From assembly GCA_949299015.1 (NCBI GenBank), contig CASFYT010000006.1:16457-80456 (forward strand): a stretch of 64,000 nt of DNA, in the 5' to 3' direction. A program made the translations under genes and the position numbers. Source of the stretch: an uncultured Bacillota bacterium (lineage in GTDB: Bacteria; Bacillota_I; Bacilli_A; RFN20; CAG-288). Positions 1 to 64,000 of the stretch are shown here, piece by piece (within the stretch, counting starts at the first letter, position 1; each line of letters starts with the position of its first letter). The notes below the pieces were generated by a model. It was not told where the DNA came from. It did no database searches and saw nothing but the letters and a program-made list of their open reading frames with translations.

Positions 1-802
1 TGCCGGTGGCCAGCTGGCTTCCGAGGGTCGTGAAGACGTTGGCGAGGGCCGTCTCCTGTTCGGCGGTCAGCGTCGAGGTGACGGGGCTGAGCCTCGTGAC
101 GGAATCGATGGCCGAGACCTCGACCTCATAGTGTTCGGCCATTCCACCGTAATCGTCTTCCTTGACGTGGTCGAAGGAGAGGGAAGTCAACGTGCCGTTT
201 CCGTCTGCCGCAAAACGGATGTTTTCGGCATAGGAACGAACGCTGACGCTGTCCCAGACTTCGTTTTCCTGGAAAGGATAGAAGGAATCCAGACTTGTGG
301 CGAGGACGCTCTTTCCCTTGGGAGTCGGAAGGATCTGGTATCCTTCCTGAGCGCTTTCGACGGTGAAGAAGGTCCCGATGTTGTCGGCATCGATCATCTG
401 GAAGGGACTTCCGTAGGTCTCGTCGTAGTCGATCGGGGTCTGGTCCTGGTCCCCCTCGTCCAACGCGATGGTCTCGATCTCGTTCTGCATGTTGAGATAG
501 AGCTCGTCCGCGTCTCCTTGGCTGTCGCGGAGGAAGGTGCGCTGGCTCTCGACGGCGGAGCCGGAGAAGACGGTCGTCGTCCGAACGTCGGAGCTGATCT
601 GGTCCTGGATCTGAAGCGTGCTTCCGTCGACGGTCGTCAGGGTCGCGTCCATCTGGAGGGGATGGGAGAGGAGCGTGGCCATCCCTTCGAGGATGGTCGA
701 GGGATCGCTGGCCTTCAGGGTCTTTTCGACCTGGGGAAGGGAAGGAGAGGAGCAGGCGGCAAGAAGAAGGGTCGGAAGCAGGAAGAGGATGTTCTTTTTC
801 AT
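1..802 (-). CDS. putative lipoprotein, partial (C-terminus lies beyond the window edge)
   Basis: Not in the ORF track because it has no stop inside the window. A reverse-strand ATG at 802-800 gives MKKNILFLLPTLLLAAC/SSPSLPQVEK... (signal peptide plus lipobox). I translated it by eye and it stays open to position 1. It forms a TGATG 1-nt overlap with the upstream lipoprotein gene. The listed + ORF 131-907 is its antisense shadow. Confidence 0.75.
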   Translation of the reverse strand, partial: MKKNILFLLPTLLLAACSSPSLPQVEKTLKASDPSTILEGMATLLSHPLQMDATLTTVDGSTLQIQDQISSDVRTTTVFSGSAVESQRTFLRDSQGDADELYLNMQNEIETIALDEGDQDQTPIDYDETYGSPFQMIDADNIGTFFTVESAQEGYQILPTPKGKSVLATSLDSFYPFQENEVWDSVSVRSYAENIRFAADGNGTLTSLSFDHVKEDDYGGMAEHYEVEVSAIDSVTRLSPVTSTLTAEQETALANVFTTLGSQLATG

Positions 803-2418
803 CATTGTGCCCTCCGGATGAGAATCGTGCAGGAATCTTCGCCGACGGCCGTGACCTCGAAGGTAAGGCCGAGCCTTTCGCCGCTGTCGAAGGCGAAGTC
901 CTTGTAGAAGTCGTATCCCTGCTTCAGCCCGAAGACGTCGCCCTCATGGAAGAGGTCCTCGTCCGAGAGGGGGACGTTGGCGTCGAGGATGTGGCGGTTG
1001 GATCCGCTCTCGGAAAGGAGGGAAATCAGGGGCTCGTCGTCGATGATGCCGTATTCCGACAGGGGGTTGACGGAATCGTTGGAGTGGCGGTAGGCGTAGA
1101 CCCGTCCCGAATCGGTCTCGGGCTGGCTTTCCGTGGGATAGTAGCCGCTCTCGTCGCCGTAGACCAGGGTGGAGTTCACTTCGTACAGCCGCACTCCCGC
1201 CTCCTGGAAGAGGGACCTTCCGTAGAGGTAGAGGTTCTCGCTGTCGAAAGCGTCGAGACCCGTCGGGGCGTAGAAGTCCAGGAGCAGGTATTCGCCATAG
1301 AGCCCTTCCTTCGAGGCGGAAAGGGCCAGGCTCTGTCCCTTGGAGAGGGTCTTGGAAAGCCCCTCGTCCGGAACGTCGGCCGGGGTCACGAATTCGGGAG
1401 TCAGCCATCCCATCTGATACTTGCTGAAGGAATTGTGGTCTCCGACGTAGCCATCCATGCGGTCCGTCAGTCCCAGAGGCGTCCTCAGGGTCTGCGTCGT
1501 CTGGTTTCCGACCGAATCGACGTAGCTTTCCAGTCCCATCATCGTTCCGAGGCTGGAGACGTAGAGGTGGGAGTCGGGGTCGGAGGTCGTGTGCAGGAAG
1601 TCGTTGGTGATGACGGTGTCATAGGCGCTGACGTAGCTGAGGCTGTTGATGGGGCTGGACAGGACGCCTTCGGAGAGGGTGTATTCGGTCCTCAGGCTGT
1701 CGAGGGTCTCGTTGTCCGTCGAGGCGATGATCGTGCTGAGGAAGGGATTGACCAGGAAGATGCCGTCGATCTTTCCGTCGTCGTCGCTGTCGAAGTCCTC
1801 CGGATCGTAGGTGCGGGTCGAGTCGACGAAGAAGTAATCGTAGACGGTGCTGGCCATGCTGTCGAGGAAGGGGGCGATGCCTTCGCTGGCAATCTGCGTC
1901 AGCGCCTCTTCCAGGGTCGTCTCCAGCGTCACGACGGGGGTGACGACTCCGTCGAGAGAGAGGTTCTCGAGGCTGGACTCCGCATAGAATTCCTTGACGG
2001 AGGCGATGTCGTTGCCCTCGCCGAAGAAGGCTTCTTCGACGTTGTTCAGAAGCGAGGCGCTGAAGGAGAAGGGGTAGTTTCCCAGCGCATAGTCGGACGC
2101 ATCGGCCAAGGTCACCGGGACGACGAGGATGTTGGCCTCGCCAAGGGTCGGGAAGCCGACCTGCCCCTGCGTCTGGCGCAGGGTGTTGAGGGCGCTATGC
2201 CTTCCCTGGGGATTCTTGGTCGTCGGCTGCTGGGCATCCTCGAGGTAATCTTCGCCGGGCGTCCAGGAGGAAGAACTGGAGGAGCTGCTGGAAGAGGAGG
2301 AACTCGTGGAGGAGCTTGAGGAAGAGGAACTGCTGCTTGTCTCGGTCTGGCAGGCGGTCAGAAGGAGCAGGGGGAGGGAGAGCAGGAGCAGTCCGATGGT
2401 TTTGTTTTTTCTTTTCAT
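802..2418 (-). CDS. serine-linker lipoprotein with an M6 (InhA)-peptidase-like domain lacking HExxH
   Basis: The internal ATG at 2418 has a GGGAGA RBS 8 nt upstream and gives MKRKNKTIGLLLLSLPLLLLTAC (lipobox), followed by a 23-Ser tract. M6-like blocks are present: ILVVPVTLAD, SVKEFYAESSLENLSLDG and DSDDDGKIDGIFLV. The zinc-site position reads SSLGTMMGLESYVD rather than HExxHxxGLxDxY. Confidence 0.8.
   Translation of the reverse strand: MKRKNKTIGLLLLSLPLLLLTACQTETSSSSSSSSSSTSSSSSSSSSSSSSWTPGEDYLEDAQQPTTKNPQGRHSALNTLRQTQGQVGFPTLGEANILVVPVTLADASDYALGNYPFSFSASLLNNVEEAFFGEGNDIASVKEFYAESSLENLSLDGVVTPVVTLETTLEEALTQIASEGIAPFLDSMASTVYDYFFVDSTRTYDPEDFDSDDDGKIDGIFLVNPFLSTIIASTDNETLDSLRTEYTLSEGVLSSPINSLSYVSAYDTVITNDFLHTTSDPDSHLYVSSLGTMMGLESYVDSVGNQTTQTLRTPLGLTDRMDGYVGDHNSFSKYQMGWLTPEFVTPADVPDEGLSKTLSKGQSLALSASKEGLYGEYLLLDFYAPTGLDAFDSENLYLYGRSLFQEAGVRLYEVNSTLVYGDESGYYPTESQPETDSGRVYAYRHSNDSVNPLSEYGIIDDEPLISLLSESGSNRHILDANVPLSDEDLFHEGDVFGLKQGYDFYKDFAFDSGERLGLTFEVTAVGEDSCTILIRRAQ
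2266..2337 (-). repeat. poly-serine coding tract (10 Ser, Thr, 13 Ser) just after the lipobox
   Basis: I counted the codons directly. They are a mix of TCC, TCT, AGT, AGC and TCA, so this is not a pure microsatellite. Confidence 0.9.
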
Positions 2419-2612
2419 TTCAAAATCTCCCATCGTGATAAACCGACTCATTATATCAATCTCCATGGGGAGGGCTTATCCTTATTGATTCACTATGCCG
2501 TCAGAGGACAATGTAAGCGGTTCATCAGGGTTCTAGGGACGAGAAGTGAAAAAAATCGGTGACACGTTTTTTCCGTTTTTCTATAATCCATGCCATAAGT
2601 GAGGTATCGAAA

Positions 2613-4517
2613 ATGACACACAGACTTCATCGGCTGTCCCTCCTCGGAGTCCTCGCTCTCTTCACTCTTGTCTCCTGCGGAGAAACGTCCAGCTCCTCTC
2701 CCCTTTCCTCCTCGTCCTCCTCTTCGTCGACGGGTGATTCTTCGGGAACATCCAGCAGTTCCTCTTCGTCCCCTTCGTCTTCTTCTTCTTCTTCCTCTTC
2801 TTCCAGCTCCTCTTCCTCTTCTTCGAGTTCGACGAACGTCCAGGAGAGCTTCCTGGAATTCCAGCAGTATCTGAACGAAGAAGTCCTCTCTCAGGAAATC
2901 AAGGAGATCACGTTCACGGAATCCAATACCCAGGATGGATACGAGAACCGGGTCCGCACGACGCGCTATGGTGTCGACGAAGTCTACACGACCCTTGCCG
3001 ACAGCGAGACCTATCTCCAGTACGCCGCCATCCGGGACGACATCTTCTATACGGTCAACGGCGGAGAAGACGGCACAGTCACGATCGGACGCCAGCTGAT
3101 TTCGGATACGACCAGCGCCGATACGACGACGGAAGAGATCGCCCGCACGACCTTGGATCGCTACCTGGACATCGCCGATATCCAGAAGACGGAAATCTTC
3201 GACGTCTTTACCGAAGATGTTCAGGCCACGCTCTTCCAGCAAAACGGAAGTACTTATACTATTGCTGCCTACTGGGAAACTGGTTCCATCTATAATTATG
3301 CCTACACGTTGCGCCTGAGCATCGACGAGAACGACCACATCACGGCGCTGGAAGGCTCCGTCGCCTTTGCCGACGGCGACCACTGGGACGACGTCAACAA
3401 GGCTCCCATCAGCGAAGACGACGGCTATCGCGTCGACATCGAAGTCTCCGAAGGCGACATCATCTATGGTTCCTACAGCGCGGACGATCCCCTTCTCTAC
3501 GACTTCAGCGGCGCCTTCGTCACCAGCCTTGAGGTGAACATCTACGCCGAGGACCTCGATGGGATGGGAGGCGGCGTCACGGGAGAGCCCAACGAGCTCA
3601 AGGTCGGCGACTACCTGACGCTCGAAGTGGTCTCCTATGCCCCGGAGACGGCCGTCGACGCTCATAACGGAAGCTTCCGCATCACGGGTTCTTCCGACAG
3701 CTCCTTGGTCTCCGTCACGACGGACGGATACGGCTACTATGTTCCGGAGCAGGAGGAAGGCTTTACGGAAGGGACGTGCGAAGTCTATGTTGGAAACGTC
3801 TTCAATCCGCGTCTGGGAACGGCCATCGTCCACGTCACGGGAGGCGGCTCCTCCACACAGGGCGCTGAGCCGGTCGTCTATGGATTCGACGATCAGCCGG
3901 GATTCGAATACATCGGCAGCGAGGAGCTCGAAGGACGCTTCACGATCGACGTCTCCGCCATGGAACCGACGGTCTTCACGGCGATGACGTTGGTCTCGGG
4001 TCCCTTCCAGATCGAGGGCGACGAAATCCAGGTCGACGATCCCAACCTCCTCGGCGCCATGTTCCAGGAAAATCCGGAGGGCGGCATGAAGATCGACCTC
4101 GCGCTCATGGCGTGGGGCGGCACGACGGGAACGACCAAGATCCACATCCCCTACACCTTCAATGGCATTGCGACGACCACGGCGACCTTCGAGGTCCAGA
4201 TCGTCCAGACGCCGAAGCTGATGATGATCGACGAGCAGGAAGGATACGAGGAACTGTGGGAAGGCGAGTGCTACGGTCGCTTCAGCCTGGCCCTTGCCGA
4301 CGGCGAGAAGGGATTCTCCGTCCAGCTTGCGGGTTCGGGCCCCTTCCAGGTCACCGGCGACGAGATCGTCAGCCGGGACGAGAGCATCGCGACGGCCGTC
4401 TTTGCGGAAGTCGACGGCGCGTGGCAGATCGTCATCACGCCGCACCAGGCCGGAACGACGGTGATCGAGGTTCCTTCCATGATGGGAATCTGGCCCTACG
4501 AAGTCGTCGTCGCCTAG
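2613..4517 (+). CDS. serine-linker lipoprotein with Ig-like (Big_2-type) C-terminal repeats
   Basis: ATG at 2613 follows a GAGGT RBS and gives MTHRLHRLSLLGVLALFTLVSC (lipobox). A ~48-codon Ser-rich linker follows. Then comes LKVGDYLTLEVVSYAPE...GTAIVHVT (Ig-like) and two related C-terminal modules containing SGPFQ(I/V)xGDEI. Confidence 0.85.
   Translation: MTHRLHRLSLLGVLALFTLVSCGETSSSSPLSSSSSSSSTGDSSGTSSSSSSSPSSSSSSSSSSSSSSSSSSSTNVQESFLEFQQYLNEEVLSQEIKEITFTESNTQDGYENRVRTTRYGVDEVYTTLADSETYLQYAAIRDDIFYTVNGGEDGTVTIGRQLISDTTSADTTTEEIARTTLDRYLDIADIQKTEIFDVFTEDVQATLFQQNGSTYTIAAYWETGSIYNYAYTLRLSIDENDHITALEGSVAFADGDHWDDVNKAPISEDDGYRVDIEVSEGDIIYGSYSADDPLLYDFSGAFVTSLEVNIYAEDLDGMGGGVTGEPNELKVGDYLTLEVVSYAPETAVDAHNGSFRITGSSDSSLVSVTTDGYGYYVPEQEEGFTEGTCEVYVGNVFNPRLGTAIVHVTGGGSSTQGAEPVVYGFDDQPGFEYIGSEELEGRFTIDVSAMEPTVFTAMTLVSGPFQIEGDEIQVDDPNLLGAMFQENPEGGMKIDLALMAWGGTTGTTKIHIPYTFNGIATTTATFEVQIVQTPKLMMIDEQEGYEELWEGECYGRFSLALADGEKGFSVQLAGSGPFQVTGDEIVSRDESIATAVFAEVDGAWQIVITPHQAGTTVIEVPSMMGIWPYEVVVA
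2688..2831 (+). repeat. serine-rich low-complexity coding tract (ends with 19 consecutive Ser)
   Basis: Codon-by-codon count. It contains the run tcttcttcttcttcttcc plus mixed TCN/AGY codons. Confidence 0.9.
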
Positions 4518-4583
4518 CATCGGTTCCCGAAGGCTAAGCCAGGTCGAAAGGCCTGGCTTTTGCATCGGGAGGAGGGATTTCCA

Positions 4584-5447
4584 ATGAAGGTTGCCATGGT
4601 TTACTTTTCCGGCACGGGAAACACGAGAAGGTGCCTCGAGAAGATGAAGGACTGCCTTTCGTCCCTGGAGGACGAGGTCGTTCTTTGGAACCTCGAGGAG
4701 GGAGGAGAGGACCTCTCCTCCTTTGACGTCCTCGTCCTGGGTTACCCTATCCACGCCTTCAACGCGCCGAAGTGGATCCTCGACTTCGCCCGCAGGCTCG
4801 AGACCCTTCCCAGGCAGGCGCCGATCTACGTCCTGAAGACCTCGGGAGAGAACCTCCGGCTGAATCGGCACTCTTCGGCCAAGCTTTCCTCGATCCTGAG
4901 GAGGAAGGGCTACTCGATCGCGGGAGAATTCCATTACCTGATGCCCTACGACATGGTCTTTCGGCACAGCGAATGGATGGCCTATCGGATGTGGCAGACG
5001 GCCGAGCGCCTGATCCCCCTGGATGCCCGGAGAATCCATGGACGGGAACGCTTCGCGACCAAGACGCCCTTTCCCGTCCGCCTTCCGCTCTTCCTCCTTC
5101 GCGTGGAGCAGAAGGCGAGTCCGCTTCTGGGAAAGACGTTCTTCGCCGATCGAAAATGCATCCAGTGCGGTCTCTGCGTCCAGCACTGCCCGAGCCGGAA
5201 CATCGTCCTGAGGAAGGGGCGGGTCCGCTTCTCGACGCATTGCATCCTCTGTTCCCGCTGCGCCTTTTTCTGCCCGAAGGATGCCATCCACCTCGGGCTC
5301 ATCGACTTCCTCCGGGTCAACGGCCTCTATCGCTTCGATGAGGCGCCAAGGCCGAAGAAGGAGAGGCGATACTGCCGCCGATCCTATGCGCGGTACTTCC
5401 AGGAAGCCGAGAAGAGAATCGAGGAGCTGTCAAGGAAAAATACTTGA
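4584..5447 (+). CDS. flavodoxin-like / 2x[4Fe-4S] ferredoxin fusion (EFR1-type)
   Basis: GGAGG RBS precedes the start. MKVAMVYFSGTGNTRRC is a flavodoxin-like N-terminus. Two cluster motifs are present: CIQCGLCVQHCP and CILCSRCAFFCP. Confidence 0.85.
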   Translation: MKVAMVYFSGTGNTRRCLEKMKDCLSSLEDEVVLWNLEEGGEDLSSFDVLVLGYPIHAFNAPKWILDFARRLETLPRQAPIYVLKTSGENLRLNRHSSAKLSSILRRKGYSIAGEFHYLMPYDMVFRHSEWMAYRMWQTAERLIPLDARRIHGRERFATKTPFPVRLPLFLLRVEQKASPLLGKTFFADRKCIQCGLCVQHCPSRNIVLRKGRVRFSTHCILCSRCAFFCPKDAIHLGLIDFLRVNGLYRFDEAPRPKKERRYCRRSYARYFQEAEKRIEELSRKNT

Positions 5448-5508
5448 CAGCCTGTGGAAGAAAAGGTATAGTTGAAACGTTTGAAAACACCTTTGGAGGA
5501 TTTATCAC

Positions 5509-5796
5509 ATGGTCAAGATCAGACTCGCCCGCATCGGAAGAAAGGCTCTCCCGAGCTATCGCATCGTCGTCAGCGATTCGCGCAAGACGCCCCGCTCCGA
5601 CAACCTTGCCGACCTCGGCTTCTTCAATCCCCGCACCCATGACTTCGCCATCGACGAGGCCGAGGCCCTGAAGTGGCTCAACAACGGCGCCATCCCCTCG
5701 GATTCGGTCCGCACCCTGCTCACGAAGAAGGGAATCTACAAGAAGTTCGTCGACGCCAAGATCGAAGCCCGGAAGGCCAAGAAAGAGGCGAAGTGA
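5509..5796 (+). CDS. rpsP: 30S ribosomal protein S16
   Basis: MVKIRLARIGRKALPSYRIVV... is a typical bS16 N-terminus. GGAGGA RBS and a TATAGT -10 lie upstream. Confidence 0.97.
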   Translation: MVKIRLARIGRKALPSYRIVVSDSRKTPRSDNLADLGFFNPRTHDFAIDEAEALKWLNNGAIPSDSVRTLLTKKGIYKKFVDAKIEARKAKKEAK

Positions 5797-5798
5797 CG

Positions 5799-6116
5799 AT
5801 GACCGGAGGAACTGATATCGACCTCACTCAGGATATCCGCTCCCTCGTCGAACCTCTCGTCGGAAATCCCGAGAAGATCGTCATCGCTCGGATGGACAAG
5901 CCGGAAAACCGGACCAAGAGGGAACAGACCTACCTGGTCCTCTGCGATGGCGAGGATCTGGGAAAGCTGATCGGACGCCACGGCGTCATCTCGGATTCCC
6001 TGCGCACGCTCCTCAACGTCTCCATCAAGAACATGCGGAAGAAGGTCCACCTGCGCTTCCAGACCTTGCAGGACTACAAGGCCAACCATCCCGAATTCGA
6101 AATCCCGCAGCAATAG
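5799..6116 (+). CDS. khpA: KH-domain RNA-binding protein (YlqC/KhpA type)
   Basis: The internal ATG lies 3 nt after the rpsP stop. LGKLIGRHGVISDSLRTLL is the KH GxxG core. The position between rpsP and rimM is conserved. Confidence 0.85.
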   Translation: MTGGTDIDLTQDIRSLVEPLVGNPEKIVIARMDKPENRTKREQTYLVLCDGEDLGKLIGRHGVISDSLRTLLNVSIKNMRKKVHLRFQTLQDYKANHPEFEIPQQ

Positions 6117-6124
6117 AAGGAAAG

Positions 6125-6150
6125 GGGAGCGCTTCGCTCCCTCTTTCTTT
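6125..6150 (+). terminator. intrinsic terminator/attenuator-like hairpin inside the rpsP-trmD operon
   Basis: GGGAGCG-CTT-CGCTCCC followed by TCTTTCTTT, located between khpA and rimM. Confidence 0.55.
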
Positions 6151-6167
6151 CGGAAAGGAAGAAGAAC

Positions 6168-6665
6168 ATGGCCGTCAAGAACATCGGAAAGATCGTCAAC
6201 ACCTTCGGAATCAAGGGGCAGCTCAAGGTCTCCGTCTCGACCTCCCAGCCGGAGCTCCGCTTCGCCGTCGGTAAGAAGGTCCTCATCCTCGACCAGGACG
6301 AGGTGGAGCAGGAATACGAGGTTTCCTCGTTCCGGATGAAGGACAACCGCATCGCCATCATCGGCCTCAAGGGCTTTACGGACATCAACCAGATCGAATG
6401 GATGATCGGACGGGTCGTCCGCGAGAACGTCCGGGCGCCGAAGGGAACCTACTTCTACGACGACCTCGTCGGCATGGAGATCATCGACAGCGCCGGCAAC
6501 GCCTACGGCACGGTCGAGACGGTCACCAAGATGCCGGCCGGGGACTACCTTGTCTGCGGAAAGTCCTACATCCCCTTCAAGGAGGACCTCTTCGTGAAGG
6601 AGGTCGACAAGAAGGGGAAGAAGATCTACTTGACCGAGCTCGGGAGCGAGGTCCTGGCCAAGTGA
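6168..6665 (+). CDS. rimM: 16S rRNA processing protein RimM
   Basis: IGKIVNTFGIKGQLKV plus a PRC-barrel C-terminus. Synteny with trmD. Confidence 0.93.
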   Translation: MAVKNIGKIVNTFGIKGQLKVSVSTSQPELRFAVGKKVLILDQDEVEQEYEVSSFRMKDNRIAIIGLKGFTDINQIEWMIGRVVRENVRAPKGTYFYDDLVGMEIIDSAGNAYGTVETVTKMPAGDYLVCGKSYIPFKEDLFVKEVDKKGKKIYLTELGSEVLAK

Positions 6666-7441
6666 AGATCACCATCCTGACGATCTTTCCGGAATTCTTT
6701 GATGGATTCCTGAACAATTCCATCATCAAAAGAGCGATTGCCAAAGGCGTCGTTTCCTTCGAGGTCGTCAACATCCGGGACTATTCCCTCGACAAGAATC
6801 ATCGCGTCGACGATCATCCGATCGGGGGCGGGGCGGGGTTGGTGATGCGCCTGGAGCCTCTGGTCGACTGCCTGCGCGCCCATTCGACGGAACAGACGCA
6901 CAAGATCTACCTGGGGCCGCGAGGAAAGTCCTTCGCCCAGGAAGATGCCCGCCGCCTGAGCCGGATGGAGGAGATCCTCCTGGTCTGCGGCCACTACGAA
7001 GGCGTCGACGCCCGCTTTGCGGACTACGTCGACGAGGAGCTGTCCATCGGGGACTTCATCCTGACGGGCGGCGAAATTCCGGCCATGGCCATCAGCGACA
7101 GCGTCACGCGCCTGCTCAAGGGGGCGATTCGGGCGGAGTCGACGATGGAGGAGACGTTCGACGACGGCCTTCTGGAATACAACCAGTACACCTATCCGGT
7201 CGAATACGAGGGAAAGCGGATCCCGGACGTCCTCTTCTGCGGAAACCATGAGGCGGTGAAGGCCTACCGGCACCGGGAAAGCCTCCTGCTCACCTATGAG
7301 AGGAGGAGGGACCTCTTCGACCGGCGCCGCTATTCCCGCGAGGACTGCCAGATCCTTGAGGACTACCTCTCCGGCAGGGCCGGCGAAAGCGTCCAGGAGG
7401 CGGAGGCCAAGAAGAAGGGAAAGAAGTTCCTTCCGCGCTGA
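6662..7441 (+). CDS. trmD: tRNA (guanine37-N1)-methyltransferase
   Basis: GTG start overlaps the rimM stop (GTGA). Motifs: KITILTIFPEFF and VDDHPIGGGAGLVM. Confidence 0.95.
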   Translation: MKITILTIFPEFFDGFLNNSIIKRAIAKGVVSFEVVNIRDYSLDKNHRVDDHPIGGGAGLVMRLEPLVDCLRAHSTEQTHKIYLGPRGKSFAQEDARRLSRMEEILLVCGHYEGVDARFADYVDEELSIGDFILTGGEIPAMAISDSVTRLLKGAIRAESTMEETFDDGLLEYNQYTYPVEYEGKRIPDVLFCGNHEAVKAYRHRESLLLTYERRRDLFDRRRYSREDCQILEDYLSGRAGESVQEAEAKKKGKKFLPR

Positions 7442-7453
7442 GGCGCGGATTTT

Positions 7454-7957
7454 TTATTTTCCTTCCTCGAAGGCTTCGGAGGGATTGATGGAGAAGTCCA
7501 GGCCTTCGAAGCGGACGTTCGTCGTCTTTCCGTAGATGGAGGTCGCCAGGGTCATCGTGTCGATGGACTGGAATCCCAGCCGATGGTACAGGCGAAGGGC
7601 CTTCGTGTTGTAGGGGGCGACTTCGATCTGGACGCGCTCGTTCTCGCGGGCGAGGACGATCTTCTGGATCTCCTTGATGGCGAAGGAGGCCAGTCCCTGC
7701 GAGCGGAATTCCTTGCGGACGTAGAGATACTCGATGTTGTTGACGTATCCGTACTTCTCGTTGACGTATAGGAAGCCCGCGACCTTTCCGTCGAGGAGCA
7801 GGAGCCGGCCGATTCCCTTCGGGTCGATCATTCTCCGGATGTCTTCCAGGATGTCGTTCTCGCTCGGCTTGGAAAACTGGCTTTCCCAGAACTCGACAAG
7901 GAGCTTTGCCAAGATGTCGAGGTCGCCGAGCTGGACTTTCTTGAGTTCTTTCGTCAT
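7454..7957 (-). CDS. GNAT family N-acetyltransferase
   Basis: YLYVRKEFRSQGLASFAIKEI is the acetyl-CoA motif A (Q/RxxGxG/A-like). Length is 167 aa. Confidence 0.85.
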   Translation of the reverse strand: MTKELKKVQLGDLDILAKLLVEFWESQFSKPSENDILEDIRRMIDPKGIGRLLLLDGKVAGFLYVNEKYGYVNNIEYLYVRKEFRSQGLASFAIKEIQKIVLARENERVQIEVAPYNTKALRLYHRLGFQSIDTMTLATSIYGKTTNVRFEGLDFSINPSEAFEEGK

Positions 7958-8110
7958 GGTGTCTTCCTCCTGTACCTTTTATTATCCCAGAAAATGGAAC
8001 AAAAAGCCAATCATCAGAAGAACAGTGATGATAAAAAACGAAATTGCGAAAGAAAACCAGTTGCCAAAAGATAAAGTTGTTTATCGAAGACTCGTTCGTG
8101 CTGCCGATGG

Positions 8111-8135
8111 AAAAAGCGAGGCGCCTAGGCCTCGC
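8111..8135 (-). terminator. rho-independent terminator of ffh
   Basis: GCGAGGC-(6 nt)-GCCTCGC hairpin followed on the minus strand by a T5 run, about 25 nt after the ffh stop. Confidence 0.8.
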
Positions 8136-8159
8136 TTGTTCTTTTCTCCGGGTCTCGCC

Positions 8160-9500
8160 TCAGCGCATTCCGCCCATCATCCGTCGAAGGAGCATGGGGT
8201 TGGATTTCATCATCTTGAGGTTCTTCTGCATCGCCTGATAGCTCTCCAGGACCTGGTTGACGTCCTTGGTCGTCGTCCCCGAGCCGTTGGCGATGCGGAG
8301 CTTGCGGTTGCTCTTGATCATCTCCGGCTTGCGGCGCTCCTCCCTCGTCATCGAGTTGATGATGACCTCCGTCCGCTTGAGCATCCGCTGGGCCTGGTCG
8401 ACCTGGTCCTCGGAAAGCTTCGGGGCTCCGGGAAGCATGGTCAGGATCTTCCGCAGGGGGCCCAGCTTGTTCATCTGCTTCATCATCGAGAGCATGTCGG
8501 TGAGGTCGAACTGGCCGTTCATCAGTCGGCGGCTCGTCTTTTCGGCCTGTCTTTCGTCGATCTTCGCCTGGACTTCCTCGACCAGGGAAACGATGTCTCC
8601 CATGCCGAGGATGCGGGAGGCCATCCGGTCCGGATGGAAGTTCTCGAGGTCTTCCATCTTCTCTCCCGTGCCGGCGTACTTGATGGGGAGCGAGGTGAGC
8701 TTCTTGATGGAGAGGGCCGCGCCGCCGCGCGAGTCGCCGTCGAGCTTGGTCATGACAAGGCCGGTCAGCTTGATCTCCTTGGCGAAGGTCAGGGCGACGT
8801 TGGTCGCGTTCTGGCCGACCATGGAGTCGACCGTCAGGAGCGTCTCGTCGACGGGAACGACTCGTTGGATCTCCTTCAGCTCTTCCATCAGCCGCTCGTC
8901 GATCTCCAGTCGTCCGGCCGTATCGAGGAGGAGGATGTCGAAGTGCTCCGAGAGGGCCTTCTGATAGGCTTCCTTGGCGATCTGCGGGGGAATCTTCTCG
9001 GGGGCGGAGTAGGTCTCGACCGGGGGTTCGCACTTCCGGCCGAGGTTGATGAGCTGCTCGATGGCGGCCGGTCGGTAGACGTCGAGGGCCGCCAGGAGGA
9101 CTTTCTTGTGGTTCTTCCGTTCGTAGAGCTGGGCAAGCTTGGCGGCCGAGGTCGTCTTTCCGGTTCCTTGGAGGCCGACCATCATCAGGACGGTCGGCTT
9201 GCCGTCCATCCGGAAGCAGACGTCGTTGTCTCCGTCGCCCAGAAGCTCCTCCATCTTGTCGTGGACGATCTTGACGACCATGTCGCCGGGAGAGACCTTG
9301 TCGAGGACCTTCTGCCCCAGCGCTTCCGCCTTGACCTCCTGGATGAAGGTCGTGACGACGTCGTAGTTGACGTCCGCCTCCAGAAGGGCCTTCCGGACCT
9401 CCTGGAGCATCTCGTCCATGTTTCTTTCGTTGAGGGTCGCCTGACCGCGGATCTTCTTGACGATCCGTCCGAGGCGATCTCCGAGGGCCTCAAATGCCAT
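8160..9500 (-). CDS. ffh: signal recognition particle protein Ffh
   Basis: Motifs GLQGTGKTT, DTAGRL and TKLDGDSRGG, plus a Met-rich M domain (MLSMMKQMNKLGPL...MMKSNPMLLRRMMGGM). Confidence 0.98.
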   Translation of the reverse strand: MAFEALGDRLGRIVKKIRGQATLNERNMDEMLQEVRKALLEADVNYDVVTTFIQEVKAEALGQKVLDKVSPGDMVVKIVHDKMEELLGDGDNDVCFRMDGKPTVLMMVGLQGTGKTTSAAKLAQLYERKNHKKVLLAALDVYRPAAIEQLINLGRKCEPPVETYSAPEKIPPQIAKEAYQKALSEHFDILLLDTAGRLEIDERLMEELKEIQRVVPVDETLLTVDSMVGQNATNVALTFAKEIKLTGLVMTKLDGDSRGGAALSIKKLTSLPIKYAGTGEKMEDLENFHPDRMASRILGMGDIVSLVEEVQAKIDERQAEKTSRRLMNGQFDLTDMLSMMKQMNKLGPLRKILTMLPGAPKLSEDQVDQAQRMLKRTEVIINSMTREERRKPEMIKSNRKLRIANGSGTTTKDVNQVLESYQAMQKNLKMMKSNPMLLRRMMGGMR

Positions 9501-9834
9501 AATCGAGTTCTCCTTTGATCTGTCGAATGTATTCGTCCCGAATCGACTTCTCTTCTTCCGCCTCGACCTTTTCCAGGAGCGAGGCGATCTTCCTTCCCTT
9601 CTTCAGGAGGGCGAGCCTCTTCTCGAAGTCCAGGAGCGCCTTCTCCCCTTCCTTGATGCTCTGCTGGACGGCGCTTCGCGAGACGGATTCGTTCTGGGCG
9701 ATCTCGCTGAGGGAGAGGTCGGTGAGGTAGAAGTCGCCCAGCCGCCTCTGGATCGTCGGTGAGAGCAGGGGGCCGTAGATCAGGAGCAGGGAGGAAAAGC
9801 GCTCCTTGCTCGTCAGGATGTCCTTCCGTTCCAT
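9490..9834 (-). CDS. ylxM: YlxM/p13-like DNA-binding protein (UPF0122)
   Basis: DFYLTDLSLSEIAQNESVSRSAVQQSIK is a sigma-70 region-4-like HTH. The position upstream of ffh is conserved. Confidence 0.9.
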   Translation of the reverse strand: MERKDILTSKERFSSLLLIYGPLLSPTIQRRLGDFYLTDLSLSEIAQNESVSRSAVQQSIKEGEKALLDFEKRLALLKKGRKIASLLEKVEAEEEKSIRDEYIRQIKGELDYGI

Positions 9835-9835
9835 C

Positions 9836-10093
9836 TCAGCCTTGCAGGACGAAGAGGAGCATGTCCAGCAGCAGGAGGACCAGGGCCGTCGCCAGGAACG
9901 TCACCCAGAAGAAGCGCTGGCGATAGAAATGACGGCGGTCGGCCCGCGTGTTCATGATGGCGACCAGGAGGGCGAGGACCAGGGAGCAGATCATCGTCGC
10001 AAGGTAGTAGTTTCCGCCGAGGGCCGTGACGATGAAGGAGACGAAGGAGTTCAGGAGAAGGCACACGACGATCCAGATCAAGAAAGAGCCCAT
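9836..10093 (-). CDS. small integral membrane protein (3 predicted TM)
   Basis: The 85-aa sequence is hydrophobic. It is packed tightly between ftsY and ylxM with 1-2 nt gaps. Confidence 0.65.
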   Translation of the reverse strand: MGSFLIWIVVCLLLNSFVSFIVTALGGNYYLATMICSLVLALLVAIMNTRADRRHFYRQRFFWVTFLATALVLLLLDMLLFVLQG

Positions 10094-10094
10094 G

Positions 10095-11762
10095 TCATTC
10101 CTCCTCGTCTCCGATCAGGAGACCGTAGAGATACTTGTCGAGGTCGAATTCCTCGAGGTCCTGCATCTTCTCTCCCAGGCCGATGAAGCGGACCGGGAGC
10201 GAGAGCTGCTTGCGGATGGCCAAGAGGATGCCGCCCTTGCTGGTCCCGTCCATCTTGGTGATGACGATGCCCGTCAGCGGGACGGATTCCTTGAAGACCT
10301 TGGCCTGGTCGATGCCGTTCTGGCCCGTGTTGGCGTCGATGACGAGCAGGGATTCGTGCGGCGCCTCCGGAAGGACCTTTTTCATGACGCGGACGACCTT
10401 GCTCAGCTCGTCCATCAGCGCCTTCTTGTTCTGGAGGCGTCCGGCCGTGTCGACGAAGACGAGGTCGTAGCGCTCCTCCTTGGCCTTCTTCAGGGCGTCG
10501 AAGCAGAGCGAGGCGGGATCGGAAAGGGGACGGGAAAGGATGTCCACGCCGACCCGCTGGGCCCAGTAGGTCAGCTGTTCCACGGCGCCGGCGCGGAAGG
10601 TGTCCGCGGCGACGAGAAGGACCTTCTTTCCCCGGTCCTTGTACTTCTTGGCGAGCTTGGCCGTCGTCGTCGTCTTTCCGCCGCCGTTGACGCCGCACAT
10701 GAAGACGACCGTCGGTCCGTCCGCCGCCAGCTCGAGGTCGGTCTTGAAGGACCCGCCTTCGTTGGCGTAGCCGATGAACATCTTGTCGATCAGGAGGTCG
10801 TTGAGCGCTTCGGGGCTCTCGATCTTCTGCAGGGCGGCCTCGCTGGCCGTCTCGCGGATGAGCTCCAGGGAGAGGTCGACGCCCACGTCGGCCTCGATGA
10901 GGATGCGTTCGAGCTGGTCGAAGTACTCCCGGTTGACGACCTTGTTGCGCGCCGCCAGCTTCTTCATCCGGTCGGTGAAGCCCATGCGGGACTTGTCGAG
11001 TCCGGCGATGTACTTGTCCATGACCTGGGCCTCGGTCTCCTCGGGCGCGGGAGCGTCCGGCTTTTCCTTCTCGGGTTCCGGAGCGCTTTCCTTCTGGGGA
11101 ATCGCCGCTTCCTCCGAAGGGCCGAAAGAAGGGGGGACGAGAGAGGAATCCTGTTTCGGTTCTTCGGGGATGGATTCGACTTCCTTCGGCTCCTCGAAGG
11201 ATTCGGCTTCCTTTTCCTGCAAAGGAATTTCTGCTGTGGAAGTTCCTTCCTCTTCGTGGGCTTGATTCGTCAAGACGATCTCTTCTTCGACCGGAGGGCG
11301 CTCCTCCTTCTGGGCGGATTCGCCTTGAGGGACGGTCTCCTCCTTTTTGCCTTCCGCTTCGGGGATGGTCTTCTCCTCGAGAGGGGAAACGTCCTCCTCT
11401 TTCGTCGGGAAATCCCTTGGAAGATCCTCTTCTTCCTCCGGGAGGTCCAAGGTGGGGAGAACCTCTTCCTCGAGCCCTTTCTCCGCTTCCGGCTCGGATT
11501 CCGAGGGGAGCGTCGGCGCCCTTTCCTCCGTCTCTTCTTCGCCTTCGTCCTGTGGGACCTGGGCCGTGGAGGAAGGGACGGTTTCCGCCGTCCGATCTTC
11601 TGCGGAAGGAACGGGGGCGGGGAGGGAGGAGGCCGGTTGGCCTTCCTCTTTCTCGCCATCCTCCTGTTCTTCCGGGACGGAGGCCTCTTCCTTGGGCTCG
11701 TCCTTCTTCTTCTCCTCTTTCCAGCGGGAGAACTTCTGCTTCAGAAAATTGATCAGTCCCAT
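10095..11762 (-). CDS. ftsY: SRP receptor FtsY with a ~245-aa acidic E/P-rich N-terminal extension
   Basis: Motifs GVNGGGKTTT, DTAGRLQNK and TKMDGTSKGG. I prefer the ATG at 11762 (TAGGTG SD 6 nt upstream) to the track's GTG at 11771. Confidence 0.95.
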   Translation of the reverse strand: MGLINFLKQKFSRWKEEKKKDEPKEEASVPEEQEDGEKEEGQPASSLPAPVPSAEDRTAETVPSSTAQVPQDEGEEETEERAPTLPSESEPEAEKGLEEEVLPTLDLPEEEEDLPRDFPTKEEDVSPLEEKTIPEAEGKKEETVPQGESAQKEERPPVEEEIVLTNQAHEEEGTSTAEIPLQEKEAESFEEPKEVESIPEEPKQDSSLVPPSFGPSEEAAIPQKESAPEPEKEKPDAPAPEETEAQVMDKYIAGLDKSRMGFTDRMKKLAARNKVVNREYFDQLERILIEADVGVDLSLELIRETASEAALQKIESPEALNDLLIDKMFIGYANEGGSFKTDLELAADGPTVVFMCGVNGGGKTTTTAKLAKKYKDRGKKVLLVAADTFRAGAVEQLTYWAQRVGVDILSRPLSDPASLCFDALKKAKEERYDLVFVDTAGRLQNKKALMDELSKVVRVMKKVLPEAPHESLLVIDANTGQNGIDQAKVFKESVPLTGIVITKMDGTSKGGILLAIRKQLSLPVRFIGLGEKMQDLEEFDLDKYLYGLLIGDEEE

Positions 11763-11763
11763 G

Positions 11764-12444
11764 TTATTCACCTACTCTCTTGGAAAGGGCGTCCCTGGCC
11801 GCGTTCATCTCGGCCTCCTTCGTGTTGTGTCCGACGCCCGTCCCCAGGACGGTTCCCTGAATCTGGGCGTTGACGCGATACGAGACGTCGGGGGAATTGA
11901 GGTTGCTCTGCTCCACCAGGATGTATTCGATGTTGCTCTGGAGAAGCTCCTGGAGCCTGGTCTTGGGATCGGACTCCTCCATCCGGCGGAGGAGGTCCGG
12001 AAGCAAGGGGGCGTAGACGTCGATGAGGAGGCGGCGCACGAAGGCGAATCCCTGGTCGAGGTAGCAGGCGCCGACGAAGGCCTCGAAGATGTCCTCGTCG
12101 ATGTGGCGGTGGAAGCGGGTGTTCCCCCGCTCGCCGACCGAATAGCGGACCAAGGGGGCGAAGCCGAAGCGTTCCTCGGAGAACTGGGTCAGGGTCTTGC
12201 CTTCGATCAGGACGGAGCGGGCCTTGCTCATCGCACCGGAATCCATCTCGGGATAGCGGCGGTAGAGCTCTTCCGCGATGACCATGTCCAGAATGGCGTC
12301 GCCCAGGAATTCCAGCCGGTCGTAGGAGGGGCACTCGGGATGCTCGTTGGTATAGGAGGCGTGGGTAAAGGCCGTCTCGTAGAGGGAGATGTCGTGCGGC
12401 TCGATGGAGAACTGCTTCAGAACGGAGGACAGCCCGTCAATCAT
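11764..12444 (-). CDS. rnc: ribonuclease III
   Basis: ERLEFLGDAILD is the RNase III signature. A dsRBD C-terminus is present. Confidence 0.96.
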   Translation of the reverse strand: MIDGLSSVLKQFSIEPHDISLYETAFTHASYTNEHPECPSYDRLEFLGDAILDMVIAEELYRRYPEMDSGAMSKARSVLIEGKTLTQFSEERFGFAPLVRYSVGERGNTRFHRHIDEDIFEAFVGACYLDQGFAFVRRLLIDVYAPLLPDLLRRMEESDPKTRLQELLQSNIEYILVEQSNLNSPDVSYRVNAQIQGTVLGTGVGHNTKEAEMNAARDALSKRVGE

Positions 12445-13423
12445 TCTGCATGCTCCCGATCTTCTCGACGATGCGGGCCTCGACCATCCGCCGGGCGACG
12501 TCGATGGCGTTGTAGAAGGCGTAGGAATCGGAATTCCCGTGTCCCTTGACGGCGACGCCGTTGACGCCGAGGAGGATCGCGCCTCCGTATTTCTTGTAGT
12601 CCATGTTCTCTCGCATCTCCTGGAACCCAGGCTTGGCGAAGAGGTATCCGATCTTGGTCTTGAGGTTCTTGAGGAAGGCCTTCTTGATGAGCTTGTTCAT
12701 CATCGCGGCCGTCCCTTCGGTGGACTTGAGGAGGATGTTGCCGGCAAAGCCCGTCGTGACGATGACGTCGTGCTTTCCGTCGAGGACCTCGCGGGCCTCG
12801 GTGTTTCCCATGAATCCCGGGAAGTCCGTCTCCTTCATCTGCCGATAGGCGTCGACGACTTCGTCGGTTCCCTTTCCTTCCTCGATGCCGTTGGAGAGGG
12901 TGTAGACGGTCGGACGGGCGACGTGGAGGACTTCCCTGGCGTAGATGGTGCCCATCTTGGCGAAGCAGACCAGGTCGGCTCCCGTGTTGACGTTGTTGGC
13001 GCCGACGTCGAGGATGACCGCCGCCTTGCGCGGGTCGAGCGTCGGGAAGGCGGCGCAAAGCCCCGCCCTCGTCACGCCCTCGATGTTCCTGAGAAGGATC
13101 GTCGCGCCCGAGATGAAGCCTCCGGTCGAGCCGGCCGAGACGACGCCTTGGCAGCGCTCCTCCTGGACGGCTTCGATCGCCTTGTACATCGAGGAATCCC
13201 TCCGGCGGAGGAAGTCGAGCGGCTTGACCTCCATCGGGACGATCTCGGTCGTGTGGACGACGCGGATGCGCTCTTTCCCCTGCAGGAGGGGAAGGAGGAC
13301 CTTCTCGTCGCCGAAGCAGGTGAAGGAGACCTCCGGATGCTCCTTGGCATATTTCAGGACGGACTGGGCCAGCGTCTCGGGGCCTTTGTCGGAGCCCATC
13401 ATGTCCACGGCTAATTCGATCAT
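12437..13423 (-). CDS. plsX: phosphate acyltransferase PlsX
   Basis: Starts MIELAVDMMGSDKGPE. The ATG at 13423 has a GAGGTG SD, whereas the track start at 13432 is a GTG inside that SD. Confidence 0.95.
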   Translation of the reverse strand: MIELAVDMMGSDKGPETLAQSVLKYAKEHPEVSFTCFGDEKVLLPLLQGKERIRVVHTTEIVPMEVKPLDFLRRRDSSMYKAIEAVQEERCQGVVSAGSTGGFISGATILLRNIEGVTRAGLCAAFPTLDPRKAAVILDVGANNVNTGADLVCFAKMGTIYAREVLHVARPTVYTLSNGIEEGKGTDEVVDAYRQMKETDFPGFMGNTEAREVLDGKHDVIVTTGFAGNILLKSTEGTAAMMNKLIKKAFLKNLKTKIGYLFAKPGFQEMRENMDYKKYGGAILLGVNGVAVKGHGNSDSYAFYNAIDVARRMVEARIVEKIGSMQND

Positions 13424-13463
13424 GGCAAACACCTCATTTCTTGTTACGAATATATATCATAGC

Positions 13464-13497
13464 AAAAAAGACCTGTCGACAGAGACGAAAACGTCTC
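13464..13497 (-). terminator. terminator after recG
   Basis: The minus strand reads GAGACG-TTTT-CGTCTC, then CTGTCGACAG, then T6. It lies about 30 nt after the recG stop. Confidence 0.65.
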
Positions 13498-13525
13498 ATC
13501 GAAAGGAAGGGCCTGTCCCAGGGGG

Positions 13526-15499
13526 TCAGATGAGGTTGGTCTCCTCCTTGGGGAGGAGGCGGAGATAGCGGGCGTTCTCCTCTTCCTCGGCGTTTCGGAG
13601 AATCTCCGCCGCGTCCTCCTTGGCGGCGAAGAAGATCTTGAAGTCCTTGACGAAGTTGCAGACCTGGAGCTCGCTTTGCCCCGACTGCCTTTCGCCGGAA
13701 TAGGAGCCGGCGCCGCGCATGGAGAGGTCGTATTCGCTGATGCGGAACCCGTCGTCGCAGCGGCTGAGGAAGTCCAGCTTGTCCTGGCTGTCCTTGTCGA
13801 ATCCGTCGTAGACGAGCAGGGCGAGGGCAAAGTCGCCGGAGCGCCCGATCCGGCCGCGCAGCTGATGGAGGCTGGAGAGGCCGAAGCAGTTGGCGTCGTA
13901 GACGACGAGCAGGGCCGCCTTCGAGACGTCGATGCCGACTTCGACGATGGTCGTGGCGACGAGGATCTTCTTCTCACCGGAGAGGAAGCGCCGATAGATC
14001 TCCTTCTGCTCGTCCTTCTTGATCCGCCCGTGGAGAAGCTGGCATTCCCCGGGATAGCGTTCGTCCATCTCCCGATGGATGGCTTCGGCAGAGGCTCTCC
14101 CCTCCTCGCCCTCGATCTTGGGGGCGACGACGAAGATCTGTCGCCCGACGGCGAGGCACTTGGCGATGGCCTGGTGGAGGATCGGATCGGTCGAACGAAT
14201 GACTTTCGTCTTTACATTTCGTTTTCCAAATGGATATTGCTCCAAAGTAGAAACGTCGATATCTGAATTGACAACCTGAGACAATGTGCGTGGGATTGGC
14301 GTTGCTGTCACCATGAGGAGATCGCTGTCTCCCTTCTGGAGGAGTTGATCCCTCTGTCGGACGCCGAAGAGCTGCTGTTCGTCGATGATGGCCAGGCCCA
14401 GGTCCTGGAACTGGATCTTCTCGGACAGGGCGGCGTGGGTGGCGACGAGGACGGAGACCTCCCCTTCCCGAAGTCGCCGGAGGATCTCCCTTCTCTCCTT
14501 GGCGCTCAGCGCCACTCCGCTGGCGAGGAAGGCGACGGAGAGCCCCGTCTCCTGGAAGAAGGAGAGGGCGTTCCTGTAGTGCTGGCTGGCGAGTTCGAAG
14601 GTCGGGGCCATCAGGACGCCCTGGCGGTGGCGAAGGGCGTTGGCGTAGAGGGCGAGGAGGGAGACGATGGTCTTCCCCGTCCCGACGTCCCCCTGGAGCA
14701 GGCGGTACATCACCTTGCTCCCCTCCATGTCCAGGACGATCTCGCGGATGGCGACGACCTGGTCGTGCGTCAGGTGGTAGGGAAGGCTCTTGATCTTCGC
14801 GTTGATCTTCCGGTGGTCGATGGGAAGGGAGACGCTTTTCTTTCTTCCCTCGGCCTTCTTTCGGAGCATCAGGGAACGGACGGCATAGCTGAGCGCCTCC
14901 TCGTACTTGAAGACCCGGAGCCCCCGCCGGAGCTCCTCGTCCGTCCGCGGGAAATGGACCGCCCGGAAGGCATCCTTCTCCTTCATCAGGCGATACTTCT
15001 CGACCAGGCGCCCGGGAAGGGGAGAGGCGACGTCGTCGGCCTCGCCACCCGGCATCAGGATTTTTCGCAGGTAACTCGAGAAATAGGATTGGCTGATCCC
15101 CTTGGGCAGGCTGTAGACGGGCCGGATGCCCGTCTGGGCGAAGTAGGATTCGCTGTCGTGGATGGAGAGGACCAGGTAGGCCTTCCTGGCCTCGGAATAG
15201 CTCATGACGAAAAGCAGCTCCTGGCCCTTGTAGAGCTTGGGGAGGTAGAAGGCCTGGTTGCAGAGGAGCGCCGGGAGGTTGGATACGTCGGACTTGATGC
15301 GGAAGCGGACGATGCTCGTGCCGCGTGCCGTGACGGACTTGACCTGGAAGGGATATCCGCGCAGGACGAAGCGCTCGTGGTCCTTGGGGGCCTGGACGTT
15401 TCCGCAGGGAAGCAGGGATTCGTAGCGGACGGGAAAGTGGCGCAGGACGTCCTCGACGCCGTGGGCCTTCAGGAGGCGGTAGAGGTCAGGAACGTTCAT
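13526..15499 (-). CDS. recG: ATP-dependent DNA helicase RecG
   Basis: Motifs GDVGTGKT and DEQQLFG, plus TATPIPRT and a wedge-domain N-terminus. Confidence 0.96.
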   Translation of the reverse strand: MNVPDLYRLLKAHGVEDVLRHFPVRYESLLPCGNVQAPKDHERFVLRGYPFQVKSVTARGTSIVRFRIKSDVSNLPALLCNQAFYLPKLYKGQELLFVMSYSEARKAYLVLSIHDSESYFAQTGIRPVYSLPKGISQSYFSSYLRKILMPGGEADDVASPLPGRLVEKYRLMKEKDAFRAVHFPRTDEELRRGLRVFKYEEALSYAVRSLMLRKKAEGRKKSVSLPIDHRKINAKIKSLPYHLTHDQVVAIREIVLDMEGSKVMYRLLQGDVGTGKTIVSLLALYANALRHRQGVLMAPTFELASQHYRNALSFFQETGLSVAFLASGVALSAKERREILRRLREGEVSVLVATHAALSEKIQFQDLGLAIIDEQQLFGVRQRDQLLQKGDSDLLMVTATPIPRTLSQVVNSDIDVSTLEQYPFGKRNVKTKVIRSTDPILHQAIAKCLAVGRQIFVVAPKIEGEEGRASAEAIHREMDERYPGECQLLHGRIKKDEQKEIYRRFLSGEKKILVATTIVEVGIDVSKAALLVVYDANCFGLSSLHQLRGRIGRSGDFALALLVYDGFDKDSQDKLDFLSRCDDGFRISEYDLSMRGAGSYSGERQSGQSELQVCNFVKDFKIFFAAKEDAAEILRNAEEEENARYLRLLPKEETNLI

Positions 15500-15887
15500 C
15501 TTTCTGGGCTTGGATGGATGCCAGGGCCTGGAAGGTCTCCTCGTGGAGGACGTGCTCGATGCGGCAGGCGTCCGTCTCGGCGATTTCGCCGTCGACGCCC
15601 AGGGAGACGAAGAGCCGGGTCAGGATCTTGTGTCGGTTGAGGGTGTTCTCCGCACGCCGCCTTCCCTCGGGAGTGAGGAGCAGGACGCCCTTCTCTCCCA
15701 CGTCGAGGTATCCGTTCTGGCACAGCAGGTGCACGGCGCGGGAAATCGCGGGCCGGGAATACCCGAAGGCGGCGGCCAGGTCGACGCTGCGGCAGCTCTT
15801 TCCTTCCTTGGAGAGCATCAGGATCTTCTCGAGGTAGTCCTCCCCCGATTCGTGGAGAGGCGACTGGTTTTCGATTTTCGTGTTCAT
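15486..15887 (-). CDS. DtxR/MntR-family metal-dependent transcriptional regulator
   Basis: Internal ATG at 15887. SGEDYLEKILMLSKEGKSCRSVDLAAAFGYSRPAISRAVHLL is the winged HTH. It overlaps the recG start by 14 nt. Confidence 0.85.
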   Translation of the reverse strand: MNTKIENQSPLHESGEDYLEKILMLSKEGKSCRSVDLAAAFGYSRPAISRAVHLLCQNGYLDVGEKGVLLLTPEGRRRAENTLNRHKILTRLFVSLGVDGEIAETDACRIEHVLHEETFQALASIQAQKDERS

Positions 15888-15985
15888 TTGAACAGCATTA
15901 TAGCACAGGCGAAGGCGAGGGGATTTCGGGAACGCAAAAAAGGGTCGCCCGAGCGACCCTGTTGCACGTTTCGATCGGAAAAGGC

Positions 15986-16210
15986 CTACTTCTGCGCCTT
16001 CTTCGCCTCGCTGTCCTTGATCTTGCGGTTGAACTTGGCGACGCGGCCCGTGTCCGCCGCGAAGGTCAGCTTGCCCGTGTAGAAGCTGTGGCAGTGGGAG
16101 CAGGTATCGACCTTGATCTCCGGAAGGGTCGAACCCGTCTCGAAGGTGTTGCCGCAGGTCATGCAGGTCACCTTGGTGCGATAATATTTCGGATGGATGT
16201 CGTTCTTCAT
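15986..16210 (-). CDS. rpmE: 50S ribosomal protein L31 (Zn-ribbon type)
   Basis: MKNDIHPKYY...CMTCG...CSHCHSFYTGK, 74 aa. It is the in-frame tail of a 440-aa artefactual ORF in the track. Confidence 0.96.
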   Translation of the reverse strand: MKNDIHPKYYRTKVTCMTCGNTFETGSTLPEIKVDTCSHCHSFYTGKLTFAADTGRVAKFNRKIKDSEAKKAQK

Positions 16211-16492
16211 CTTCAGAGTCCTCCTCGACTTTCCCACCTTGGCGGAGATACCGACAAGGCAACAGGTAATATACTCTTTTTCTCCTCCTTCTTCAAGAGA
16301 GAATCGGTTTTTTTCGTCCCCGAGAGGAGTTCTTCCGCCCCGGGAGGAGTACGCCGCTTCTCCTTTGGGAGCGGCAGAAGAGGTCCCTTTTCCTCCACCC
16401 CAAGGAGAGCGAGAAAGATGGCTGTCAAAAAGCACAACGGATTTCTGATATAATGGAGGAAATCCAACGACGGCACTGACGAGGTGAGAAAC

Positions 16493-17341
16493 ATGGCAAA
16501 GAAAACGAAGATCGCCCTTCTCTACGATTTCGACAAGACGCTGTGCACGACCGACATGCAGAACTACACCTTCATCCCGTCCCTCAACATCCACCCCCAG
16601 GAGTTCTGGGAGGAATGCAACCGCTTCTCGCGAAAGCACCACATGGATCCCCTCCTGGTCTACATGTACCAGATGATCCAGTGGGCCAAGGAGAAGAACC
16701 TTCCCATCAACCGTGAGGCCTTCGTCTCCATGGGGAAGGGGATCCAGTACTTCCCCGGCGTCACGAACTGGTTTCCGCGCATCGACGAGTTCGGAAAGGA
16801 ACTCGGGGTGAGCATCGAGCACTACGTCATCTCGTCGGGAAACCGTGAGATCATCGAAGGATCCGAGATCTACCCCTACTTCAAGAAGGTCTTCGCCTGC
16901 GAATTCCTCTACGTCGACGACAAGGCGGTCTGGCCCAAGAGCGTCGTGAACTACACGACGAAGACGCAGTTCCTCTTCCGCATCAACAAGGGCGTCCTCG
17001 ACATCTCGGAGAACCAGAAGGTCAACGAGCCGACCCCGGACAGCGAGCGCATCGTCCCCTTCCGCAACATGATCTACATCGCCGACGGGCTGACGGACGT
17101 CCCCTGCATGAAGCTCGTCCGCGAGAAGGGCGGGTGCTCCATCGCCGTCTACGCACCGGGAAAGATGCCGCAGGCCAAGCAGCTCTTCGACGACAACCGC
17201 GTCGACTTCATGGCGATGGCCGATTACCGCAGCAACAGCGACCTCGACAAGATCGTCCGGCTCCTGGTCCGGAAGATGGCCATCCAGGACGAGCTGGTCC
17301 GCATTCACAACAAGCAGGCGAGCCGCCCGCTCGACGACTGA
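16493..17341 (+). CDS. HAD-superfamily hydrolase
   Basis: ALLYDFDKTLC is the DxD motif I, and YIADGLTDVPCM is motif IV. GAGGTG RBS. Confidence 0.8.
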   Translation: MAKKTKIALLYDFDKTLCTTDMQNYTFIPSLNIHPQEFWEECNRFSRKHHMDPLLVYMYQMIQWAKEKNLPINREAFVSMGKGIQYFPGVTNWFPRIDEFGKELGVSIEHYVISSGNREIIEGSEIYPYFKKVFACEFLYVDDKAVWPKSVVNYTTKTQFLFRINKGVLDISENQKVNEPTPDSERIVPFRNMIYIADGLTDVPCMKLVREKGGCSIAVYAPGKMPQAKQLFDDNRVDFMAMADYRSNSDLDKIVRLLVRKMAIQDELVRIHNKQASRPLDD

Positions 17342-18196
17342 TCACTTCTTCCTCTCGAGGACGCGACGGTAGACCTCCTTCTTCGGAAGGAGGTATTTTT
17401 CTCCGAGCCGTTGGGAGATCGACTTGGCGCTCAGCCCGGCGGAAAGGAGGCCGTCGATCTCCTGGACGAGCTCGTTTTCGTCGAGGGTCCTCTCCTTCTC
17501 GCCCTCGATCAGGAGGACGATCTCTCCACGCAGATCCGTGATAGAGGCGAGCTCGGAAAGAGTTCCCGAGATGGTTTCTTCATGAATTTTCGTCAATTCG
17601 CGGACGATAGCTCCTTTTCTCTCAGGAGGAAAGACGCTTTGAACAATCGAAAGAGTCTCGGCGATGCGATGGGGGGACTCATAGAAGATCAGGGTCTCCT
17701 GGCGATGGACGAGGGCGGAGAAGAAGTTCCTCTTCGCTCCGGGCTTGGCCGGGGGAAAGCCATAGAAGGCGAAGTCGGCCGTGTCGAGCCCCGAAAGGAC
17801 GAGCCCGGAGAGTGAGGCGGTCGGACCCGGAAGGAGTGTGACCGGGACGTCGGCATCCCGGAAGACCTTCAGGAGCAGGGCACCCGGGTCGGAGATGCCG
17901 GGCATTCCTGCGTCCGAACAGTAGCTGACGGCCCATTTCTTCTCCTGGGCCATCGCGAGGACCTTCCTCGCCTCCTCGACCTCGTTCTGACTGTAGAGGG
18001 CGATGAGCTTCGAGGGTCGGATGCCGTAGTGGTCGAGGAGCTTCTTGGTGTTGCGGGTGTCCTCGCAGCAGATGGCATCGCTCTCCTTGAGGGCGCGGAG
18101 GGCGCGGAGGGTGATGTCCTCCATGTTTCCGATCGGCGTGGTCACCAGCGAAAGCCGGGGCCTTTCGGTTCCGGAGACCGGCTTACTTCTTTTCAT
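17342..18196 (-). CDS. rsmI: 16S rRNA (cytidine1402-2'-O)-methyltransferase
   Basis: LSLVTTPIGNMEDITLRALRALKESDAICCEDTR is the tetrapyrrole-methylase-fold N-terminus typical of RsmI. Confidence 0.93.
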   Translation of the reverse strand: MKRSKPVSGTERPRLSLVTTPIGNMEDITLRALRALKESDAICCEDTRNTKKLLDHYGIRPSKLIALYSQNEVEEARKVLAMAQEKKWAVSYCSDAGMPGISDPGALLLKVFRDADVPVTLLPGPTASLSGLVLSGLDTADFAFYGFPPAKPGAKRNFFSALVHRQETLIFYESPHRIAETLSIVQSVFPPERKGAIVRELTKIHEETISGTLSELASITDLRGEIVLLIEGEKERTLDENELVQEIDGLLSAGLSAKSISQRLGEKYLLPKKEVYRRVLERKK

Positions 18197-19346
18197 CGCC
18201 TTCCTTCTTGACGTGTCCCTTGATGGAGAGGACCTCCTTGTCGGCGATCTGGCTCACGGGGATGAAGCCGCTGTCCCGGTTCTGGCTGTAGGAGAAGGGG
18301 CGGTTGCGGTTACGGTCGTTGTGTTGACGGCCGTGGTCGTTGCGGCGGGACGGGGCGTTGTTCCTCCGCCGGTCGTTCCGGTTCTTCGTGCTTTCGCGGT
18401 TGATGGCTTCGCGGCGACGGTCCTCGCTCTCCTTGATCTTGGCGATGCGCTTGTTCGTGTCGACGATGCCCAGTCCGGAAAGGTCGACCCCGGAGTTGAT
18501 GTCCTTGAAGACGGGGGCCTCCTCGACCTTGTCGAGGCCCTTCCGCATCCTCTCGAGCTGTTCCCGGTTCACGTTCTCGTAGTTGGAACCGTCGTGGAGG
18601 GTGATGGTATCGGTGAGGACGTTGATGCCCGTCACCGCATAGTCCTTGTTGCGATAATGGATCTTCTCGCCCATCTTGGGGAAGGAGGGACGCAGTTCCG
18701 AATAGGCGGCGTCCTCGTACTTGAGGCAGCACATCAGCTTTCCGCAGGCTCCGGAGAGCTTGGGGATGTTGATCGCCAGGAGCTGGTTCTTGGCCATGGC
18801 GATGGATATGCCGTCGAAGGTCTTGAGGAAGGTCGTGCAGCAGAGGGGAAGGCCGCAGGCCCCGATGCCGCCGATGGTCCGGGCCTGGTCGCGCGGGCCG
18901 ATCTGGCGCAGTTCGATCCGGAGCCGGAAGAGGCCGCAGAGGATGCGGACCAGTTCGCGGAAGTCGACCCTTCCGTCGGCCGTGAAGGTGATCAGGACCT
19001 TGTTCTCGTTGCAGTCGAGGTGGGCCGAGAGCATCTTCATCTCCAGATGGAGGGCATCGGCCTGTCGCTGGGACTCTTCCAGGATGTTCTGCTCCTTGAT
19101 GAGGCTGGTCCGGAGGAAGGCGAGGTCCTGGAAGGTCGCGATCCGGAGGATGGGCGGAAAGAGGGTCAGGAAGTCCTTGCCCTGCATCTCCTCCTCCGTG
19201 GCCGGCCGAATCTTCTCGACCTTCGCGAGGAAGGAACCGTGTTCCGTCTGGACGGCGACGTAGGAGCCGACCTCGATGTCCTTGTTGGTCTGATAGAACT
19301 TCAATCCTTGGAAATCCAGGAAAATGCCTAAAAGGGATGTACGCAT
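18183..19346 (-). CDS. ricT: PSP1-domain protein RicT/YaaT with an R/N-rich C-terminal extension
   Basis: Internal ATG at 19346. Motifs: GACGLPLCCTTFL and GACGKLMCCLKYE. Synteny with holB. Confidence 0.9.
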   Translation of the reverse strand: MRTSLLGIFLDFQGLKFYQTNKDIEVGSYVAVQTEHGSFLAKVEKIRPATEEEMQGKDFLTLFPPILRIATFQDLAFLRTSLIKEQNILEESQRQADALHLEMKMLSAHLDCNENKVLITFTADGRVDFRELVRILCGLFRLRIELRQIGPRDQARTIGGIGACGLPLCCTTFLKTFDGISIAMAKNQLLAINIPKLSGACGKLMCCLKYEDAAYSELRPSFPKMGEKIHYRNKDYAVTGINVLTDTITLHDGSNYENVNREQLERMRKGLDKVEEAPVFKDINSGVDLSGLGIVDTNKRIAKIKESEDRRREAINRESTKNRNDRRRNNAPSRRNDHGRQHNDRNRNRPFSYSQNRDSGFIPVSQIADKEVLSIKGHVKKEGDEKK

Positions 19347-19347
19347 G

Positions 19348-20343
19348 TCAATACTCCTCGCTGATGGTTCGGACGAGTCTTGCGCAGAGCGCGGTCGGGG
19401 AGAGGTTGATCTGTCGAAGGCGGAGGGCCTTCTGGAGGATCGCGATGCCGCCCATGATGGCCCGCGGATGCCTCGCAAGGCTCCGGGTGATCTCGCGGAA
19501 CGGGCTTTGGGACGTGTCGCCCTGGAAGAGGGATTCCTGGAAGACGCAGAGAAGAGTCCGATACATCCAATTATAGCACTTGGCATCCTTGATTCGCTGC
19601 GTGCATTCCAGAAGGGCGATGCCGGCCCCCTTGGGCGAGCGGGAAAGCTCGGTCAGGAAGATCTCGGCCGCCTCGTATCCCAAGGCGAAGGAATCGTCTT
19701 CCTGGAGCATCGCCTGGATCTCGCTTCGGGAGGTGAAGGAACGGGAGAGGAAGAAGAGAGCCCCGTCCGAAAGGGGGATCTCCTTTCCCTTGCCGTCGGA
19801 GAAGGGTTCGGAGAGCAGCTGGTGGTAGAAGGAGGAGGAATCCAGGGGCTCCACGGAGAGGAGGATGGTGCGGGAGCGGATGGTCTTCAGGACGCGCGTC
19901 GGATTGTAGGTGGTGAGGAACGCGACCTGTCCCTCCCGCGGCTCCTCCAGGAACTTCAGGAGGGCGTTGGCCGCCTCCTCCGTGATGTTGTCGACTTCGT
20001 GCACGACGTAGCAGAGGACGTGGCCCTTCTCGAGGGCGGAGAGGGAGAAGTCTTCCAGGAGCTGCTTGACCGTCTCCTTCCGGATGGTGGGTCCGCTGCC
20101 GTCGATGAGGCGAAAGTCGGGATGGATTCCCTTCTCGAAGCGCTGGCAGGAGGAACACTCTCCGCAGGCGAGGAGGCCCTCCTGACAGGAGAGGGACTTC
20201 GCCAGAAAGAGGGCGACGTCCTTGAGCGGGGCGCCCCCTTCTCCCGTCAGGAGGTACGCATGCGAAAGGCGGTTCTGCCTGCGGGAATTGAGGAAGAACT
20301 TCGCCAGCTTTCCTTCGTGGGCCAGGAAGGTGTCCTTGTCCAT
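19348..20343 (-). CDS. holB: DNA polymerase III delta' subunit
   Basis: Motifs RLSHAYLLTGEGG and CGECSSCQR. The ATG at 20343 forms a TGATG junction with tmk, whereas the track start at 20346 is TTG. Confidence 0.9.
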   Translation of the reverse strand: MDKDTFLAHEGKLAKFFLNSRRQNRLSHAYLLTGEGGAPLKDVALFLAKSLSCQEGLLACGECSSCQRFEKGIHPDFRLIDGSGPTIRKETVKQLLEDFSLSALEKGHVLCYVVHEVDNITEEAANALLKFLEEPREGQVAFLTTYNPTRVLKTIRSRTILLSVEPLDSSSFYHQLLSEPFSDGKGKEIPLSDGALFFLSRSFTSRSEIQAMLQEDDSFALGYEAAEIFLTELSRSPKGAGIALLECTQRIKDAKCYNWMYRTLLCVFQESLFQGDTSQSPFREITRSLARHPRAIMGGIAILQKALRLRQINLSPTALCARLVRTISEEY

Positions 20344-20975
20344 CAACTTGAGATCCTCTTGAGCAAGATGCCTTCGATTTCGTCGACCTCCTCCTCCACG
20401 CTCTTCGTGGCATCGATTCTCTTGATTCGATCGGGATATTTCTTCAGAAGGATCTGATAGCCTTCGTAGACCTTCCGATGGAAGTTCTCCTTTTCGAGGT
20501 CCAGCCGATTGACTTCGCGGTCGCGGTTCTTCGCGATGCGCAGCAGGCCTTGCTCCGGGCTCAGGTCGAGGTAGAAGGTCAGGTCGGGAAGAATCTTCTC
20601 CGTGGCGAAGAGGTTGATGGCGTAGACCTCGTCCATGCCGATGCCCCGGGCATATCCCTGGTAGGCGAGGGAGGAATCGAGGTAGCGGTCGGAGAGGACG
20701 AGCTGACCCTGTCGGAGGGCCGGAAGCACGATCTCGATCAAGTGCTGCCTTCGGGAGGCGGCGTAGAGCAGGGCTTCGGTCCTCTCGTCCATCGCCGTGT
20801 TCTTTCGGTCCAGGATGACGTTCCGGATCTCCTCGGCGATGACGCTCCCTCCGGGTTCCCGGGTGTGGAGGAAGGAAATCCGGCGCCGGGAGAGGCGTCG
20901 TTCGAGTTCTTCCATGACGGTCGTCTTTCCCGAACCGTCGCCTCCTTCGAACGTGACGAAAAGTCCCTTAGCCAT
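20343..20975 (-). CDS. tmk: thymidylate kinase
   Basis: FVTFEGGDGSGKTT P-loop, and DRYLDSSLAYQG. Confidence 0.96.
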   Translation of the reverse strand: MAKGLFVTFEGGDGSGKTTVMEELERRLSRRRISFLHTREPGGSVIAEEIRNVILDRKNTAMDERTEALLYAASRRQHLIEIVLPALRQGQLVLSDRYLDSSLAYQGYARGIGMDEVYAINLFATEKILPDLTFYLDLSPEQGLLRIAKNRDREVNRLDLEKENFHRKVYEGYQILLKKYPDRIKRIDATKSVEEEVDEIEGILLKRISS

Positions 20976-21585
20976 GGTGGTCTTCTCCTTTGTCCATGCC
21001 GACCCGGAACTGGATCGACTGCGCGATGGTGAGGTTGTCGAGGTATTCCAGATGCGTCCCGACGGGAATGCCGTAGGCGAGGCGGCTGACCTTGACGGAA
21101 AGCGGGGCGAGGACGTTGGAAAGGTAGAGGCGGGTCGTCTCCCCCTCCATGTCGGTCCCCAGGGCCAGGATCACCTCCTCCACCTTCTCTTCCCGGACCC
21201 GTTCGACGAGCCGGTCGACGCCGATGGCCTCGGCCGTCCTGTTCTTCAGCGGGGAGAGAAGGCCGTCGAGCGTGAAGTAGAGTCCGTGGAAGGACTTCGT
21301 CTTCTCGATGGCGAGAATGTCCTTGCTGTCCGAGACGACGAGGAGGGTCTTCCGATCGCGGGTCGGATCGCTGCAGAGGGGACAGCGCTCCTCGTAGAAG
21401 AAGCCGCAGCGGGGACATTTCGTGACCTTGTCGCGGGCGTCCGTCAGGGCGAGGATGAAGCGTTCCTTCTCCTCCTTGGTCAGGTGGAGCGTCGCATAGG
21501 CCAGGCGTTCCGCGGTCTTGCTGCCGACGCCGGGAAGCTTCCGGAAGCTGCGTGCGAGCTCTTCGACGGTCTTAATAGGTTCCAT
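20968..21585 (-). CDS. recR: recombination protein RecR
   Basis: Internal ATG at 21585. LPGVGSKTAERLA is the HhH motif, CPRCGFFYEERCPLC is the Zn finger, and a Toprim domain is present. Confidence 0.95.
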   Translation of the reverse strand: MEPIKTVEELARSFRKLPGVGSKTAERLAYATLHLTKEEKERFILALTDARDKVTKCPRCGFFYEERCPLCSDPTRDRKTLLVVSDSKDILAIEKTKSFHGLYFTLDGLLSPLKNRTAEAIGVDRLVERVREEKVEEVILALGTDMEGETTRLYLSNVLAPLSVKVSRLAYGIPVGTHLEYLDNLTIAQSIQFRVGMDKGEDHHG

Positions 21586-21910
21586 TGTGCATCTGAAGCT
21601 CCAGCAGCTGCTGCTGCATGTCCTTCTGCAGCTTTTCCACGTCCGCGTTGATGGCGTTGTTGAGATTGGCAAGGCAGCGGTGGATGGCGCGTTCCATCGT
21701 CCCCTTTCCGCTGGTCTCGTAGAATCCTTGGTCGATATGGACGCTGATCACGTCGTGGTTTCCCTTCATCGTGATGGAGATTCCCTGGCTGAATCCCTGG
21801 TAGGTCTTGTTGGAGAGTTCGCTGGAAAGGGCCTGGAATTCCCGGGCCTTGTCCTGGATGGCGGCGAGGTTGGCGGCCTTCTTCGTCTGATCGTCGAAAT
21901 CGTCGGGCAT
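21572..21910 (-). CDS. ybaB: nucleoid-associated protein YbaB/EbfC
   Basis: Length 112 aa, with the conserved position between dnaX and recR. Confidence 0.9.
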   Translation of the reverse strand: MPDDFDDQTKKAANLAAIQDKAREFQALSSELSNKTYQGFSQGISITMKGNHDVISVHIDQGFYETSGKGTMERAIHRCLANLNNAINADVEKLQKDMQQQLLELQMHNGTY

Positions 21911-21915
21911 GTTCG

Positions 21916-23580
21916 TTAGTCCTCCTTCTTGGCTTCGTCGGCCATCAGCTCCTGGAAGAAGGCGGTCGAGCCTTTGACGGCCTTCGTCCTTCCGAAGTCG
22001 ATCTGGCAGCCTTCCTTCGTCTTCTCGGTCTGCCCCTTGTAGAGGCCGAAGGCCTCATAGAATTCCTCGTTCCGAATGGCGAGGACGTCGTATTCCTTGC
22101 CGAAGACCTCCTTTGTCAGCTGGCGCAGCTTCTCCTGTTCCTTGAGGTCCTTCAGGACTTCGAGGTCGGAGAGGACCGGAGAGGTCAGGACGAGGACGTC
22201 CAGGGCGACAAGGCGGAGCTTGGCGTTGTACAGGGCCTTGGCGCGATATCCCCGCTCCTCGAAGAAGAGGTCCTGGAGCTTGTTCCACTTGGCCGCGACG
22301 GAAAGCCTCTCCTCCTTGTTGTTCTGGTTCATCAGGTTGAGGATGTCCTTCATCGTGTATTGGATGAACGCCTTCTCCTCCTCTTGTCTGTTTTCCTTCC
22401 TCTTCTCCTTGGGCGAGGACGGAATCTCGACGGCGGAGGTGGGAGGGACTTCCTCCCTTTCCTCTTCCTTTCGGGGCACAGGGACGGACTGGGCGGCAGG
22501 AGCGAATTCCTCCTCCTGCGTCAGAGCCAGAAGCGTCAGCTCGAGGTGGGAAAGAAGGGAATCGGCGTAGCGATAGTCCCGCCGCTTCTGGATCAGGAGG
22601 TCGAGATGGGAGCGCAGGGCGGTCGAGGGCAGGGAGAGGAGGGGCGTCGCCTCCTCCTTTGTCAGCTTGGACATCAGGGAGGGCTCCCTGGTCGCCTTGA
22701 GGATCAGGAGGTCCTTGTAGAGGTCGATCAGGTCGTCGTGAAGGCGAAGGACGTTCATTCCGCCCTGGTACTTTTCCCGCACCGTCTTCAGGAGGAGGGC
22801 GGTCTCCCTCTTCTCGATCTGGGAAAGGAGCTGGATCTCGTCCTTCCGCGAGAGCAGGCCGAAGAGCTCGTCGACGTCTTCGCTCCGGATCTTCCCGTCG
22901 CAGTAGGAGACCAGCTGGTCCAGGAGGGAGAGGGAGTCGCGGACGCCGCCGTCCGCCAGAGTGGCGATGGCCTCCAGGGCCTCCTCCTCGTATTCGATGC
23001 CCTCGGCCTTGAGGACGCGCTCGAGGTTGAAGACGAGGTCCTTCTTGGTGACCTTGGAGAAGTTGAATCGCTGGACGCGGGACAGGATGGTCGGGATGAT
23101 CTTCTGGGGATCGGTCGTGCAGAGGATGAAGACGACGAAGTCCGGCGGTTCCTCCAGCGTCTTGAGCAGGGCGTTGAAGGCGGGCGTCGACATGTTGTGG
23201 ACTTCGTCGATGATGTAGATCTTGTAGCGCGAGAGGATCGGTTGATAGGAGACGTTCTCGATCAGCTGCCGGACCGAGTCGACGGAGGAGTTGGAGGCGG
23301 CGTCGATTTCGACGACGTCCGGATGTTCTCCGGCGGCGATGGCGCGGCAGGAATCGCAGGCCAGGCACTGCTCCCCCAAGCCCTTCTGGCAGTCGAGGGC
23401 CTTGGCAAAGAGCCGCGCCATGGTCGTCTTCCCGGTTCCGCGGGGACCGCAGAAGAGATAGGCGTGGGCGATCTTGTCCTCGTGGATCGCATTCTTCAGC
23501 GTCTGGACGATGTTGTCCTGCCCGACCACTTCCGCGAAGGTCTGAGGGCGGTATTTGTTATAGAGCGCTTGATAAGCCAT
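21916..23580 (-). CDS. dnaX: DNA polymerase III gamma/tau subunit
   Basis: Motifs GPRGTGKTT, DEVHNMS and CLACDSC. TATAAT and GAAGGAGA lie upstream. Confidence 0.97.
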   Translation of the reverse strand: MAYQALYNKYRPQTFAEVVGQDNIVQTLKNAIHEDKIAHAYLFCGPRGTGKTTMARLFAKALDCQKGLGEQCLACDSCRAIAAGEHPDVVEIDAASNSSVDSVRQLIENVSYQPILSRYKIYIIDEVHNMSTPAFNALLKTLEEPPDFVVFILCTTDPQKIIPTILSRVQRFNFSKVTKKDLVFNLERVLKAEGIEYEEEALEAIATLADGGVRDSLSLLDQLVSYCDGKIRSEDVDELFGLLSRKDEIQLLSQIEKRETALLLKTVREKYQGGMNVLRLHDDLIDLYKDLLILKATREPSLMSKLTKEEATPLLSLPSTALRSHLDLLIQKRRDYRYADSLLSHLELTLLALTQEEEFAPAAQSVPVPRKEEEREEVPPTSAVEIPSSPKEKRKENRQEEEKAFIQYTMKDILNLMNQNNKEERLSVAAKWNKLQDLFFEERGYRAKALYNAKLRLVALDVLVLTSPVLSDLEVLKDLKEQEKLRQLTKEVFGKEYDVLAIRNEEFYEAFGLYKGQTEKTKEGCQIDFGRTKAVKGSTAFFQELMADEAKKED

Positions 23581-23620
23581 GTCGTCTCCTTCTTCGTTAC
23601 GCCGTTTATTATATCAAAAA

Positions 23621-23730
23621 GAGAAGGAGGGTCCGACGGTCAAAGAAGGGGAATTTTGAAGGGAGCCCCTCGGAATGGGGGCCTCCTTCCCTTCCGCGGG
23701 AGGGACGCAAGCGGGCGTAACGCTTTCACT
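23621..23730. other. GC-rich, hairpin-rich island in the otherwise AT-rich dnaX/CBS divergent intergenic region (possible small RNA; strand unresolved)
   Basis: Contains a GCCCC-(7-8 nt)-GGGGC hairpin extended by GAAGGG/CCCTTC. Has GGAA-containing loops on both strands. Is flanked by CGTTACGCC...GGCGTAACG inverted repeats (23598-23606 and 23715-23723). Has no credible ORF. Confidence 0.3.
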
Positions 23731-23904
23731 CGATCAATTCCAAAATCGATTTGTAGAATATTTCCAGTTATTGAAGGACTCGGGAATATTTTGATAATTG
23801 CAAAAGAAACGAATAAGCAATTTTATCTCGTTTCAAAGAAGCATCGAAGGAGGAGAGGATTTGGCCTCCGCTTCCTGGTTGATTCTCCGTCTCCTGATTG
23901 ACTA

Positions 23905-23913
23905 TGATAGAAT
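23905..23913 (+). promoter_or_regulatory. extended -10 element (TGaTAGAAT) 5 nt upstream of the CBS-gene ATG
   Basis: Read directly from the sequence. There is no SD between it and the ATG at 23919. Confidence 0.5.
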
Positions 23914-23918
23914 CCCGT

Positions 23919-24323
23919 ATGAACATAATGTTTTTCTTACTTCCGAAGAGCAAGGTCGCCTACGTCCAGGACGATTTTACGTTGCGCCAGACGGTCGAGA
24001 AGCTGCGCTACCACCACTATACGGCCATCCCGATCCTGGATTCGCAGGGACATTACCTGCGGACGGTCGCGGAAGGGGACATCCTCTACTACCTCAAGGA
24101 CCATGACGGCATGGACTTCAAGATGGCGGAGGACGTCTCGATCTCGGAGGTGACCAGCGAGAGGGACATCCACCCCATCCACTCCATGGCGCGCATGGAA
24201 GACCTCTACTACCTCTCTTTGGGTCAGAACTTCGTTCCCGTCATCGACGACAAGGGCGTCTTCATCGGCATCGTCACGCGTCAGGCGATCCTCAAGTATT
24301 ATTTTGCGAGCCTCAAGGGCTAG
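23919..24323 (+). CDS. CBS-pair domain protein (YkuL/CbpB-like)
   Basis: Two CBS motifs are present ([18 protein letters not shown] and [17 protein letters not shown]). The track start at 23898 is a TTG that doubles as TTGACT. The ATG at 23919 fits a leaderless start. Confidence 0.85.
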
Positions 24324-24337
24324 GGAGGGCATTTTCG

Positions 24338-25948
24338 ATGGAAAAGTATATCTTTGTGACGGGCGGCGTGATCTCCGGCCTTGGCAAGGGCATCACGGCT
24401 GCCTCGCTGGGCCGTCTTCTCAAGGCGCGTGGCTACCGGGTCACGATGCAGAAGTTCGACCCCTACCTCAACGTCGACCCCGGTACGATGTCCCCCATCC
24501 AGCATGGCGAAGTCTTCGTCACCGACGACGGCACGGAGACCGACCTGGACTTGGGACACTACGAGCGTTTCATCGACGAGAACCTCAATTGCAATTCCAA
24601 CGTCACGACGGGAAAGATCTATGAGGAGGTCCTTTCCAAGGAACGCCACGGCGATTACGGCGGCGGCACGGTCCAGGTCATTCCTCACGTGACCAACACC
24701 ATCAAGAGCAAATTCCATCGCAACGACAAGGCCGACGAGACGGAAATCACCATCGTGGAGATCGGCGGTACGATCGGAGACATCGAGTCCCAGCCCTTCT
24801 TCGAGGCGATCCGTCAGTTCAGCCATGAGATCGGCCAGGAGAACTGCTGCATCGTTATGGTCTCCCTCATCCCCTACCTCAAGGCGAGCCAGGAGCTGAA
24901 GACGAAGCCGACGCAGATGGCCGTCAAGAGCCTCCAGTCGATGGGGCTTCAGCCCGACATCATCGTCTGCCGTTCGGAATACCCGATCCCGGATCACGTC
25001 ATCGACAAGATCTCCCTCTTCTGCAACGTTCCCAAGAACCATGTCCTCCCCAACCTCGACGTCGAGACGGTCTACGAGCTGCCGCTGGAGCTCGACCGGG
25101 AGCGCTTCGCCCAGGCCGTCGGAGAGACGCTCCATCTTCCGATGCCCGAGCCCAACCTCGCCGGATGGAAGCGGATGGTCGACCGCATCAAGACCTCGAA
25201 GGAGATCGTCAAGATCGCCCTGGTCGGAAAGTACACGGCCTTGCATGACGCCTACATTTCGGTCAACGAGGCCCTCAAGGCGGCCGGATACTACTATCAC
25301 AACAAGGTCGAGATTGAATGGATCGAGTCCGAGAACGTCACGGCCAAGAGCGCCGAGCGCCTCCTCTCCTCCGTCGACGGCATCCTGGTTCCGGGCGGAT
25401 TCGGCGACCGTGGCATCCCGGGCATGCTCGAGGCGATCCGCTACGCCCGCACCAACGGCATCCCCTTCCTGGGACTCTGCCTGGGCCTGCAGACCTCCAT
25501 CATCGAGTTCGCGCGTGACGTCCTGGGCTACAAGGACGCCAATTCGACGGAATTCGATCCGGAGTCGAAGCACCCGGTAATCCACCTCATGGCGGAGCAG
25601 AGGAACGTCGAGGACCTCGGCGGGACGATGCGTCTGGGCTCCTACCCCTGCGTCCTGAGCACGGACAGCCGGGCCTATCGGCTCTATGGCGCCAAGAAGA
25701 TCAACGAACGCCATCGCCATCGCTACGAAGTCAACAACGACTACCGCGAGGAGCTTGTGGAACACGGCATGGTTCCGGTCGGCTTCTCTCCGGACGGACG
25801 CATCGTCGAGATGATCGAGATTCCCGAGCATCCCTTCTTCCTGGCCACCCAGGCGCATCCAGAGTTCAAGTCCCGTCCCGATCGTCCCCATCCCCTCTTC
25901 CGCGGCTTCGTGGAGGCGAGCATCCAGCATCGCGACAACCGAAAGTAG
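24338..25948 (+). CDS. pyrG: CTP synthase
   Basis: [23 protein letters not shown] (GATase Cys) and HRHRYEVN. Confidence 0.98.
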
Positions 25949-25974
25949 AAGGCGGCCTGCTGGCCGCCTTTTCC
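25949..25974 (+). terminator. rho-independent terminator of pyrG
   Basis: GGCGGCC-TGCT-GGCCGCC followed by TTTTCC. Confidence 0.85.
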
Positions 25975-26083
25975 TTGTCCCCGGACCCGCCCCGGCGTTG
26001 TAAGTTCGGCGGAGATTGACTATCATATCTTGTCGACGAAGGCCTTCCTTTCCCTGGAAGGAAGGGCACGAAAGGACCGAAAG

Positions 26084-27853
26084 ATGAACGAACATTGGGA
26101 TTTGACGTCGCTCTACAAGGACGAGGAGGACTATCGGCGGGACCTGGAACGCTTCCGCGGGTGGATCCCCGTCCTCGAGACGTATCGCGGGACGCTTTCC
26201 GACGACGCGAAGCTCTGCGCCTACTTTGACGCACAGGTCGAGCTGGAGAAGCTGGTCAATCGTCTCTATGCCTATGCGGCTTCGAAGGCGGACCTCGACC
26301 GACGCAACGTCGAGAACGTCGGCAAGGAGAACGAGCTGATCTCCCTGCTCCGCCGGCTGGAGAGCGCGACGTCCTTCTTCGATCCGGAAATCCTCGCCCT
26401 GGGGCAGAGGCACATGGAGGAGTTCTTCGCCCGGAACGGGAGCTACCGTCAGTTCGACTTCCAGATCCGCAAGCTTTTCGACGGGGCGAAGTACGTCCTT
26501 TCCGACGACAAGGAGCGCCTGCTCTCCCACTACTCGGCCTTCTCCGATGTCGGGGACAGCCTCTACTCCACGCTCTCGGTGGGAGACTACCGGCCCAAGA
26601 CGGCCCATCTCAGCGGAGGACGCGACGTCGTCGTCACCACGAGCAACTGGACGACCTTGATCGCCGAGGAGAAGGATCCCGAGGATCGCCGAAAGGTCTT
26701 CGAGGCGCTCTATACCTACTACGACGAACACAAGAACACCTATGCCGAGATCTACTCCTTCCTGCTGCAGAGCCAGCTGGCGGTCATGAAAGCCCGCGGC
26801 TACCACTCGATCCTGGAAGAGCATCTCGTCGGAAACCAGATTCCGACGAGCGTCTTCCACAACCTTGTCGAGGTCGCCCATGAGGGGGCGAAGCATCTCC
26901 AGCGCTATTACGAGCTGAGGAGGAAGGCCCTTCACCTGGAGAAGCATCGTTCCTACGACCGCTTCCTCCCGCTCTCCCAGAGCAAGACGAAGGTCACCTA
27001 CGAGCAGAGCAAGGAGATGTTCTTCCGTTCGATCGAGAAATTCCCCGAGGATTTCCGAAACAAGGCCAGGAAAGTGACGGCCGACGGCATGGTCGATGTC
27101 TATCCTCAGGATGGCAAGACGACGGGCGCCTATTCGCGCGGTGGAGGCGGACTCGATCCGATGATCCTTCTCAACTTCCAAGGAACGCTTGAGGATGTCT
27201 TCACGCTGGCCCACGAGTCCGGACATTCCATCCACACGCTCTATTCGGATGAAAGTCAGCCGCTGATGAAGCAGAACTACACCATCTTCGTCGCCGAGAT
27301 CGCCTCGACGTTCAACGAGCACAACCTCCTGGACGACCTCCTTCGACGGGAAGACCTGACCAGGGAAGACCGCATTGCCCTGCTCCAGAAGGCCATCGAC
27401 GAGATCTGCTCGACCTTCTACCGCCAGACGCTGTTTGGCGAATATGAGTATCTCGTCAGCCGGAAGGTCGAGAAGGGCGAGGTCCTTGACTACCAGGTCC
27501 TCTCCGACATCATGACGGACCTCTATCGACAGTACTACGGAATCGACATCGCCGAAGAGGTCTACAAGCCCTTGGTCTGGTGCTATATCCCGCATCTCTA
27601 TGCGACGCCGTTCTACGTCTATCAGTATGCGACCAGCTTTTCCGCCTCCCTCGAGCTCTATTCCCGCGTCAAGGCGGGGAAGGAAGGGGCCTTCGAGGCC
27701 TACGTCTCCCTCCTTCGCCAGGGCGGATCGGACTATCCGATCGAGGAAGTCCGCAAGGCGGGCGTCGACCTGACGACGAAGGAACCCTTCGAGGCCGTCG
27801 TCTCTCGCATGGAGGAGCTCGTCGGCCGTCTGGAGAAAGAACTGGAAGCCTAG
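26084..27853 (+). CDS. pepF: oligoendopeptidase F (M3B)
   Basis: Contains the HESGHSIH zinc motif. The start MNEHWDLTSLY is typical of PepF. The track start at 26030 is probably too far upstream. Confidence 0.93.
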   Translation: MNEHWDLTSLYKDEEDYRRDLERFRGWIPVLETYRGTLSDDAKLCAYFDAQVELEKLVNRLYAYAASKADLDRRNVENVGKENELISLLRRLESATSFFDPEILALGQRHMEEFFARNGSYRQFDFQIRKLFDGAKYVLSDDKERLLSHYSAFSDVGDSLYSTLSVGDYRPKTAHLSGGRDVVVTTSNWTTLIAEEKDPEDRRKVFEALYTYYDEHKNTYAEIYSFLLQSQLAVMKARGYHSILEEHLVGNQIPTSVFHNLVEVAHEGAKHLQRYYELRRKALHLEKHRSYDRFLPLSQSKTKVTYEQSKEMFFRSIEKFPEDFRNKARKVTADGMVDVYPQDGKTTGAYSRGGGGLDPMILLNFQGTLEDVFTLAHESGHSIHTLYSDESQPLMKQNYTIFVAEIASTFNEHNLLDDLLRREDLTREDRIALLQKAIDEICSTFYRQTLFGEYEYLVSRKVEKGEVLDYQVLSDIMTDLYRQYYGIDIAEEVYKPLVWCYIPHLYATPFYVYQYATSFSASLELYSRVKAGKEGAFEAYVSLLRQGGSDYPIEEVRKAGVDLTTKEPFEAVVSRMEELVGRLEKELEA

Positions 27854-27891
27854 GTCCTTCGCTTCGCTTGCGCAAACAGGAGGTATAAGCC

Positions 27892-28767
27892 ATGAATCCC
27901 ATCGCCATCTTGGCCGATTCGACCTGCGACCTGAGCCCGGAACTCGTCCTGCGGCATCGGATCGAGATCCTTCCGCTCCACGTCTCATTTCCGAACGATT
28001 CCCACGATTATCGCGACGGCATCGACCTTCAGAGCGAGGACGTCTATCGCAAGGCGGAGGAGTCCAAGTCGACGCCGAAGACCGGTGCGCTCAATGTCTA
28101 TGAGCTGATCGAGTTCTTCCGCGTCCACATCGATCGCGGGGAGGACGTCCTCTTCACGGGCATCGGCTCGGGACTTTCCTCCACCTACCAGAACGCCCTC
28201 CTGGCGGCCCAGTCGTTTCCCGAAGGACGGATCGAGGTCGTCGATTCGCAGAACCTGTCGACGGGCACCGGCCTTCTGGTCCTGAAGATGGCTGCCCTGC
28301 GCGACGAGGGAAAGGACGTCCATGCGATCGCGAAGGAGGTGCGAGGACTGGTTCCGTATGTCTCCGCGAAGTTCTGCATCGACCGCCTCGACTACCTGTA
28401 CCGCGGCGGCCGCTGCTCGGGATTGACGATGAACCTCGCCCACATCCTCCACATTCATCCCGTCGCCAAGGTCATCGACAACAAGCTGCAGGTCGTACGC
28501 AAGGTCCGCGGCCGCTATCGACGGGCCGTCGACGCCCAGCTGGAGGAATTCGAGGAAGACCTTCCGGCCATCGATCCCTTCGCCCTCTTCGTCACCGATT
28601 CCGGACACATGGAGGGCGAGGACGAATACATGCTGTCGAAGGCTCGGGAACGCTTCGATCCGGAGAGGATCTACCACACCCGCGCCGGATGCGTCGTCTC
28701 CTCGCACTGCGGGCCCAAGACGATCGGCATCCTCTACCTGCTGGATCCGAAGAAGGTCCGGCGCTGA
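27892..28767 (+). CDS. DegV-family fatty-acid-binding protein (FakB-like)
   Basis: IAILADSTCDL... has DegV architecture over its 291 aa. Confidence 0.9.
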   Translation: MNPIAILADSTCDLSPELVLRHRIEILPLHVSFPNDSHDYRDGIDLQSEDVYRKAEESKSTPKTGALNVYELIEFFRVHIDRGEDVLFTGIGSGLSSTYQNALLAAQSFPEGRIEVVDSQNLSTGTGLLVLKMAALRDEGKDVHAIAKEVRGLVPYVSAKFCIDRLDYLYRGGRCSGLTMNLAHILHIHPVAKVIDNKLQVVRKVRGRYRRAVDAQLEEFEEDLPAIDPFALFVTDSGHMEGEDEYMLSKARERFDPERIYHTRAGCVVSSHCGPKTIGILYLLDPKKVRR

Positions 28768-28771
28768 AAAG

Positions 28772-28797
28772 ACGGGAGGACGACTCCCGTTTTTTTG
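28772..28797 (+). terminator. rho-independent terminator of degV
   Basis: ACGGGA-(7 nt)-TCCCGT followed by T7. Confidence 0.85.
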
Positions 28798-28874
28798 TGG
28801 TCGCCCGTTGCACTCTTGTCAAAATATTGGACATGAGTATAATATTGAGCGTTAATCCAACAGAAAGGAGGAAC

Positions 28875-29465
28875 ATGAACCGCAACCGAAATCTCTCCGA
28901 CCCTCGGGTCATCCGCAGCCGAAGGGACCTCTGCCGCGCCCTGCTCGAACTCCTGCAGGAGAAGAGCCTGGACGACATCACCGTCCAGGAGATCACCTCG
29001 CGGGCGATGGTCAGCAAGAACACGTTCTACAACAACTTCCGCGACAAGGAGGAGCTTCTGGAGTGCATCTTCGTCCAGGCCTCCGACCAGCTGAGGCAGG
29101 CCGTCAACCCTTCGGAGCTCCTCCGCCAGGGCAAGACCAGGGAGGAGGTCTTCCGCCTCTTCCTGACGAAGGCGGTCCACTTCTTCTACGAGCGCTCGCC
29201 CATCCTTCGGAAGACGTTCGAGAACGATTCCTCGAAGACCCTCTACTGGTGCTACCTGAAGTTCATGAACCGGGCGCTTCGCCTTCTTCTGGAGAAGGAA
29301 GGGTCCGCGAATTCCGACGATTCGGAGATCTTCGTCCACTTCTATTCGGGGGCCTTCGCCAACCTCCTCTACTTCTCTCTCTCCAACGAGTCGATCTCGG
29401 AGCAGACGATGGTCGAGAGCCTGTGCAATTCGCTGATCCGACCTCAGGGTTTGGCTCGAAAATAG
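28875..29465 (+). CDS. TetR/AcrR-family transcriptional regulator
   Basis: AAAGGAGG RBS. SLDDITVQEITSRAMVSKNTFYNNFRDKEELL is the TetR HTH. A TTGTCA-16-TATAAT promoter lies upstream. Confidence 0.9.
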   Translation: MNRNRNLSDPRVIRSRRDLCRALLELLQEKSLDDITVQEITSRAMVSKNTFYNNFRDKEELLECIFVQASDQLRQAVNPSELLRQGKTREEVFRLFLTKAVHFFYERSPILRKTFENDSSKTLYWCYLKFMNRALRLLLEKEGSANSDDSEIFVHFYSGAFANLLYFSLSNESISEQTMVESLCNSLIRPQGLARK

Positions 29466-29590
29466 TTTTGAAGGAGCATTGTTTTCAAGAAGGAATGTTT
29501 TCCTCGGGAATCGTTGAAAAAGATAACATTTTACAAAGAAACCTCTGCCGTCTATGATGATGCCGACGACTGATACAAAGGAGCATGAAC

Positions 29591-31783
29591 ATGCGAAATC
29601 ATAAGATTCTATCCCTTCTCGGCCTGATGACCCTCGTCAGCCTGGCCTCCTGCTCGAGCCCGAGCTCGACGACCTCTTCCTCCTCTTCTTCTTCCTCGAG
29701 CTCCAGCAGCTCTTCCTCCTCTTCTTCTTCTTCTTCCACGCCCGACGTCCCGGAGGTCACTTCCGTCAACTACCGTCGAAGCGGCTATCTCAACGCCAAC
29801 GTCGACTTCCTGACGGAAGACACCTACGTCCTGAGCGTTCCGGCCGACTACAGCTTCACGTACTACTCGGACAAGAGCCTTGGCGACGACCTGGAGCTTG
29901 CCCTCCACCTTTCCGAAGTCCATGAGACGGGAACGGAGGAGCAGCCTTCCCTCTATTCGGTCCCGAAGAACTTCAATGCCATCAGCTTCGTCTACGGCCT
30001 CCCCTCCCTGCTTTCCGCCCTCGGCTCGATGCTCCCCTTCGAACTGGACACGAGCCTTTTCCCGCAGGACTTCGAGGCGGCCCTTCCGGCCTACCAGGGC
30101 TATGCCGAAGCGGAGGAGGATGCGATTCCGGAGGAGACGCTTCGCGTCAACCTCGTCGACGGAGCCGGCCTTGTCTACACGGACCAGGCGGTCGTCGATG
30201 GAAAGGACAGCCTGCGCGCCTACGTCGAGAGCGACGTCTCGGGAATCTACGAGTCCCTGGCCGGCGCCGACCTCTCTTCCCTGCTGGAGGGCATCGACCT
30301 GGAGAACCTGGACCTGACTCAGCTCTTCTTCATGCTGGACACGCTCTTCCCGACGGAGGATACGATCCGTCCCATCTCCTCGATCCTGGGCCAGGTCTTC
30401 TTCATCGCCGGCGACGGATTGGACATCGACATCGTTCCGGACACGGAGAACTCGCGCGTCGACGTGGACTTCCGCCTCAACGAGACGGGCCTTTCCAAGG
30501 TCACCGACCTGCTGGTCGAGTCGGCGGGCGACATGGGCTCGATGCTGAGCGTGTCGGGCCTTGAGCTGGGCTTCACCCTCTTCACCGACGGCGAGATGGT
30601 CAATCAGTTCGGCGGCCTGCGCCTCAACGCCGGCCTCGGCGTCGAGCTCTTCCCAGGCTTCTCCATGCCGATCGGTATCGACCTGGATCTCTCCTTCGAA
30701 AACGAGAAGGAGACCCTTGCGGCCGATTACTTCGAGACGAGGAACGATGAGATCGCGGCGAAGAAGGAAGTGGACGCCGCCTTCGAGGACTTCTACGGCC
30801 GCGTGCGTTCCTACGTCCGCGGAGAAGAGGCCGGCATCGACCTCCGGAGCGCGACGTCCGCCCTCCTGGAAGGATATGCCGAGGAATATGCGACCTTGGA
30901 CGACGAAGTGAAGTTCATGCTCGGAAGCGCGGTGAGCGCCGAGTCCATCCCGGCGGCCTATCAGGACGGCCGGACGGCCCTCTCCGCCGTCCTGGAGGCC
31001 TGGACCGCTCGCGAGGAGAAGTCCTTCGGCTCCATCGGCGAAATCACGAGCTTCGTCCGGACCATCTCCGGCTACGGCTTCTGGAAGGAGGCCTTGGCGG
31101 AAGACGAAACGGGAGCGGAAATCGTCGCGGCGATCGATGAGCGCATGGATCAGGAAGTGGAGAACGCCCGGGTCCTCGCCCAACAGCTGGCTTCCCAGCT
31201 TGAAAACGGTGAAACCGTCTTCGCTGAGGACACTGTCCTTCAGACTGCCATTCAGAACTACCACACCATCCTGACCCTCGTCGAGGAAGATTCCTCGGCC
31301 CGTGCGCTGGCCGACGCCGACCAGCTCGCCGCGATGGACGAGATCCTCGCTTCGATCGACGGCTTCCTTCCCCAGGCTCTGGGCTATTATGCCGCCTCCC
31401 TGGTCGAGGCCTACCAGTCGGACAAGACCTTCGCCGACCTTCAGGCGGAATTCCTGGACGAATCCTCCTTCCGCTACGTGATTTCGGATGAGGACAGGGC
31501 CCTCTACGACTCCATCCTCCTGGAGCAGTTCTCGGCCTCTTCCAGCGCCATGGACATGGTGGACAAGGCGCTGGACGTCGAAGTCTCCTCTCTGCGCGAA
31601 GAACTTGTCACGGCGATCAAGGAGAGCACGGACGCGGCGACTTTCAGCGAAGCGACGGCGACGATTGCCTCCCGCCTTTCGGACGTCGATGAGCTGACGA
31701 CCCTCTTCCAGCTCGCGGACAAGACCGCTGGACTGGATCAGGCCCTGGAACAGGCCGAGATGTACTTCTCGACCCGGGCGTAA
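29591..31783 (+). CDS. large acidic serine-linker lipoprotein (paralogue of 45210-47258)
   Basis: MRNHKILSLLGLMTLVSLASC (lipobox) followed by 21 consecutive Ser. The ATG at 29591 has better SD spacing (AAAGGAG) than the one at 29585. By eye it is colinear with the 45210 protein. Confidence 0.85.
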   Translation: MRNHKILSLLGLMTLVSLASCSSPSSTTSSSSSSSSSSSSSSSSSSSSSTPDVPEVTSVNYRRSGYLNANVDFLTEDTYVLSVPADYSFTYYSDKSLGDDLELALHLSEVHETGTEEQPSLYSVPKNFNAISFVYGLPSLLSALGSMLPFELDTSLFPQDFEAALPAYQGYAEAEEDAIPEETLRVNLVDGAGLVYTDQAVVDGKDSLRAYVESDVSGIYESLAGADLSSLLEGIDLENLDLTQLFFMLDTLFPTEDTIRPISSILGQVFFIAGDGLDIDIVPDTENSRVDVDFRLNETGLSKVTDLLVESAGDMGSMLSVSGLELGFTLFTDGEMVNQFGGLRLNAGLGVELFPGFSMPIGIDLDLSFENEKETLAADYFETRNDEIAAKKEVDAAFEDFYGRVRSYVRGEEAGIDLRSATSALLEGYAEEYATLDDEVKFMLGSAVSAESIPAAYQDGRTALSAVLEAWTAREEKSFGSIGEITSFVRTISGYGFWKEALAEDETGAEIVAAIDERMDQEVENARVLAQQLASQLENGETVFAEDTVLQTAIQNYHTILTLVEEDSSARALADADQLAAMDEILASIDGFLPQALGYYAASLVEAYQSDKTFADLQAEFLDESSFRYVISDEDRALYDSILLEQFSASSSAMDMVDKALDVEVSSLREELVTAIKESTDAATFSEATATIASRLSDVDELTTLFQLADKTAGLDQALEQAEMYFSTRA
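29675..29737 (+). repeat. poly-serine coding tract (21 consecutive Ser)
   Basis: Codon count from the sequence. Codons are mixed TCT/TCC/TCG/AGC. Confidence 0.9.
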
Positions 31784-31798
31784 GTTCACGCATCGCTG

Positions 31799-31823
31799 AG
31801 GCCCTCTTCGGAGGGCCTTTTTG
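31799..31823 (+). terminator. rho-independent terminator
   Basis: AGGCCCTC-TTCG-GAGGGCCT followed by TTTTT. Confidence 0.85.
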
Positions 31824-31877
31824 CATCTTCGTTGTTTCGCGAAGACGGGGAAACTATAATTTTCCTGAAAGGTCGAC

Positions 31878-32813
31878 ATGGATATGGATATCAAGGAAAG
31901 CGTCGTCGAGGCGATTGGAGACACGCCTCTGATTCATCTGTCCCGTCTGGAGAAGCACTTTGCCCTGAAGGGTCGCCTCTACGCCAAGCTGGAGCGTTCC
32001 AACCCGACGGGTTCGATCAAGGACCGGACCGCCCGTTCCCTCCTGCTCTCCGCCATCGAGCGGGGAGAGGTCCGTCCGGACACGGTCGTGGTCGAGCCGA
32101 CGAGCGGAAATACGGGCATCGCCCTGGCCAGCCTCTGCGCCGCCCTCGGACTGAAGGCGGTCATCGTGATGCCGGAGAACTGCTCCCGCGAGCGCGTCCT
32201 GATGATGAAGGCTTTGGGAAGCGAGGTGATCCTCACCCCGAAGGAACAGGGAATGGACGGCGCGGTGAGGCGGGCCAGGGAATATGCCCGGTCCTGCCCG
32301 TCCTCCTTCGTCCCGGACCAGTTCTCGAACTTCGACAATTCCCTGGCCCACTATCGGACCACGGGGCCGGAGATCTTCCGCCAGCTGGATGGGCGGATCG
32401 ACCTCTTCGTCTGCGCCTTCGGGACGGGAGGGACGCTGACGGGCGTGGGCCGTTATCTGCGCGAGAAGGTCCCCTCCGTCACCCTGATCGGCGTCGAACC
32501 GGACTCTTCTCCCTTCGTCAGCCAGGGAAGGAAGGGGCCGCACAAGATCCAGGGAATCGGTGCGGGATTCGCGCCGAAGGTCCTGGACGCCTCGCTCTTG
32601 GACGAGGTCGTGACCGTCACGGACGAGGACGCCTATGAGGCGACGCGCCTTTTGGGACGGAAGGAAGGCCTCTTCTGCGGCATCTCCTCGGGATGCAACG
32701 TCTTTGCGGCGATCCGCGAGGCCAGGAAGGAGAAGTGGTCGGGAAGGAACGTCGTGACCGTCCTGCCGGACGATGGAGAGCGATATCTCTCCGTGGAGGG
32801 GCTCTATGACTGA
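31878..32813 (+). CDS. cysK: cysteine synthase A (O-acetylserine sulfhydrylase)
   Basis: Contains SNPTGSIKDR (PLP lysine) and GTGGTLTGVG. Confidence 0.95.
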   Translation: MDMDIKESVVEAIGDTPLIHLSRLEKHFALKGRLYAKLERSNPTGSIKDRTARSLLLSAIERGEVRPDTVVVEPTSGNTGIALASLCAALGLKAVIVMPENCSRERVLMMKALGSEVILTPKEQGMDGAVRRAREYARSCPSSFVPDQFSNFDNSLAHYRTTGPEIFRQLDGRIDLFVCAFGTGGTLTGVGRYLREKVPSVTLIGVEPDSSPFVSQGRKGPHKIQGIGAGFAPKVLDASLLDEVVTVTDEDAYEATRLLGRKEGLFCGISSGCNVFAAIREARKEKWSGRNVVTVLPDDGERYLSVEGLYD

Positions 32814-33639
32814 CGATTCCAAGGTCCTGGAGGAACTCCTTGCCCTCTACCAGGAAGAGAAGGGGAGGAAGCTTCCGCTGGATCGGGGCCTGTTCTATTC
32901 CTTCCTGGACGACGCCCGCCGGCTTTTGAACCTGGACTTCTTCCAGCCCCGATACGAGAGGGAGGACGTCAAACGCCTCCTCTGCCGCCTGGAGGAGAAG
33001 CTCTTCCTGATCCTTTCGGACTACGACGTCGAAGACCCGGAGGATTCCGTCCGCTACTTCCTCACGTCCCTCCCGGAAGCCCGGCGGCTCCTTCTTTCCT
33101 CGGCCAAGGCGATCCTCGAGGGCGACCCGGCCTCCGACTCGCTCCAGGAGGTCGTCTACTGCTATCCGGGATACTTCGCCATCCTGACCTATCGGATCGC
33201 CAACATCCTCTATCGGATGGGCCTGCGCTTCCTGGCCCGGCTGGCTTCGGAGGACGCCCACCGGTCGACGGGCATCGACATCAATCCCGGGGCGACGATC
33301 GGCCGCTCCTTCTTCATCGACCACGGGACAGGCATCGTCATCGGCGAGACGACGGTCATCGGAGACAACGTCAAGCTCTACCAGGGCGTCACGCTGGGGG
33401 CCCTCTCCCTCAAGGACGGGCATCTCCTCTCAGGGAAGAAGAGGCATCCCACGATCGAGGACGACTGCACCATCTACTCCAACGCGACGATCCTCGGCGG
33501 GGAGACGGTGATCGGACACCACTCGACGATCGGGGCCAACACCTACCTCACGCACCCGGTTCCGGCACACTCCCGAGTGATTCTGACGGACGGCGGAGTT
33601 CGCATCCTGACAAAGGAAAAAACGGCGGATAATTCCTAA
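32806..33639 (+). CDS. cysE: serine O-acetyltransferase
   Basis: GIDINPGATIGRSFFIDHGTGIVIGETTVIGDNV is the hexapeptide region. It overlaps the cysK stop by 8 nt. Confidence 0.93.
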   Translation: MTDDSKVLEELLALYQEEKGRKLPLDRGLFYSFLDDARRLLNLDFFQPRYEREDVKRLLCRLEEKLFLILSDYDVEDPEDSVRYFLTSLPEARRLLLSSAKAILEGDPASDSLQEVVYCYPGYFAILTYRIANILYRMGLRFLARLASEDAHRSTGIDINPGATIGRSFFIDHGTGIVIGETTVIGDNVKLYQGVTLGALSLKDGHLLSGKKRHPTIEDDCTIYSNATILGGETVIGHHSTIGANTYLTHPVPAHSRVILTDGGVRILTKEKTADNS

Positions 33640-33743
33640 AATAGTCCAATATTGTCACTTCTTTTTTGGGAAAAATACTCTACAATGAGAGAGTAACCCA
33701 ATTCACACCAAACTCGTATTGGGCAAAGTAGGAGGCGTTTAGG

Positions 33744-33980
33744 ATGAACAATGCCGAAACGTTGCTCGTCGTCTATGATATGGTCCTCAGCGGACGTTCC
33801 TACCAGATCAAGGATCTCGTCGAGAGGAGCGGCTGCTCCCGCCGGACTTGCTTTCGCTACCTGAAGTGCATCCGCGAGCATCTCGAGCGAAAGGGAGGCC
33901 CCTACCAGCTCGTCTATGACCGCAAGCTGCGGAAATACGAACTGCGGAGGAAGGACGAAGACAAGGAAATCGTTGGCTAA
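33744..33980 (+). CDS. small stand-alone HTH protein (HTH_11/DeoR-N-like)
   Basis: Length 78 aa. YQIKDLVERSGCSRRTCFRYLKCI is the HTH. GGAGG RBS. Confidence 0.7.
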   Translation: MNNAETLLVVYDMVLSGRSYQIKDLVERSGCSRRTCFRYLKCIREHLERKGGPYQLVYDRKLRKYELRRKDEDKEIVG

Positions 33981-34003
33981 GAGCCGGGAAACCGGCTCTT
34001 TTT
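33981..34003 (+). terminator. rho-independent terminator of the HTH gene
   Basis: GAGCCGG-GAAA-CCGGCTC followed by T5. It abuts the stop of the convergent gene. Confidence 0.85.
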
Positions 34004-35661
34004 CAGTCCGGAAGCCGGTCGAAGAGCTTCAGGAGGGCGCGCGCTCCCTCCTTGGGTCCGTTTCTCCGGTCGAGGGACAGGCGCGTATACAGCCGTCCGA
34101 CGGGGATGTCCGCTGCGAAGAGCGCCTGGAAGTAGTCGGGGATGATCTTTTCGACGTCCTTCTTTCTCTGCACGGGGCCAAAGGGGTTGGCAAGGAAGGT
34201 CGACACGAGCCCCTTCTCGGAGGTCGTATTCAATGCGACTCGTTCGCCAAGAGAAAAGTCGGTAATGGCATCTTCTACGTTTTTATAGAGACGAATTCCA
34301 CGTTTGGTATCGGTATAATTGTCCGCCAACAAAAAGGCGTCTACCGGATGGAAGGTATAGGTCGTCTCATAGTCTTCGATGGGGATGACGACGCGGGAAT
34401 TGTCTTCCTCGATGTTGAAGTATACGGCGCGGTCGGCGCTCTTGAGCGAATAGCCTTGGTCGAGGTCGTCAAGCCGGACGAAGGCGCCGATCTCGGTTCC
34501 GGTCGCATAGACGCGGTCGTGGATGAGATGGAAGGTCCCCATGTCGTCGAAGATGGTGTCGATCTGGTATTCGCCCCGGGAGAGGTTCTTGACTGCCTCC
34601 AGGGTCTCGCTCTTGCCCGCCCCGGAATCGCCGAGGAAGAAGAAGTTCTTGGTCTTTTCCCCGCGGCGGATGCGGACTCCGGCGCCATGGATCGGCAGCA
34701 GGTCGCGGTCGATCATGGAGAGGTTGAAGAGCGTGAGGACCATCTTCTTGGCATAGCCGAAGTAGTCGATGTGCGCCTTCTTCGGACAGACGCCGACATA
34801 GCTTCCTCCTTCCTTGTAGTAGTAGCATTCCTCGCCGGTGTTCTCCGTCCCGAAGAGGAGGATGAAGTCGAAGTTCCGCTCGCTCGAGGAGAGGATCGGC
34901 TCGACTTGGAAGAGGTTTCCTAGGGCGACGAGGAAGCCGAGATATTCGTCGTCGAAGTAGAGCAGGCCCCGCTGGTCGTAGACGTTGACGATGACGCCGT
35001 GGCTGTGCCGGAGGTCGAAGTCCTCCTCCTTGACGCGGTGCCTCTTTTCCTGGAAGAGTCCCTTCCTCTTGTTCTCCTGCGTCTTGAGGAGGAAGGGCGG
35101 ATCGGTGACGACGCTCTCCATCAGCGGGATCTTCCGCAGGAAGGACAGGTTCCGGGGAAGGGGAATCGCCTTGCGCGTGAGCAGGATCCCGGCGTTTCCT
35201 CCCGAGGGAAGGATGCGATAGACCGTCTGCTCCCTACCGCTGACGGTCTCGTAGATGTCGCGGTAGAAGCTCGCCAGGCGCTGCGAGAGCGTCTCGAAGA
35301 GGGCGATGAACTGACGGTGCGTGATCCTGTCGGCGCTGGAGTTGTCGTAGAGGACGTAGCGTTCCTTCTGTCGATAGAAATCGTAGAGGGAGTCGATGAG
35401 GTTGAGCAGGTCGTCCCTCTTCTGCATCGAGAGCCCACGCAGGAAGGACATCGTCCGCTCGTCGCGGGTGAGGATCTGGTGGAGGAAGATCTTGGCGGTC
35501 TTGGGACCGTATTCGCGATAGTAGGCGGAATTGGGCCTTTCGGCCTTCTCCGATTCCCGGAAGTAGGCGGACAGGAGGCGTTCGAAGAGAGGATGGTCGA
35601 TGATCTCGTCGTTGGTCAGGGAGGCGACGTCCTTGTCCAGGGGCAGCAGGATCTTGTTCAT
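34003..35661 (-). CDS. PEPCK(ATP)/HprK-fold P-loop protein with an unrelated N-terminal half; function unknown
   Basis: The internal ATG at 35661 forms an ATGA overlap with the upstream gene. The C-terminal half is colinear with remembered PckA motifs: GYAKK, LPIHG, FFFLGDSGAGKSE, IFDDMG, DNSRVVIP and FLLADNY. No GRSPKDK-type motif is present. Confidence 0.7.
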   Translation of the reverse strand: MNKILLPLDKDVASLTNDEIIDHPLFERLLSAYFRESEKAERPNSAYYREYGPKTAKIFLHQILTRDERTMSFLRGLSMQKRDDLLNLIDSLYDFYRQKERYVLYDNSSADRITHRQFIALFETLSQRLASFYRDIYETVSGREQTVYRILPSGGNAGILLTRKAIPLPRNLSFLRKIPLMESVVTDPPFLLKTQENKRKGLFQEKRHRVKEEDFDLRHSHGVIVNVYDQRGLLYFDDEYLGFLVALGNLFQVEPILSSSERNFDFILLFGTENTGEECYYYKEGGSYVGVCPKKAHIDYFGYAKKMVLTLFNLSMIDRDLLPIHGAGVRIRRGEKTKNFFFLGDSGAGKSETLEAVKNLSRGEYQIDTIFDDMGTFHLIHDRVYATGTEIGAFVRLDDLDQGYSLKSADRAVYFNIEEDNSRVVIPIEDYETTYTFHPVDAFLLADNYTDTKRGIRLYKNVEDAITDFSLGERVALNTTSEKGLVSTFLANPFGPVQRKKDVEKIIPDYFQALFAADIPVGRLYTRLSLDRRNGPKEGARALLKLFDRLPD

Positions 35662-36842
35662 GAAAGCCTCCTTTCGAGTTCCTCGAGCTCGGCGACGGAA
35701 AGGCCGCTCACCGCGATCCGGATCCGCCTTCCGTCGATCGGAGCGAAGTAGATGTCCTTCCGTTCCAGTTCCTGGCAGAAGGAGAGGGCATCGTCGACTT
35801 CGAAGGTGAGGTAGAATCCGCCTTTGTAGGGGAAGTGGTGGATTCCCTTCCGGTCCAGGAGGCGTTCCAGGCGCTCGCCCATCTTCAACAGGCGCTGGCT
35901 TTCCATCTGGATCTTCTCGCGGGTGACGTAGAGGGCCGGGGCGTTGTGGAAGAATTCGGCCATCGGCCCCATCGCTCCGTTGTTGACGCAGCTGTAGGTT
36001 CCTCGGGCGATGCTCTTGAGGTCCTCGAGGAGTTCGGCGTGGTTCTTCCCCTTCTCTAGGAGGGCGAAGAGGGCTCCCAGGCGCAACCCGTAGAGACCGA
36101 AGGACTTCGAGGCGGAGAAGGCGAAGAAGAGGTCGAAATCCCACGTCTTCTCGCAGAGGATCTCCCAGAGGGGGAAAGTGCCAGGGTGATAGTCGACATA
36201 GGCGATGTCCAAAAGCAGGGTGACCTTTCGCCGATAGCCTTCCAGAAGCTGGAAGAGCTCGCGATATTCCTTTTCGTCCATGCAGTATCCCAAAGGGTTC
36301 TGGCAGGGGTCGTTGATGACGACAAGGACGCTTCCGCTGGAGAGAAGGGACGCATCGATCTTTGCCTTGATGTCATTGATGTTCAACCTTTCATCTTCGT
36401 TGAACAAGGAATAAAGGGAAAAGCCGATTCCAGCTTCCTTTGCCAGGGTGTCATAATTTGGCCAGCGGATGTCGCTCAGGAGGAGATGGGCATTTTCCTG
36501 AGCGAAGTGCTTGAAGGCAAGGTAGAGCGCGCCCGTTCCTCCCAGCGAGGCAGAGAAGGCGATGGAATAGCGATGGGCGATCCTTTCCTTCTCCAAGGGG
36601 AAGAGCCATTGCAGGACGCCCTCCTCGTATTCCTTGCTCCCGAGGACGGAGGGATAGGCCAGATAGCTCGAAAAGCGCTCCTGGATCGTCTGGTTGACGC
36701 TTTCGAAGGTGCAGAGACTCTTGTCTTCCTCGAAGAGCATGCCGGCACATCCGTTGAGGACGAGATGCCCTTCCTTCCTTCTCTTCACGGCCCTCTCCTG
36801 GATGGAGAGGATGTCGTACTTCATGTTCGTTTCCATTCTCAT
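35658..36842 (-). CDS. class-I aminotransferase, AspC/TyrB (I-alpha) type
   Basis: Motifs DPCQNPLG, DIAYVDY, SASKSFGLYGLRLG (PLP lysine) and GRRIRIAVSGL. ATGA overlaps at both ends. Confidence 0.88.
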   Translation of the reverse strand: MRMETNMKYDILSIQERAVKRRKEGHLVLNGCAGMLFEEDKSLCTFESVNQTIQERFSSYLAYPSVLGSKEYEEGVLQWLFPLEKERIAHRYSIAFSASLGGTGALYLAFKHFAQENAHLLLSDIRWPNYDTLAKEAGIGFSLYSLFNEDERLNINDIKAKIDASLLSSGSVLVVINDPCQNPLGYCMDEKEYRELFQLLEGYRRKVTLLLDIAYVDYHPGTFPLWEILCEKTWDFDLFFAFSASKSFGLYGLRLGALFALLEKGKNHAELLEDLKSIARGTYSCVNNGAMGPMAEFFHNAPALYVTREKIQMESQRLLKMGERLERLLDRKGIHHFPYKGGFYLTFEVDDALSFCQELERKDIYFAPIDGRRIRIAVSGLSVAELEELERRLS

Positions 36843-37765
36843 TCGCCTTTCTCCAGGGCGAGGAGCTCTGGCAGGGTCTCGACGTTCTTCCGGACGGTCC
36901 GCTCGGCTTCGGCATATTCCTTCCCTTCCTCGGAAGCGAAGGACTCCCCCTCGGGAAGGGGACGGATTCCCTTTTGGCTCACGAGGAACTTCCGGGAGAT
37001 GGAGATTCCCTTTTCCTTCAGGGGAAGGGAGAGGGGGAGGACGGTCTCGATGTCTCCCGTCCTCGCTTCGAGGATGGTCCGGATGGTGGCGGCGATTCCT
37101 TCCGTGGTGGCGCCACGACGCCGGGCGATGTCCGTTCCCCGTTCGACGACCCGCCTTTTCGCTTCTTCCTGCTCCTTTGCATCCCGCTGGGAGAAGGAGA
37201 CGAGGCCGATCCGCGTCTCCTGGCTGAGGAGGACGGCGTTGGGACCGTGCTCGCCGACGACCATCGGGAAGATCTCTTCGTTCTCGATTCCTTCCCTTTC
37301 GTGGAGGAAACGGCCAAGCCGAGCCGCTTCCAGCAACGTTCCGGTTCCGTATACCAGGTTTTCCTTCAGCAGGAGGCTCATCGCGTAGGTCATGACGTCG
37401 AGCGGATTGGTGGCGAGGAGGACGTCGTTCCGGTATCCGGCCCCCGAGAGCTGGCGGGCGATGTCCCGGACGATGGCGAAGGCGTCGGCCATCCCGCTGT
37501 TCCGGTCCCCGCCTTTGTCGACGCTCGGCCTTGTCCCTGCCGTGACGATGACATAGTCCAAGGAGGCGATGTCCGCTTCCGTTCCGCGATGGAATTCGGG
37601 GCCGCCCAACAGGAACTGGGCGTCGTTGAGGTCCCAGACGAAGCCCTCGATGGCGGAATCGTCCGGTCCGAAGAGGAAGACGTCCTTGGCGAGGTCCGTC
37701 CCGGAGAGGCGGCTTGCGACAGAACGCCCGACGTTTCCGATGCCGAAGATGCCGATTCGATCCAT
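36839..37765 (-). CDS. divergent L-lactate/malate dehydrogenase-family protein
   Basis: Internal ATG at 37765 with an AGGGAGGA RBS. Motifs: IGIFGIGNVG (Rossmann), GTGTLLEAARLGRF and VVGEHGPN (catalytic His). The substrate loop TAGTRPSVDKGGDRNSG is atypical. Confidence 0.8.
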   Translation of the reverse strand: MDRIGIFGIGNVGRSVASRLSGTDLAKDVFLFGPDDSAIEGFVWDLNDAQFLLGGPEFHRGTEADIASLDYVIVTAGTRPSVDKGGDRNSGMADAFAIVRDIARQLSGAGYRNDVLLATNPLDVMTYAMSLLLKENLVYGTGTLLEAARLGRFLHEREGIENEEIFPMVVGEHGPNAVLLSQETRIGLVSFSQRDAKEQEEAKRRVVERGTDIARRRGATTEGIAATIRTILEARTGDIETVLPLSLPLKEKGISISRKFLVSQKGIRPLPEGESFASEEGKEYAEAERTVRKNVETLPELLALEKGE

Positions 37766-37925
37766 ATCCTGTCCTCCCTGTTTTCTGTGCCTTATTCTAT
37801 CAAAAAACGGCTTCCGTGGTCGCTGTTTGTTGTATCTTGTTTGGAGAGGACGACCAACCGACCTCCCCAGGATTGCCGACAGGGAATCTCTGCCTGCAAA
37901 GGTGGGAGGAGACAAGGAGGGAAGA

Positions 37926-38759
37926 ATGAAACGGGTACTGGATCGTGAGCTTTCGCGCATTGCCGATGAACAGACGATGGAGACCGGCCTCCCATCCCTT
38001 GAATTGATGGAAAGAGCAGGCCGACAATGTTTTTTATCTCTTTTTCCTGAATTGAAAAAGGATGATAGAATTCTCATCCTTTGCGGAAGCGGAGGAAATG
38101 GCGGAGATGGATACGTCCTCGGGCGCTATCTGTCGGATGCGGGGATGGACGTTTCCTGCCTTGCGGTCCTGCCACCGCGGAGCGAAGGTTCCGTGGTCAA
38201 TCGTCGACGCTATCAAGGCCGGATGGTCTTCGAAGTGGAGGAGGACTATTCGTTCGTCGTCGATGCCGTCTTTGGGACGGGGATGGCTCGAACCGTCGAA
38301 GGGAGGCCGAGAAGTCTTCTCGCCCAGGCCGCTTCCTGTCGTGGAAGGAAGGTATCCATCGACGTTCCGTCGGGAATGGATGCGACGACGGGAGCGTCGC
38401 TCGGATTCCTCTTTCCGGCGGATCTGGTCCTCACCATCCAGTTTCATAAGCTGGGCTTCTTCCTCGCCGACCTCGATCTGAGTCGCATCCGCCTTTTGGA
38501 CATCGGCATTCTGCCTCCGCCTGAGGGAGGAGCCTTCCTCCTGGAAGAGGGGGATCCCATCCCGGACGGCTTCTTTCATCCGCGTCCTCTGACGGCTGGG
38601 GAGTTCTCCCGCCTTGAAAGGGCGACGAGGGCGCAAAATCTGCTTTCGATGGCACGAGAACTGTCGGACATCGCGAAGGATTTGACCTTCGAGACCTCTC
38701 GCTACCGCATCCTTCTTTCGGAGGGCCGGGCCTGGATCAAGAGGAGGGATGTGAAATGA
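37926..38759 (+). CDS. nnrE: NAD(P)H-hydrate epimerase (YjeF N-terminal domain only) with a ~65-aa C-terminal tail
   Basis: Motifs ILILCGSGGNGGDGYV, DAVFGTG and IDVPSG. No carbohydrate-kinase (NnrD) domain is present. Confidence 0.8.
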   Translation: MKRVLDRELSRIADEQTMETGLPSLELMERAGRQCFLSLFPELKKDDRILILCGSGGNGGDGYVLGRYLSDAGMDVSCLAVLPPRSEGSVVNRRRYQGRMVFEVEEDYSFVVDAVFGTGMARTVEGRPRSLLAQAASCRGRKVSIDVPSGMDATTGASLGFLFPADLVLTIQFHKLGFFLADLDLSRIRLLDIGILPPPEGGAFLLEEGDPIPDGFFHPRPLTAGEFSRLERATRAQNLLSMARELSDIAKDLTFETSRYRILLSEGRAWIKRRDVK

Positions 38760-39547
38760 AGGCGAGAATCGTTCTGGTGACAGGAGACTCTTCGGGCTTC
38801 GGCCTGGAGATGGTCAAGGCATTTCTGGAGAAGGGGGATCGGGTCTACGGGCTTTCCCGCCGCTGCTTCTCCTATCCGGGACTGGTCCATTTCCGAGGGG
38901 ACGTCGCGTCCAGGGAGGATGTCGCCAGCGCCTTGAAGGAGATCGAACGTCGGGAGGGACGGCTGGACATCCTGGTCAACAACGCCGGATACGGCATCTT
39001 CTCGGCGATCGAGGAGACCCCTCTCGAGGAGATGCGCCGGCTCTACGAGGTCAACGTCCTCGGCGCGGTGCTGGTCACCCAGGAAGCCCTGCCGCTTCTG
39101 AGAAGGAGTTCCGGCGGAAAGATCCTCAACGTCTCCTCCATCGGCAGCGAGGTTCCCCTGCCCTTCCAGGCGTTCTACTCCGCCGCCAAGTGTTCCCTCG
39201 ACACGATCTTCGACGCCCTCCGCTCCGAGCTTCGTCCCTTCTCCATCTCCATCGTCTCCCTGCGTCCGGGCGACAGCAGGACGGCGTTCACCCGCCACCG
39301 CAGGATCCTTGCGTCCTCCCCGCTCTATCAGGAGCGGCTCCAACGCTGCCTCCGCCAGGTGGAAAGGGACGAAAGGGGCGGCTTTCCTCCTTCCAGGGTG
39401 GCTTCCAAGGCGGTCCGTGTCTCCCTTAGGAAGAATCCGAGGGAGGTCTATCGCATCGGCGCCAAGGACCGCTTCCTGAACTTCCTCTTCCACGCCCTCC
39501 CCCGCCGCGTCAGGAGCCGGATCGTCTGCTCGATCTATGCGAAGTGA
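38756..39547 (+). CDS. short-chain dehydrogenase/reductase (SDR)
   Basis: Motifs VTGDSSGFG, NNAG and YSAAK. ATGA overlap with nnrE. Confidence 0.9.
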   Translation: MKARIVLVTGDSSGFGLEMVKAFLEKGDRVYGLSRRCFSYPGLVHFRGDVASREDVASALKEIERREGRLDILVNNAGYGIFSAIEETPLEEMRRLYEVNVLGAVLVTQEALPLLRRSSGGKILNVSSIGSEVPLPFQAFYSAAKCSLDTIFDALRSELRPFSISIVSLRPGDSRTAFTRHRRILASSPLYQERLQRCLRQVERDERGGFPPSRVASKAVRVSLRKNPREVYRIGAKDRFLNFLFHALPRRVRSRIVCSIYAK

Positions 39548-39579
39548 TCTGTATTATCTGTTTTATCTGTATCATCTGT
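39547..39579 (+). repeat. four direct ATCTGT repeats with exact 9-bp periodicity abutting the -35 box
   Basis: tgATCTGTattATCTGTtttATCTGTatcATCTGTTGACA. The first copy starts at the last base of the SDR stop codon. Confidence 0.9.
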
Positions 39580-39607
39580 TGACAAATACGGGCCTCGGCC
39601 CTACAAT
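39579..39607 (+). promoter_or_regulatory. near-consensus sigma-70 promoter (TTGACA-17 nt-TACAAT)
   Basis: Read directly from the sequence. The -10 box ends 6 nt before the GntR ATG at 39614. Confidence 0.75.
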
Positions 39608-39613
39608 GAGGGC

Positions 39614-39961
39614 ATGGAAAGGCCGTCCCTCGCCCTCTACGAGACCATCTATCTCTACTACCGGCGCCTGATCGAGAGCTCGGTCTACAAGAGGGGGGAC
39701 ATGCTCCCCTCGGTCCGCTCCGAGGCTCTCTCCCGAGGCGTGAATCCGACCACCGTCCTGCGCGCCTATCGCCGCCTCGAGGAAGAAGGCTATCTCGTGA
39801 CGATTCCCAAGAAGGGAATCTACGTTTCCTATGGCGGGAACTGCGAACGCCTGTCCTACCTGAGGGAAGAACTGCAGAAACTCCTTCGTGTCGGCTACTC
39901 CCTCGAGGAAGTCAGGGAAGCCTTGGAATCCCTGGGAAGGAGGAGCGATGATCCAGATTGA
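39614..39961 (+). CDS. GntR-family regulator, short YtrA type (probably leaderless mRNA)
   Basis: KRGDMLPSVRSEALSRGVNPTTVLRAYRRLEEEGYLV is the winged HTH. The N-terminus is full length only from this ATG. Confidence 0.88.
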   Translation: MERPSLALYETIYLYYRRLIESSVYKRGDMLPSVRSEALSRGVNPTTVLRAYRRLEEEGYLVTIPKKGIYVSYGGNCERLSYLREELQKLLRVGYSLEEVREALESLGRRSDDPD

Positions 39962-40829
39962 ATCCGTCTCGAAGAGCTTTCGGGAAAAGACGGTCCTGAA
40001 GGACGTGAGCCTGACCTTGGACGAGGGGAGGATCTACGGCCTTGTCGGCATCAACGGAGCCGGAAAGTCGACCCTCATGCGCATCCTCGCGGGAATCTAT
40101 CGTCCGGATTCGGGCCAGGTTCGGATCGACGGCGTCGACGTCCTCTCCCATCCGGAGGAAGCCAAGAGGTCCTTCTTCTTCCTCAACGACAATCCCGAAT
40201 CGCCCCATTCGTGGAAGGCGGGGGACTTTCTCTCGTTCTATTCCTGCTTCTACCCGGAATTCGACGAAAGGGAATTCGAGCGCATCGTCGGCATCCTGGA
40301 ACTGGACGTCCGCAAGAGGATCCACGCCTTTTCCAAGGGGATGAAGCGTCAGCTCTTCCTCGCCCTGGCCTTCGCCAGCCGTTCCCGCATCCTGCTCCTG
40401 GACGAAGCCTTCGACGGCTTGGACCCCTTGGCACGGCTGAAGCTGAAGAAGCTGCTGATCGAGCGGCTGTCGGAAGGAATCACCTGCCTCATCTCGAGTC
40501 ATTCGCTGCGCGAGCTGGAGGACATCGCCGACGGATTCGGCCTGCTGAAGGGCGGAGAGCTGGTCGACTTCGAAGGGTTCCAGGAGGGGAGAAGGCCCTA
40601 TGCGAAGTTCCAGATGGCCTTAAAGGATCCTTTCGACCGTTCGTGCCTTTCGGATTTGGACGTCATCTCCCTCAAGGAGACCGGCAGGGTCGTCGAAGTG
40701 GTCCTCAAGGGGGAGAGGGACATGCTGAGGAAGAGGCTGGAGGCGCTTTCGCCGCTCTTCCTGGAAGAGATGGAGATCAGCTTCGAGGACCTCTTCCTCA
40801 TCGAGGTCGAAAGGGAGGAAAGGAAATGA
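39948..40829 (+). CDS. ABC transporter ATP-binding protein
   Basis: GINGAGKST (Walker A), FSKGMKRQL (signature-like) and LLLDEAFDGLD (Walker B). Confidence 0.93.
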   Translation: MIQIESVSKSFREKTVLKDVSLTLDEGRIYGLVGINGAGKSTLMRILAGIYRPDSGQVRIDGVDVLSHPEEAKRSFFFLNDNPESPHSWKAGDFLSFYSCFYPEFDEREFERIVGILELDVRKRIHAFSKGMKRQLFLALAFASRSRILLLDEAFDGLDPLARLKLKKLLIERLSEGITCLISSHSLRELEDIADGFGLLKGGELVDFEGFQEGRRPYAKFQMALKDPFDRSCLSDLDVISLKETGRVVEVVLKGERDMLRKRLEALSPLFLEEMEISFEDLFLIEVEREERK

Positions 40830-41956
40830 ACGCGCCACGATATTTTTGGGATCGGTTTCGTCGTCTCCTCCCCGTGACGGGGATTCTGACGCTGATCTTC
40901 CTGATCTGCCATCTTTTGGAAATCCGAATGAGTAGCTATGATCTTCCAAGCTACGGATATCTGGTGATTAAGAATGTATCGCCAAGCATCTCCTTCCTGA
41001 CCTATCTTGCCTCGGTCTACGCCCTCTTCCTTCCGGTGGCCCTCTACTCCTACCGGTTCCGGCGGGAAAGCGAGGACCTCTTCTATGCGCTTCCCGTCGA
41101 CAGGAGGAAGCTGGCCCTTGTCCACTATCTCGTCGGAGCCTGTTCAGTCTCCGCCTCCTTTACCCTTCCCTACTTCCTCGGGATCGTGTTCCGGCTGTTC
41201 TCTCCCCACGACGCCCTCTGCTTCGGGAACTTCTTCAGCTACTATCCTGTCGCCCTCCTGCTTCTGCTCCTGGTCTTCTCGATGGGATCCCTGTTTTCCT
41301 TCCTCTCCCGGAGCACGCTGGAAAACGTCCTCGTCCTCCTTCTCTCCCAGCTCTTCTTCCTTCTCTTCTCCCTGCTGGTCTCGGAGGCGTTTGCGACGGA
41401 CTTCCTCTCCTTCGTTCCTCTGACGGGAATCTCCTACGTGACCGGCATCTTCGATACGCTGATCGGGCATTCCTATCGGGGCGCCCCGTCCTATGCGATG
41501 GCGCCGGCCGACGGGACCGTCCTCGACCTGGGAATCGTCCCGGGAAATTATGACGTCCCGACCTTCGTTCCCGGCCTGGTCCTCCTTGTTGTCCTTTCCC
41601 TTCTTCTCATCCCCGTCCTGCTGTTTTCGGTTCCTCGGGAGAAGAGCGAGGAGACGGGAAGGCCTTCGAGGGCCTGGTGGGGACTGCGGGGCTTCCTCCC
41701 CGCCCTGTATCTGGTCTCCATGGCCCTCTTCGGAGCCTCGATGGGACATCAGCTCGCATTGACGGAAGACGCCCGATGGACGCTCTCCGTCCTCTCGGTC
41801 CTCCTGTCCTCCCTGGCCTATCTCCCCCTGGACATGCTGCGTCGAAGGAAGATCTCCGTCTCGGTGGAGTCCCTGGTCTTCTTGGGGGTCGGGCTGGCTC
41901 TCTTCGGCCTCTCCGTCCCTGTTGCCCAGTCGACCTGGAATGCCCGCCTTTCCTAG
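40826..41956 (+). CDS. multi-pass membrane protein, putative permease partner of the ABC ATPase
   Basis: ATGA overlap with the upstream gene. Length 376 aa with more than 8 hydrophobic segments. Operon layout is ytrA-like. Confidence 0.75.
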   Translation: MNAPRYFWDRFRRLLPVTGILTLIFLICHLLEIRMSSYDLPSYGYLVIKNVSPSISFLTYLASVYALFLPVALYSYRFRRESEDLFYALPVDRRKLALVHYLVGACSVSASFTLPYFLGIVFRLFSPHDALCFGNFFSYYPVALLLLLLVFSMGSLFSFLSRSTLENVLVLLLSQLFFLLFSLLVSEAFATDFLSFVPLTGISYVTGIFDTLIGHSYRGAPSYAMAPADGTVLDLGIVPGNYDVPTFVPGLVLLVVLSLLLIPVLLFSVPREKSEETGRPSRAWWGLRGFLPALYLVSMALFGASMGHQLALTEDARWTLSVLSVLLSSLAYLPLDMLRRRKISVSVESLVFLGVGLALFGLSVPVAQSTWNARLS

Positions 41957-42055
41957 GGCTGAATCGTTTTCGTTGAAACGTCCTCCTTTTTGAGCTATCC
42001 TTGCCATGAGTTGCCTTCCGTCACTCGGAAGGACTGTGGAAAAGGAGTACCGCAT

Positions 42056-44302
42056 ATGAGAGAAGAATGGAAAGGCTTTGTCGGCGGCCATTACGAGACG
42101 GACGTCGACGTCCGCGACTTCATTCAGAGGAACTATCGTCCCTACGAAGGAGATGCCTCCTTCCTCGAGGGCCCCACCGAGGCGACCGACCGCCTCTGGA
42201 GCCGTCTCCAGGAGCTGCAGAAGGAAGAGCGCGCCAAGGGCGGCGTCCTCGACATGGAAGAGCACGTGGTCTCATCGATCAACGCCTACGGGCCGGCCTA
42301 TCTGTCGCCGGAAGGAAAGGGAGACGAGAAGGTCGTCGGCCTCCAGACGGACAAGCCGCTCAAGCGCGCCTTCATGCCCTATGGCGGCATCAAGATGGCC
42401 GAGGAAAGCCTGACGACCTACGGCTACCGCCCCGACCCGTCGCTTCACAAGATCTTCACGGAATACCACAAGACCCACAACCAGGGCGTCTTCGACGTCT
42501 ATACGCCGGAGATCCGCAAGGCGCGCCACAGCCACATCATCACCGGCCTTCCGGACACCTACGGAAGGGGCCGCATCGTCGGCGACTACCGTAGGGTCGC
42601 CCTCTACGGCATCGATTATCTCATCGCCAAGAAGAAGGAAGACTTCGCCAACACGGGTGACGGGACGATGACCGACGACGTCATCCGCCTCCGGGAGGAG
42701 ATCACCGATCAGATTCGGGCCCTGGAGGAGATGAAGAAGCTCGGACAGTCCTACGGATTCGACCTTTCCAAGCCGGCCAAGGATGCGCGCGAAGCCTTCC
42801 AGTGGCTCTACTTCGGATACCTCGCGGCCATCAAGACGCAGAACGGCGCCGCGATGAGCGTCGGCCGGATCTCGACATTCCTGGACATCTACGTCGAGCG
42901 GGACCTCGCCCGCGGAATCCTGACGGAGAAGGAGGCCCAGGAGCTCGTCGACCACCTCGTCATGAAGTTCCGCATGGTCAAGTTCGCCCGCATCCCGTCG
43001 TACAACCAGCTCTTCTCCGGGGACCCGGTCTGGGCCACCCTGGAAGTCGCCGGAATGGGGATGGACGGCCGCAGCATGGTTACCAAGAACGACTTCCGCT
43101 TCCTGCATACCCTGGAGAACATGGGCCCATCCCCGGAGCCGAACCTGACGGTCCTCTATTCGCAGCGCCTGCCGGAAAACTTCAAGAGATATGCCAGCCG
43201 CATCTCCATCCAGACCTCTTCCATCCAATACGAGAACGACGACGTCATGCGTCCGATCTGGAAGGACGACTACTCCATCTGCTGCTGCGTCTCGGCGACC
43301 GAGACCGGAAAGGAGATGCAGTTCTTCGGCGCCCGCGCCAACTTGGCCAAGTGCCTCCTGTATGCGCTCAACGGCGGCAAGGACGAGATGCTGAAGACGC
43401 AGGTCGGTCCGGAAATGGCTCCGGTCACGGGAGACGTCCTCGATTACGGGGAGGTCCTTCACAAGTTCGACCAGATGATGGACTGGCTCTCGGGCCTCTA
43501 CGTCAACGTCCTCAACGCCATCCACTACATGCATGACAAATATTATTATGAAGCGGCGGAGATGGCTTTGATCGATACCAACGTCCGGCGGACGTTTGCT
43601 ACCGGAATCGCAGGCTTCAGCCACGTCGTCGATTCCCTTTCCGCCATCAAGTATGCCAAGGTCCGTCCGATTCGGGACGAAGACGGCATCATCGTCGACT
43701 TCGACGTCGAAGGCGACTTCCCGCGGTACGGAAACGATGACGAGAGGGCGGACGAGATCGCCGTCGACCTCCTCAAGGCCTTCATGGGCAAGATCCGCAA
43801 GCACCACACCTATCGGAACTCGGAGCCGACGACCTCCATCCTGACCATCACCTCCAACGTCGTCTACGGCAAGGCGACCGGCGCCCTTCCCGACGGGCGC
43901 AAGAGGTCGGAACCCTTCGCCCCGGGAGCCAATCCTGCCTACGGCGCGGAGAAGAACGGCCTTCTGGCCTCGCTCAACTCGGTTGCCAAGCTCCCCTATG
44001 AGTATGCGCTCGACGGCATCTCCAACACTCAGACCATCAACCCTTCCGCCTTGGGGAAGACCCTGGAGGAACGCGTCGAGAAGCTGGTCCTGGTCCTCGA
44101 CGGATACTTCGTGAACGGAGGGCACCACCTCAACGTCAACGTCTTCGGAAAGGAAAAGCTGGTCGACTGCATGGAGCATCCGGAACGCCCGGAATACGCC
44201 AACTTCACCATCCGCGTCTCGGGCTACGCCGTCAAGTTCATCGACCTGACGAGGGAGCAGCAGCTCGACGTCATCTCCCGCACATGCCACGAAGTGCTCT
44301 AG
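42056..44302 (+). CDS. pflB: formate C-acetyltransferase (pyruvate formate-lyase)
   Basis: ICCCVSA (active-site Cys-Cys) and TIRVSGYAV (glycyl radical). ATG at 42056 follows AAAGGAG. Confidence 0.97.
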
Positions 44303-45021
44303 GACGCGCCTTCTCCGTCGAGACCTTCGGATCGGTCGACGGCCCCGGACTGCGCTTCGTCCTCTTCCTGACGGGCTGTCCCTTCCATTGCCTGTATTGT
44401 CACAACCCCGAGTGCTGGAGCGGCGCCGACTCCTTCGAGGTCACGGCGCAGGAGGTCCTTCAGAAGGCCCTCCGCTATCGTTCCTACTGGGGGAGGGAAG
44501 GAGGACTGACCGTCAGCGGAGGCGAACCGCTTCTGCAGATGGACTTCCTTCTGGAGCTTTTCCCCCTCTTCCAGGAAAGGGGGATCTCGACCTGCATCGA
44601 CACCTCCCTGGCGCCCTTCACGAAGGAGGAACCCTTCTTCTCCCGCTTCCGGTCGCTGATGGAGAGGACCGACCTGCTTTTGGTCGACGTCAAGGAGATG
44701 GACGAGGAAAGGCATGTCCGCCTGACGGGAAGGGGGAACGCCAACGTCCTCGAGGGGATCCGCTACCTGGATTCGATCGGAAAGAAGATCTGGATCCGTC
44801 ACGTCCTCGTCCCGGGCTACACGGACTTCGACGAAGACCTTCGCGCCCTGCGCTCGTTCCTCGATTCCCTCCACAACGTCGAACGGGTGGAGGTCCTTCC
44901 CTACCATAGCCTGGCCCTCGGAAAGTATCGGAAGCTTCAGCTCCCCTATCCGCTGGAAGGCGTTCCCTCGCCCACAAGGGAGAGGATCGACAACGCCCGG
45001 CGCATTCTCGGGGCGATCTGA
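44284..45021 (+). CDS. pflA: pyruvate formate-lyase activating enzyme
   Basis: [13 protein letters not shown] and [12 protein letters not shown] (radical SAM CxxxCxxC). Confidence 0.95.
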
Positions 45022-45034
45022 GCTTTGCCGGCCT

Positions 45035-45067
45035 GGCCCCTTCGTCGGAAGGCGAGGGGCCTTTTCT
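45035..45067 (+). terminator. rho-independent terminator of pflA
   Basis: GGCCCCTTCG...CGAGGGGCC followed by TTTTCT. Confidence 0.8.
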
Positions 45068-45209
45068 CTGCGGGAGGAAGGCATAGAAGAAGCGCAACGC
45101 CGATTTGAAGCCCTGCGCCGCCCGTTCCTCGGAAGCGGCCTTTCCTCGGCGGGAGAACCGGAGGAGAAAAGTTGTATAATGGAAAGAAAGCTCGAAAAGG
45201 AGGAGAACG

Positions 45210-47258
45210 ATGAACAAACGAAGAATTCTTCTGCCGGTCGTGGCGGCACTCCCGCTTCTGGCTTCCTGTTCCGAGGCCAGCGGCGTTTCCTCGACGTCCT
45301 CGTCCTCTCCCCTTCCCGTCCTCCTTCACGAGAACTATCGTCGGGAGGGGACCTTTTCGATGCAGCTCGGCCTTTCAATCGCCGGCATCCAGGGCGTGGA
45401 GCAGCTCTATGAGAGTCCCATCTCCCTGGACTACCAGGTCGACGAACGGAAGAATTACGGACCCAGCGCCTCCTTCGAGATCCGTCCCTACGACCTCGAC
45501 GGAACGCAAGAGGAACGATTGGACCAGGCCAACCGGAATCGGTCGGTCCTCCATGCCCTCTTCTCCGGAACCTCGACCCTCCTGGACGCCCTGGAGCAGG
45601 ATCCGGGATTCCTTCCCGTCCTGGCCGACCGCTATTCCGGCTCGTTTGAGGACAGCGGGCAGATTCCCGACGAGACGTTCGCCTTCCAGACCTTCGACTC
45701 GCTCACCTACGTCGTCGATACGACCCGGGAGGACGGCAAGGACGTCCTCCGCTTCCTGGCGGCGCAGGAAGAGACGGACGACGGAGGGCTGAACATCGAT
45801 TTTACGAACCTGCAGATCGACGTCCCCGCCCTTCTTCACTATCTTCAGGACCTTCTTCCGGGAGAGGCGGTGCTCCGGCCCATCTTCGCCACGGTCGGGG
45901 ACGTGGTCCAGTTCCTGGCCAACGGCCTTTCCCTCCGCCTTTCGACGCCCTCCGCGGAAGAGACAAAGATCACCCTCTTCCTCAACGAGGAGGGAAGGAC
46001 GACGCTTTCCCGTTCCCTGAGCAATGCCCTCGGGACGACGATCCTGGAAGGCCTGAGCATCGGAGAGATGAGCCTTTCGGTCTCGCTCTTCGACGACGAG
46101 ACGCTGTTTAACCAGCTGGAAAGCTGCCACGTCGACTTTTCCCTGACCCTGCCGCAGGCCTCCCTGGACCTCGACATCGAGGCGGAGTTGGAAAGGGAGC
46201 ACGAGAGGATCGAGGACGACCGCTTCGACGCCTTCCCACAGGACATGGAACAGAAGATGGCGGTCTGCGCCGAGGTCCAGGACTTCTACGATGCCGTCAC
46301 GGACGTGATCCCCTGGCAGGATGAGATTCTCGGAGAAGGGAGCGTCGATCCCCAGAAGGTCGACCTCTCCCATGCTGCCGTCGCGCAGATGCAGGAACAG
46401 GCCGAAAAGTACTTCGCCTTCTCCGAGGAGGGAAAGGCGCTGCTCGGAAGCCGCTTCCAGGAGGCGTCAAGCAGCGAAAGCCTGTCGAACATTCTTCTTT
46501 CCGCTCATCAGGAAGGTGTCGATGCCATCGATCGGCTTCGAGAGCGATTTGCGGAACTCGAAGATGGATTGACGGATGACAATTATCAATCGATCTATCA
46601 GGATGTTGCATCGTATATGAACTGGGAACAAGGGATGAGGGACTACGGTGCCCAAGAGGAAATGGAAGCCTTCGATACCTATCGACAAGACCGGATGGAC
46701 CGGGTGGAACTCGCCTTGCAGGAAGCCCGCCCGGCCTTCGACGCCTTCGTTTCGAATCCCGGCGAAGACAATCTGGACACGGCCGTTTCCCTCTGCCAGG
46801 AAATCGACGACCTCCTCTCGCTGGACTCCCGCTACCTGACGGGCGACATCCAGGATCGTCAGCAGGCGCTTTCGGAAGCCTACCAAGAGGAGACCCAACC
46901 CTTGGCGGAGGCCTACCATCAGTACTTCGCTGCGCTGCTTCCTTCCCTGGACTACGAAGGCCTGAGTTCCCTGGCGGCCACGCCGGCCGTCTCCCATTCG
47001 GCCTTCTATTCCGTCGACGCCCTCTCGGAGGCGGAGCGCGAGACGATTTCCTCCCTGCTGAGGGGAGAGGCGCAGCGCCTGAAGCAGAATCTTCTGGACC
47101 ATTCCTCCTCCTACGCCGACCTCGAGCAGCAATACCTGGCGGACCAGCAGAGCCTTGCGACGCTGGAGGAGACGGAGCGCAGCCTCCTTTCGACGACCCG
47201 CTATGCCTCGGACTGCAAAGACTTCAAGGTCGAGCTGGAATCGATCCTCCGTTCCTGA
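45210..47258 (+). CDS. large acidic lipoprotein (paralogue of 29591-31783)
   Basis: MNKRRILLPVVAALPLLASC (lipobox) with a short Ser-rich linker. TATAAT and AAGGAGG lie upstream. Blocks shared with the paralogue include NYRR(S/E)G, IP(E/D)ET, LRPI..., LFxD(G/D)E and LDLD. Confidence 0.85.
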   Translation: MNKRRILLPVVAALPLLASCSEASGVSSTSSSSPLPVLLHENYRREGTFSMQLGLSIAGIQGVEQLYESPISLDYQVDERKNYGPSASFEIRPYDLDGTQEERLDQANRNRSVLHALFSGTSTLLDALEQDPGFLPVLADRYSGSFEDSGQIPDETFAFQTFDSLTYVVDTTREDGKDVLRFLAAQEETDDGGLNIDFTNLQIDVPALLHYLQDLLPGEAVLRPIFATVGDVVQFLANGLSLRLSTPSAEETKITLFLNEEGRTTLSRSLSNALGTTILEGLSIGEMSLSVSLFDDETLFNQLESCHVDFSLTLPQASLDLDIEAELEREHERIEDDRFDAFPQDMEQKMAVCAEVQDFYDAVTDVIPWQDEILGEGSVDPQKVDLSHAAVAQMQEQAEKYFAFSEEGKALLGSRFQEASSSESLSNILLSAHQEGVDAIDRLRERFAELEDGLTDDNYQSIYQDVASYMNWEQGMRDYGAQEEMEAFDTYRQDRMDRVELALQEARPAFDAFVSNPGEDNLDTAVSLCQEIDDLLSLDSRYLTGDIQDRQQALSEAYQEETQPLAEAYHQYFAALLPSLDYEGLSSLAATPAVSHSAFYSVDALSEAERETISSLLRGEAQRLKQNLLDHSSSYADLEQQYLADQQSLATLEETERSLLSTTRYASDCKDFKVELESILRS

Positions 47259-47313
47259 TCGTCGTTCTTCCGCTTTCCTTGGAAACTGCTATAATCCTGT
47301 GTTGGTGAAAAAC

Positions 47314-47676
47314 ATGGAAACGAGTCTCACGATTGAAGAGAGGATCCAGAACGTCCTCGAAAAGCTCCGGCCGTTCCTTCAGCGGGAAGGCGGGGACATC
47401 CGCCTGGAGCGGTACGATGCCCAGACGGGCATCTGCTATGTCGACATGATCGGGGCCTGCGCCGGATGCGTGATGGCCTCCACGGACGTCTCGGAATCCG
47501 TCGAGGTGATGGTCCTTGACGAGGTTCCCGAAGTCAAGAAGGTCGAGCTTGTCGCCCCCAAGGCCGAGCCCTCCTTCGACGACCTCCTTCGGCGCCTTGC
47601 CGAGCAGCAGCTGGCGGAAGAAGACCTCCGTCGCCAGCAGGCGGAAGGGAAGGATGGAACCGGCGGAGAGAAGTAG
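47314..47676 (+). CDS. NifU C-terminal (Nfu)-domain protein 1
   Basis: LRPFLQREGGDIRL...GACAGC is the CxxC motif. It has a charged ~40-aa tail. Confidence 0.85.
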   Translation: METSLTIEERIQNVLEKLRPFLQREGGDIRLERYDAQTGICYVDMIGACAGCVMASTDVSESVEVMVLDEVPEVKKVELVAPKAEPSFDDLLRRLAEQQLAEEDLRRQQAEGKDGTGGEK

Positions 47677-47926
47677 GGAGGAGTTCCTTCTCCTGCAGAA
47701 GGCCGAGCGGATCCTCTCCCAGGTCCGCCCCTTCTTCCAGAGGGAGGGGAGCCGGCTCTCCATCAAGGACTGCCGCGAGGGGACGCTCACCATCGTCGTC
47801 TCCGGCGCCTGCGTCGGCTGCGCCCTTGCGACGCAGGACCTCGGCGACGTGACCAGGCTCCTTCAGGAGGAACTTCCCGAGGTGAAGAAGGTCTGTTACG
47901 TGAATCCCTATGGCCTCCCGATTTGA
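47654..47926 (+). CDS. NifU C-terminal (Nfu)-domain protein 2
   Basis: VRPFFQREGSRLSI...GACVGC is the CxxC motif. It overlaps the previous gene by 23 nt. Confidence 0.8.
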   Translation: MEPAERSREEFLLLQKAERILSQVRPFFQREGSRLSIKDCREGTLTIVVSGACVGCALATQDLGDVTRLLQEELPEVKKVCYVNPYGLPI

Positions 47927-47987
47927 GGGGCCATTTTTCTGTTCTTTCCGCCTGGCTGTGCTACAATCTTCCTGCGAGGTATTCATT

Positions 47988-48632
47988 ATGGAAGAAAACA
48001 AGCCGATTCTTGTCGAGACGAGCGCCCACCACATCCACGTCACCCAGGAGACCCTGGAGAAGCTCTTTGGCGAAGGCTTCCAGCTGGAGGTCCGCAAGAT
48101 GCTTTCCCAGCCGGGGCAGTTCGCTTCCAACCAGCGCCTGGACGTCGTCTATCATGCGACCGTCAAGGACAAGAAGACGGGCGAGCTCGTCCAGAAGGAC
48201 TTCACGCTGAAGAACCTTTCCATCCTGGGGCCGGTGCGCAGCGGAAATCAGGTCGAAATCTCCCTGACCGAAGCAAGGTCCATCAAGGCCAATGTTCCGA
48301 TTCGCGAGAGCGGTGATACGAAGGGAAGCGCTCCTTTCACGCTGGTCAATCCTCTCAACGGAAATAAAGTTGATTGTGAAGAGGGCATGATTGTCGCCAA
48401 GCGTCATATCCACATGACGCCGGAAGATGCCGCCCAGTACGGCGTCAAGAACGGCGACATCGTCGCTGTCAAGGTCCTTTCGGCGAACGGACGCAGCGCC
48501 ATCCTGGGCGATGTCGTCATCCGCGTCAGCGAGAAGTATGCCCTGGCGATGCACATCGACACGGACGAATCCAACGCCCTCGGCGGCAATGCCGTCGGCG
48601 TGACGGGGACGATTGTCAAAGAGGCCTTCTGA
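47988..48632 (+). CDS. pduL: phosphate propanoyl/acetyl-transferase PduL
   Basis: Two PduL repeats are present (SAHHIHVTQETLEKLFG and AKRHIHMTPEDAAQYG). TACAAT and GAGGT lie upstream. Confidence 0.92.
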   Translation: MEENKPILVETSAHHIHVTQETLEKLFGEGFQLEVRKMLSQPGQFASNQRLDVVYHATVKDKKTGELVQKDFTLKNLSILGPVRSGNQVEISLTEARSIKANVPIRESGDTKGSAPFTLVNPLNGNKVDCEEGMIVAKRHIHMTPEDAAQYGVKNGDIVAVKVLSANGRSAILGDVVIRVSEKYALAMHIDTDESNALGGNAVGVTGTIVKEAF

Positions 48633-49573
48633 TGCCGAACCTCCTCACCCATTACCGCCTCGTCAAAAGACTCTTTTCGGAGGAGGTCGACGGGAAGATC
48701 AACCCGCCTCCCTCCTTCCTGGACGGGAACTTCGACGCCCTGGCCCTTGGAGCCCAGGGCCCCGATCCCCTTTTCTTCTACCCCCTCTCCGGTCATTTCG
48801 TCGTCGCTCTCCGCGCCTACGGCAGCGTTCTCCACGACAGCGACGGGAAGAAGCTTTTCCGCCTCCTGCTGAAGGCTTCCTACGCCATCGACGACCCTCG
48901 GGAGCTGGCCCGCTTCCGTTCCTTCGTCCTCGGCCAGTTCGCCCATTACCTGCTCGACCGGGAATGCCATCCCTTCGTCTTCTATCAGTCGGGATTCGAT
49001 CGCGAGGGAAGGATCACGGGAAAGTACCACTTCCGGCATACGTTCCTGGAGAGTCAGATCGACGTCGTGATGGCCCGGAAGTTCCACATGGACTACTTCC
49101 TCGAACATCCGGAAGACGTCCTGTCGCAGGATCCCTTCGTCCTCTCCGCCATCTGCAAGAACTTCGCCGGCACGCTCTCCCAGTACTTCGAGGGGAGAAG
49201 CATCCCGCGCGGAATCTACGGGACGTCCGTGAAGAAGATGCGTGCGGCCGTCCGCTTTGCCAACCGACATCCCGACTTCAACCGGACCTTCTTCCGCTGG
49301 AGTTCCCTCGGCGGGCTCTCCATGCCGCGGAAGGTCGAGGAGGACGTCCTCAACGAGCGCCACCTCCCTTGGCGCGACCCGGTCGACGGGTCCGAGCGGA
49401 GCGAATCCTTCCTGAACCTTTTCAACCAGGCCTACGACCAGCTCCGCGAAGTCTATCACCTTCTTCTCGAAAGGGGTTACAACTACGAAGTCTTCCAGAG
49501 CTTCCTCAACGGCAGGGACTACGACGGAAAGATTCTCGGGACGACGATGCGGTACAAGAAGCCGGAAGAATGA
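48632..49573 (+). CDS. zinc-dependent phospholipase C-like family protein (function unknown)
   Basis: MPNLLTHYRL...GAQGPDPLFF...SVLHD...FAHYLLDRECHP is a His/Asp-rich PLC-like pattern. TGATG junction with pduL. Confidence 0.65.
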   Translation: MPNLLTHYRLVKRLFSEEVDGKINPPPSFLDGNFDALALGAQGPDPLFFYPLSGHFVVALRAYGSVLHDSDGKKLFRLLLKASYAIDDPRELARFRSFVLGQFAHYLLDRECHPFVFYQSGFDREGRITGKYHFRHTFLESQIDVVMARKFHMDYFLEHPEDVLSQDPFVLSAICKNFAGTLSQYFEGRSIPRGIYGTSVKKMRAAVRFANRHPDFNRTFFRWSSLGGLSMPRKVEEDVLNERHLPWRDPVDGSERSESFLNLFNQAYDQLREVYHLLLERGYNYEVFQSFLNGRDYDGKILGTTMRYKKPEE

Positions 49574-49583
49574 TGGAAACGAA

Positions 49584-49604
49584 AGGGGCCAACGCCCCTT
49601 TTTT
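49584..49604 (+). terminator. rho-independent terminator
   Basis: GGGGC-CAAC-GCCCC followed by T6. Confidence 0.85.
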
Positions 49605-49693
49605 CGAGTCGGAAGGAGATTTCCGTTTTTTCGCATTTTTGGTGTTTCTTCTTTTCTCTTCTTCGTCTATAATTTCTGATGAGGTTATAAGCA

Positions 49694-51007
49694 ATGGGTC
49701 TACATTTTTTGAAAACGGCTCTCTCGCTTCCGATTCCGGAACACAAGGAAGCGACGGAGGGCTACCCGTACGAGGAGTTCCAACCAGATTTCGTCTATCT
49801 TCCTGCTGTCGATAACCGCAACAACCCCCTGAAAGGCCTTCTTCCGATTGGAACGGAGGTCCTCAAGGGCACCCTTCTGGGGACGGGAGTCGACGATTTT
49901 CCGACCTATTCGTCGGTCTCCGGACGCATCGTGGCGCGAAAGCACATGATGATGGCGGACGGAAAGGTTCGGGAATGCTATGAGATTGCCAACGACAAAC
50001 TCAGCCGATGGCAGCTGCGGCCGGCCCTTCCCGAGGCGGGGAAGTGCTCCAAAGAGGAAATCCTCTCCGCCATCAAGGAATCCGGCGCGGTCGGATTCGG
50101 CGGGGCGGGATTCCCGACCTACCGCAAGTACAACTCCAACAAGCCGGTCGAGGCCATCATCGTCAACGCCATCGAATGCGAACCCTACCTGACCACCGAC
50201 TACAACTATGGTCGGCGGAACATGGGAGAAGTGTTCATGGCCATCCCCTACCTCCTGCGCCTGACGGGAGCCAAGAAGGTCTACGTCGCCGTCAAGAAGG
50301 ACCGCGACGAATTGATCGAGGCCGTTCGGACCGAGATGGCCCTTCCGGCCAACAAGGCCCTTCCCGTCTCGCTCAAGATCCTTCCGGACCGCTATCCGAT
50401 GGGCTATGAGCGCTCCCTCGTCCGCGCCATCCTTCATAAGGAATACCAGGCCCTGCCGATCGAGGTCGGATGCATCGTCAACAACCTCTATACGGTCATG
50501 GCCTTGGCCCGCCGTTTCGTCTTCGGCGAAGTCGTCGCCGATAGGTGCGTCACCGTCAGCGGCGAAGTCAGCGAGCCCAAGGACGTCGTCGTTCCGGCCG
50601 GTACGCTGGCCAGCGACCTGATCAACTGCGCCGGCGGACCGAAGATCTCGCACTTCAAGCTGGTCTCGGGTGGCCCGATGTGCGGCTCCGCCCACGATTC
50701 GGATTACGTCCTCCAGGCCCAGTGCAACGGCGTCCTCCTCTTCGCCCCTGCCTCCGTGGAACCGGAACCCTGCTGGCATTGCGGCAAGTGCATCGACAAC
50801 TGCCCGATGGGACTGCAGCCGGTCCAGATCCAGATGGCCCTCAAGGCCAACAACGTCGACCGTCTTCTCAAGCTCAATGCGGCCGTCTGCATCAACTGCG
50901 GGCTGTGCTCCTTCGTCTGCCCGAGCAAGATCGACGTCTCCGACAACGTCCAGAAGGCCAAGGCCCTGCTGATGAAGCAGGCGCCCCGGCAGAAAGGAGC
51001 CAAGTGA
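49694..51007 (+). CDS. rnfC: Rnf complex subunit C (NADH/FMN, 2x[4Fe-4S])
   Basis: Motifs GFGGAGFPTYRKY, NAIECEPYLTTD, GGPMCG, CWHCGKCIDNCP and CINCGLCSFVCP. Confidence 0.93.
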   Translation: MGLHFLKTALSLPIPEHKEATEGYPYEEFQPDFVYLPAVDNRNNPLKGLLPIGTEVLKGTLLGTGVDDFPTYSSVSGRIVARKHMMMADGKVRECYEIANDKLSRWQLRPALPEAGKCSKEEILSAIKESGAVGFGGAGFPTYRKYNSNKPVEAIIVNAIECEPYLTTDYNYGRRNMGEVFMAIPYLLRLTGAKKVYVAVKKDRDELIEAVRTEMALPANKALPVSLKILPDRYPMGYERSLVRAILHKEYQALPIEVGCIVNNLYTVMALARRFVFGEVVADRCVTVSGEVSEPKDVVVPAGTLASDLINCAGGPKISHFKLVSGGPMCGSAHDSDYVLQAQCNGVLLFAPASVEPEPCWHCGKCIDNCPMGLQPVQIQMALKANNVDRLLKLNAAVCINCGLCSFVCPSKIDVSDNVQKAKALLMKQAPRQKGAK

Positions 51008-51008
51008 G

Positions 51009-52190
51009 ATGAACACGCTCGTCTTTGAAAAGGGTCCGCATCTCCGTTCCCGGAACAAGACGTCCCGGATGATGGTGGAGTTCTTCGTCACCCTCGTCAT
51101 CCTCTATGCCTGTGCCGTTGCCTTCTACTTCGTCAAGGGAGGTCCCTCGGACGAATACAGCAACGTCATCTACGGCCTCATGGCGCTCCAGAACGGCGCG
51201 ATGGGCGTCGGATTCGCCATGGTGGCGGACCTCATCTGGTACTTCCCCTACCTCTTCAAGAAGGACGAAAAGGGCAACCCGGTGGGTCGCTATCTGAAGA
51301 AGGTCCTGAAATCCTATTCCTTCGTGACGGGATTGATTCTCGTCCTTCTGCTGCCGATCGGCCTGGAGTGGTGGGAAATCGCCATCACCTCCTTCCTTTC
51401 GGTCTTCGTCGGAAAGCTCGTCTTCGGCGGATTCGGATCCAACATCCTCAATCCGGCCATCTTCGGCCGTCTCTTCGCTCAGCTCGCCTTCTCTTCCCAC
51501 ATGACGACCTATCTGGGGAACATCGCTCCCGAGGGCTATGGCCAGGTTATCACCGCGGGTGCGACGATTCCGGGCCTTGTCAACGGCGGCACCTTCATGG
51601 TGACCGAGAAGATCTCCTTCTGGAACATGGTCCTGGGCAACTACTACGGCACCCTGGGCGAGACCTTTGCCCTGATCATCGTCATCCTGGGAATCTACCT
51701 CGTCCTCCGCGGCATCATCGACTGGCGCGTTCCCTTCTTCTATTGCGCCTCCCTCTTCTTCAGCTACGGCGTGATGTTCCTCCTGGGCGGCCAGGATGCG
51801 CGCGAGGGCTTTGAGCTCGCGGCTCGTCAGGTCATGATGGGCGGCGTGCTCTTCGGTGGCGTGTTCTGTCTGACCGACCCGGTGACCTCTCCCACGAGCA
51901 AGTCGGGCCGCATCATCTTCTCCCTGATGGCGGCCATCCTCACGATGGTCATCCGCCTCTTCACCAACTCGGCGGAGGGCGTCGCCTACTCGATCCTGAT
52001 CATGAACCTTCTCGTCCCCCTCATCGACCGCTGCCTCACGGGAAGGACGCTGCACAACTGGGGAGCCTCCCTGGCCATCCTCGTCTGCCTCGCCGGCGTC
52101 TTTGCCGTCGGCGTCGGCTACGGAATGACGGGTACCTTCGACTTTGCCAAGAGCCCTTCCTTTGTCTCGAGCATCAAGGAGGTCTTCTGA
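51009..52190 (+). CDS. rnfD: Rnf complex subunit D
   Basis: Polytopic membrane protein. ITAGATIPG is the (S/T)GAT FMN-threonine motif, and LTDPVTSP is also present. Confidence 0.9.
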   Translation: MNTLVFEKGPHLRSRNKTSRMMVEFFVTLVILYACAVAFYFVKGGPSDEYSNVIYGLMALQNGAMGVGFAMVADLIWYFPYLFKKDEKGNPVGRYLKKVLKSYSFVTGLILVLLLPIGLEWWEIAITSFLSVFVGKLVFGGFGSNILNPAIFGRLFAQLAFSSHMTTYLGNIAPEGYGQVITAGATIPGLVNGGTFMVTEKISFWNMVLGNYYGTLGETFALIIVILGIYLVLRGIIDWRVPFFYCASLFFSYGVMFLLGGQDAREGFELAARQVMMGGVLFGGVFCLTDPVTSPTSKSGRIIFSLMAAILTMVIRLFTNSAEGVAYSILIMNLLVPLIDRCLTGRTLHNWGASLAILVCLAGVFAVGVGYGMTGTFDFAKSPSFVSSIKEVF

Positions 52191-52191
52191 C

Positions 52192-52695
52192 ATGAACAAA
52201 GCGATTTCCAAGACCCTTGTCGCCGTCCTGACGACGGCCTGCTGCGTCGGCGCCGTCGTGGGATGCTACTTCGGCCTCCACGAGAAGATCGAGGCGAACA
52301 CTCCGGAAGCGCCGGCGACGATCGCCGCGATCTTCCCCGATTACGCTTCCGCCACGGAGCTCCAGGACTACGATTCGGAATACATCCGCTCCTGCTATGA
52401 CGTCGAGACGGCCGACGACCAGCAAGGCTATTACTACGAGCTGGTCTCGGCGATGGGTCGCTCGGGCACGCTCGAGTTCGCCATCGGCGTCGTCGACGGG
52501 ACGGTCACGAACTATGCCTTCCTCGATGCCGGTTCGGAAGATGCGATGGGCGTCGCGATGGCCCAGGAACAGGCGGCCGATCTCTTCATCGGCTACACGA
52601 TGGATTCGACGGACGTCGTCGCGGGCGTCACGATGACGTCTCAGGCCATGGCCACGGCCATCCGTGCGGCGTTGACGGATGCCCAAGGGAGGTGA
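52192..52695 (+). CDS. rnfG: Rnf complex subunit G (extracytoplasmic FMN-binding domain)
   Basis: N-terminal TM segment. DVVAGVTMTSQA matches the Dxx(S/A)G(A/V)T flavinylation motif. Confidence 0.88.
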   Translation: MNKAISKTLVAVLTTACCVGAVVGCYFGLHEKIEANTPEAPATIAAIFPDYASATELQDYDSEYIRSCYDVETADDQQGYYYELVSAMGRSGTLEFAIGVVDGTVTNYAFLDAGSEDAMGVAMAQEQAADLFIGYTMDSTDVVAGVTMTSQAMATAIRAALTDAQGR

Positions 52696-52701
52696 GGACA
52701 A

Positions 52702-53391
52702 ATGGAACAGAAAAAGCGCAATCTCTTCTTGACCTTCTTCGACGGCATCTATCTGAAGAATCCGGTTCTTTCCCTCTTCCTCGGATTGACTCTCGCCATC
52801 CTGGTCACGACGAACGTCCAGGCTTCGCTCTACCTCGGAGCCATCGTCCTCGTCACCATGGTCGTCGTCGAAGTCTTCTGCTCCCTCTTCCGGAAGGTGT
52901 TGGGCAAGATCCTGAGCTATTGCCTGGCGGCCATCCTCTCGGCGGCCATCAGCTGCATCGCGGTCATGGTCCTCTCCGCCTATTATCCGATCGTCGCCAT
53001 CCCTGGCGTCGGCGGCTTCACCAACGTCCTGATCGTCTCCTTCATCCCCTTCGTCAGCACGACTTCCGCCGTCCTTGTCAAGGGACAGCAGGCGACCGAG
53101 CAGGGCTTCGGCCATGCGCTCTTCGACGGCCTGGGATCGGGCATCGGCTTCGTTCTGGCCCTGTGCTTGATCGCCGTCTTCCGTGAACTTCTGGGTACGG
53201 GCGAGCTCGTCTTCACCCTCGACGCCGACCGTCAGCTCTTCGTCCACGCCATGGACTTCACCCTTCCCTTCTTCCTTACGCCTTTCGGCGGATTCCTGAT
53301 GACGGGTCTCGTCTCCGGCTTCCACGCCTCCATCTGCCGTGCCTTCGAAAACCGCAAGAAGCCTGCGGCTGTGAAAGGAGAACAAGCGTAA
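52702..53391 (+). CDS. rnfE: Rnf complex subunit E, lacking both family-conserved cysteines
   Basis: Rnf-Nqr family fold. It reads KNPVLSLFLGLTLAILVTT where the family has LGxCPxLAV, and FIPFVSTTSAVLV where the family has IPLIVTNCIVV. Confidence 0.85.
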   Translation: MEQKKRNLFLTFFDGIYLKNPVLSLFLGLTLAILVTTNVQASLYLGAIVLVTMVVVEVFCSLFRKVLGKILSYCLAAILSAAISCIAVMVLSAYYPIVAIPGVGGFTNVLIVSFIPFVSTTSAVLVKGQQATEQGFGHALFDGLGSGIGFVLALCLIAVFRELLGTGELVFTLDADRQLFVHAMDFTLPFFLTPFGGFLMTGLVSGFHASICRAFENRKKPAAVKGEQA

Positions 53392-53960
53392 TGGAATACT
53401 TGACCACGTTCTTCGTCTCCCTCTTCGCGGGAAATCTCGTCCTGACGGGACGGGGCGCCTCCCTGGTCTCGCAGTATAGCGAAGCGAAGAGATATCGTCC
53501 GCTGCTTCTTCTCTTCTACGTCATCGCCGGCCTGGCGATCGGCGCCTCGGCCTACGGCCTGAACCTGCTGCTCGACCTCCATCCGGTCATGCAGTACGTC
53601 CAGCCCCTCTTCTTCGTCCTGATCCTCGCCGTCCTCGTCGCCGTCTTCTACGCCCTGATCTGCCTGTCGCCGAAGATGAAGGAGAACCTCCGCCCCGAAT
53701 GGCTTGGTATCCTCCTGAACACTTCGCTTTTCGCCGTGGCGATGTCCGTCCTTTCCCTGGTCGGGACGACCAGCGACATCTGGGCCATCGTGGCCAGCGC
53801 CTGCGGACTTCCCTTGGGCTACGTCCTGACCATCGTCGTCTTCGAGCCGATCGTCGAAAGGATTCGCATCAGCAACGCCCTCAAAGGCTTCAAGACCATG
53901 CCCTTGGTCCTGATCACCATGGCGGGCATGTGCCTCTGCTTCGCCTCGCTGACCTTCTAA
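53391..53960 (+). CDS. rnfA: Rnf complex subunit A, lacking both family-conserved cysteines
   Basis: It reads GNLVLTGRGASLVSQYS where the family has NNxVLxxFLGxCPFxGVS, and LGILLNTSLFAVAMSV where the family has LGIFLPLITTNCAVLG. TAATG junction with rnfE. Confidence 0.8.
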   Translation: MEYLTTFFVSLFAGNLVLTGRGASLVSQYSEAKRYRPLLLLFYVIAGLAIGASAYGLNLLLDLHPVMQYVQPLFFVLILAVLVAVFYALICLSPKMKENLRPEWLGILLNTSLFAVAMSVLSLVGTTSDIWAIVASACGLPLGYVLTIVVFEPIVERIRISNALKGFKTMPLVLITMAGMCLCFASLTF

Positions 53961-53966
53961 GAAATC

Positions 53967-54461
53967 GTGGACAGGAAGAAGATACTTCTTCGGGGCCTCT
54001 TTTCCGACGAACTCCGCTATCGCCCCGTCAAGGATTCGATTCTCATCTTCCTGTCTTTTTTGATGGTCTTCGTCATCGTCTTCGTCACCTACCTCCTGCG
54101 TCCCTCCCTGGAGAACGTCCACGTCGAGATCCGCTATGGGGCGACGCTCCTGTGGGATCCGAAGGACCCTTCGAAGGAGACGGCCATCGCGTTCCCGGAG
54201 GAGGGGAAGCGGGAGATCGTCTATCGCCGGGAAGACGGGGAGATCTTCCTCGGGGAAGGGCGGTACTTCCAGTTCTACGGGGAGGAGGTGGCCATCACCC
54301 TCTACAGCGACCGTTCGATCGAAATCACCCGGGAGGAATCGCCGCGCCACGTCTGTTCCTACCTGGGCCGCGTCTACGATCCCTACGTTCCCCTGGTCTG
54401 CCTTCCCAACAGCTTTCAGGCGACCATCGTGTCGAGCTTCTTCCCGGAGTGGGACGCATGA
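53967..54461 (+). CDS. NusG domain II-containing membrane-anchored protein
   Basis: GTG start 6 nt after rnfA. N-terminal TM segment. HVCSYLGRVYDPYVPLVCLPN resembles the NusG_II C...G.I....ClPn motif. Confidence 0.75.
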   Translation: MDRKKILLRGLFSDELRYRPVKDSILIFLSFLMVFVIVFVTYLLRPSLENVHVEIRYGATLLWDPKDPSKETAIAFPEEGKREIVYRREDGEIFLGEGRYFQFYGEEVAITLYSDRSIEITREESPRHVCSYLGRVYDPYVPLVCLPNSFQATIVSSFFPEWDA

Positions 54462-54979
54462 AGACGAGAAGGCTGGTCGCGCTCGCCCTCTTCGTGGCGC
54501 TGTCGGTGGCCCTCCACTACGTCGAGGGCTTCGTCCCCATGCCGGCCATTCCCGGCTACCATCTGGGGTTGAGCAACCTGGTCAACCTCTTTACGTTCTA
54601 CTACTACGGAATCCCTTCCTACCTCTTCGTCGTCCTGGCCCGGGTCTTCCTCTCGGCCCTGATCTTCAGCGGTTTCGGCCCCTCCTTCTTCCTCTCCCTG
54701 GGCGGCGCCCTCCTCTCCATCGTCGCCACGATCGTCGTCTCCCGCCTGGTGAAGGGATCCATCTACTCCACGTCCGCCTTCTCGGCGCTCTTCCATTCGA
54801 TCGGTCAGCTCGTCGCCTACGCCCTCTTCTTCCAGACGCCCTACATCTTCGTCTACCTCCTCTTCCTGGGTCCCGTCTCGATCGCGACGGGCCTGGTCAT
54901 CGCCTTTCTGGACCATTTCCTGGTCCGTCGCCTTCCCAAATCCTTCCGGGACGAGGAGAAGAAGAGGAGGAAGGCCTGA
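54458..54979 (+). CDS. Gx transporter family protein (formerly 'heptaprenyl diphosphate synthase component I')
   Basis: ATGA overlap with the upstream gene. Length 173 aa with 5 TM segments. Starts MKTRRLVALALFVALSVALHYVEGFVPMP. Confidence 0.75.
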   Translation: MKTRRLVALALFVALSVALHYVEGFVPMPAIPGYHLGLSNLVNLFTFYYYGIPSYLFVVLARVFLSALIFSGFGPSFFLSLGGALLSIVATIVVSRLVKGSIYSTSAFSALFHSIGQLVAYALFFQTPYIFVYLLFLGPVSIATGLVIAFLDHFLVRRLPKSFRDEEKKRRKA

Positions 54980-55039
54980 TTTTTTGTGCCGGCGTCTGCC
55001 GTTGTGTGCTATCATAATTCGATTTTGGGAGGTATGAGA

Positions 55040-55315
55040 ATGAAAACCTATCGCTATTCGCCGCAGGGCACCTGCTCCGTGCGGATGGAATTCACCCTGG
55101 ACGAGGACCATGTCCTCCAGGACTTCGCTGTGGAAAGAGGATGCAACGGCAACCTCAAGGGAATCCGCGCCCTGATCGTGGGCATGAAGGCCGAGGACGT
55201 CATCGCGAAGCTCGACGGCATCCGCTGCGGGATGAAGACGACGTCCTGTCCGGACCAGATCGCCAAGGGTCTCGTCCTTGCCCTGAACGGGGAGCTTGCG
55301 GAGGTGGGACGATGA
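55040..55315 (+). CDS. TSCPD-domain small protein (TIGR03905-like)
   Basis: YSPQGTCS...GCNGNLKG...MKTTSCPDQIAKGL is the four-Cys pattern. GGGAGG RBS. Confidence 0.8.
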   Translation: MKTYRYSPQGTCSVRMEFTLDEDHVLQDFAVERGCNGNLKGIRALIVGMKAEDVIAKLDGIRCGMKTTSCPDQIAKGLVLALNGELAEVGR

Positions 55316-56484
55316 GCTACCGCCATCTCTTCACCTCGGAATCGGTCTCGGAGGGCCATCCCGACAAGATCTGCGACCGCATCGCCGACACCATTCTCGA
55401 CGAATGCCTGCGCCAGGACCCCGAATCGCGGACCGCGATCGAAGTCATGGCGATCCGCGATCGGATCGTCATCTCGGGAGAAGTGACGACAAAGGCAACC
55501 ATCGATTATGAAAAGATTGCACGAGATACCGTTCGTGAAATTGGATATACGGATTTTGCAAGCGGTATCGATCCGGATAAGATGGCGGTCGAGTGCTACG
55601 TCGGGCGCCAGAGTCCGGACATCGCCCGGGGCGTCGAGAATTCCTTCGACCTCAAGAAGACCGGCGCCGGCGATCAGGGCATCATGTTCGGCTATGCCAC
55701 CGACGAGACGGAAAACCTGATGCCTCTTCCCCTGGTCATGGCGCACAAGATCGTCCGCTATGCCACGCAGCTGCGGAAGAGCGGAGCCCTTCCCTTCGCC
55801 CGCCCGGACATGAAGAGCCAGGTGACCATCGACTATTCGGGAGAGAAGCCGCGGCTCAACGCCGTCGTCTTCTCGATGCAGCACGACGAGAGCATCGACA
55901 TCGAATCGCTGCGGAAGATCGCCGTCGAGAAGGTCCTCTTCCCGGTCATCGATTCCTTCGGCATCGATCGCCAGGGCGTCGAGGAGTACTACGTGAACCC
56001 GACGGGCCGCTTCGAGATCGGGGGACCTCGCGGCGACACGGGGGTGACGGGGCGGAAGATCATCGTCGACACCTATGGCGGCAGCGCTCCCCATGGCGGC
56101 GGTGCCTTCTCGGGCAAGGATCCGACCAAGGTCGACCGTTCGGCCGCCTATGCCGCCAGGCACGCGGCCAAGAACATCGTCGCCGCCCATCTCGCCAAGC
56201 GGGCCTTGATTCAGCTCTCGTACGCCATCGGCGTCAGCGAGCCGGTCTCGATCTACCTCGATACCTTCGGGACGGAGACGGTCGACAAGGAGAAGATCCT
56301 CGCCGCCCTCTGCGACGAGAGCATCTTCGACTTCACTCCCGACGGCATCATCCACCGCTTCCAGCTGACCCATCCTTCGTTCCGCTATCGGGACCTTTCG
56401 GCCTATGGTCACTTCGGAAGGCCGGATCTCGACCTTCCGTACGAAAAGCTGGACAAGGTCCAAGTCCTCGAAAGGCTGCGATGA
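55312..56484 (+). CDS. metK: S-adenosylmethionine synthase
   Basis: Motifs GHPDKICDRIAD, GAGDQGIMFGYA and GGGAFSGKDPTKVDRS. ATGA overlap with the TSCPD gene. Confidence 0.98.
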   Translation: MSYRHLFTSESVSEGHPDKICDRIADTILDECLRQDPESRTAIEVMAIRDRIVISGEVTTKATIDYEKIARDTVREIGYTDFASGIDPDKMAVECYVGRQSPDIARGVENSFDLKKTGAGDQGIMFGYATDETENLMPLPLVMAHKIVRYATQLRKSGALPFARPDMKSQVTIDYSGEKPRLNAVVFSMQHDESIDIESLRKIAVEKVLFPVIDSFGIDRQGVEEYYVNPTGRFEIGGPRGDTGVTGRKIIVDTYGGSAPHGGGAFSGKDPTKVDRSAAYAARHAAKNIVAAHLAKRALIQLSYAIGVSEPVSIYLDTFGTETVDKEKILAALCDESIFDFTPDGIIHRFQLTHPSFRYRDLSAYGHFGRPDLDLPYEKLDKVQVLERLR

Positions 56485-57986
56485 AAGGGAAGAATCCCCA
56501 GGAACGGACGCCGTTTCTGGATGCGATGCTCGACTACTACCGTTCCCGTCCGATCCCCTTCGACGTCCCCGGCCACAAGATGGGACGTCTGGTGACCGAC
56601 CTTTCGCGACGGCTGACTCCCTTGATCCTGGAGACGGATGCCAATGCCCCGATCGGCATGGACCACCTGATGAACCCCCACGGCGTCATCAAGGAGAGCG
56701 AGCAGCTGATGGCCAAGCTCTGCCATGCGGACCACGCCCTCTTCTCCATCAACGGGACGACGGGCGGAATCCTTTCCATGTTCCTGGGAATCCTGGACAA
56801 CCGTGACAAGGTCATCCTGCCCCGCAACTGCCACAAGTCGGTGATCAGCGCGCTCATCATTTCGGGCGCGGTTCCGCTGTTCGTCGCACCGGACATCGAC
56901 GACGAGCTTTCCATCGCCAACGGCGTCCGCGTCGAGGACTATGTCCGCATGATGGACGAGCATCCCGAGGCGAAGGCGGTCTTCGTCATCAACCCGACCT
57001 ACTTCGGCATCGTCTCCGATCTCCGGAGGATCGTCGAGGAGGCGCACCGTCGGAACATGATCGTCATGGTCGACGAAGCGCACGGGTCCAATTTCTATTT
57101 TTCGAAGAAGCTTCCCTTGTCGGCAATGGACTGCGGAGCGGATGTTTCCTCCGTCTCCTTCCACAAGAATTCCGGCAGTCTCACGCAGTCTTCGATTCTC
57201 CTCGTCCGCGGGGAGCGCATCAACTTTGCGGAACTCAGGCGGGCCTATTCGATGCTGACTTCCACCTCTCCCAACCCTCTTCTCATCGCCAGCCTGGATG
57301 CGGCGCGGAAGGAGATGGCCCTGCGCGGAGAGGAACTGATCGAGAAGGACCTCGCCCTGGCCGAGCGGGCGCGGAAGGGAATCAACGCCATTCCGGGACT
57401 CTTCTGCCCCGGAAGGGAGGCGCTGGAGAAGAAGGACAGCGACGCCCTCTACGACTTCGACCCGACCAAGCTCATCATCTCCGTCCGGGGATTGGGCCTG
57501 TATGGCTACGACGTGTACAAGGAGCTGCGGAAGCAAAGCAACATCCAGCTGGAGCTGGGCGAGTTCTACGTCGTCCTGGCCCTCATCGGGCCGGGGACGA
57601 CCGAGGAGGACGTGGAGGCACTGCTGGGCGCCCTCCGGGAACTCTCGGCCCGCCACGCCTCCGACCGGGTCGTCCACCATCGCCGGAAGGCCGTCGCCTC
57701 CTTCCCCAAGGCCATCGTCCCTCCGCGGGAAGGATATGACGCCCCCAGCCGGATCGTCCCCCTCAAGGATGCGGTGGGCGCCATTTCGGCGGAGACGGTG
57801 ATGGCCTATCCGCCCGGGATCCCCCTCTTGATTCCGGGCGAGCTCGTCACCCTCGACGTCGTGCGCCAGATCGCCTTCCTCGAGCGCGAACAGGGACAGG
57901 TCCTCAAGGACAGCGACGGCCGTTCCCTCAAGGTCATCGACGTCAAGAACTGGTATCTCGAGAACGAATTGTCCCCCTTCTTCTAA
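56481..57986 (+). CDS. Orn/Lys/Arg decarboxylase-family PLP enzyme (SpeA/YaaO-like)
   Basis: PFDVPGHKMG and SFHKNSGSLTQSS (PLP lysine). ATGA overlap with metK. Confidence 0.88.
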   Translation: MKGKNPQERTPFLDAMLDYYRSRPIPFDVPGHKMGRLVTDLSRRLTPLILETDANAPIGMDHLMNPHGVIKESEQLMAKLCHADHALFSINGTTGGILSMFLGILDNRDKVILPRNCHKSVISALIISGAVPLFVAPDIDDELSIANGVRVEDYVRMMDEHPEAKAVFVINPTYFGIVSDLRRIVEEAHRRNMIVMVDEAHGSNFYFSKKLPLSAMDCGADVSSVSFHKNSGSLTQSSILLVRGERINFAELRRAYSMLTSTSPNPLLIASLDAARKEMALRGEELIEKDLALAERARKGINAIPGLFCPGREALEKKDSDALYDFDPTKLIISVRGLGLYGYDVYKELRKQSNIQLELGEFYVVLALIGPGTTEEDVEALLGALRELSARHASDRVVHHRRKAVASFPKAIVPPREGYDAPSRIVPLKDAVGAISAETVMAYPPGIPLLIPGELVTLDVVRQIAFLEREQGQVLKDSDGRSLKVIDVKNWYLENELSPFF

Positions 57987-58160
57987 AGCGCTTACAGGTC
58001 GTGTGGGGACGAATCCCGTTTTTCAAGACCGACGTGTGTTTTTCGTTCATATATCGCCTTCACTCCATCGAATCAAAGTGCGGATTTGTGGTGAAAGCCC
58101 TTTCGTTTTCTGCCTTTCTGACCTATACTATAGGTGAAGAAAAAGAAAGGAACCACTAAC

Positions 58161-58700
58161 ATGAAGATTCAGTACGTGTGCAAGGATGTCCCTCTTTCTC
58201 CGGCGATGCAGGAAGCCTTGGAGGGAAAGCTTGGTCGGTTCGATCGTTACTTCCGTGCGACAGACGAGGTGGATTGCACCGTCACGCTTCTGATCCATCA
58301 GGACCGGAAGACGTTGGAAGTGGCGATTTCTTCGACGAACGGCTTCAACCTCCGCGCCAAGACGACGGACCTCGACTTCTATGCCGCCCTCGACCTCGTC
58401 ATCGAGAAGCTCGACGGCCAGATGAGGAAGCTCAAGACCCAGCTGGAGCGCAGCCACAAGAAGGGCTCCTTCGTCGACAACCTGCTCCTGGAGAGCATCC
58501 CCGTCGACGAGACGCTGGACCTTCAGATCGTCCGCAAGAAGAGGCTCTCCCTCGCGCCGATGGACGTCGACGAGGCCTTGGCGAGGATGGATGCCCTGGG
58601 CCATTCCTTCTTCATCTACCTCGATTCCTCGACGGGCAACGTCAACGTCCTCTACGAGCGGGAAGACCACGGCTACGGACTGATCGAAATCGAGAAGTAG
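58161..58700 (+). CDS. hpf: ribosome hibernation promoting factor (long HPF)
   Basis: S30AE N-domain (MKIQYVCKDVPLSPAMQEALEGKL) plus a C-terminal dimerisation domain (MDVDEALARMDALGHSFFIY). Confidence 0.93.
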   Translation: MKIQYVCKDVPLSPAMQEALEGKLGRFDRYFRATDEVDCTVTLLIHQDRKTLEVAISSTNGFNLRAKTTDLDFYAALDLVIEKLDGQMRKLKTQLERSHKKGSFVDNLLLESIPVDETLDLQIVRKKRLSLAPMDVDEALARMDALGHSFFIYLDSSTGNVNVLYEREDHGYGLIEIEK

Positions 58701-58719
58701 GTCCGACGAAGTTCCTTCC

Positions 58720-58740
58720 GGGGGCGAAAGCCCCCTTTTT
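58720..58740 (+). terminator. rho-independent terminator of hpf
   Basis: GGGGGC-GAAA-GCCCCC followed by T5. Confidence 0.9.
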
Positions 58741-58794
58741 CCTTGACGCGTCGGCCCTTCCCTCTCCCTTCTCATCCGTTATAATATCCTTGTC

Positions 58795-60312
58795 ATGAAA
58801 AAAACGTCCTTTCTTTCCCTGAGCGTCTTTCTATCGCTCTTTTCCTGCACCGTGGAAACCACGCCGCAGGAACAAATCGACACGCTCTACTCGGATGCGA
58901 TTCTCTCCTCGAGGGGAAGGGTCCGCGTCGTTCCTCCGCCTGGGGATCCCGGGATGGTCACGCCCTTCCATACGGTCGTCTCCGGCGCCGTCTACTCCTA
59001 TGCGGGGACCTATTCGGATGCGGAGATCGAAGAGCTCGAGGAGGATTTCCAGTTCTTGGTCAGCTACTATTCGGCCCTCTGTGACCGTCACTACGACTAT
59101 ACGGTCGACGGCGCCCCCCTGACGAACCTCAAGGTGCTCAACGAGGCCGAGCGCGGGACGCCGGTCCACGTCGATTCCTTCCTCTACGACCTGCTTTCGG
59201 AGAGCTTCCGCTTTTCCCTGGAGTCGAGGGACGAGGAGGGAAGGCTGCGCTTCGATATCTTCACCGGGGCGGTCAACGACCTCTACGAGGACAAGCTCGA
59301 CGACCTCGAGCCATCGGCTCTCGAACAGGCCCTCTCGCTGGCCAACGGCGGAAGGACCTTCTCCTCCGACATCGATCCCTTCGCCTTGGAAGAGGCCCTC
59401 TGGAGGACCCCTTCGACCTACGACGAATGCAAGGACCTCCTGACCTTCGATCCCGAGGAGCAGACGGTGACCTTTCATCCCTTCGAACGGGACGGCGTCG
59501 AGGTCGATGGCGTCGAGATCTCCCTCAGCGGCGTCGGCAAGGGCTTCGCGACGCAGAGGATCACCGAGGCCTTTCAGGAAAGACATGAGGACATCTCCCT
59601 CCTGATCAGTTCGGGGACGAGTTCGATCAAGGCGGTCGGGGATCGCCCCGACGGAAGGGAATGGGCCATCCGCCTCTCCAACCCGGTCTCCCTGGAGGCT
59701 CCCTTGGAAGAACGCAATCCCTATGAGGTCGGATATCGCAAGGGCGGACCCTTCTCCCTCTCGACCTCCGGATTCGCCGAGAACCACTTCTACGTCTACG
59801 AACCGGGAGCGGACGCCTATCGGCGCCGGGATCACATCGTCGACCCGACGTCCGGACTTTCCGTCTCCTATTTCGACCAGGTGTCGGTCCTGCTGGAAGA
59901 CGCGGGCCTGGCGGACATGTATACGACGGCCCTGATGCTGACTCAATCCGTGGAGGAGGCGATGGAGCTGAAGAACCACCTGGACGAGGCCTTCGGGGTG
60001 ACAAGCGAGGCCCTGCTCCTCCGCAAGAGCGACAAGGAGGGAGGGGGCGTCTATCGCCTGAGGCATTCGGACCTGTCCCCGCTTTCCTCCGGGCTGCTGC
60101 CCATCGTGGAGCGCACCGACGGGACGACCTACGAGGGCGACTATTCGGATCTTTCCCCTTCCGAGATCGCCCGGAGCGTCACGACCTCCGAAAGGGACTA
60201 CGCCGTGACCTATTTCGCCACGGAGGGCTTTTTCGAGGACTTGGAGATCATTCGGGACGGCACGGTCCCCTATCCGGACGACGTCCTTGCGCGAATCGAG
60301 GAGATCGCATGA
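58795..60312 (+). CDS. apbE: ApbE-family FAD:protein FMN transferase lipoprotein (extended, 505 aa)
   Basis: MKKTSFLSLSVFLSLFSC (lipobox). Motifs SLSGVGKGFATQRI, LSTSGFAENHF, DHIVDPTSG and ADMYTTAL. It has a ~90-aa C-terminal extension. A TATAAT box ends 9 nt before the ATG and there is no SD. Confidence 0.85.
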   Translation: MKKTSFLSLSVFLSLFSCTVETTPQEQIDTLYSDAILSSRGRVRVVPPPGDPGMVTPFHTVVSGAVYSYAGTYSDAEIEELEEDFQFLVSYYSALCDRHYDYTVDGAPLTNLKVLNEAERGTPVHVDSFLYDLLSESFRFSLESRDEEGRLRFDIFTGAVNDLYEDKLDDLEPSALEQALSLANGGRTFSSDIDPFALEEALWRTPSTYDECKDLLTFDPEEQTVTFHPFERDGVEVDGVEISLSGVGKGFATQRITEAFQERHEDISLLISSGTSSIKAVGDRPDGREWAIRLSNPVSLEAPLEERNPYEVGYRKGGPFSLSTSGFAENHFYVYEPGADAYRRRDHIVDPTSGLSVSYFDQVSVLLEDAGLADMYTTALMLTQSVEEAMELKNHLDEAFGVTSEALLLRKSDKEGGGVYRLRHSDLSPLSSGLLPIVERTDGTTYEGDYSDLSPSEIARSVTTSERDYAVTYFATEGFFEDLEIIRDGTVPYPDDVLARIEEIA

Positions 60313-61181
60313 TTCGGCTCCTCGCCACGGACCTCGACGGAACCCTCTTCTATCCCAAGGACCGCTTCCATGCCGTCGGCCGGAAGAATCGGGAATTCCT
60401 CCGTTTTCTTCGGGAAAGGGGAATCGACATCCTCTACGTCTCGGGAAGGAATCCGAAGATCCTGCCGGTGCTGGAACGCATCGACCGCCGTTCCTACCCT
60501 CTCCTGGGGTGCAACGGAGCCTATCTCTATCAGGACGGGCAGGTGTTCGACCGCCAGCCGATGGATCGGAAGGGACTGGAGAGGCTCGTCCTCGCCCTGG
60601 AGAAGAGGAAGGACATCTACGCCTTCTTCTTCTTCGATACGACGACCGTCATGCATCTCTTCTTCCGCAATCTTTCCAAGCTTGCCTCCCTCTCCCTCCT
60701 GCTTTCCAACCAATTCAACATGGCGTATCGGGAAAGCGTAATCCATGGGTACGAAAAGACGCTGGACCAGATTCGAAATCATGATATCGACAAGATGATG
60801 CTTGTCTTTGGGCTTGGGGAAGAAGGACGCAAGAAGTCGCTCGCTGCATTGAAAGACATCTCGGATATTGCCGGTGAGGATTTCAATGCCGTCGTCTCCG
60901 GGACTTCCATCGAGGTCATGAAGAAGGGCGTCAGCAAGGGGGCGGGATTGGAGCGATACTGCCGGGAGAGAGGCCTCCGGAAGGAGGAGTGCCTGGTCGT
61001 CGGAGACAGCGGAAACGACATCTCGATGCTGGAAGCCTTCCCCCATTCCTTCGCGATGAGCCACGCCCGTCCGATGGTCCGTTCCTCGGCCCGCTACGTC
61101 ATCGATTCGGTCTCGGACCTGCGCTCCTGGATCGACGAAGGAAACGAACTCGTGGTTCCCGCGAAGGGCGGTACGGAATAG
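60309..61181 (+). CDS. Cof-type HAD-IIB phosphatase
   Basis: LLATDLDGTL and VVGDSGNDISML. ATGA overlap with apbE. Confidence 0.9.
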   Translation: MIRLLATDLDGTLFYPKDRFHAVGRKNREFLRFLRERGIDILYVSGRNPKILPVLERIDRRSYPLLGCNGAYLYQDGQVFDRQPMDRKGLERLVLALEKRKDIYAFFFFDTTTVMHLFFRNLSKLASLSLLLSNQFNMAYRESVIHGYEKTLDQIRNHDIDKMMLVFGLGEEGRKKSLAALKDISDIAGEDFNAVVSGTSIEVMKKGVSKGAGLERYCRERGLRKEECLVVGDSGNDISMLEAFPHSFAMSHARPMVRSSARYVIDSVSDLRSWIDEGNELVVPAKGGTE

Positions 61182-61257
61182 GCTTTGCACTTTCTTCCTG
61201 TTCTACTTATAATATTCAATTGTCGTGTGTGCTGATTTCAATCGAGGTAACGAAGAC

Positions 61258-62166
61258 ATGAACCTAGCTGAAAGAAACGTTGCGACCATCCTGACCCTCG
61301 CCCGGCTTGTCGAGAACAGCCTTGTCTATTGCGTCAAGCGCCCGGAGCCTTTCTCGGCGGAAGACCGCCGCAAGAGAGGCAACGTCCTGCAGAATCTGAC
61401 GCGCCCTTCGACGCCCTTTGCCGTCAACTGCGAGAAGAACGGGGAACAGGGGAAGAAGCTTGCCGAGGACATGAAGTATTTCATCGAGGACGTCTATGGC
61501 GATCCGGGACGCATCGTCACCGTCGACATCAACGACAACGTCCACGTCGAGCAGTCGCTGACGATCGAGCTCTTCTCGACGATCGTCCATCTCCGCCTCT
61601 ACCTGGAGGGCTTCCTCAAGAGCGCCCTTCAGTACCTCAAGGAGAGCAACCAGCTCGAGGAATCCTTCGCCAAGGCCGTCTCCTCCGACATCCGCCTCTA
61701 TCACGCCCTGGCCGGGAAGATCGGCTCCCAGATGATCTACGACAAGTTCATCGAGGTCAACGAGAACGCCTCGACCTACATGCAGTCCTATTCCAAGAGC
61801 CATGGCGGCATCGACCCGCGCAAGGACAAGGACTTCAAGGTCGACGACGACCCCAGCGTCCGCATGCTGAAGAACGAATTCCACGAGCTCAACCAGGACC
61901 TCGTCAACGTCCTGAACACCTATGGCGAGGACGACGAGGAGTTCCGCTTCGCCCGCCAGTCGCTCTATGCCGACTGCGAGCTCTTCACGGGACAGAAGAA
62001 GCCGACCGACCTCAAGGCCTTCCGGCAGCTGTTCGTCGGCTACTTCGACAAGATCATCCGCCAGGCCGAGAAGGAGTCCAACGACTGCTTCCGCAGCCTT
62101 GGCGACGAGATGCTCGCCTTCGACCAGGCGCGCAGGACGGCAACGGAGGAAAAGAACAATGACTGA
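61258..62166 (+). CDS. hypothetical cytosolic helical protein
   Basis: ATG at 61258 follows a GAGGT RBS and a TATAAT box. Length 302 aa. I recognise no family motif. Confidence 0.7.
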   Translation: MNLAERNVATILTLARLVENSLVYCVKRPEPFSAEDRRKRGNVLQNLTRPSTPFAVNCEKNGEQGKKLAEDMKYFIEDVYGDPGRIVTVDINDNVHVEQSLTIELFSTIVHLRLYLEGFLKSALQYLKESNQLEESFAKAVSSDIRLYHALAGKIGSQMIYDKFIEVNENASTYMQSYSKSHGGIDPRKDKDFKVDDDPSVRMLKNEFHELNQDLVNVLNTYGEDDEEFRFARQSLYADCELFTGQKKPTDLKAFRQLFVGYFDKIIRQAEKESNDCFRSLGDEMLAFDQARRTATEEKNND

Positions 62167-62542
62167 ACAGAAGCAGCGAAAGGTCCAGAAGTCGGAAATC
62201 GTCTGGTACAGCCTCCTGGGAGCGCTCTGGCTCTTCGGACTGATCATGGCGATCCTGGGCGTCTGCGCCTACAACGTCGGCCGGATCAGCACCAATCCGC
62301 TCTACGGAGCGGAGAAGGCCTGGGCGGCCTTCTTCGGCATGCCGGAGGGGGCGATCCTGGACTTCCGCGTCGTCGGGACGGTCGTGATGGTCGTGAGCAT
62401 GCTCTGCTTCTTCGTCGCCATCTACGTCTATGCCACCAAGGCCAGCGAGCGGGAGGCCGAGGAAAGAAGGCGCCAGGAGCGTCTCCGCATCCTCATGGAC
62501 AGCACGGTCGACCTTCCTTCCGAAGGACAAGCCGAGAACTGA
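62159..62542 (+). CDS. hypothetical 2-TM membrane protein
   Basis: Overlaps the previous gene by 8 nt. Two hydrophobic spans are followed by a charged tail (EREAEERRRQERLR). Confidence 0.7.
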   Translation: MTEQKQRKVQKSEIVWYSLLGALWLFGLIMAILGVCAYNVGRISTNPLYGAEKAWAAFFGMPEGAILDFRVVGTVVMVVSMLCFFVAIYVYATKASEREAEERRRQERLRILMDSTVDLPSEGQAEN

Positions 62543-62547
62543 GAACG

Positions 62548-62568
62548 GGCCGCTTCGGCGGCCTTTTT
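62548..62568 (+). terminator. rho-independent terminator
   Basis: GGCCGC-TTCG-GCGGCC followed by T5. Confidence 0.9.
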
Positions 62569-62649
62569 CCTTGCACGAAAAAAGGGTCGGCCCTCCGCGA
62601 CGTCGCGACGAGGAAGGTCGGCCCCTTTCGTTTTCGTTGGGAAGACGGC

Positions 62650-62754
62650 TCAGGCCTTCTTGGCCTTGCTCTTCTTTTCCTTGGCCAGCTTCTTCTCTCT
62701 TCTCTCTTTCCACTGCTGAGCGAAGTTGCGGCATTCGAATCTCTTCTTGCCCAT
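62650..62754 (-). CDS. small highly basic protein, 34 aa (below the ORF-track size cut-off)
   Basis: MGKKRFECRNFAQQWKERREKKLAKEKKSKAKKA. A GAGGA SD lies 8 nt upstream of the ATG at 62754. A structured region with a T-run lies downstream. Confidence 0.5.
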   Translation of the reverse strand: MGKKRFECRNFAQQWKERREKKLAKEKKSKAKKA

Positions 62755-62824
62755 GTCTTGGTCCTCTACTTTCGTTCTAATCGGCAAGAAGAAATTTTAC
62801 CTGATGCAAAGGGGAAATGCAAGC

Positions 62825-63082
62825 TCACTGCCGGAAGGAGTAGTATTCTTCGTCCTTCCTGGCGTCGCAGAGCTCCTCGGAGTTTCCTTCCTCGGAGAGC
62901 TGGAACGCGCTGTCGGCGAAGAGCTCGAGGAACCGGTAGCGGTCGAGGACGAGCCGGTCCTGCCTTCCCTGGGCGACGACCTTTCCTTGGCGGTTGAGGA
63001 AAGTCCTTCCTTCGCCTTCGACGACGTAGCCGGCCAGGAGGAAGGAGAGGGCTTCCTTGGCCGAAAGATTCTTCTTTTTCAT
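62825..63082 (-). CDS. hypothetical 85-aa protein
   Basis: MKKKNLSAKEALSFLLAGYVVEGEGRTF... It is the in-frame tail of the 62825-63589 ORF, whose upstream part is antisense to the Nudix gene. No clear SD is present. Confidence 0.5.
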   Translation of the reverse strand: MKKKNLSAKEALSFLLAGYVVEGEGRTFLNRQGKVVAQGRQDRLVLDRYRFLELFADSAFQLSEEGNSEELCDARKDEEYYSFRQ

Positions 63083-63121
63083 GTGGCTTATGCTAGCACC
63101 AAAAAGTATAATTGAAAAGGT

Positions 63122-63607
63122 ATGAAAATCGAATATCTGCCCTATCTGAGAAAGAAGGTCGGCCACGACCTGGTGCTCTCCGTCGGGCTTTCGGTCCTGG
63201 TCGTCGACAAGGAGAGGAACCTCGTCCTCCTGGAGAAGCGGGCGGACAACGGCCTGTACAGCCTCCCAGGCGGATCGATCGACCTGGGAGAGAAGGTCCT
63301 CGACGGCGCGCGCCGGGAGCTGTTGGAGGAGACGGGAATCGAGGTCGGACCGATGGAGCTCTTCCTCATCCTTTCGGGAGAGGACGGAAGGCTTTCCTAT
63401 CCCAACGGCGACGTCACCGAATACTGCGACCTGATCTTCCTCTCCTATGTCGATGCCAGCCGCGTCCAGCCCCGTCCGGACTGGGAGTCGACCTTCGTCG
63501 GCTTCGTTCCCTTCGACCGGCTTCCGCCGGCGGAAGAGTTCCTCCGCGGCACCTACCGCATCCTCCGGAAGTACCTGTCGGGAGACCACTCCCTGGAGAT
63601 CGACTGA
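63122..63607 (+). CDS. NUDIX hydrolase
   Basis: GGSIDLGEKVLDGARRELLEETGIE is the Nudix box. A TATAAT box ends 9 nt before the ATG. Confidence 0.92.
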   Translation: MKIEYLPYLRKKVGHDLVLSVGLSVLVVDKERNLVLLEKRADNGLYSLPGGSIDLGEKVLDGARRELLEETGIEVGPMELFLILSGEDGRLSYPNGDVTEYCDLIFLSYVDASRVQPRPDWESTFVGFVPFDRLPPAEEFLRGTYRILRKYLSGDHSLEID

Positions 63608-63609
63608 CG

Positions 63610-63948
63610 ATGGAGAAGATCACGTTCGCGAAGTATCAGCAGGAAGCCTACGACCTCATCTCACCCGAGGGAAGGAAGGACATGGTGCTCAACGGCGTCC
63701 TCGGCCTTTCCGGAGAATCGGGAGAATGCGCCGACCTGGTGAAGAAGCACCTCTTCCAAGGCCATCCTCTCGACCGGGAGAAGCTCGTCCTGGAGCTCGG
63801 GGACGTCCTCTGGTACATCGCCGAGACGGCTTCGGGCCTCGGCGTCTCCCTGGAGGAAGTCGCCTCCCGCAACCTCGAGAAGCTGCACCGACGCTACGGG
63901 GGAAATCGATTCTCGGCGGAAAGGTCGAAAAATCGAACGGACTCCTGA
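63610..63948 (+). CDS. MazG-like nucleotide pyrophosphohydrolase
   Basis: LSGESGECADLVKKHLF...ELGDVLWYIA is the EExxE/D-type MazG helix pair. Confidence 0.85.
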   Translation: MEKITFAKYQQEAYDLISPEGRKDMVLNGVLGLSGESGECADLVKKHLFQGHPLDREKLVLELGDVLWYIAETASGLGVSLEEVASRNLEKLHRRYGGNRFSAERSKNRTDS

Positions 63949-63972
63949 AGGCTCTGTTTTCAGGAGTTTTTT
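63942..63972 (+). terminator. rho-independent terminator
   Basis: CTCCTGAA-(9 nt)-TTCAGGAG followed by T6. The stop codon lies inside the stem. Confidence 0.85.
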
Positions 63973-64000
63973 GTCGAAAACTCGGATTTCATGCCATATT

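Follow-up and report, generated by a model that had tools for sequence, protein, structure and literature searches.

The 64-kb window analysed here (the whole stretch of DNA, from an uncultured Bacillota bacterium) contains an operon of three genes whose products most likely act together in making or using oxaloacetate and aspartate. The genes encode a dehydrogenase (DH), an aminotransferase (AT) and a divergent relative of phosphoenolpyruvate (PEP) carboxykinase, referred to below as KIN (Table 1). In the preferred reading, to which a probability of about 0.5 can be assigned, the predicted activities form a node leading from PEP through oxaloacetate to aspartate, with DH reducing another 2-oxo acid.

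Table 1. Features of the operon and its flanks (positions in the window).
Feature	Position	Strand	Description
DH	36839..37765	minus	308 aa; ATG at 37765, stop TGA 36841-36839; LDH/MDH family
AT	35658..36842	minus	394 aa; class I aminotransferase, AspC/TyrB type (subgroup I-alpha)
KIN	34003..35661	minus	552 aa; stop 34003-34005; highly divergent PEP carboxykinase superfamily member
Ribosome-binding site GGGAGGA	37772..37778	minus	6 nt upstream of DH start codon; direct sequence reading
Hairpin	33979-34000, to 34003 with T run on plus strand		9-bp stem, GAAA loop; T run directly after
HTH-like ORF	33744..33980	plus	78 aa; convergent with KIN; HTH matches sub-threshold only

The three minus-strand genes are joined by two ATGA overlaps of stop and start codons, and all the coordinates given for them in a first-pass annotation of this DNA hold. 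The first overlap, at 36839-36842, joins the DH stop to the AT start (ATG at 36842-36840), and the second, at 35658-35661, joins the AT stop to the KIN start (ATG at 35661-35659, with AAAGGAGG just before it). The promoter should lie within the gap of about 160 nt between DH and a divergent YjeF_N-type gene, where a search for the sigma-70 consensus gave no match. Searches of the 64-kb window found neither paralogues of DH, AT or KIN nor a canonical pckA. The genes pflB/pflA, a formate source, are located 4 kb from the operon.

The same gene order, DH-AT-KIN, occurs in related loci (L001, L002, L162, L163 and L164/L165) whose G+C content ranges from 31 to 59%, so the linkage is not unique to this genome. 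KIN is 58-81% identical across these loci, as against 31-55% for the DH orthologues. In each of the 14 related loci in which the junction was examined, AT and KIN overlap or are separated by no more than 3 nt, and the two genes overlap or are adjacent in 16 of the 16 clade loci checked. Given this recurrence and the tightness of the AT-KIN junctions, the arrangement is not due to chance, and the earlier proposal of a single expression unit is supported. AT and KIN make up the conserved core of the operon; DH is a fast-evolving add-on gained in one sub-clade.

The assignment of KIN to the PEP carboxykinase (PEPCK) superfamily draws on its predicted structure, sequence profiles and conserved residues. 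In the AlphaFold2 model (pLDDT 86), the body of the protein has the two-domain architecture of PEPCKs, including E. coli PckA (PF01293, PRK09344), and residues 1 to about 95 form an additional helical module, which is absent from homologues of about 490 aa. All of the 50 Foldseek matches listed from the PDB are PEPCKs and span both domains; the best of those listed is 2pc9_B (E 9e-14, 439 aligned columns). The aligned length is 410-450 columns with ATP-class structures and reaches about 590 with those of the GTP class, at TM values of 0.4-0.5. Profile comparison with hhalign against PckA (E 1.3e-5 to 1.5e-6) begins at KIN residue 95 and PckA residue 8, and KIN aligns to positions 97-413 of the NCBIfam PEPCK profile. 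The view that KIN lacks the N-terminal substrate domain of PckA, as had been proposed from the letters alone, is therefore not supported: the model aligns to whole PEPCKs over at least 410-450 columns, the hhalign alignment reaches back to PckA residue 8, and the PEPCK-specific Y-x-G-x-x-K-K motif is invariant in the family. KIN differs instead in its added helical module, about 95 residues long, and in the remodelling of the region where R65 lies in PckA.

The conserved residues point in the same direction. Y300, G302, K305, K306, H325, S346, K350, S351, D372, D373 and R423 are invariant in 96 members of the KIN family and align with PckA Y207, G209, K212, K213, H232, S250, K254, T255, D268/D269 and R333, although the register of the DD pair is uncertain by one motif. 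Y300 and R423 are thus the aligned counterparts of Y207 and R333; K306, H325, D372/D373 and K350-S351 align with the PckA metal ligands K213, H232, D269 and T255, the last being replaced by Ser, and R396 probably corresponds to K288. In PEPCKs, the aligned residues form the site for Mn2+, Mg-ATP and enolpyruvate, oxaloacetate or CO2. The spacing of Y-x-G-x-x-K-K, the His upstream of the P-loop, GxSGxGK(S/T), DD and the Arg of N-(S/T)-R-V-x-x-P is equal in the two proteins. A counterpart of R65, a key ligand of oxaloacetate, PEP and CO2, was not located in the KIN alignments, which are of low confidence there, and the R65 loop is unrecognisable; the candidates are the invariant R149 and R199. 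Nine other arginines are invariant in the family, and the remodelled region carries the family-specific invariants R97, R101, R134, R149 and R199.

Despite this shared fold, KIN is only about 14% identical to PckA and falls under all curated cut-offs. No Pfam or NCBIfam model, every PEPCK HMM included, exceeded its cut-off: PF01293 (PEPCK_ATP) reached 14.9 bits against 26.5, over residues 299-354 only, and NF006821 reached 23.5 against 369. Five other family members are likewise below the PEPCK cut-offs. By score, KIN is consequently not a bona fide full-length PckA, and the locus is more than an ordinary operon of annotated genes. When 1.84 billion proteins were searched with a family profile, only 520 clusters at 50% identity were recovered, so canonical PEPCKs were not reached; judged by such profiles, the KIN family is separate from them. 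It is large and present in gut bacteria. RefSeq and UniRef already call many of its members PEPCK, other RefSeq labels being hypothetical, and literature searches turned up no enzyme assay or other biochemical work on it. The PEPCK types described in a review are ATP-, GTP- and PPi-dependent only (PMC10441589).

AT passes the Pfam class I/II model (Aminotran_1_2, E 1e-33, 117 bits against 19.7) and is under the family-level NCBIfam cut-off (NF006719, 101.7 against 377 bits). In the PDB it matches 4emy and 3rq1 best, both of them uncharacterised structures, with AspAT and TyrB ranking next. At about 25-30% identity to E. coli AspC and TyrB, it has all of their catalytic, PLP-binding and carboxylate-binding residues: G38, Y70, T109, W140, N194, D222, Y225, S255, K258, R266, R292, S296 and R386, with R292 and R386 completing the dicarboxylate-binding set of AspAT. 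Of these, Y70, W140, N194, D222, Y225, K258, R292 and R386 are conserved in every full-length aligned sequence, the truncated L075 lacking the N-terminal positions. Positions 39, 41, 47, 69 and 297, which we take to be the AspC-to-TyrB specificity switches, are occupied by M, F, L, A and C, a non-polar set that is TyrB-like and unlike AspC. Aspartate therefore need not be the main substrate of AT. Arg is found at position 139 in the clade that contains DH.

DH passes the Pfam cut-offs for Ldh_1_N and Ldh_1_C. The family assignments first made for all three proteins are supported. The NCBIfam models for LDH and MDH are all far under cut-off (TIGR01771, 131.6 against 303.55 bits; MDH models, 111.9 against 283 bits or lower), and the best PDB matches are L-LDHs (E 9e-26). 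The residues R109, N140, R171, H195 and T246 are retained, Glu replaces Asp168 in the window and in L001, and the loop has a 2-residue insertion. The substrate loop TAGTRPSVDKGGDRNSG, noted as atypical in the first-pass annotation, corresponds to residues 75-91. Specificity position 102, a Gln in L-LDHs, is Pro in five of six orthologues and Gln in L164; in none is it the Arg which in MDH binds the 4-carboxylate of oxaloacetate. With Arg102 missing, L-LDHs as the best PDB matches and the MDH models below cut-off, a malate dehydrogenase is not supported. Of the oxaloacetate node originally envisaged, the AT and KIN legs are supported, but the leg from oxaloacetate to malate fails without Arg102. 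DH is best classified, from its sequence, as an LDH-like L-2-hydroxyacid dehydrogenase. A comparable pairing is the 'aromatic lactate dehydrogenase' route of Bifidobacterium, which combines an aminotransferase with an LDH-family enzyme (PMC13274450). This route and L-2-hydroxyisocaproate dehydrogenase (L-HicDH) share with DH an aminotransferase partner and a specificity loop that is neither LDH-like nor MDH-like; unlike the present operon, these systems include no PEPCK-like gene. L-HicDH (1hyh) is among the matches of DH (E 2.7e-16), although weaker than the L-LDHs.

In the proposed node, KIN would catalyse a PEP-carboxykinase-type reaction (PEP + CO2 + nucleoside diphosphate <-> oxaloacetate + nucleoside triphosphate) and AT would interconvert oxaloacetate and aspartate. 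We infer that the flux is likely anaplerotic in these fermentative Bacillota, from PEP to oxaloacetate to aspartate, and the aspartate so made would supply purine, pyrimidine and arginine synthesis. The substrate of DH would most plausibly be pyruvate or a hydrophobic or aromatic 2-oxo acid, the latter arising when the amino donor of AT is not glutamate. The gene contexts of KIN elsewhere support this proposal. KIN recurs beside aminotransferases: it lies 16-24 nt downstream of class V AGXT/BhcA-like enzymes, next to an IlvE-type enzyme, and in fusion with an aminotransferase-like domain. In 18 loci KIN is located 4-17 nt downstream of fhs (formate-THF ligase), and purE-purK-purL-purC or folD-purB come after it; in other related loci it is divergent from pyrB-pyrC-carAB, downstream of argG-argH, or near gdhA, glnA and AsnC/Lrp genes. 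The pur, pyrB, argGH and gdhA/glnA neighbours belong to pathways that consume aspartate or handle nitrogen. One KIN variant, of 673 aa, follows gap.

It is unlikely, on balance, that KIN is instead a PEPCK-fold enzyme which decarboxylates and phosphorylates, or carboxylates, a 2-oxo acid or enol other than oxaloacetate. Such a substrate would be made or consumed by the partner aminotransferase, giving a path from an amino acid through a 2-oxo acid to a phosphorylated product, from which DH would divert some of the 2-oxo acid to the L-2-hydroxy acid. The hydrophobic TyrB-like pocket of AT, the non-polar Pro102 of DH, the remodelled R65 region with the invariants R97, R101, R134, R149 and R199, and the distance of the family from canonical PEPCKs are all consistent with this alternative. 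The partners of KIN, moreover, are aminotransferases of three fold classes, and proteins of 2071-2170 aa combine KIN with an aminotransferase-like domain in one chain. In L170, KIN adjoins an IlvE-type aminotransferase, with an L-lactate-oxidase-like flavoenzyme nearby, and these neighbours do not fit an aspartate role. However, KIN keeps every other PEPCK substrate and metal residue, and oxaloacetate explains the aspartate-consuming neighbours (pyrB, argGH, pur) more simply. We know of no reaction of the kind that this alternative would entail.

A route from serine, earlier regarded as equally possible, is improbable. Here AT, acting on serine or a glycine/glyoxylate-type substrate, would make hydroxypyruvate, DH would reduce it to glycerate, and KIN, a glycerate (2-hydroxyacid) kinase of a new class, would deliver phosphoglycerate into glycolysis, a scheme that resembles the serine cycle in its first half. 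Related loci share with the serine-cycle segment (Sga, HprA, GckA, FtfL/FolD) an aminotransferase, a 2-hydroxyacid dehydrogenase, a kinase-fold enzyme, fhs and folD. KIN directly follows fhs, with folD next, and the order AT-fhs-KIN occurs in L034 and L072. In L014 and L022, class V AGXT/BhcA-like aminotransferases (serine-glyoxylate family) lie directly upstream of KIN, the one in L014 itself following purD. The formate source near the operon would also suit such a route, and a PEPCK site could conceivably hold a 2-hydroxy acid on Mn2+ in the manner of enolpyruvate. The stereochemistry, however, is unfavourable: products of the LDH family are L-2-hydroxy acids, whereas glycolysis uses phosphates of D-glycerate, so DH, unlike the D-specific HprA type, would convert hydroxypyruvate into L-glycerate. 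The AT of the window is AspC/TyrB-type with R292 and not a serine- or AGXT-type enzyme, and the Y207-, K213-, H232- and R333-type residues of KIN fit Mn2+-assisted enolate/CO2 chemistry. The supply of aspartate for purines explains the fhs/pur context equally well. Scanned against Pfam and NCBIfam, KIN matched no glycerate kinase family (GlxK/GarK, MOFRL or plant GLYK) at E up to 0.1, a result that excludes membership and not activity; to our knowledge, KIN is unrelated to these three known families.

That KIN is a protein kinase/phosphorylase of the HprK/P type, which forms the second branch of the PEPCK-like superfamily, regulating the partner aminotransferase or central metabolism, is very improbable: its P-loop segment (PIHGAG...LGDSGAGKSETLEA...DD) resembles, in our own reading, the HprK/P signature more than PckA, with His-Gly before the P-loop and a helix after it ahead of the DD motif, and the translational coupling and aminotransferase-domain fusions could reflect a physical complex, but Pfam HprK is absent at E up to 0.1 while PEPCK_ATP appears, the listed Foldseek matches are PEPCKs covering both domains, and KIN has the invariant Y-x-G-x-x-K-K motif of PEPCKs and their N-terminal beta domain, a domain that HprK/P is not known to have.

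At the 3' end of the operon, the hairpin fills the space between the stop codons of KIN and the HTH-like ORF. It folds with energies of -19.7 and -17.3 kcal/mol (z about -2.9 on both strands) and is a probable terminator common to the two genes. The convergent ORF described in the first-pass annotation is present as stated and is a syntenic neighbour of the operon: its position is not occupied in this way in L002 and L164, but in L001, L162 and L163 it holds either a homologue or another small ORF that is similarly long.

The three minus-strand genes encode an LDH/MDH-like dehydrogenase (DH), an AspC/TyrB-type aminotransferase (AT) and a divergent PEPCK-like protein (KIN). As far as sequence can tell, the finding is a conserved module of an aminotransferase and a divergent PEPCK, in which the kinase-fold member comes from a large family and has a predicted activity. 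DH-AT-KIN is neither an ordinary, securely annotated aspartate/oxaloacetate operon nor evidence for a wholly new pathway. The placement of the three genes and their ATGA overlaps in the first-pass annotation hold at every coordinate. Start and stop codons overlap in this way at both the DH/AT and the AT/KIN junction, and good Shine-Dalgarno sequences lie upstream of DH (GGGAGGA) and KIN (AAAGGAGG). A consensus promoter scan upstream of DH gave no match. The HTH gene described earlier as converging on the 3' end of the operon is present as an ORF, and the 22 nt separating its stop codon from that of KIN are occupied by a hairpin, which was missed by the consensus terminator scan despite the T run on the plus strand. 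Within the 64-kb window there is no second copy of DH, AT or KIN and no canonical pckA, and scans for Rfam families and tRNA genes were also empty.

Features of the operon and of the surrounding window
Feature	Position	Strand	Size	Remarks
DH	36839-37765	-	308 aa	
AT	35658-36842	-	394 aa	
KIN	34003-35661	-	552 aa	
HTH-like ORF	33744-33980	+	78 aa	convergent on KIN; HTH matches all sub-threshold
Hairpin	33979-34003		9-bp stem	GAAA loop; T run 3' of the stem on the + strand
Cysteine-synthase-like and serine-acetyltransferase-like ORFs	31878-33639	+		41-nt overlap
Lipoprotein-like ORF	802-2466	-		
Lipoprotein-like ORF	2559-4517	+		
Lipoprotein-like ORF	29585-31783	+		
Lipoprotein-like ORF	45210-47258	+		
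Stretch with an antisense ORF (771 aa) opposite the 732-aa poly-Ser protein	29585-31924		771 aa	
Pyruvate formate-lyase and activating enzyme	41990-45021			read from translations; ~4 kb from the operon

The relationship of KIN to PEP carboxykinases emerges from its fold. No Pfam or NCBIfam model reaches its cut-off, weak PEPCK matches being limited to the surroundings of the P-loop, and single-sequence and profile searches of KIN against PDB sequences returned nothing significant; the fold search alone succeeded. A confident AlphaFold2 model (17 homologues as input; pLDDT 86, pTM 0.84) was compared with the PDB using Foldseek, and every one of the 50 matches listed is an ATP- or GTP-class PEP carboxykinase. 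Top among them is the Thermus PEPCK 2pc9_B (E 9e-14, TM ~0.5), where 439 of 511 columns align and both PEPCK domains are covered. The first-pass annotation had KIN lacking the N-terminal substrate domain of E. coli ATP-dependent PEPCK (PckA), which this alignment contradicts; a stand-alone P-loop core was rejected because the fold includes both domains.

Most of the active site is retained as well. Using hhalign, KIN 247-450 was aligned to PckA 148-366 (E 1.3e-5), and a permissive run with 96 family sequences aligned KIN 95-552 to PckA 8-523 with a probability of 90%. Invariant across those 96 sequences are Y300, G302, K305/K306, H325, S346, K350, S351, D372/D373 and R423, aligned with PckA Y207, G209, K212/K213, H232, S250, K254, T255, D268/D269 and R333, respectively, as well as R396, the probable counterpart of K288. 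In established PEPCK enzymology, these positions bind Mn2+ and Mg-ATP and make up most of the enolpyruvate/oxaloacetate/CO2 pocket. KIN differs from PckA in residues 1 to ~95, which form a helical module without PckA counterpart in the AlphaFold2 model and are missing from KIN homologues of ~490 aa. Another departure from PckA is the helix that KIN has after its P-loop, a trait of HprK/P. The PckA R65 loop is not recognisable in KIN by permissive hhalign, the N-terminal part of which has near-zero confidence, and the KIN half where R65 would fall contains the family-specific invariant arginines R97, R101, R134, R149 and R199. PDB matches to PckA are mostly E. coli variants and provided no richer PEPCK profile. 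The ~490-aa subfamily (P0284, P0300 and similar proteins from the KIN profile search; locus L174, 1554-3044), hosted by Clostridium and Erysipelotrichaceae MAGs, matches KIN from residue 100-160 onward only, and a 673-aa variant, P0304, is encoded immediately after the gene gap (L175).

When 1.84 billion representative proteins were searched with a KIN profile, just 520 clusters came up at E up to 1e-3, which marks the family as a discrete group that stays separate from canonical PEPCKs. At 90% identity it comprises more than 5,387 clusters. Its members are spread over gut and pathogenic Bacillota and Fusobacteriota; the species scan found them in Clostridium, Erysipelotrichaceae, Anaeroplasmataceae, Turicibacter, Anaerococcus, Peptostreptococcus and Fusobacterium, and carriers include Clostridium botulinum/sporogenes, C. 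tyrobutyricum, Fusobacterium varium/ulcerans and Anaeroplasma. RefSeq and UniRef name them 'phosphoenolpyruvate carboxykinase' or 'hypothetical protein', the former label having a weak basis, with no curated model behind it. A search of the literature on PEPCK-like proteins and novel PEPCK types found no description of the activity of this family; a review of the enzyme distinguishes ATP-, GTP- and PPi-dependent types only (PMC10441589).

Operon conservation was judged on fetched contigs encoding graded KIN relatives. The linkage is not unique to this genome, as the complete DH-AT-KIN operon occurs in L001, L002, L162, L163 and L164/L165, loci with a G+C content of 31-59% compared with ~60% in the window. 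Compared with the window proteins, the KIN of these loci is 58-81% identical and the AT 48-73%, but the DH no more than 31-55%. More distant loci of the same clade (L003-L008, L036, L168/L169; KIN identity 44-54%) carry AT-KIN without DH. The AT-KIN junction in the clade always spans -11 to +3 nt, while DH-AT spacing varies from -8 to +113 nt. Since AT-KIN is kept with a tight junction and DH is divergent and loosely attached, the selected unit is AT-KIN, to which DH is a peripheral, fast-evolving addition. Scanning metagenomes with an alignment of three DH sequences gave generic LDH/MDH relatives only (at most 31% identity) and no further operons; the back-translated patterns were too generic. 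The HTH ORF, cysK, cysE, YjeF_N, SDR, GntR and ABC neighbours recur in the closest relatives only, which reflects synteny rather than function; the HTH gene was accordingly rejected as an operon regulator.

AT, aligned with E. coli AspC and TyrB, keeps every catalytic and binding residue (G38, Y70, T109, W140, N194, D222, Y225, S255, K258, R266, R292, S296 and R386). Arg292 in the AspC/TyrB subgroup marks recognition of dicarboxylates (Asp/oxaloacetate, Glu/2-oxoglutarate). Of six positions taken here to be AspC-to-TyrB specificity switches, five are non-polar (M39, F41, L47, A69 and C297). This makes AT a likely TyrB-like enzyme of broad specificity, which would take hydrophobic or aromatic substrates too. 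The PDB entries of its nearest solved structures, 4emy and 3rq1, name no function beyond 'Aminotransferase class I and II'. At alignment position 139 ('DIRWPNY' in the window AT, ~residue 125), an Arg precedes the PLP-stacking Trp140 in the DH-carrying clade and L003; in the remaining KIN-linked aminotransferases this residue is Met, Ala, Gly or Tyr, and in AspC/TyrB it is Ser/Thr.

DH is a genuine LDH/MDH-family protein whose best matches are L-LDHs and which retains R109, N140, R171, H195 and T246. Malate dehydrogenases are defined by Arg at position 102, which is Pro in five DH orthologues, Gln in one and Arg in none. The specificity loop varies in both sequence and length, and position 168 of the window DH is Glu. 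Without Arg102 and with L-LDH-like matches, DH is unsupported as a malate dehydrogenase; that assignment was rejected, and the oxaloacetate-to-malate step proposed earlier falls with it. The features of DH suggest an L-2-hydroxyacid dehydrogenase acting on pyruvate or on some non-polar 2-oxo acid, of the same general kind as L-HicDH or as the aromatic lactate dehydrogenase of Bifidobacterium, which acts after transamination (PMC13274450).

Gene neighbourhoods were counted in 80 loci kept from at least 461 with KIN relatives in a one-genome-per-species scan. Among the two genes before KIN, formate-THF ligase is the commonest (18/80 loci, gaps of 4-17 nt), followed by class I aminotransferases (13/80); downstream, AsnC/Lrp regulators (12), PurE (9), PurK (5), GdhA (4) and FolD (4) prevail. 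In Anaeroplasmataceae, KIN lies within purine operons (fhs-KIN-purE-purK-purL-purC or fhs-KIN-folD-purB). Other arrangements are AT-fhs-KIN (L034, L072), argG-argH-KIN (L052) and AT-KIN divergent from pyrB-pyrC-carA-carB (L168). A class V AGXT/BhcA-like aminotransferase stands between purD and KIN in L014 (Turicibacter) and 16 nt upstream of KIN in L022, and in L170 an L-lactate-oxidase-like flavoenzyme (upstream, opposite strand) is followed by KIN and an IlvE-type aminotransferase. Three fusions of 2071-2170 aa from prokaryotic contigs (P0330, P0340, P0347) carry a class I/II aminotransferase-like domain (~716-861) N-terminal to a KIN-like catalytic domain (~1380-1900), the same order as AT-KIN in the window. 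This domain escapes detection by the AspC-like AT profile; the fusions therefore support an aminotransferase partner generally, not this AT subfamily. One of them (L173, 8001-14255) is encoded on a prokaryotic MAG contig amid SLH- and cohesin-domain genes. These varied contexts tie KIN, in several independent ways, to PLP aminotransferases and to aspartate-consuming or amino-nitrogen pathways.

The best-supported reading, with a probability of about one half, is that KIN would perform PEPCK chemistry (PEP + CO2 <-> oxaloacetate) and the translationally coupled AT would interconvert oxaloacetate and aspartate. Where the TCA cycle is incomplete, KIN-AT would feed aspartate to PurC/PurA, PyrB and ArgG, which would explain the KIN neighbours in other loci. 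As a speculative extension, the mixed pocket of AT may allow further amino acids to serve as amino donors for oxaloacetate, and DH may reduce the 2-oxo acid that this leaves (or pyruvate), regenerating NAD+. The substrates of KIN, AT and DH and the direction of flux are thus predictions, set beside an observed fold, residues and gene contexts. The three-gene observation of the first-pass annotation stands and its interpretation holds in part; its malate dehydrogenase leg and missing KIN domain do not.

A more tentative proposal is that KIN forms a fourth branch of the PEPCK superfamily, new to biochemistry, with an obligate PLP-aminotransferase partner, a partnership suggested by the translational coupling, the upstream class I/V aminotransferases, the class IV enzyme adjoining KIN in one locus and the 2,100-aa fusion. 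Such a branch might channel unstable oxaloacetate straight to transamination or apply PEPCK-type chemistry to another 2-oxo acid. Taken by itself, action of KIN on another 2-oxo acid is unlikely. Less probable still is the serine-hydroxypyruvate-glycerate-phosphoglycerate route, raised earlier, in which KIN would be a novel kind of glycerate kinase: the fhs/folD contexts and neighbouring AGXT-like aminotransferases favour it, but LDH-family enzymes are L-stereospecific, AT is AspC-type and KIN has PEPCK-type enolate/CO2 residues. That KIN is an HprK-like regulatory kinase is highly improbable. Should KIN prove to be a true PEPCK, a link between PEP and oxaloacetate is gained or confirmed in the metabolic models of its hosts, and PEPCK acquires a fourth sequence class; if not, the recurrent aminotransferase pairing points to an unknown reaction joining amino-acid and central carbon metabolism.

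Several other features of the window were observed. The cysteine-synthase-like ORF (PALP family in syntenic loci) and its serine-acetyltransferase-like partner, with hexapeptide repeats, lie a short way upstream of the HTH ORF; L001, L162 and L163 have the same pair beside the operon. Four large lipoprotein-like ORFs start with a signal peptide and Cys, followed by long Ser runs (up to ~30 consecutive). Long antisense ORFs lie opposite the poly-Ser protein, KIN, AT and DH (335-400 aa for the last three) and many other stretches; judged by composition, they are non-genic artefacts of ~60% G+C DNA, with low third-position G+C, as expected. The pyruvate formate-lyase pair would supply formate and may bear on the fhs-KIN linkage in other lineages.

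Follow-up and report, generated by a model that had tools for sequence, protein, structure and literature searches.

The 64-kb stretch of DNA analysed here (the window), which is the part of this gut-type Bacilli genome that was examined, carries an operon of the Rnf type in the order rnfC-D-G-E-A between positions 49694 and 53960. After a gap of 6 nt follow the genes of a NusG_II protein and of a PF07456 protein, and the gene coordinates match the order and the spacing reported by the first-pass annotation. The features of the locus are collected in Table 1.

Table 1. Features of the Rnf-type locus, with positions in the 64-kb window.
Feature	Position	Strand	Remarks
RnfC-like subunit	49694..51007	+	437 aa; NADH/FMN/two [4Fe-4S] type
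RnfD-like membrane subunit	51009..52190	+	393 aa; predicted flavinylated Thr in ITAGAT
RnfG-like subunit	52192..52695	+	167 aa; membrane-anchored extracytoplasmic FMN_bind; motif DVVAGVT
RnfE-like subunit	52702..53391	+	229 aa; T30 and S122 at the aligned positions of the [2Fe-2S] cysteines
RnfA-like subunit, highly diverged	53391..53960	+	189 aa; without both [2Fe-2S] cysteines, as aligned
EetA-like NusG_II membrane protein	53967..54461	+	164 aa; PF07009
EetB-like PF07456 ('Gx') protein	54458..54979	+	173 aa; putative FAD-exporting ECF-S-type component feeding ApbE
ApbE-family flavin transferase lipoprotein	58795..60312	+	505 aa; signal peptide with Cys lipobox; PF02424

Related operons were found in a small clade of RF39/Enterosoma-like MAGs, amounting to about 12 clusters among 1.8 billion representatives. 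RnfC passes the cutoff of TIGR01945 (285 bits against 245.95), is resolved by Pfam into RnfC_N, Complex1_51K, SLBB and Fer4 domains, and retains across the clade the GGAGFPT, ECEPYLT and both CxxCxxCxxxCP motifs that had been singled out as kept. With its NADH site, its FMN site and two [4Fe-4S] motifs, the subunit is apparently fully functional, as far as sequence allows one to judge. RnfD matches PF03116 with 226 bits and the RnfD chains of 9eri, 7zc6 and 8ahx with E-values of 1e-35 to 1e-31, while TIGR01946 gives 164 bits, below its cutoff of 207. Its flavin-threonine motif TAGAT is indeed present (as ITAGAT), and all clade members have a Thr or Ser at the flavin site; the upstream Asp is missing.

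RnfG had likewise been described as intact, which proved only partly correct. PF04205 recognises it (28.7 bits, cutoff 22), TIGR01947 gives just 21 bits, and profile–profile alignment by hhalign pairs it with canonical RnfG at 96.6% probability, T147 facing the flavinylated Thr. Both T147 and G145 are kept and invariant in the clade, but the flavinylation motif is degenerate: in D-V-V-A-G-V-T the Ala-1 is changed to Val, and the relatives have lost the Asp and exchanged the Ala for Thr. Mutagenesis elsewhere found that the motif can still be flavinylated when its Asp is changed to Ala or its Ala to Val (PMC12052999). Since the degeneracy is clade-wide (the Asp is not retained and the Ala is replaced by Val or Thr), the flavinylation of RnfG is plausible and remains unproven. 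Structure models of RnfG (AF2) and RnfA were of too low a quality to be used.

RnfD, RnfG, RnfE and RnfA each fall under their own NCBIfam cutoff. RnfE is matched by PF02508 (80 bits) and aligns in the PDB with 7zc6_E (phmmer, E 2e-10). RnfA has no Pfam match, reaches 27 bits with TIGR01943 against a cutoff of 229, aligns with 9eri_A (phmmer, E 5e-5) and has only 10 homologues among 5.8 billion clusters. The first-pass annotation held that a Thr and a Ser had taken the place of the two conserved cysteines of RnfE and that RnfA had lost both of its own. Alignment with solved Rnf/Nqr structures by phmmer sets LGLTLA of RnfE opposite LGMCPT and STTS opposite VVNC, and LLNTSLF of RnfA opposite ITTNCAV. 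The first RnfE site is unambiguous because its flank NPVxSLFLG is shared with sister loci, which read LGICSTLA where LGLTLA stands here. By hhalign, T30 and S122 of RnfE face the two cysteines of canonical RnfE (99.8% probability) and S24 of RnfA faces the first cysteine of canonical RnfA (98.8%); at the second RnfA site, the same comparison leaves no cysteine anywhere in ILLNTSLFAVAMS. The profile alignment thus rescued no cysteine in these columns, and those that RnfE and RnfA do possess sit at other positions that are not conserved within the clade. On the evidence of these alignments, all four cysteine ligands of the intramembrane [2Fe-2S] cluster are replaced. The same substitutions are fixed across the clade, with T30 and S122 of RnfE invariant, although the first RnfA site varies even there.

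RnfB, the subunit on which ferredoxin docks, was found in no form across the window, and the 20-kb flanks examined in seven related genomes likewise contain none, nor any PF04060 domain. An HMM trained on 35 mini-RnfB sequences (a TM helix plus PF04060) gave zero matches in the window or in L001–L007, and a six-frame scan of the window for CxxCxxCxxxC returned two segments only, one in RnfC and the other in a cytosolic flavodoxin_5-Fer4 protein at 4560–5447. The reported absence of rnfB is upheld by both searches for the window, the rest of the genome lying outside them; with 64 kb visible, an RnfB, a second rnf/nqr locus or ferredoxin-dependent enzymes elsewhere cannot be excluded.

The genes downstream of rnfA had been taken to fill the slot of rnfB. 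The NusG_II protein scores 25.4 bits with PF07009, under the Pfam cutoff of 29.6, its gene being syntenic in L001–L005, and its neighbour matches PF07456 with 98.9 bits. PF07009 carries the label EetA in Data Set S1 of a previous study, in which EetB (PF07456) binds FAD, is required for extracytosolic flavinylation and is colocalised with Rnf in 572 Clostridia genomes (PMC9973259). The two genes are EetA/EetB, an FAD-export pair described in the literature and commonly neighbouring Rnf, ordinary Rnf operons included. They do not replace RnfB; in locus L009 they come after a mini-rnfB. The ApbE lipoprotein noted some 4 kb downstream of the operon was recovered with PF02424 (85 bits), and its gene is syntenic in L001–L004.

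Comparison with related operons places these losses in context. In the Erysipelotrichaceae sister operons (L008–L042), both RnfE and both RnfA cysteines are present in 35/35 loci, each of which also encodes a 102-aa mini-RnfB. Against this constancy, the missing cysteines of the present operon go beyond chance. Nested among them, L043/L044 have zero or one cysteine and no RnfB, and this lineage lost RnfB and the cysteines independently. The two losses co-occur in two independent lineages. The proposal of a joint loss of RnfB and the A/E Fe-S ligands, with a flavin path through RnfC-D-G as what remains, draws support from this parallel loss, from the profile alignments, from the fixation in the clade under purifying selection and from the contrast with the sister operons. 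It is also supported by L048, which alone among the variants examined contains RnfB and still has three of the four cysteines. A 3-Cys RnfE works in L048 with a full RnfB, next to a 2-oxoacid:ferredoxin oxidoreductase, so that the A/E ligand set has some tolerance. Extracytoplasmic flavin sites are multiplied in other operons without RnfB or poor in cysteines: RnfD is fused to an FMN_bind domain in L044, RnfD with an FMN_bind domain accompanies an RnfG with two such domains in L050, and RnfD of L052 has about seven tandem SGAT repeats. L053 is reduced to RnfD, RnfE and RnfA, without RnfC, RnfG, RnfB or the SGAT site of RnfD.

The dN/dS values lie between 0.06 and 0.40 across all genes, RnfC being the most constrained (0.06–0.17); RnfE gives 0.13–0.33 and RnfA 0.17–0.32, and among the subunits RnfA and RnfG evolve fastest. 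By this measure all operon genes are under purifying selection and, with the substitutions fixed across the clade, decay is excluded. Because the remaining genes stay under selection despite the loss of RnfB and the cysteines, the operon probably encodes a re-purposed electron conduit from NADH to the outside rather than an ordinary ferredoxin:NAD+ pump.

We propose an electron exporter disconnected from ferredoxin, a function inferred and not shown, to which we would grant an even chance of being correct. Electrons would enter from NADH at RnfC, move by way of its Fe-S clusters to RnfD with its riboflavin and FMN, and reach the covalent FMN of RnfG on the outside of the membrane. The unidentified extracytoplasmic acceptor to which they could then leave might be a free flavin, a metal ion, oxygen or a surface reductase that is itself flavinylated; none was found in the window, whose large lipoproteins have no Pfam domain. 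RnfA and RnfE would be retained without redox activity, either as a structural partner of RnfD and RnfG or as an ion path, possibly lined by the invariant Thr/Ser at the former cysteine positions, ion coupling to electron flow not being established. NAD+ would be regenerated for a fermenter using pyruvate formate-lyase (PFL), which makes formate and not reduced ferredoxin. PFL, its activase and a PduL-type phosphotransacylase are encoded in the window, a context consistent with ferredoxin-independent pyruvate metabolism. Against this reading, canonical Rnf moves electrons from RnfC to RnfG when it runs in reverse, a mode that depends on the ion gradient.

The existence of clusters such as L053 indicates that the membrane core may serve a function unrelated to electron export. 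The complex would then have lost most of its electron transfer, and RnfD-E-A could form a channel or transporter for ions or solutes, with RnfC and RnfG serving assembly or regulation; the invariant T30 and S122 would suit a polar intramembrane site, and the degenerate motif of RnfG and the fast evolution of RnfA and RnfG point the same way. We regard this as unlikely, given that the NADH, FMN and Fe-S motifs of RnfC are invariant and its dN/dS the lowest, that the flavin-bearing Thr of RnfD and RnfG occurs in all members, and that ApbE and the FAD-export pair stay operon-linked. A persisting link to ferredoxin or flavodoxin is more doubtful still. It would require either an RnfB or another donor encoded elsewhere, for example the flavodoxin-Fer4 protein of the window, that bypasses the A/E cluster, or an A/E metal centre held by non-cysteine ligands. 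In its favour, no more than 64 kb of the genome were seen, and the L048 operon shows some tolerance in the ligand set. Four ligands are missing here and not one, though, the first RnfA site is unconserved, PF04060 is absent within 20 kb in the seven relatives and the two losses coincide twice. In solved structures, moreover, RnfG can be reached only by electrons that pass the membrane by way of the A/E cluster (PMC12174285).

Equally doubtful is an NQR-like path from NADH through RnfC and the riboflavin of RnfD to a membrane quinone, with RnfG and A/E as bystanders. Reyes-Prieto et al. proposed an rnf copy without its rnfB as the origin of NQR (PMC4014512), and the order rnfCDGEA equals nqrABCDE; on this reading the operon would be a living analogue of the proposed rnfCDGEA intermediate on the way to Na+-NQR. 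However, the window shows no genes for quinone biosynthesis, the conserved RnfG Thr, ApbE and EetAB would be needless, RnfC keeps its cofactors unlike NqrA, and related cysteine-poor operons gain outside flavin sites rather than quinone-related features. Least credible of all is an inward flow from an extracytoplasmic low-potential donor through the FMN of RnfG to RnfC and NAD+, which might pump ions in the manner of the forward half-reaction of Rnf, although the canonical complex does pump ions when it runs forward along this route, from RnfG by way of RnfD to RnfC (PMC12174285). No enzyme that could act as donor is encoded near the operon, and a PFL fermenter is inferred to have a surplus of NADH, not a shortage. 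The potentials of flavins also make the reduction of NAD+ from outside unfavourable.

The complex can be set beside several known systems. It shares with canonical Rnf, the Na+/H+-translocating ferredoxin:NAD+ oxidoreductase (7ZC6, 9ERI, 8AHX), homologous C, D, G, E and A subunits in the Firmicute order, the RnfC cofactor motifs, the flavin-bearing Thr of RnfD and RnfG and an ApbE gene nearby; it differs by the lack of RnfB, the four replaced A/E cysteines and the divergence that puts D, G, E and A below the NCBIfam cutoffs and RnfA beyond Pfam. The nearest canonical relatives, the Erysipelotrichaceae operons, have the same gene order, RnfE flank and an adjacent ApbE, but keep the four cysteines and a minimal RnfB (TM helix and PF04060 Fe-S domain, without ferredoxin-type domains). 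Na+-NQR, of equivalent layout without rnfB, presents the opposite pattern: it gained NqrF, kept four cysteines in NqrD/E and has an NqrA without cofactors, whereas here RnfC is intact, no NqrF is seen and the cysteines are lost.

The two-subunit 'NQR/RNF-like' systems have been proposed to follow the same logic, with electrons running in one direction only, from NAD(P)H to a flavinylated subunit outside the cytosol, by way of RnfD/NqrB and RnfG/NqrC homologues and with no ferredoxin branch (Meheust et al. 2021, PMC8238504; Huang et al. 2024, PMC11334425). In those, the RnfD-like domain is fused to an NqrF-type NAD-binding domain (PF00175) and lacks the flavinylation site, and RnfC, RnfA and RnfE are absent; in the present operon the NADH module is RnfC, and A/E remain without a cluster. 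The flavin-based EET locus of Listeria (FmnB/ApbE, EetA, EetB, PplA, Ndh2) has in common EetA (PF07009), EetB (PF07456) and an ApbE-type lipoprotein, which serve extracytosolic flavinylation. Ndh2, a quinone and PplA were not seen here, and RnfC-D-G would carry out the membrane step, but the likely purpose, the oxidation of NADH with external acceptors, would be the same.

The operon running from rnfC through rnfD, rnfG and rnfE to rnfA belongs to a tightly packed row of genes on the forward strand, in which almost all junctions overlap or leave a gap of 6 nt or less. A terminator-like hairpin lies just 5' of rnfC and none was detected inside the row; neither result of these scans rises above chance. 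Pfam and NCBIfam detect every Rnf subunit, with the sole exception of RnfA in Pfam. The curated family cutoff is reached by RnfC only, RnfD, RnfG, RnfE and RnfA remaining far under theirs. The long reading frames antisense to the rnf genes were ruled out as real genes by their GC3 of about 0.55-0.62, against 0.80-0.87 in the sense genes; they are shadow ORFs, as is typical at a genomic GC content of 60%. The TSCPD-metK pair and the zinc-phospholipase-C-like gene are syntenic with the rnf genes in four related genomes (L001-L004).

Features of the window and of the compared loci, with family scores in bits and cysteine content of RnfE and RnfA
Sequence	Feature	Position	Strand	Remarks
Window	Large predicted lipoprotein	802-2466	-	550-730 aa (range of the four)
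Window	Large predicted lipoprotein	2559-4517	+
Window	Large predicted lipoprotein	29585-31783	+
Window	Pyruvate formate-lyase (PFL)	41990-44302		Just upstream of NifU-like/PduL genes
Window	PFL activase	44284-45021		Just upstream of NifU-like/PduL genes
Window	Large predicted lipoprotein	45210-47258	+
Window	NifU-like domain ORF	47314-47676		PF01106, 66; adjacent to next, slight overlap
Window	NifU-like domain ORF	47654-47926		PF01106, 47
Window	PduL-type phosphotransacylase	47910-48632		PF06130; after NifU-like ORFs
Window	Zinc-phospholipase-C-like protein	48632-49573		PF00882, 30.6; directly before operon
Window	Terminator-like hairpin	49598-49625
Window	RnfC	49694-51007	+	TIGR01945, 285 (cutoff 246)
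Window	RnfD	51009-52190	+	164 (cutoff 207); PF03116 only
Window	RnfG	52192-52695	+	21 (cutoff 102)
Window	RnfE	52702-53391	+	61 (cutoff 213)
Window	RnfA	53391-53960	+	27 (cutoff 229); no Pfam match
Window	NusG_II-domain membrane protein (EetA)	53967-54461	+	PF07009, 25.4 (under 29.6 cutoff)
Window	'Gx'/Hpre_diP_synt_I protein (EetB)	54458-54979	+	PF07456, 98.9
Window	TSCPD protein	54986-55315	+	TIGR03905-type, four-Cys; directly 3' of operon
Window	metK	about 55309-56484	+	After TSCPD gene
Window	ApbE-family lipoprotein	58795-60312	+	3.8 kb downstream of PF07456 gene
Window	Antisense ORF	49700-51100	-	400-470 aa (range of the three)
Window	Antisense ORF	50892-52211	-
Window	Antisense ORF	52174-53385	-
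L032	Mini-RnfB	11419-11727
L008	Mini-RnfB	11428-11733
L037	Mini-RnfB	11383-11694
L018	Mini-RnfB
L043	apbE / rnfCDGEA			RnfE no Cys, RnfA one displaced Cys; no RnfB; RnfG motif canonical
L044	apbE / rnfCDGEA			RnfD fused to FMN_bind domain; one of four Cys; no RnfB
L048	RnfE	7001-7666
L048	RnfA	7659-8594
L048	RnfB	8604-9479
L048	POR	9484-12071
L050	rnfC-D-G-E-A	3246-8227		RnfE and RnfA without any Cys; no RnfB
L051	Partial cluster			Cys-poor; no RnfB directly after rnfA
L052	RnfD	3-1106		Short contig, RnfB not seen; RnfE Cys/Ser, RnfA first Cys = Asp
L053	RnfD-E-A only	5947-8570		Cys-less; no RnfB, RnfC or RnfG
L054	Partial cluster			Cys-poor; contig stops at rnfA

The heterodimer of RnfA and RnfE (NqrD and NqrE) and its mid-membrane [2Fe-2S] cluster have been described as conserved to an exceptional degree and as the core of electron transfer and of ion coupling in Rnf and NQR alike. 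The cysteine ligands each lie on one inner half-helix of RnfA or RnfE, and the cluster relays electrons to the flavin of the next subunit, from RnfB to RnfG in Rnf and from NqrF to NqrC in NQR (PMC12174285). The first-pass annotation had proposed, from an alignment by eye, that all four cysteines were lost here. A shift in that alignment would have produced the same impression and is ruled out by three independent and concordant kinds of alignment. Against PDB chains (phmmer), the RnfE segments LGLTLA and STTS stand opposite LGMCPT and VVNC, and LLNTSLF of RnfA stands opposite ITTNCAV; a MAFFT alignment of RnfA with the sister loci gives the same picture. The profile-profile alignment (hhalign), which could have refuted the proposal, places no cysteine in the ligand columns: T30 and S122 of RnfE face the two cysteines (99.8% probability), and S24 of RnfA faces the first, with no cysteine near the second site (98.8%). 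The first RnfE site is unambiguous, because its flank NPVxSLFLG recurs unchanged in the sister operons. As these alignments show, none of the four ligands is present. Structure prediction contributed little: the AF2 model of RnfA (pLDDT 64.6; best Foldseek match in the PDB RnfA 8ahx_A, with only E 0.64 and TM 0.45) is consistent with an RnfA fold, yet not usable, and that of RnfG, built with three homologues only, is unusable (pLDDT 43).

The absence of rnfB, also claimed from the first reading, extends to the whole 64-kb window and to the 20-kb flanks of the seven related loci L001-L007, where neither a PF04060-like segment nor a polyferredoxin was found; the rest of the genome is outside this scope. 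Six-frame translation of the window yields two CxxCxxCxxxC proteins only, RnfC and a cytosolic flavodoxin_5-Fer4 protein 45 kb away. The nearest canonical relatives, 35 Erysipelotrichaceae loci from the same scan (e.g. Holdemanella, Faecalicoccus, Catenisphaera, Absicoccus and Erysipelothrix), present a divergent apbE followed by rnfC-D-G-E-A. RnfE and RnfA each have both cysteines in all 35, and all 35 encode, about 180 nt 3' of rnfA, a mini-RnfB of ~102 aa made of a TM helix and the PF04060 Fe-S domain (LPGYNCGGCGxPGC...CKP), without ferredoxin-type domains. This set includes the cultured Holdemanella biformis DSM 3989, Faecalicoccus pleomorphus DSM 20574 and Catenisphaera adipataccumulans DSM 25799. 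That so small an RnfB had been overlooked is ruled out by an HMM built from the 35 sequences, which found no match in six-frame translations of the window or of the seven relatives' 20-kb neighbourhoods. Three grades can thus be distinguished among the Bacilli operons compared: mini-RnfB with four cysteines, no RnfB with zero or one cysteine, and, outside the group, full RnfB.

The first-pass annotation had also read the NusG_II and Gx genes as filling the rnfB slot, and this had to be abandoned. PF07456 corresponds to EetB, an FAD-binding protein of ECF-S type needed in Listeria to supply FAD to an extracytosolic ApbE homologue, and PF07009 is labelled EetA in Data Set S1 of the same study (PMC9973259). 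The genomes in which that study finds eetB colocalised with a given gene number 3,328 for eetA, 2,169 for apbE and, in Clostridia, 572 for Rnf. The window shows the features of this module, its PF07009 and PF07456 genes overlapping by 4 nt with apbE nearby; the ECF-T and ECF-A partners of EetB were not seen in the window. Among the Erysipelotrichaceae loci, the NusG_II and PF07456 pair follows mini-rnfB in L009, and the PF07456 gene adjoins apbE in L034 and L036. A substitute for RnfB is ruled out by this occurrence beside ordinary Rnf and after an existing mini-rnfB, and therefore EetA/EetB is a flavin-supply module for RnfD and RnfG, whose retention argues that flavins still matter.

The cofactor motifs of the remaining subunits tell how much of the flavin path is left. 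Throughout the clade RnfC, the most constrained gene of the operon, carries GGAGFPT, ECEPYLT and two CxxCxxCxxxCP motifs, and its passing of the TIGR01945 cutoff bears out the view that this subunit is intact. The same view of RnfD and RnfG stands only in part: the flavin-bearing residue is kept in both, but the surrounding motif, canonically D-x-x-[S/T]-G-A-[S/T], has eroded. RnfD retains its Thr/Ser (VITAGAT) and lacks the upstream Asp. RnfG aligns with canonical RnfG in hhalign (96.6% probability) with T147 on the flavinylated Thr, and G145 and T147 are invariant in the clade; the motif reads DVVAGVT in the window, with Ala replaced by Val, and xVxxG(T/V)T, without Asp, in the relatives. 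Flavinylation of RnfG remains plausible, not certain: in published mutants, replacing Asp by Ala made little difference and replacing Ala by Val left about half of the flavinylation, which disappeared only when the Thr was lost (PMC12052999).

Queried with RnfE, a set of 5.8 billion protein clusters yielded about 13 close relatives (40-99% identity), beyond which scores fall sharply to ordinary RnfE; among 1.84 billion representatives, a profile had 12 matches at E <= 1e-30. In all close relatives LGLT(L/I/V)A and (T/S)S replace the cysteine motifs. RnfA has only 10 detectable homologues among the 5.8 billion clusters, none recognised by Pfam. The layout of zinc-phospholipase-C-like gene, rnfCDGEA, NusG_II, PF07456, TSCPD and metK, with apbE further on, is common to seven GTDB species representatives, including Candidatus Enterosoma merdigallinarum and several 'uncultured Firmicutes' MAGs. 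NCBI places the genus Enterosoma in Bacilli, and we take it to belong to the GTDB order RF39. Decay into pseudogenes is ruled out by this synteny, by the invariance of T30 and S122 of RnfE in the clade and by pairwise Nei-Gojobori dN/dS ratios of 0.06-0.40 for every gene (0.13-0.33 for RnfE and 0.17-0.32 for RnfA). An operon without RnfB and without the cysteines is a conserved state, not decay.

This state is not confined to one clade. Of the 148 representatives that match the Cys-less profile best, both RnfE cysteines are present in 86, one in 26 and neither in 36, numbers that are not whole-family frequencies because the profile favours Cys-less sequences. The genomic contexts tabulated for L043, L044 and L050-L054 are those of a sample. 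In a neighbour-joining tree of RnfC and RnfD, L043 and L044 fall inside the Erysipelotrichales-type group, away from the window clade, and therefore at least two joint losses of RnfB and the cysteines have occurred. The joint loss that leaves the RnfC-D-G flavin path standing, inferred at first from a single operon, is thereby found again in L043 and L044 as well as conserved in the clade. In L050, RnfD ends in an FMN_bind domain and RnfG contains two, each of the three with a canonical SGATVSS motif; the neighbourhood includes a sortase gene. The RnfD of L052 has about seven tandem D-x-x-SGAT(A/E) repeats ahead of a canonical LDAVSTATPL flavinylation site and may form a multi-flavinylated loop. 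L053 is a membrane-only 'DEA' module, with an RnfD-like protein of 355 aa without SGAT site, a Cys-less RnfE-like protein of 305 aa and an RnfA-like protein of 219 aa (PF02508, 33.5 bits); such clusters suggest that the membrane core can act independently of the redox subunits.

In the large soil clade typified by L048, only the second RnfE cysteine is lost, both RnfA cysteines are kept, a full RnfB of 291 aa is present and the operon adjoins a 2-oxoacid:ferredoxin oxidoreductase. L048 keeps RnfB and retains three cysteines, and thus no RnfB-containing operon was seen with Cys-less RnfA and RnfE; such proteins in ordinary RnfB-containing operons, the second ground on which the first-pass annotation could have been refuted, were not found in the contexts examined. 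This soil-type 'RsxE' clade accounts for 39 of the 120 best RnfE matches, with Ala at the second RnfE cysteine (LIVAFAIIIS) and the other three kept; RnfA of L048 has a 120-aa N-terminal extension.

On sequence grounds, the locus has thus lost the entry point of ferredoxin (RnfB) as well as the RnfA/E cluster, the only link across the membrane known to lead from it to RnfG, whereas selection maintains the NADH module, both flavin subunits and the flavinylation machinery. In the mechanism that we infer as most likely, NADH would reduce RnfC, electrons would travel by way of the RnfD riboflavin and FMN to the FMN of RnfG on the outer face, and would leave it for an external acceptor, none having been identified, regenerating NAD+ for a fermenter. 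Pyruvate formate-lyase, its activase and a PduL-type phosphotransacylase are encoded in the window. The search of the window for an extracytoplasmic acceptor found no Pfam domain in its four large lipoproteins, in which a lipobox-type signal peptide precedes long poly-serine tracts. The extra outward-facing flavin sites of L044, L050 and L052, all RnfB-less or Cys-poor, fit an export role. It is possible, although we would still rate it as somewhat doubtful, that these operons form a recurrent Rnf-derived 'flavin-only' class in monoderm Bacillota, in which RnfB and the [2Fe-2S] cluster were repeatedly lost together, RnfC-D-G exports electrons from NADH to extracytoplasmic flavins and cluster-free RnfA/E serves as ion path or obligatory scaffold. 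Such a class would comprise RF39/Enterosoma-like gut bacteria, Erysipelotrichales relatives and others, and may have gone unrecognised so far.

Complexes deprived of RnfB and of the cluster, with RnfA/E still under purifying selection, offer a natural experiment on the cluster-independent role of RnfA/E, and a 'flavin-only' class, if real, would separate the two functions proposed for these subunits. Annotation and metabolic models treat any rnfCDGEA match as a ferredoxin:NAD+ pump, a label that, on this sequence evidence, is probably wrong for gut bacteria of the RF39 type as well as for several other lineages. If the exporter reading is correct, it would add a quinone-independent route of extracellular electron transfer in Gram-positive gut bacteria. 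No prior description of an RnfB-less or Cys-less Rnf was found in the literature searched, which does not prove that none exists.

Systems without rnfB are not counted as RNF under published definitions (PMC8238504), so that RnfB-less operons stand outside existing classifications. With the ferredoxin:NAD+ oxidoreductase Rnf, the window operon shares a qualifying RnfC, and it lacks RnfB, the four cysteines and, in the subunits other than RnfC, scores above the family cutoffs. It matches none of the traits of Na+-NQR, namely the presence of NqrF, an NqrA without cofactors and four cysteines in NqrD/E: no NqrF-like gene occurs in the operon, and the RnfC/NqrA homologue instead keeps its cofactor motifs. 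A one-way path of similar concept has been proposed for two-subunit 'NQR/RNF-like' systems (PMC8238504, PMC11334425). Their architecture differs, being defined by an RnfD/NqrB fused to an NqrF-type PF00175 domain next to an FMN_bind protein (PMC8238504), and Pfam finds no PF00175 domain in the window operon. An rnfCDGEA intermediate has been postulated in the origin of NQR (PMC4014512). The window operon resembles this intermediate and, if the 'flavin-only' class is real, would be its living analogue, although NQR, unlike the window operon, kept the cysteines.
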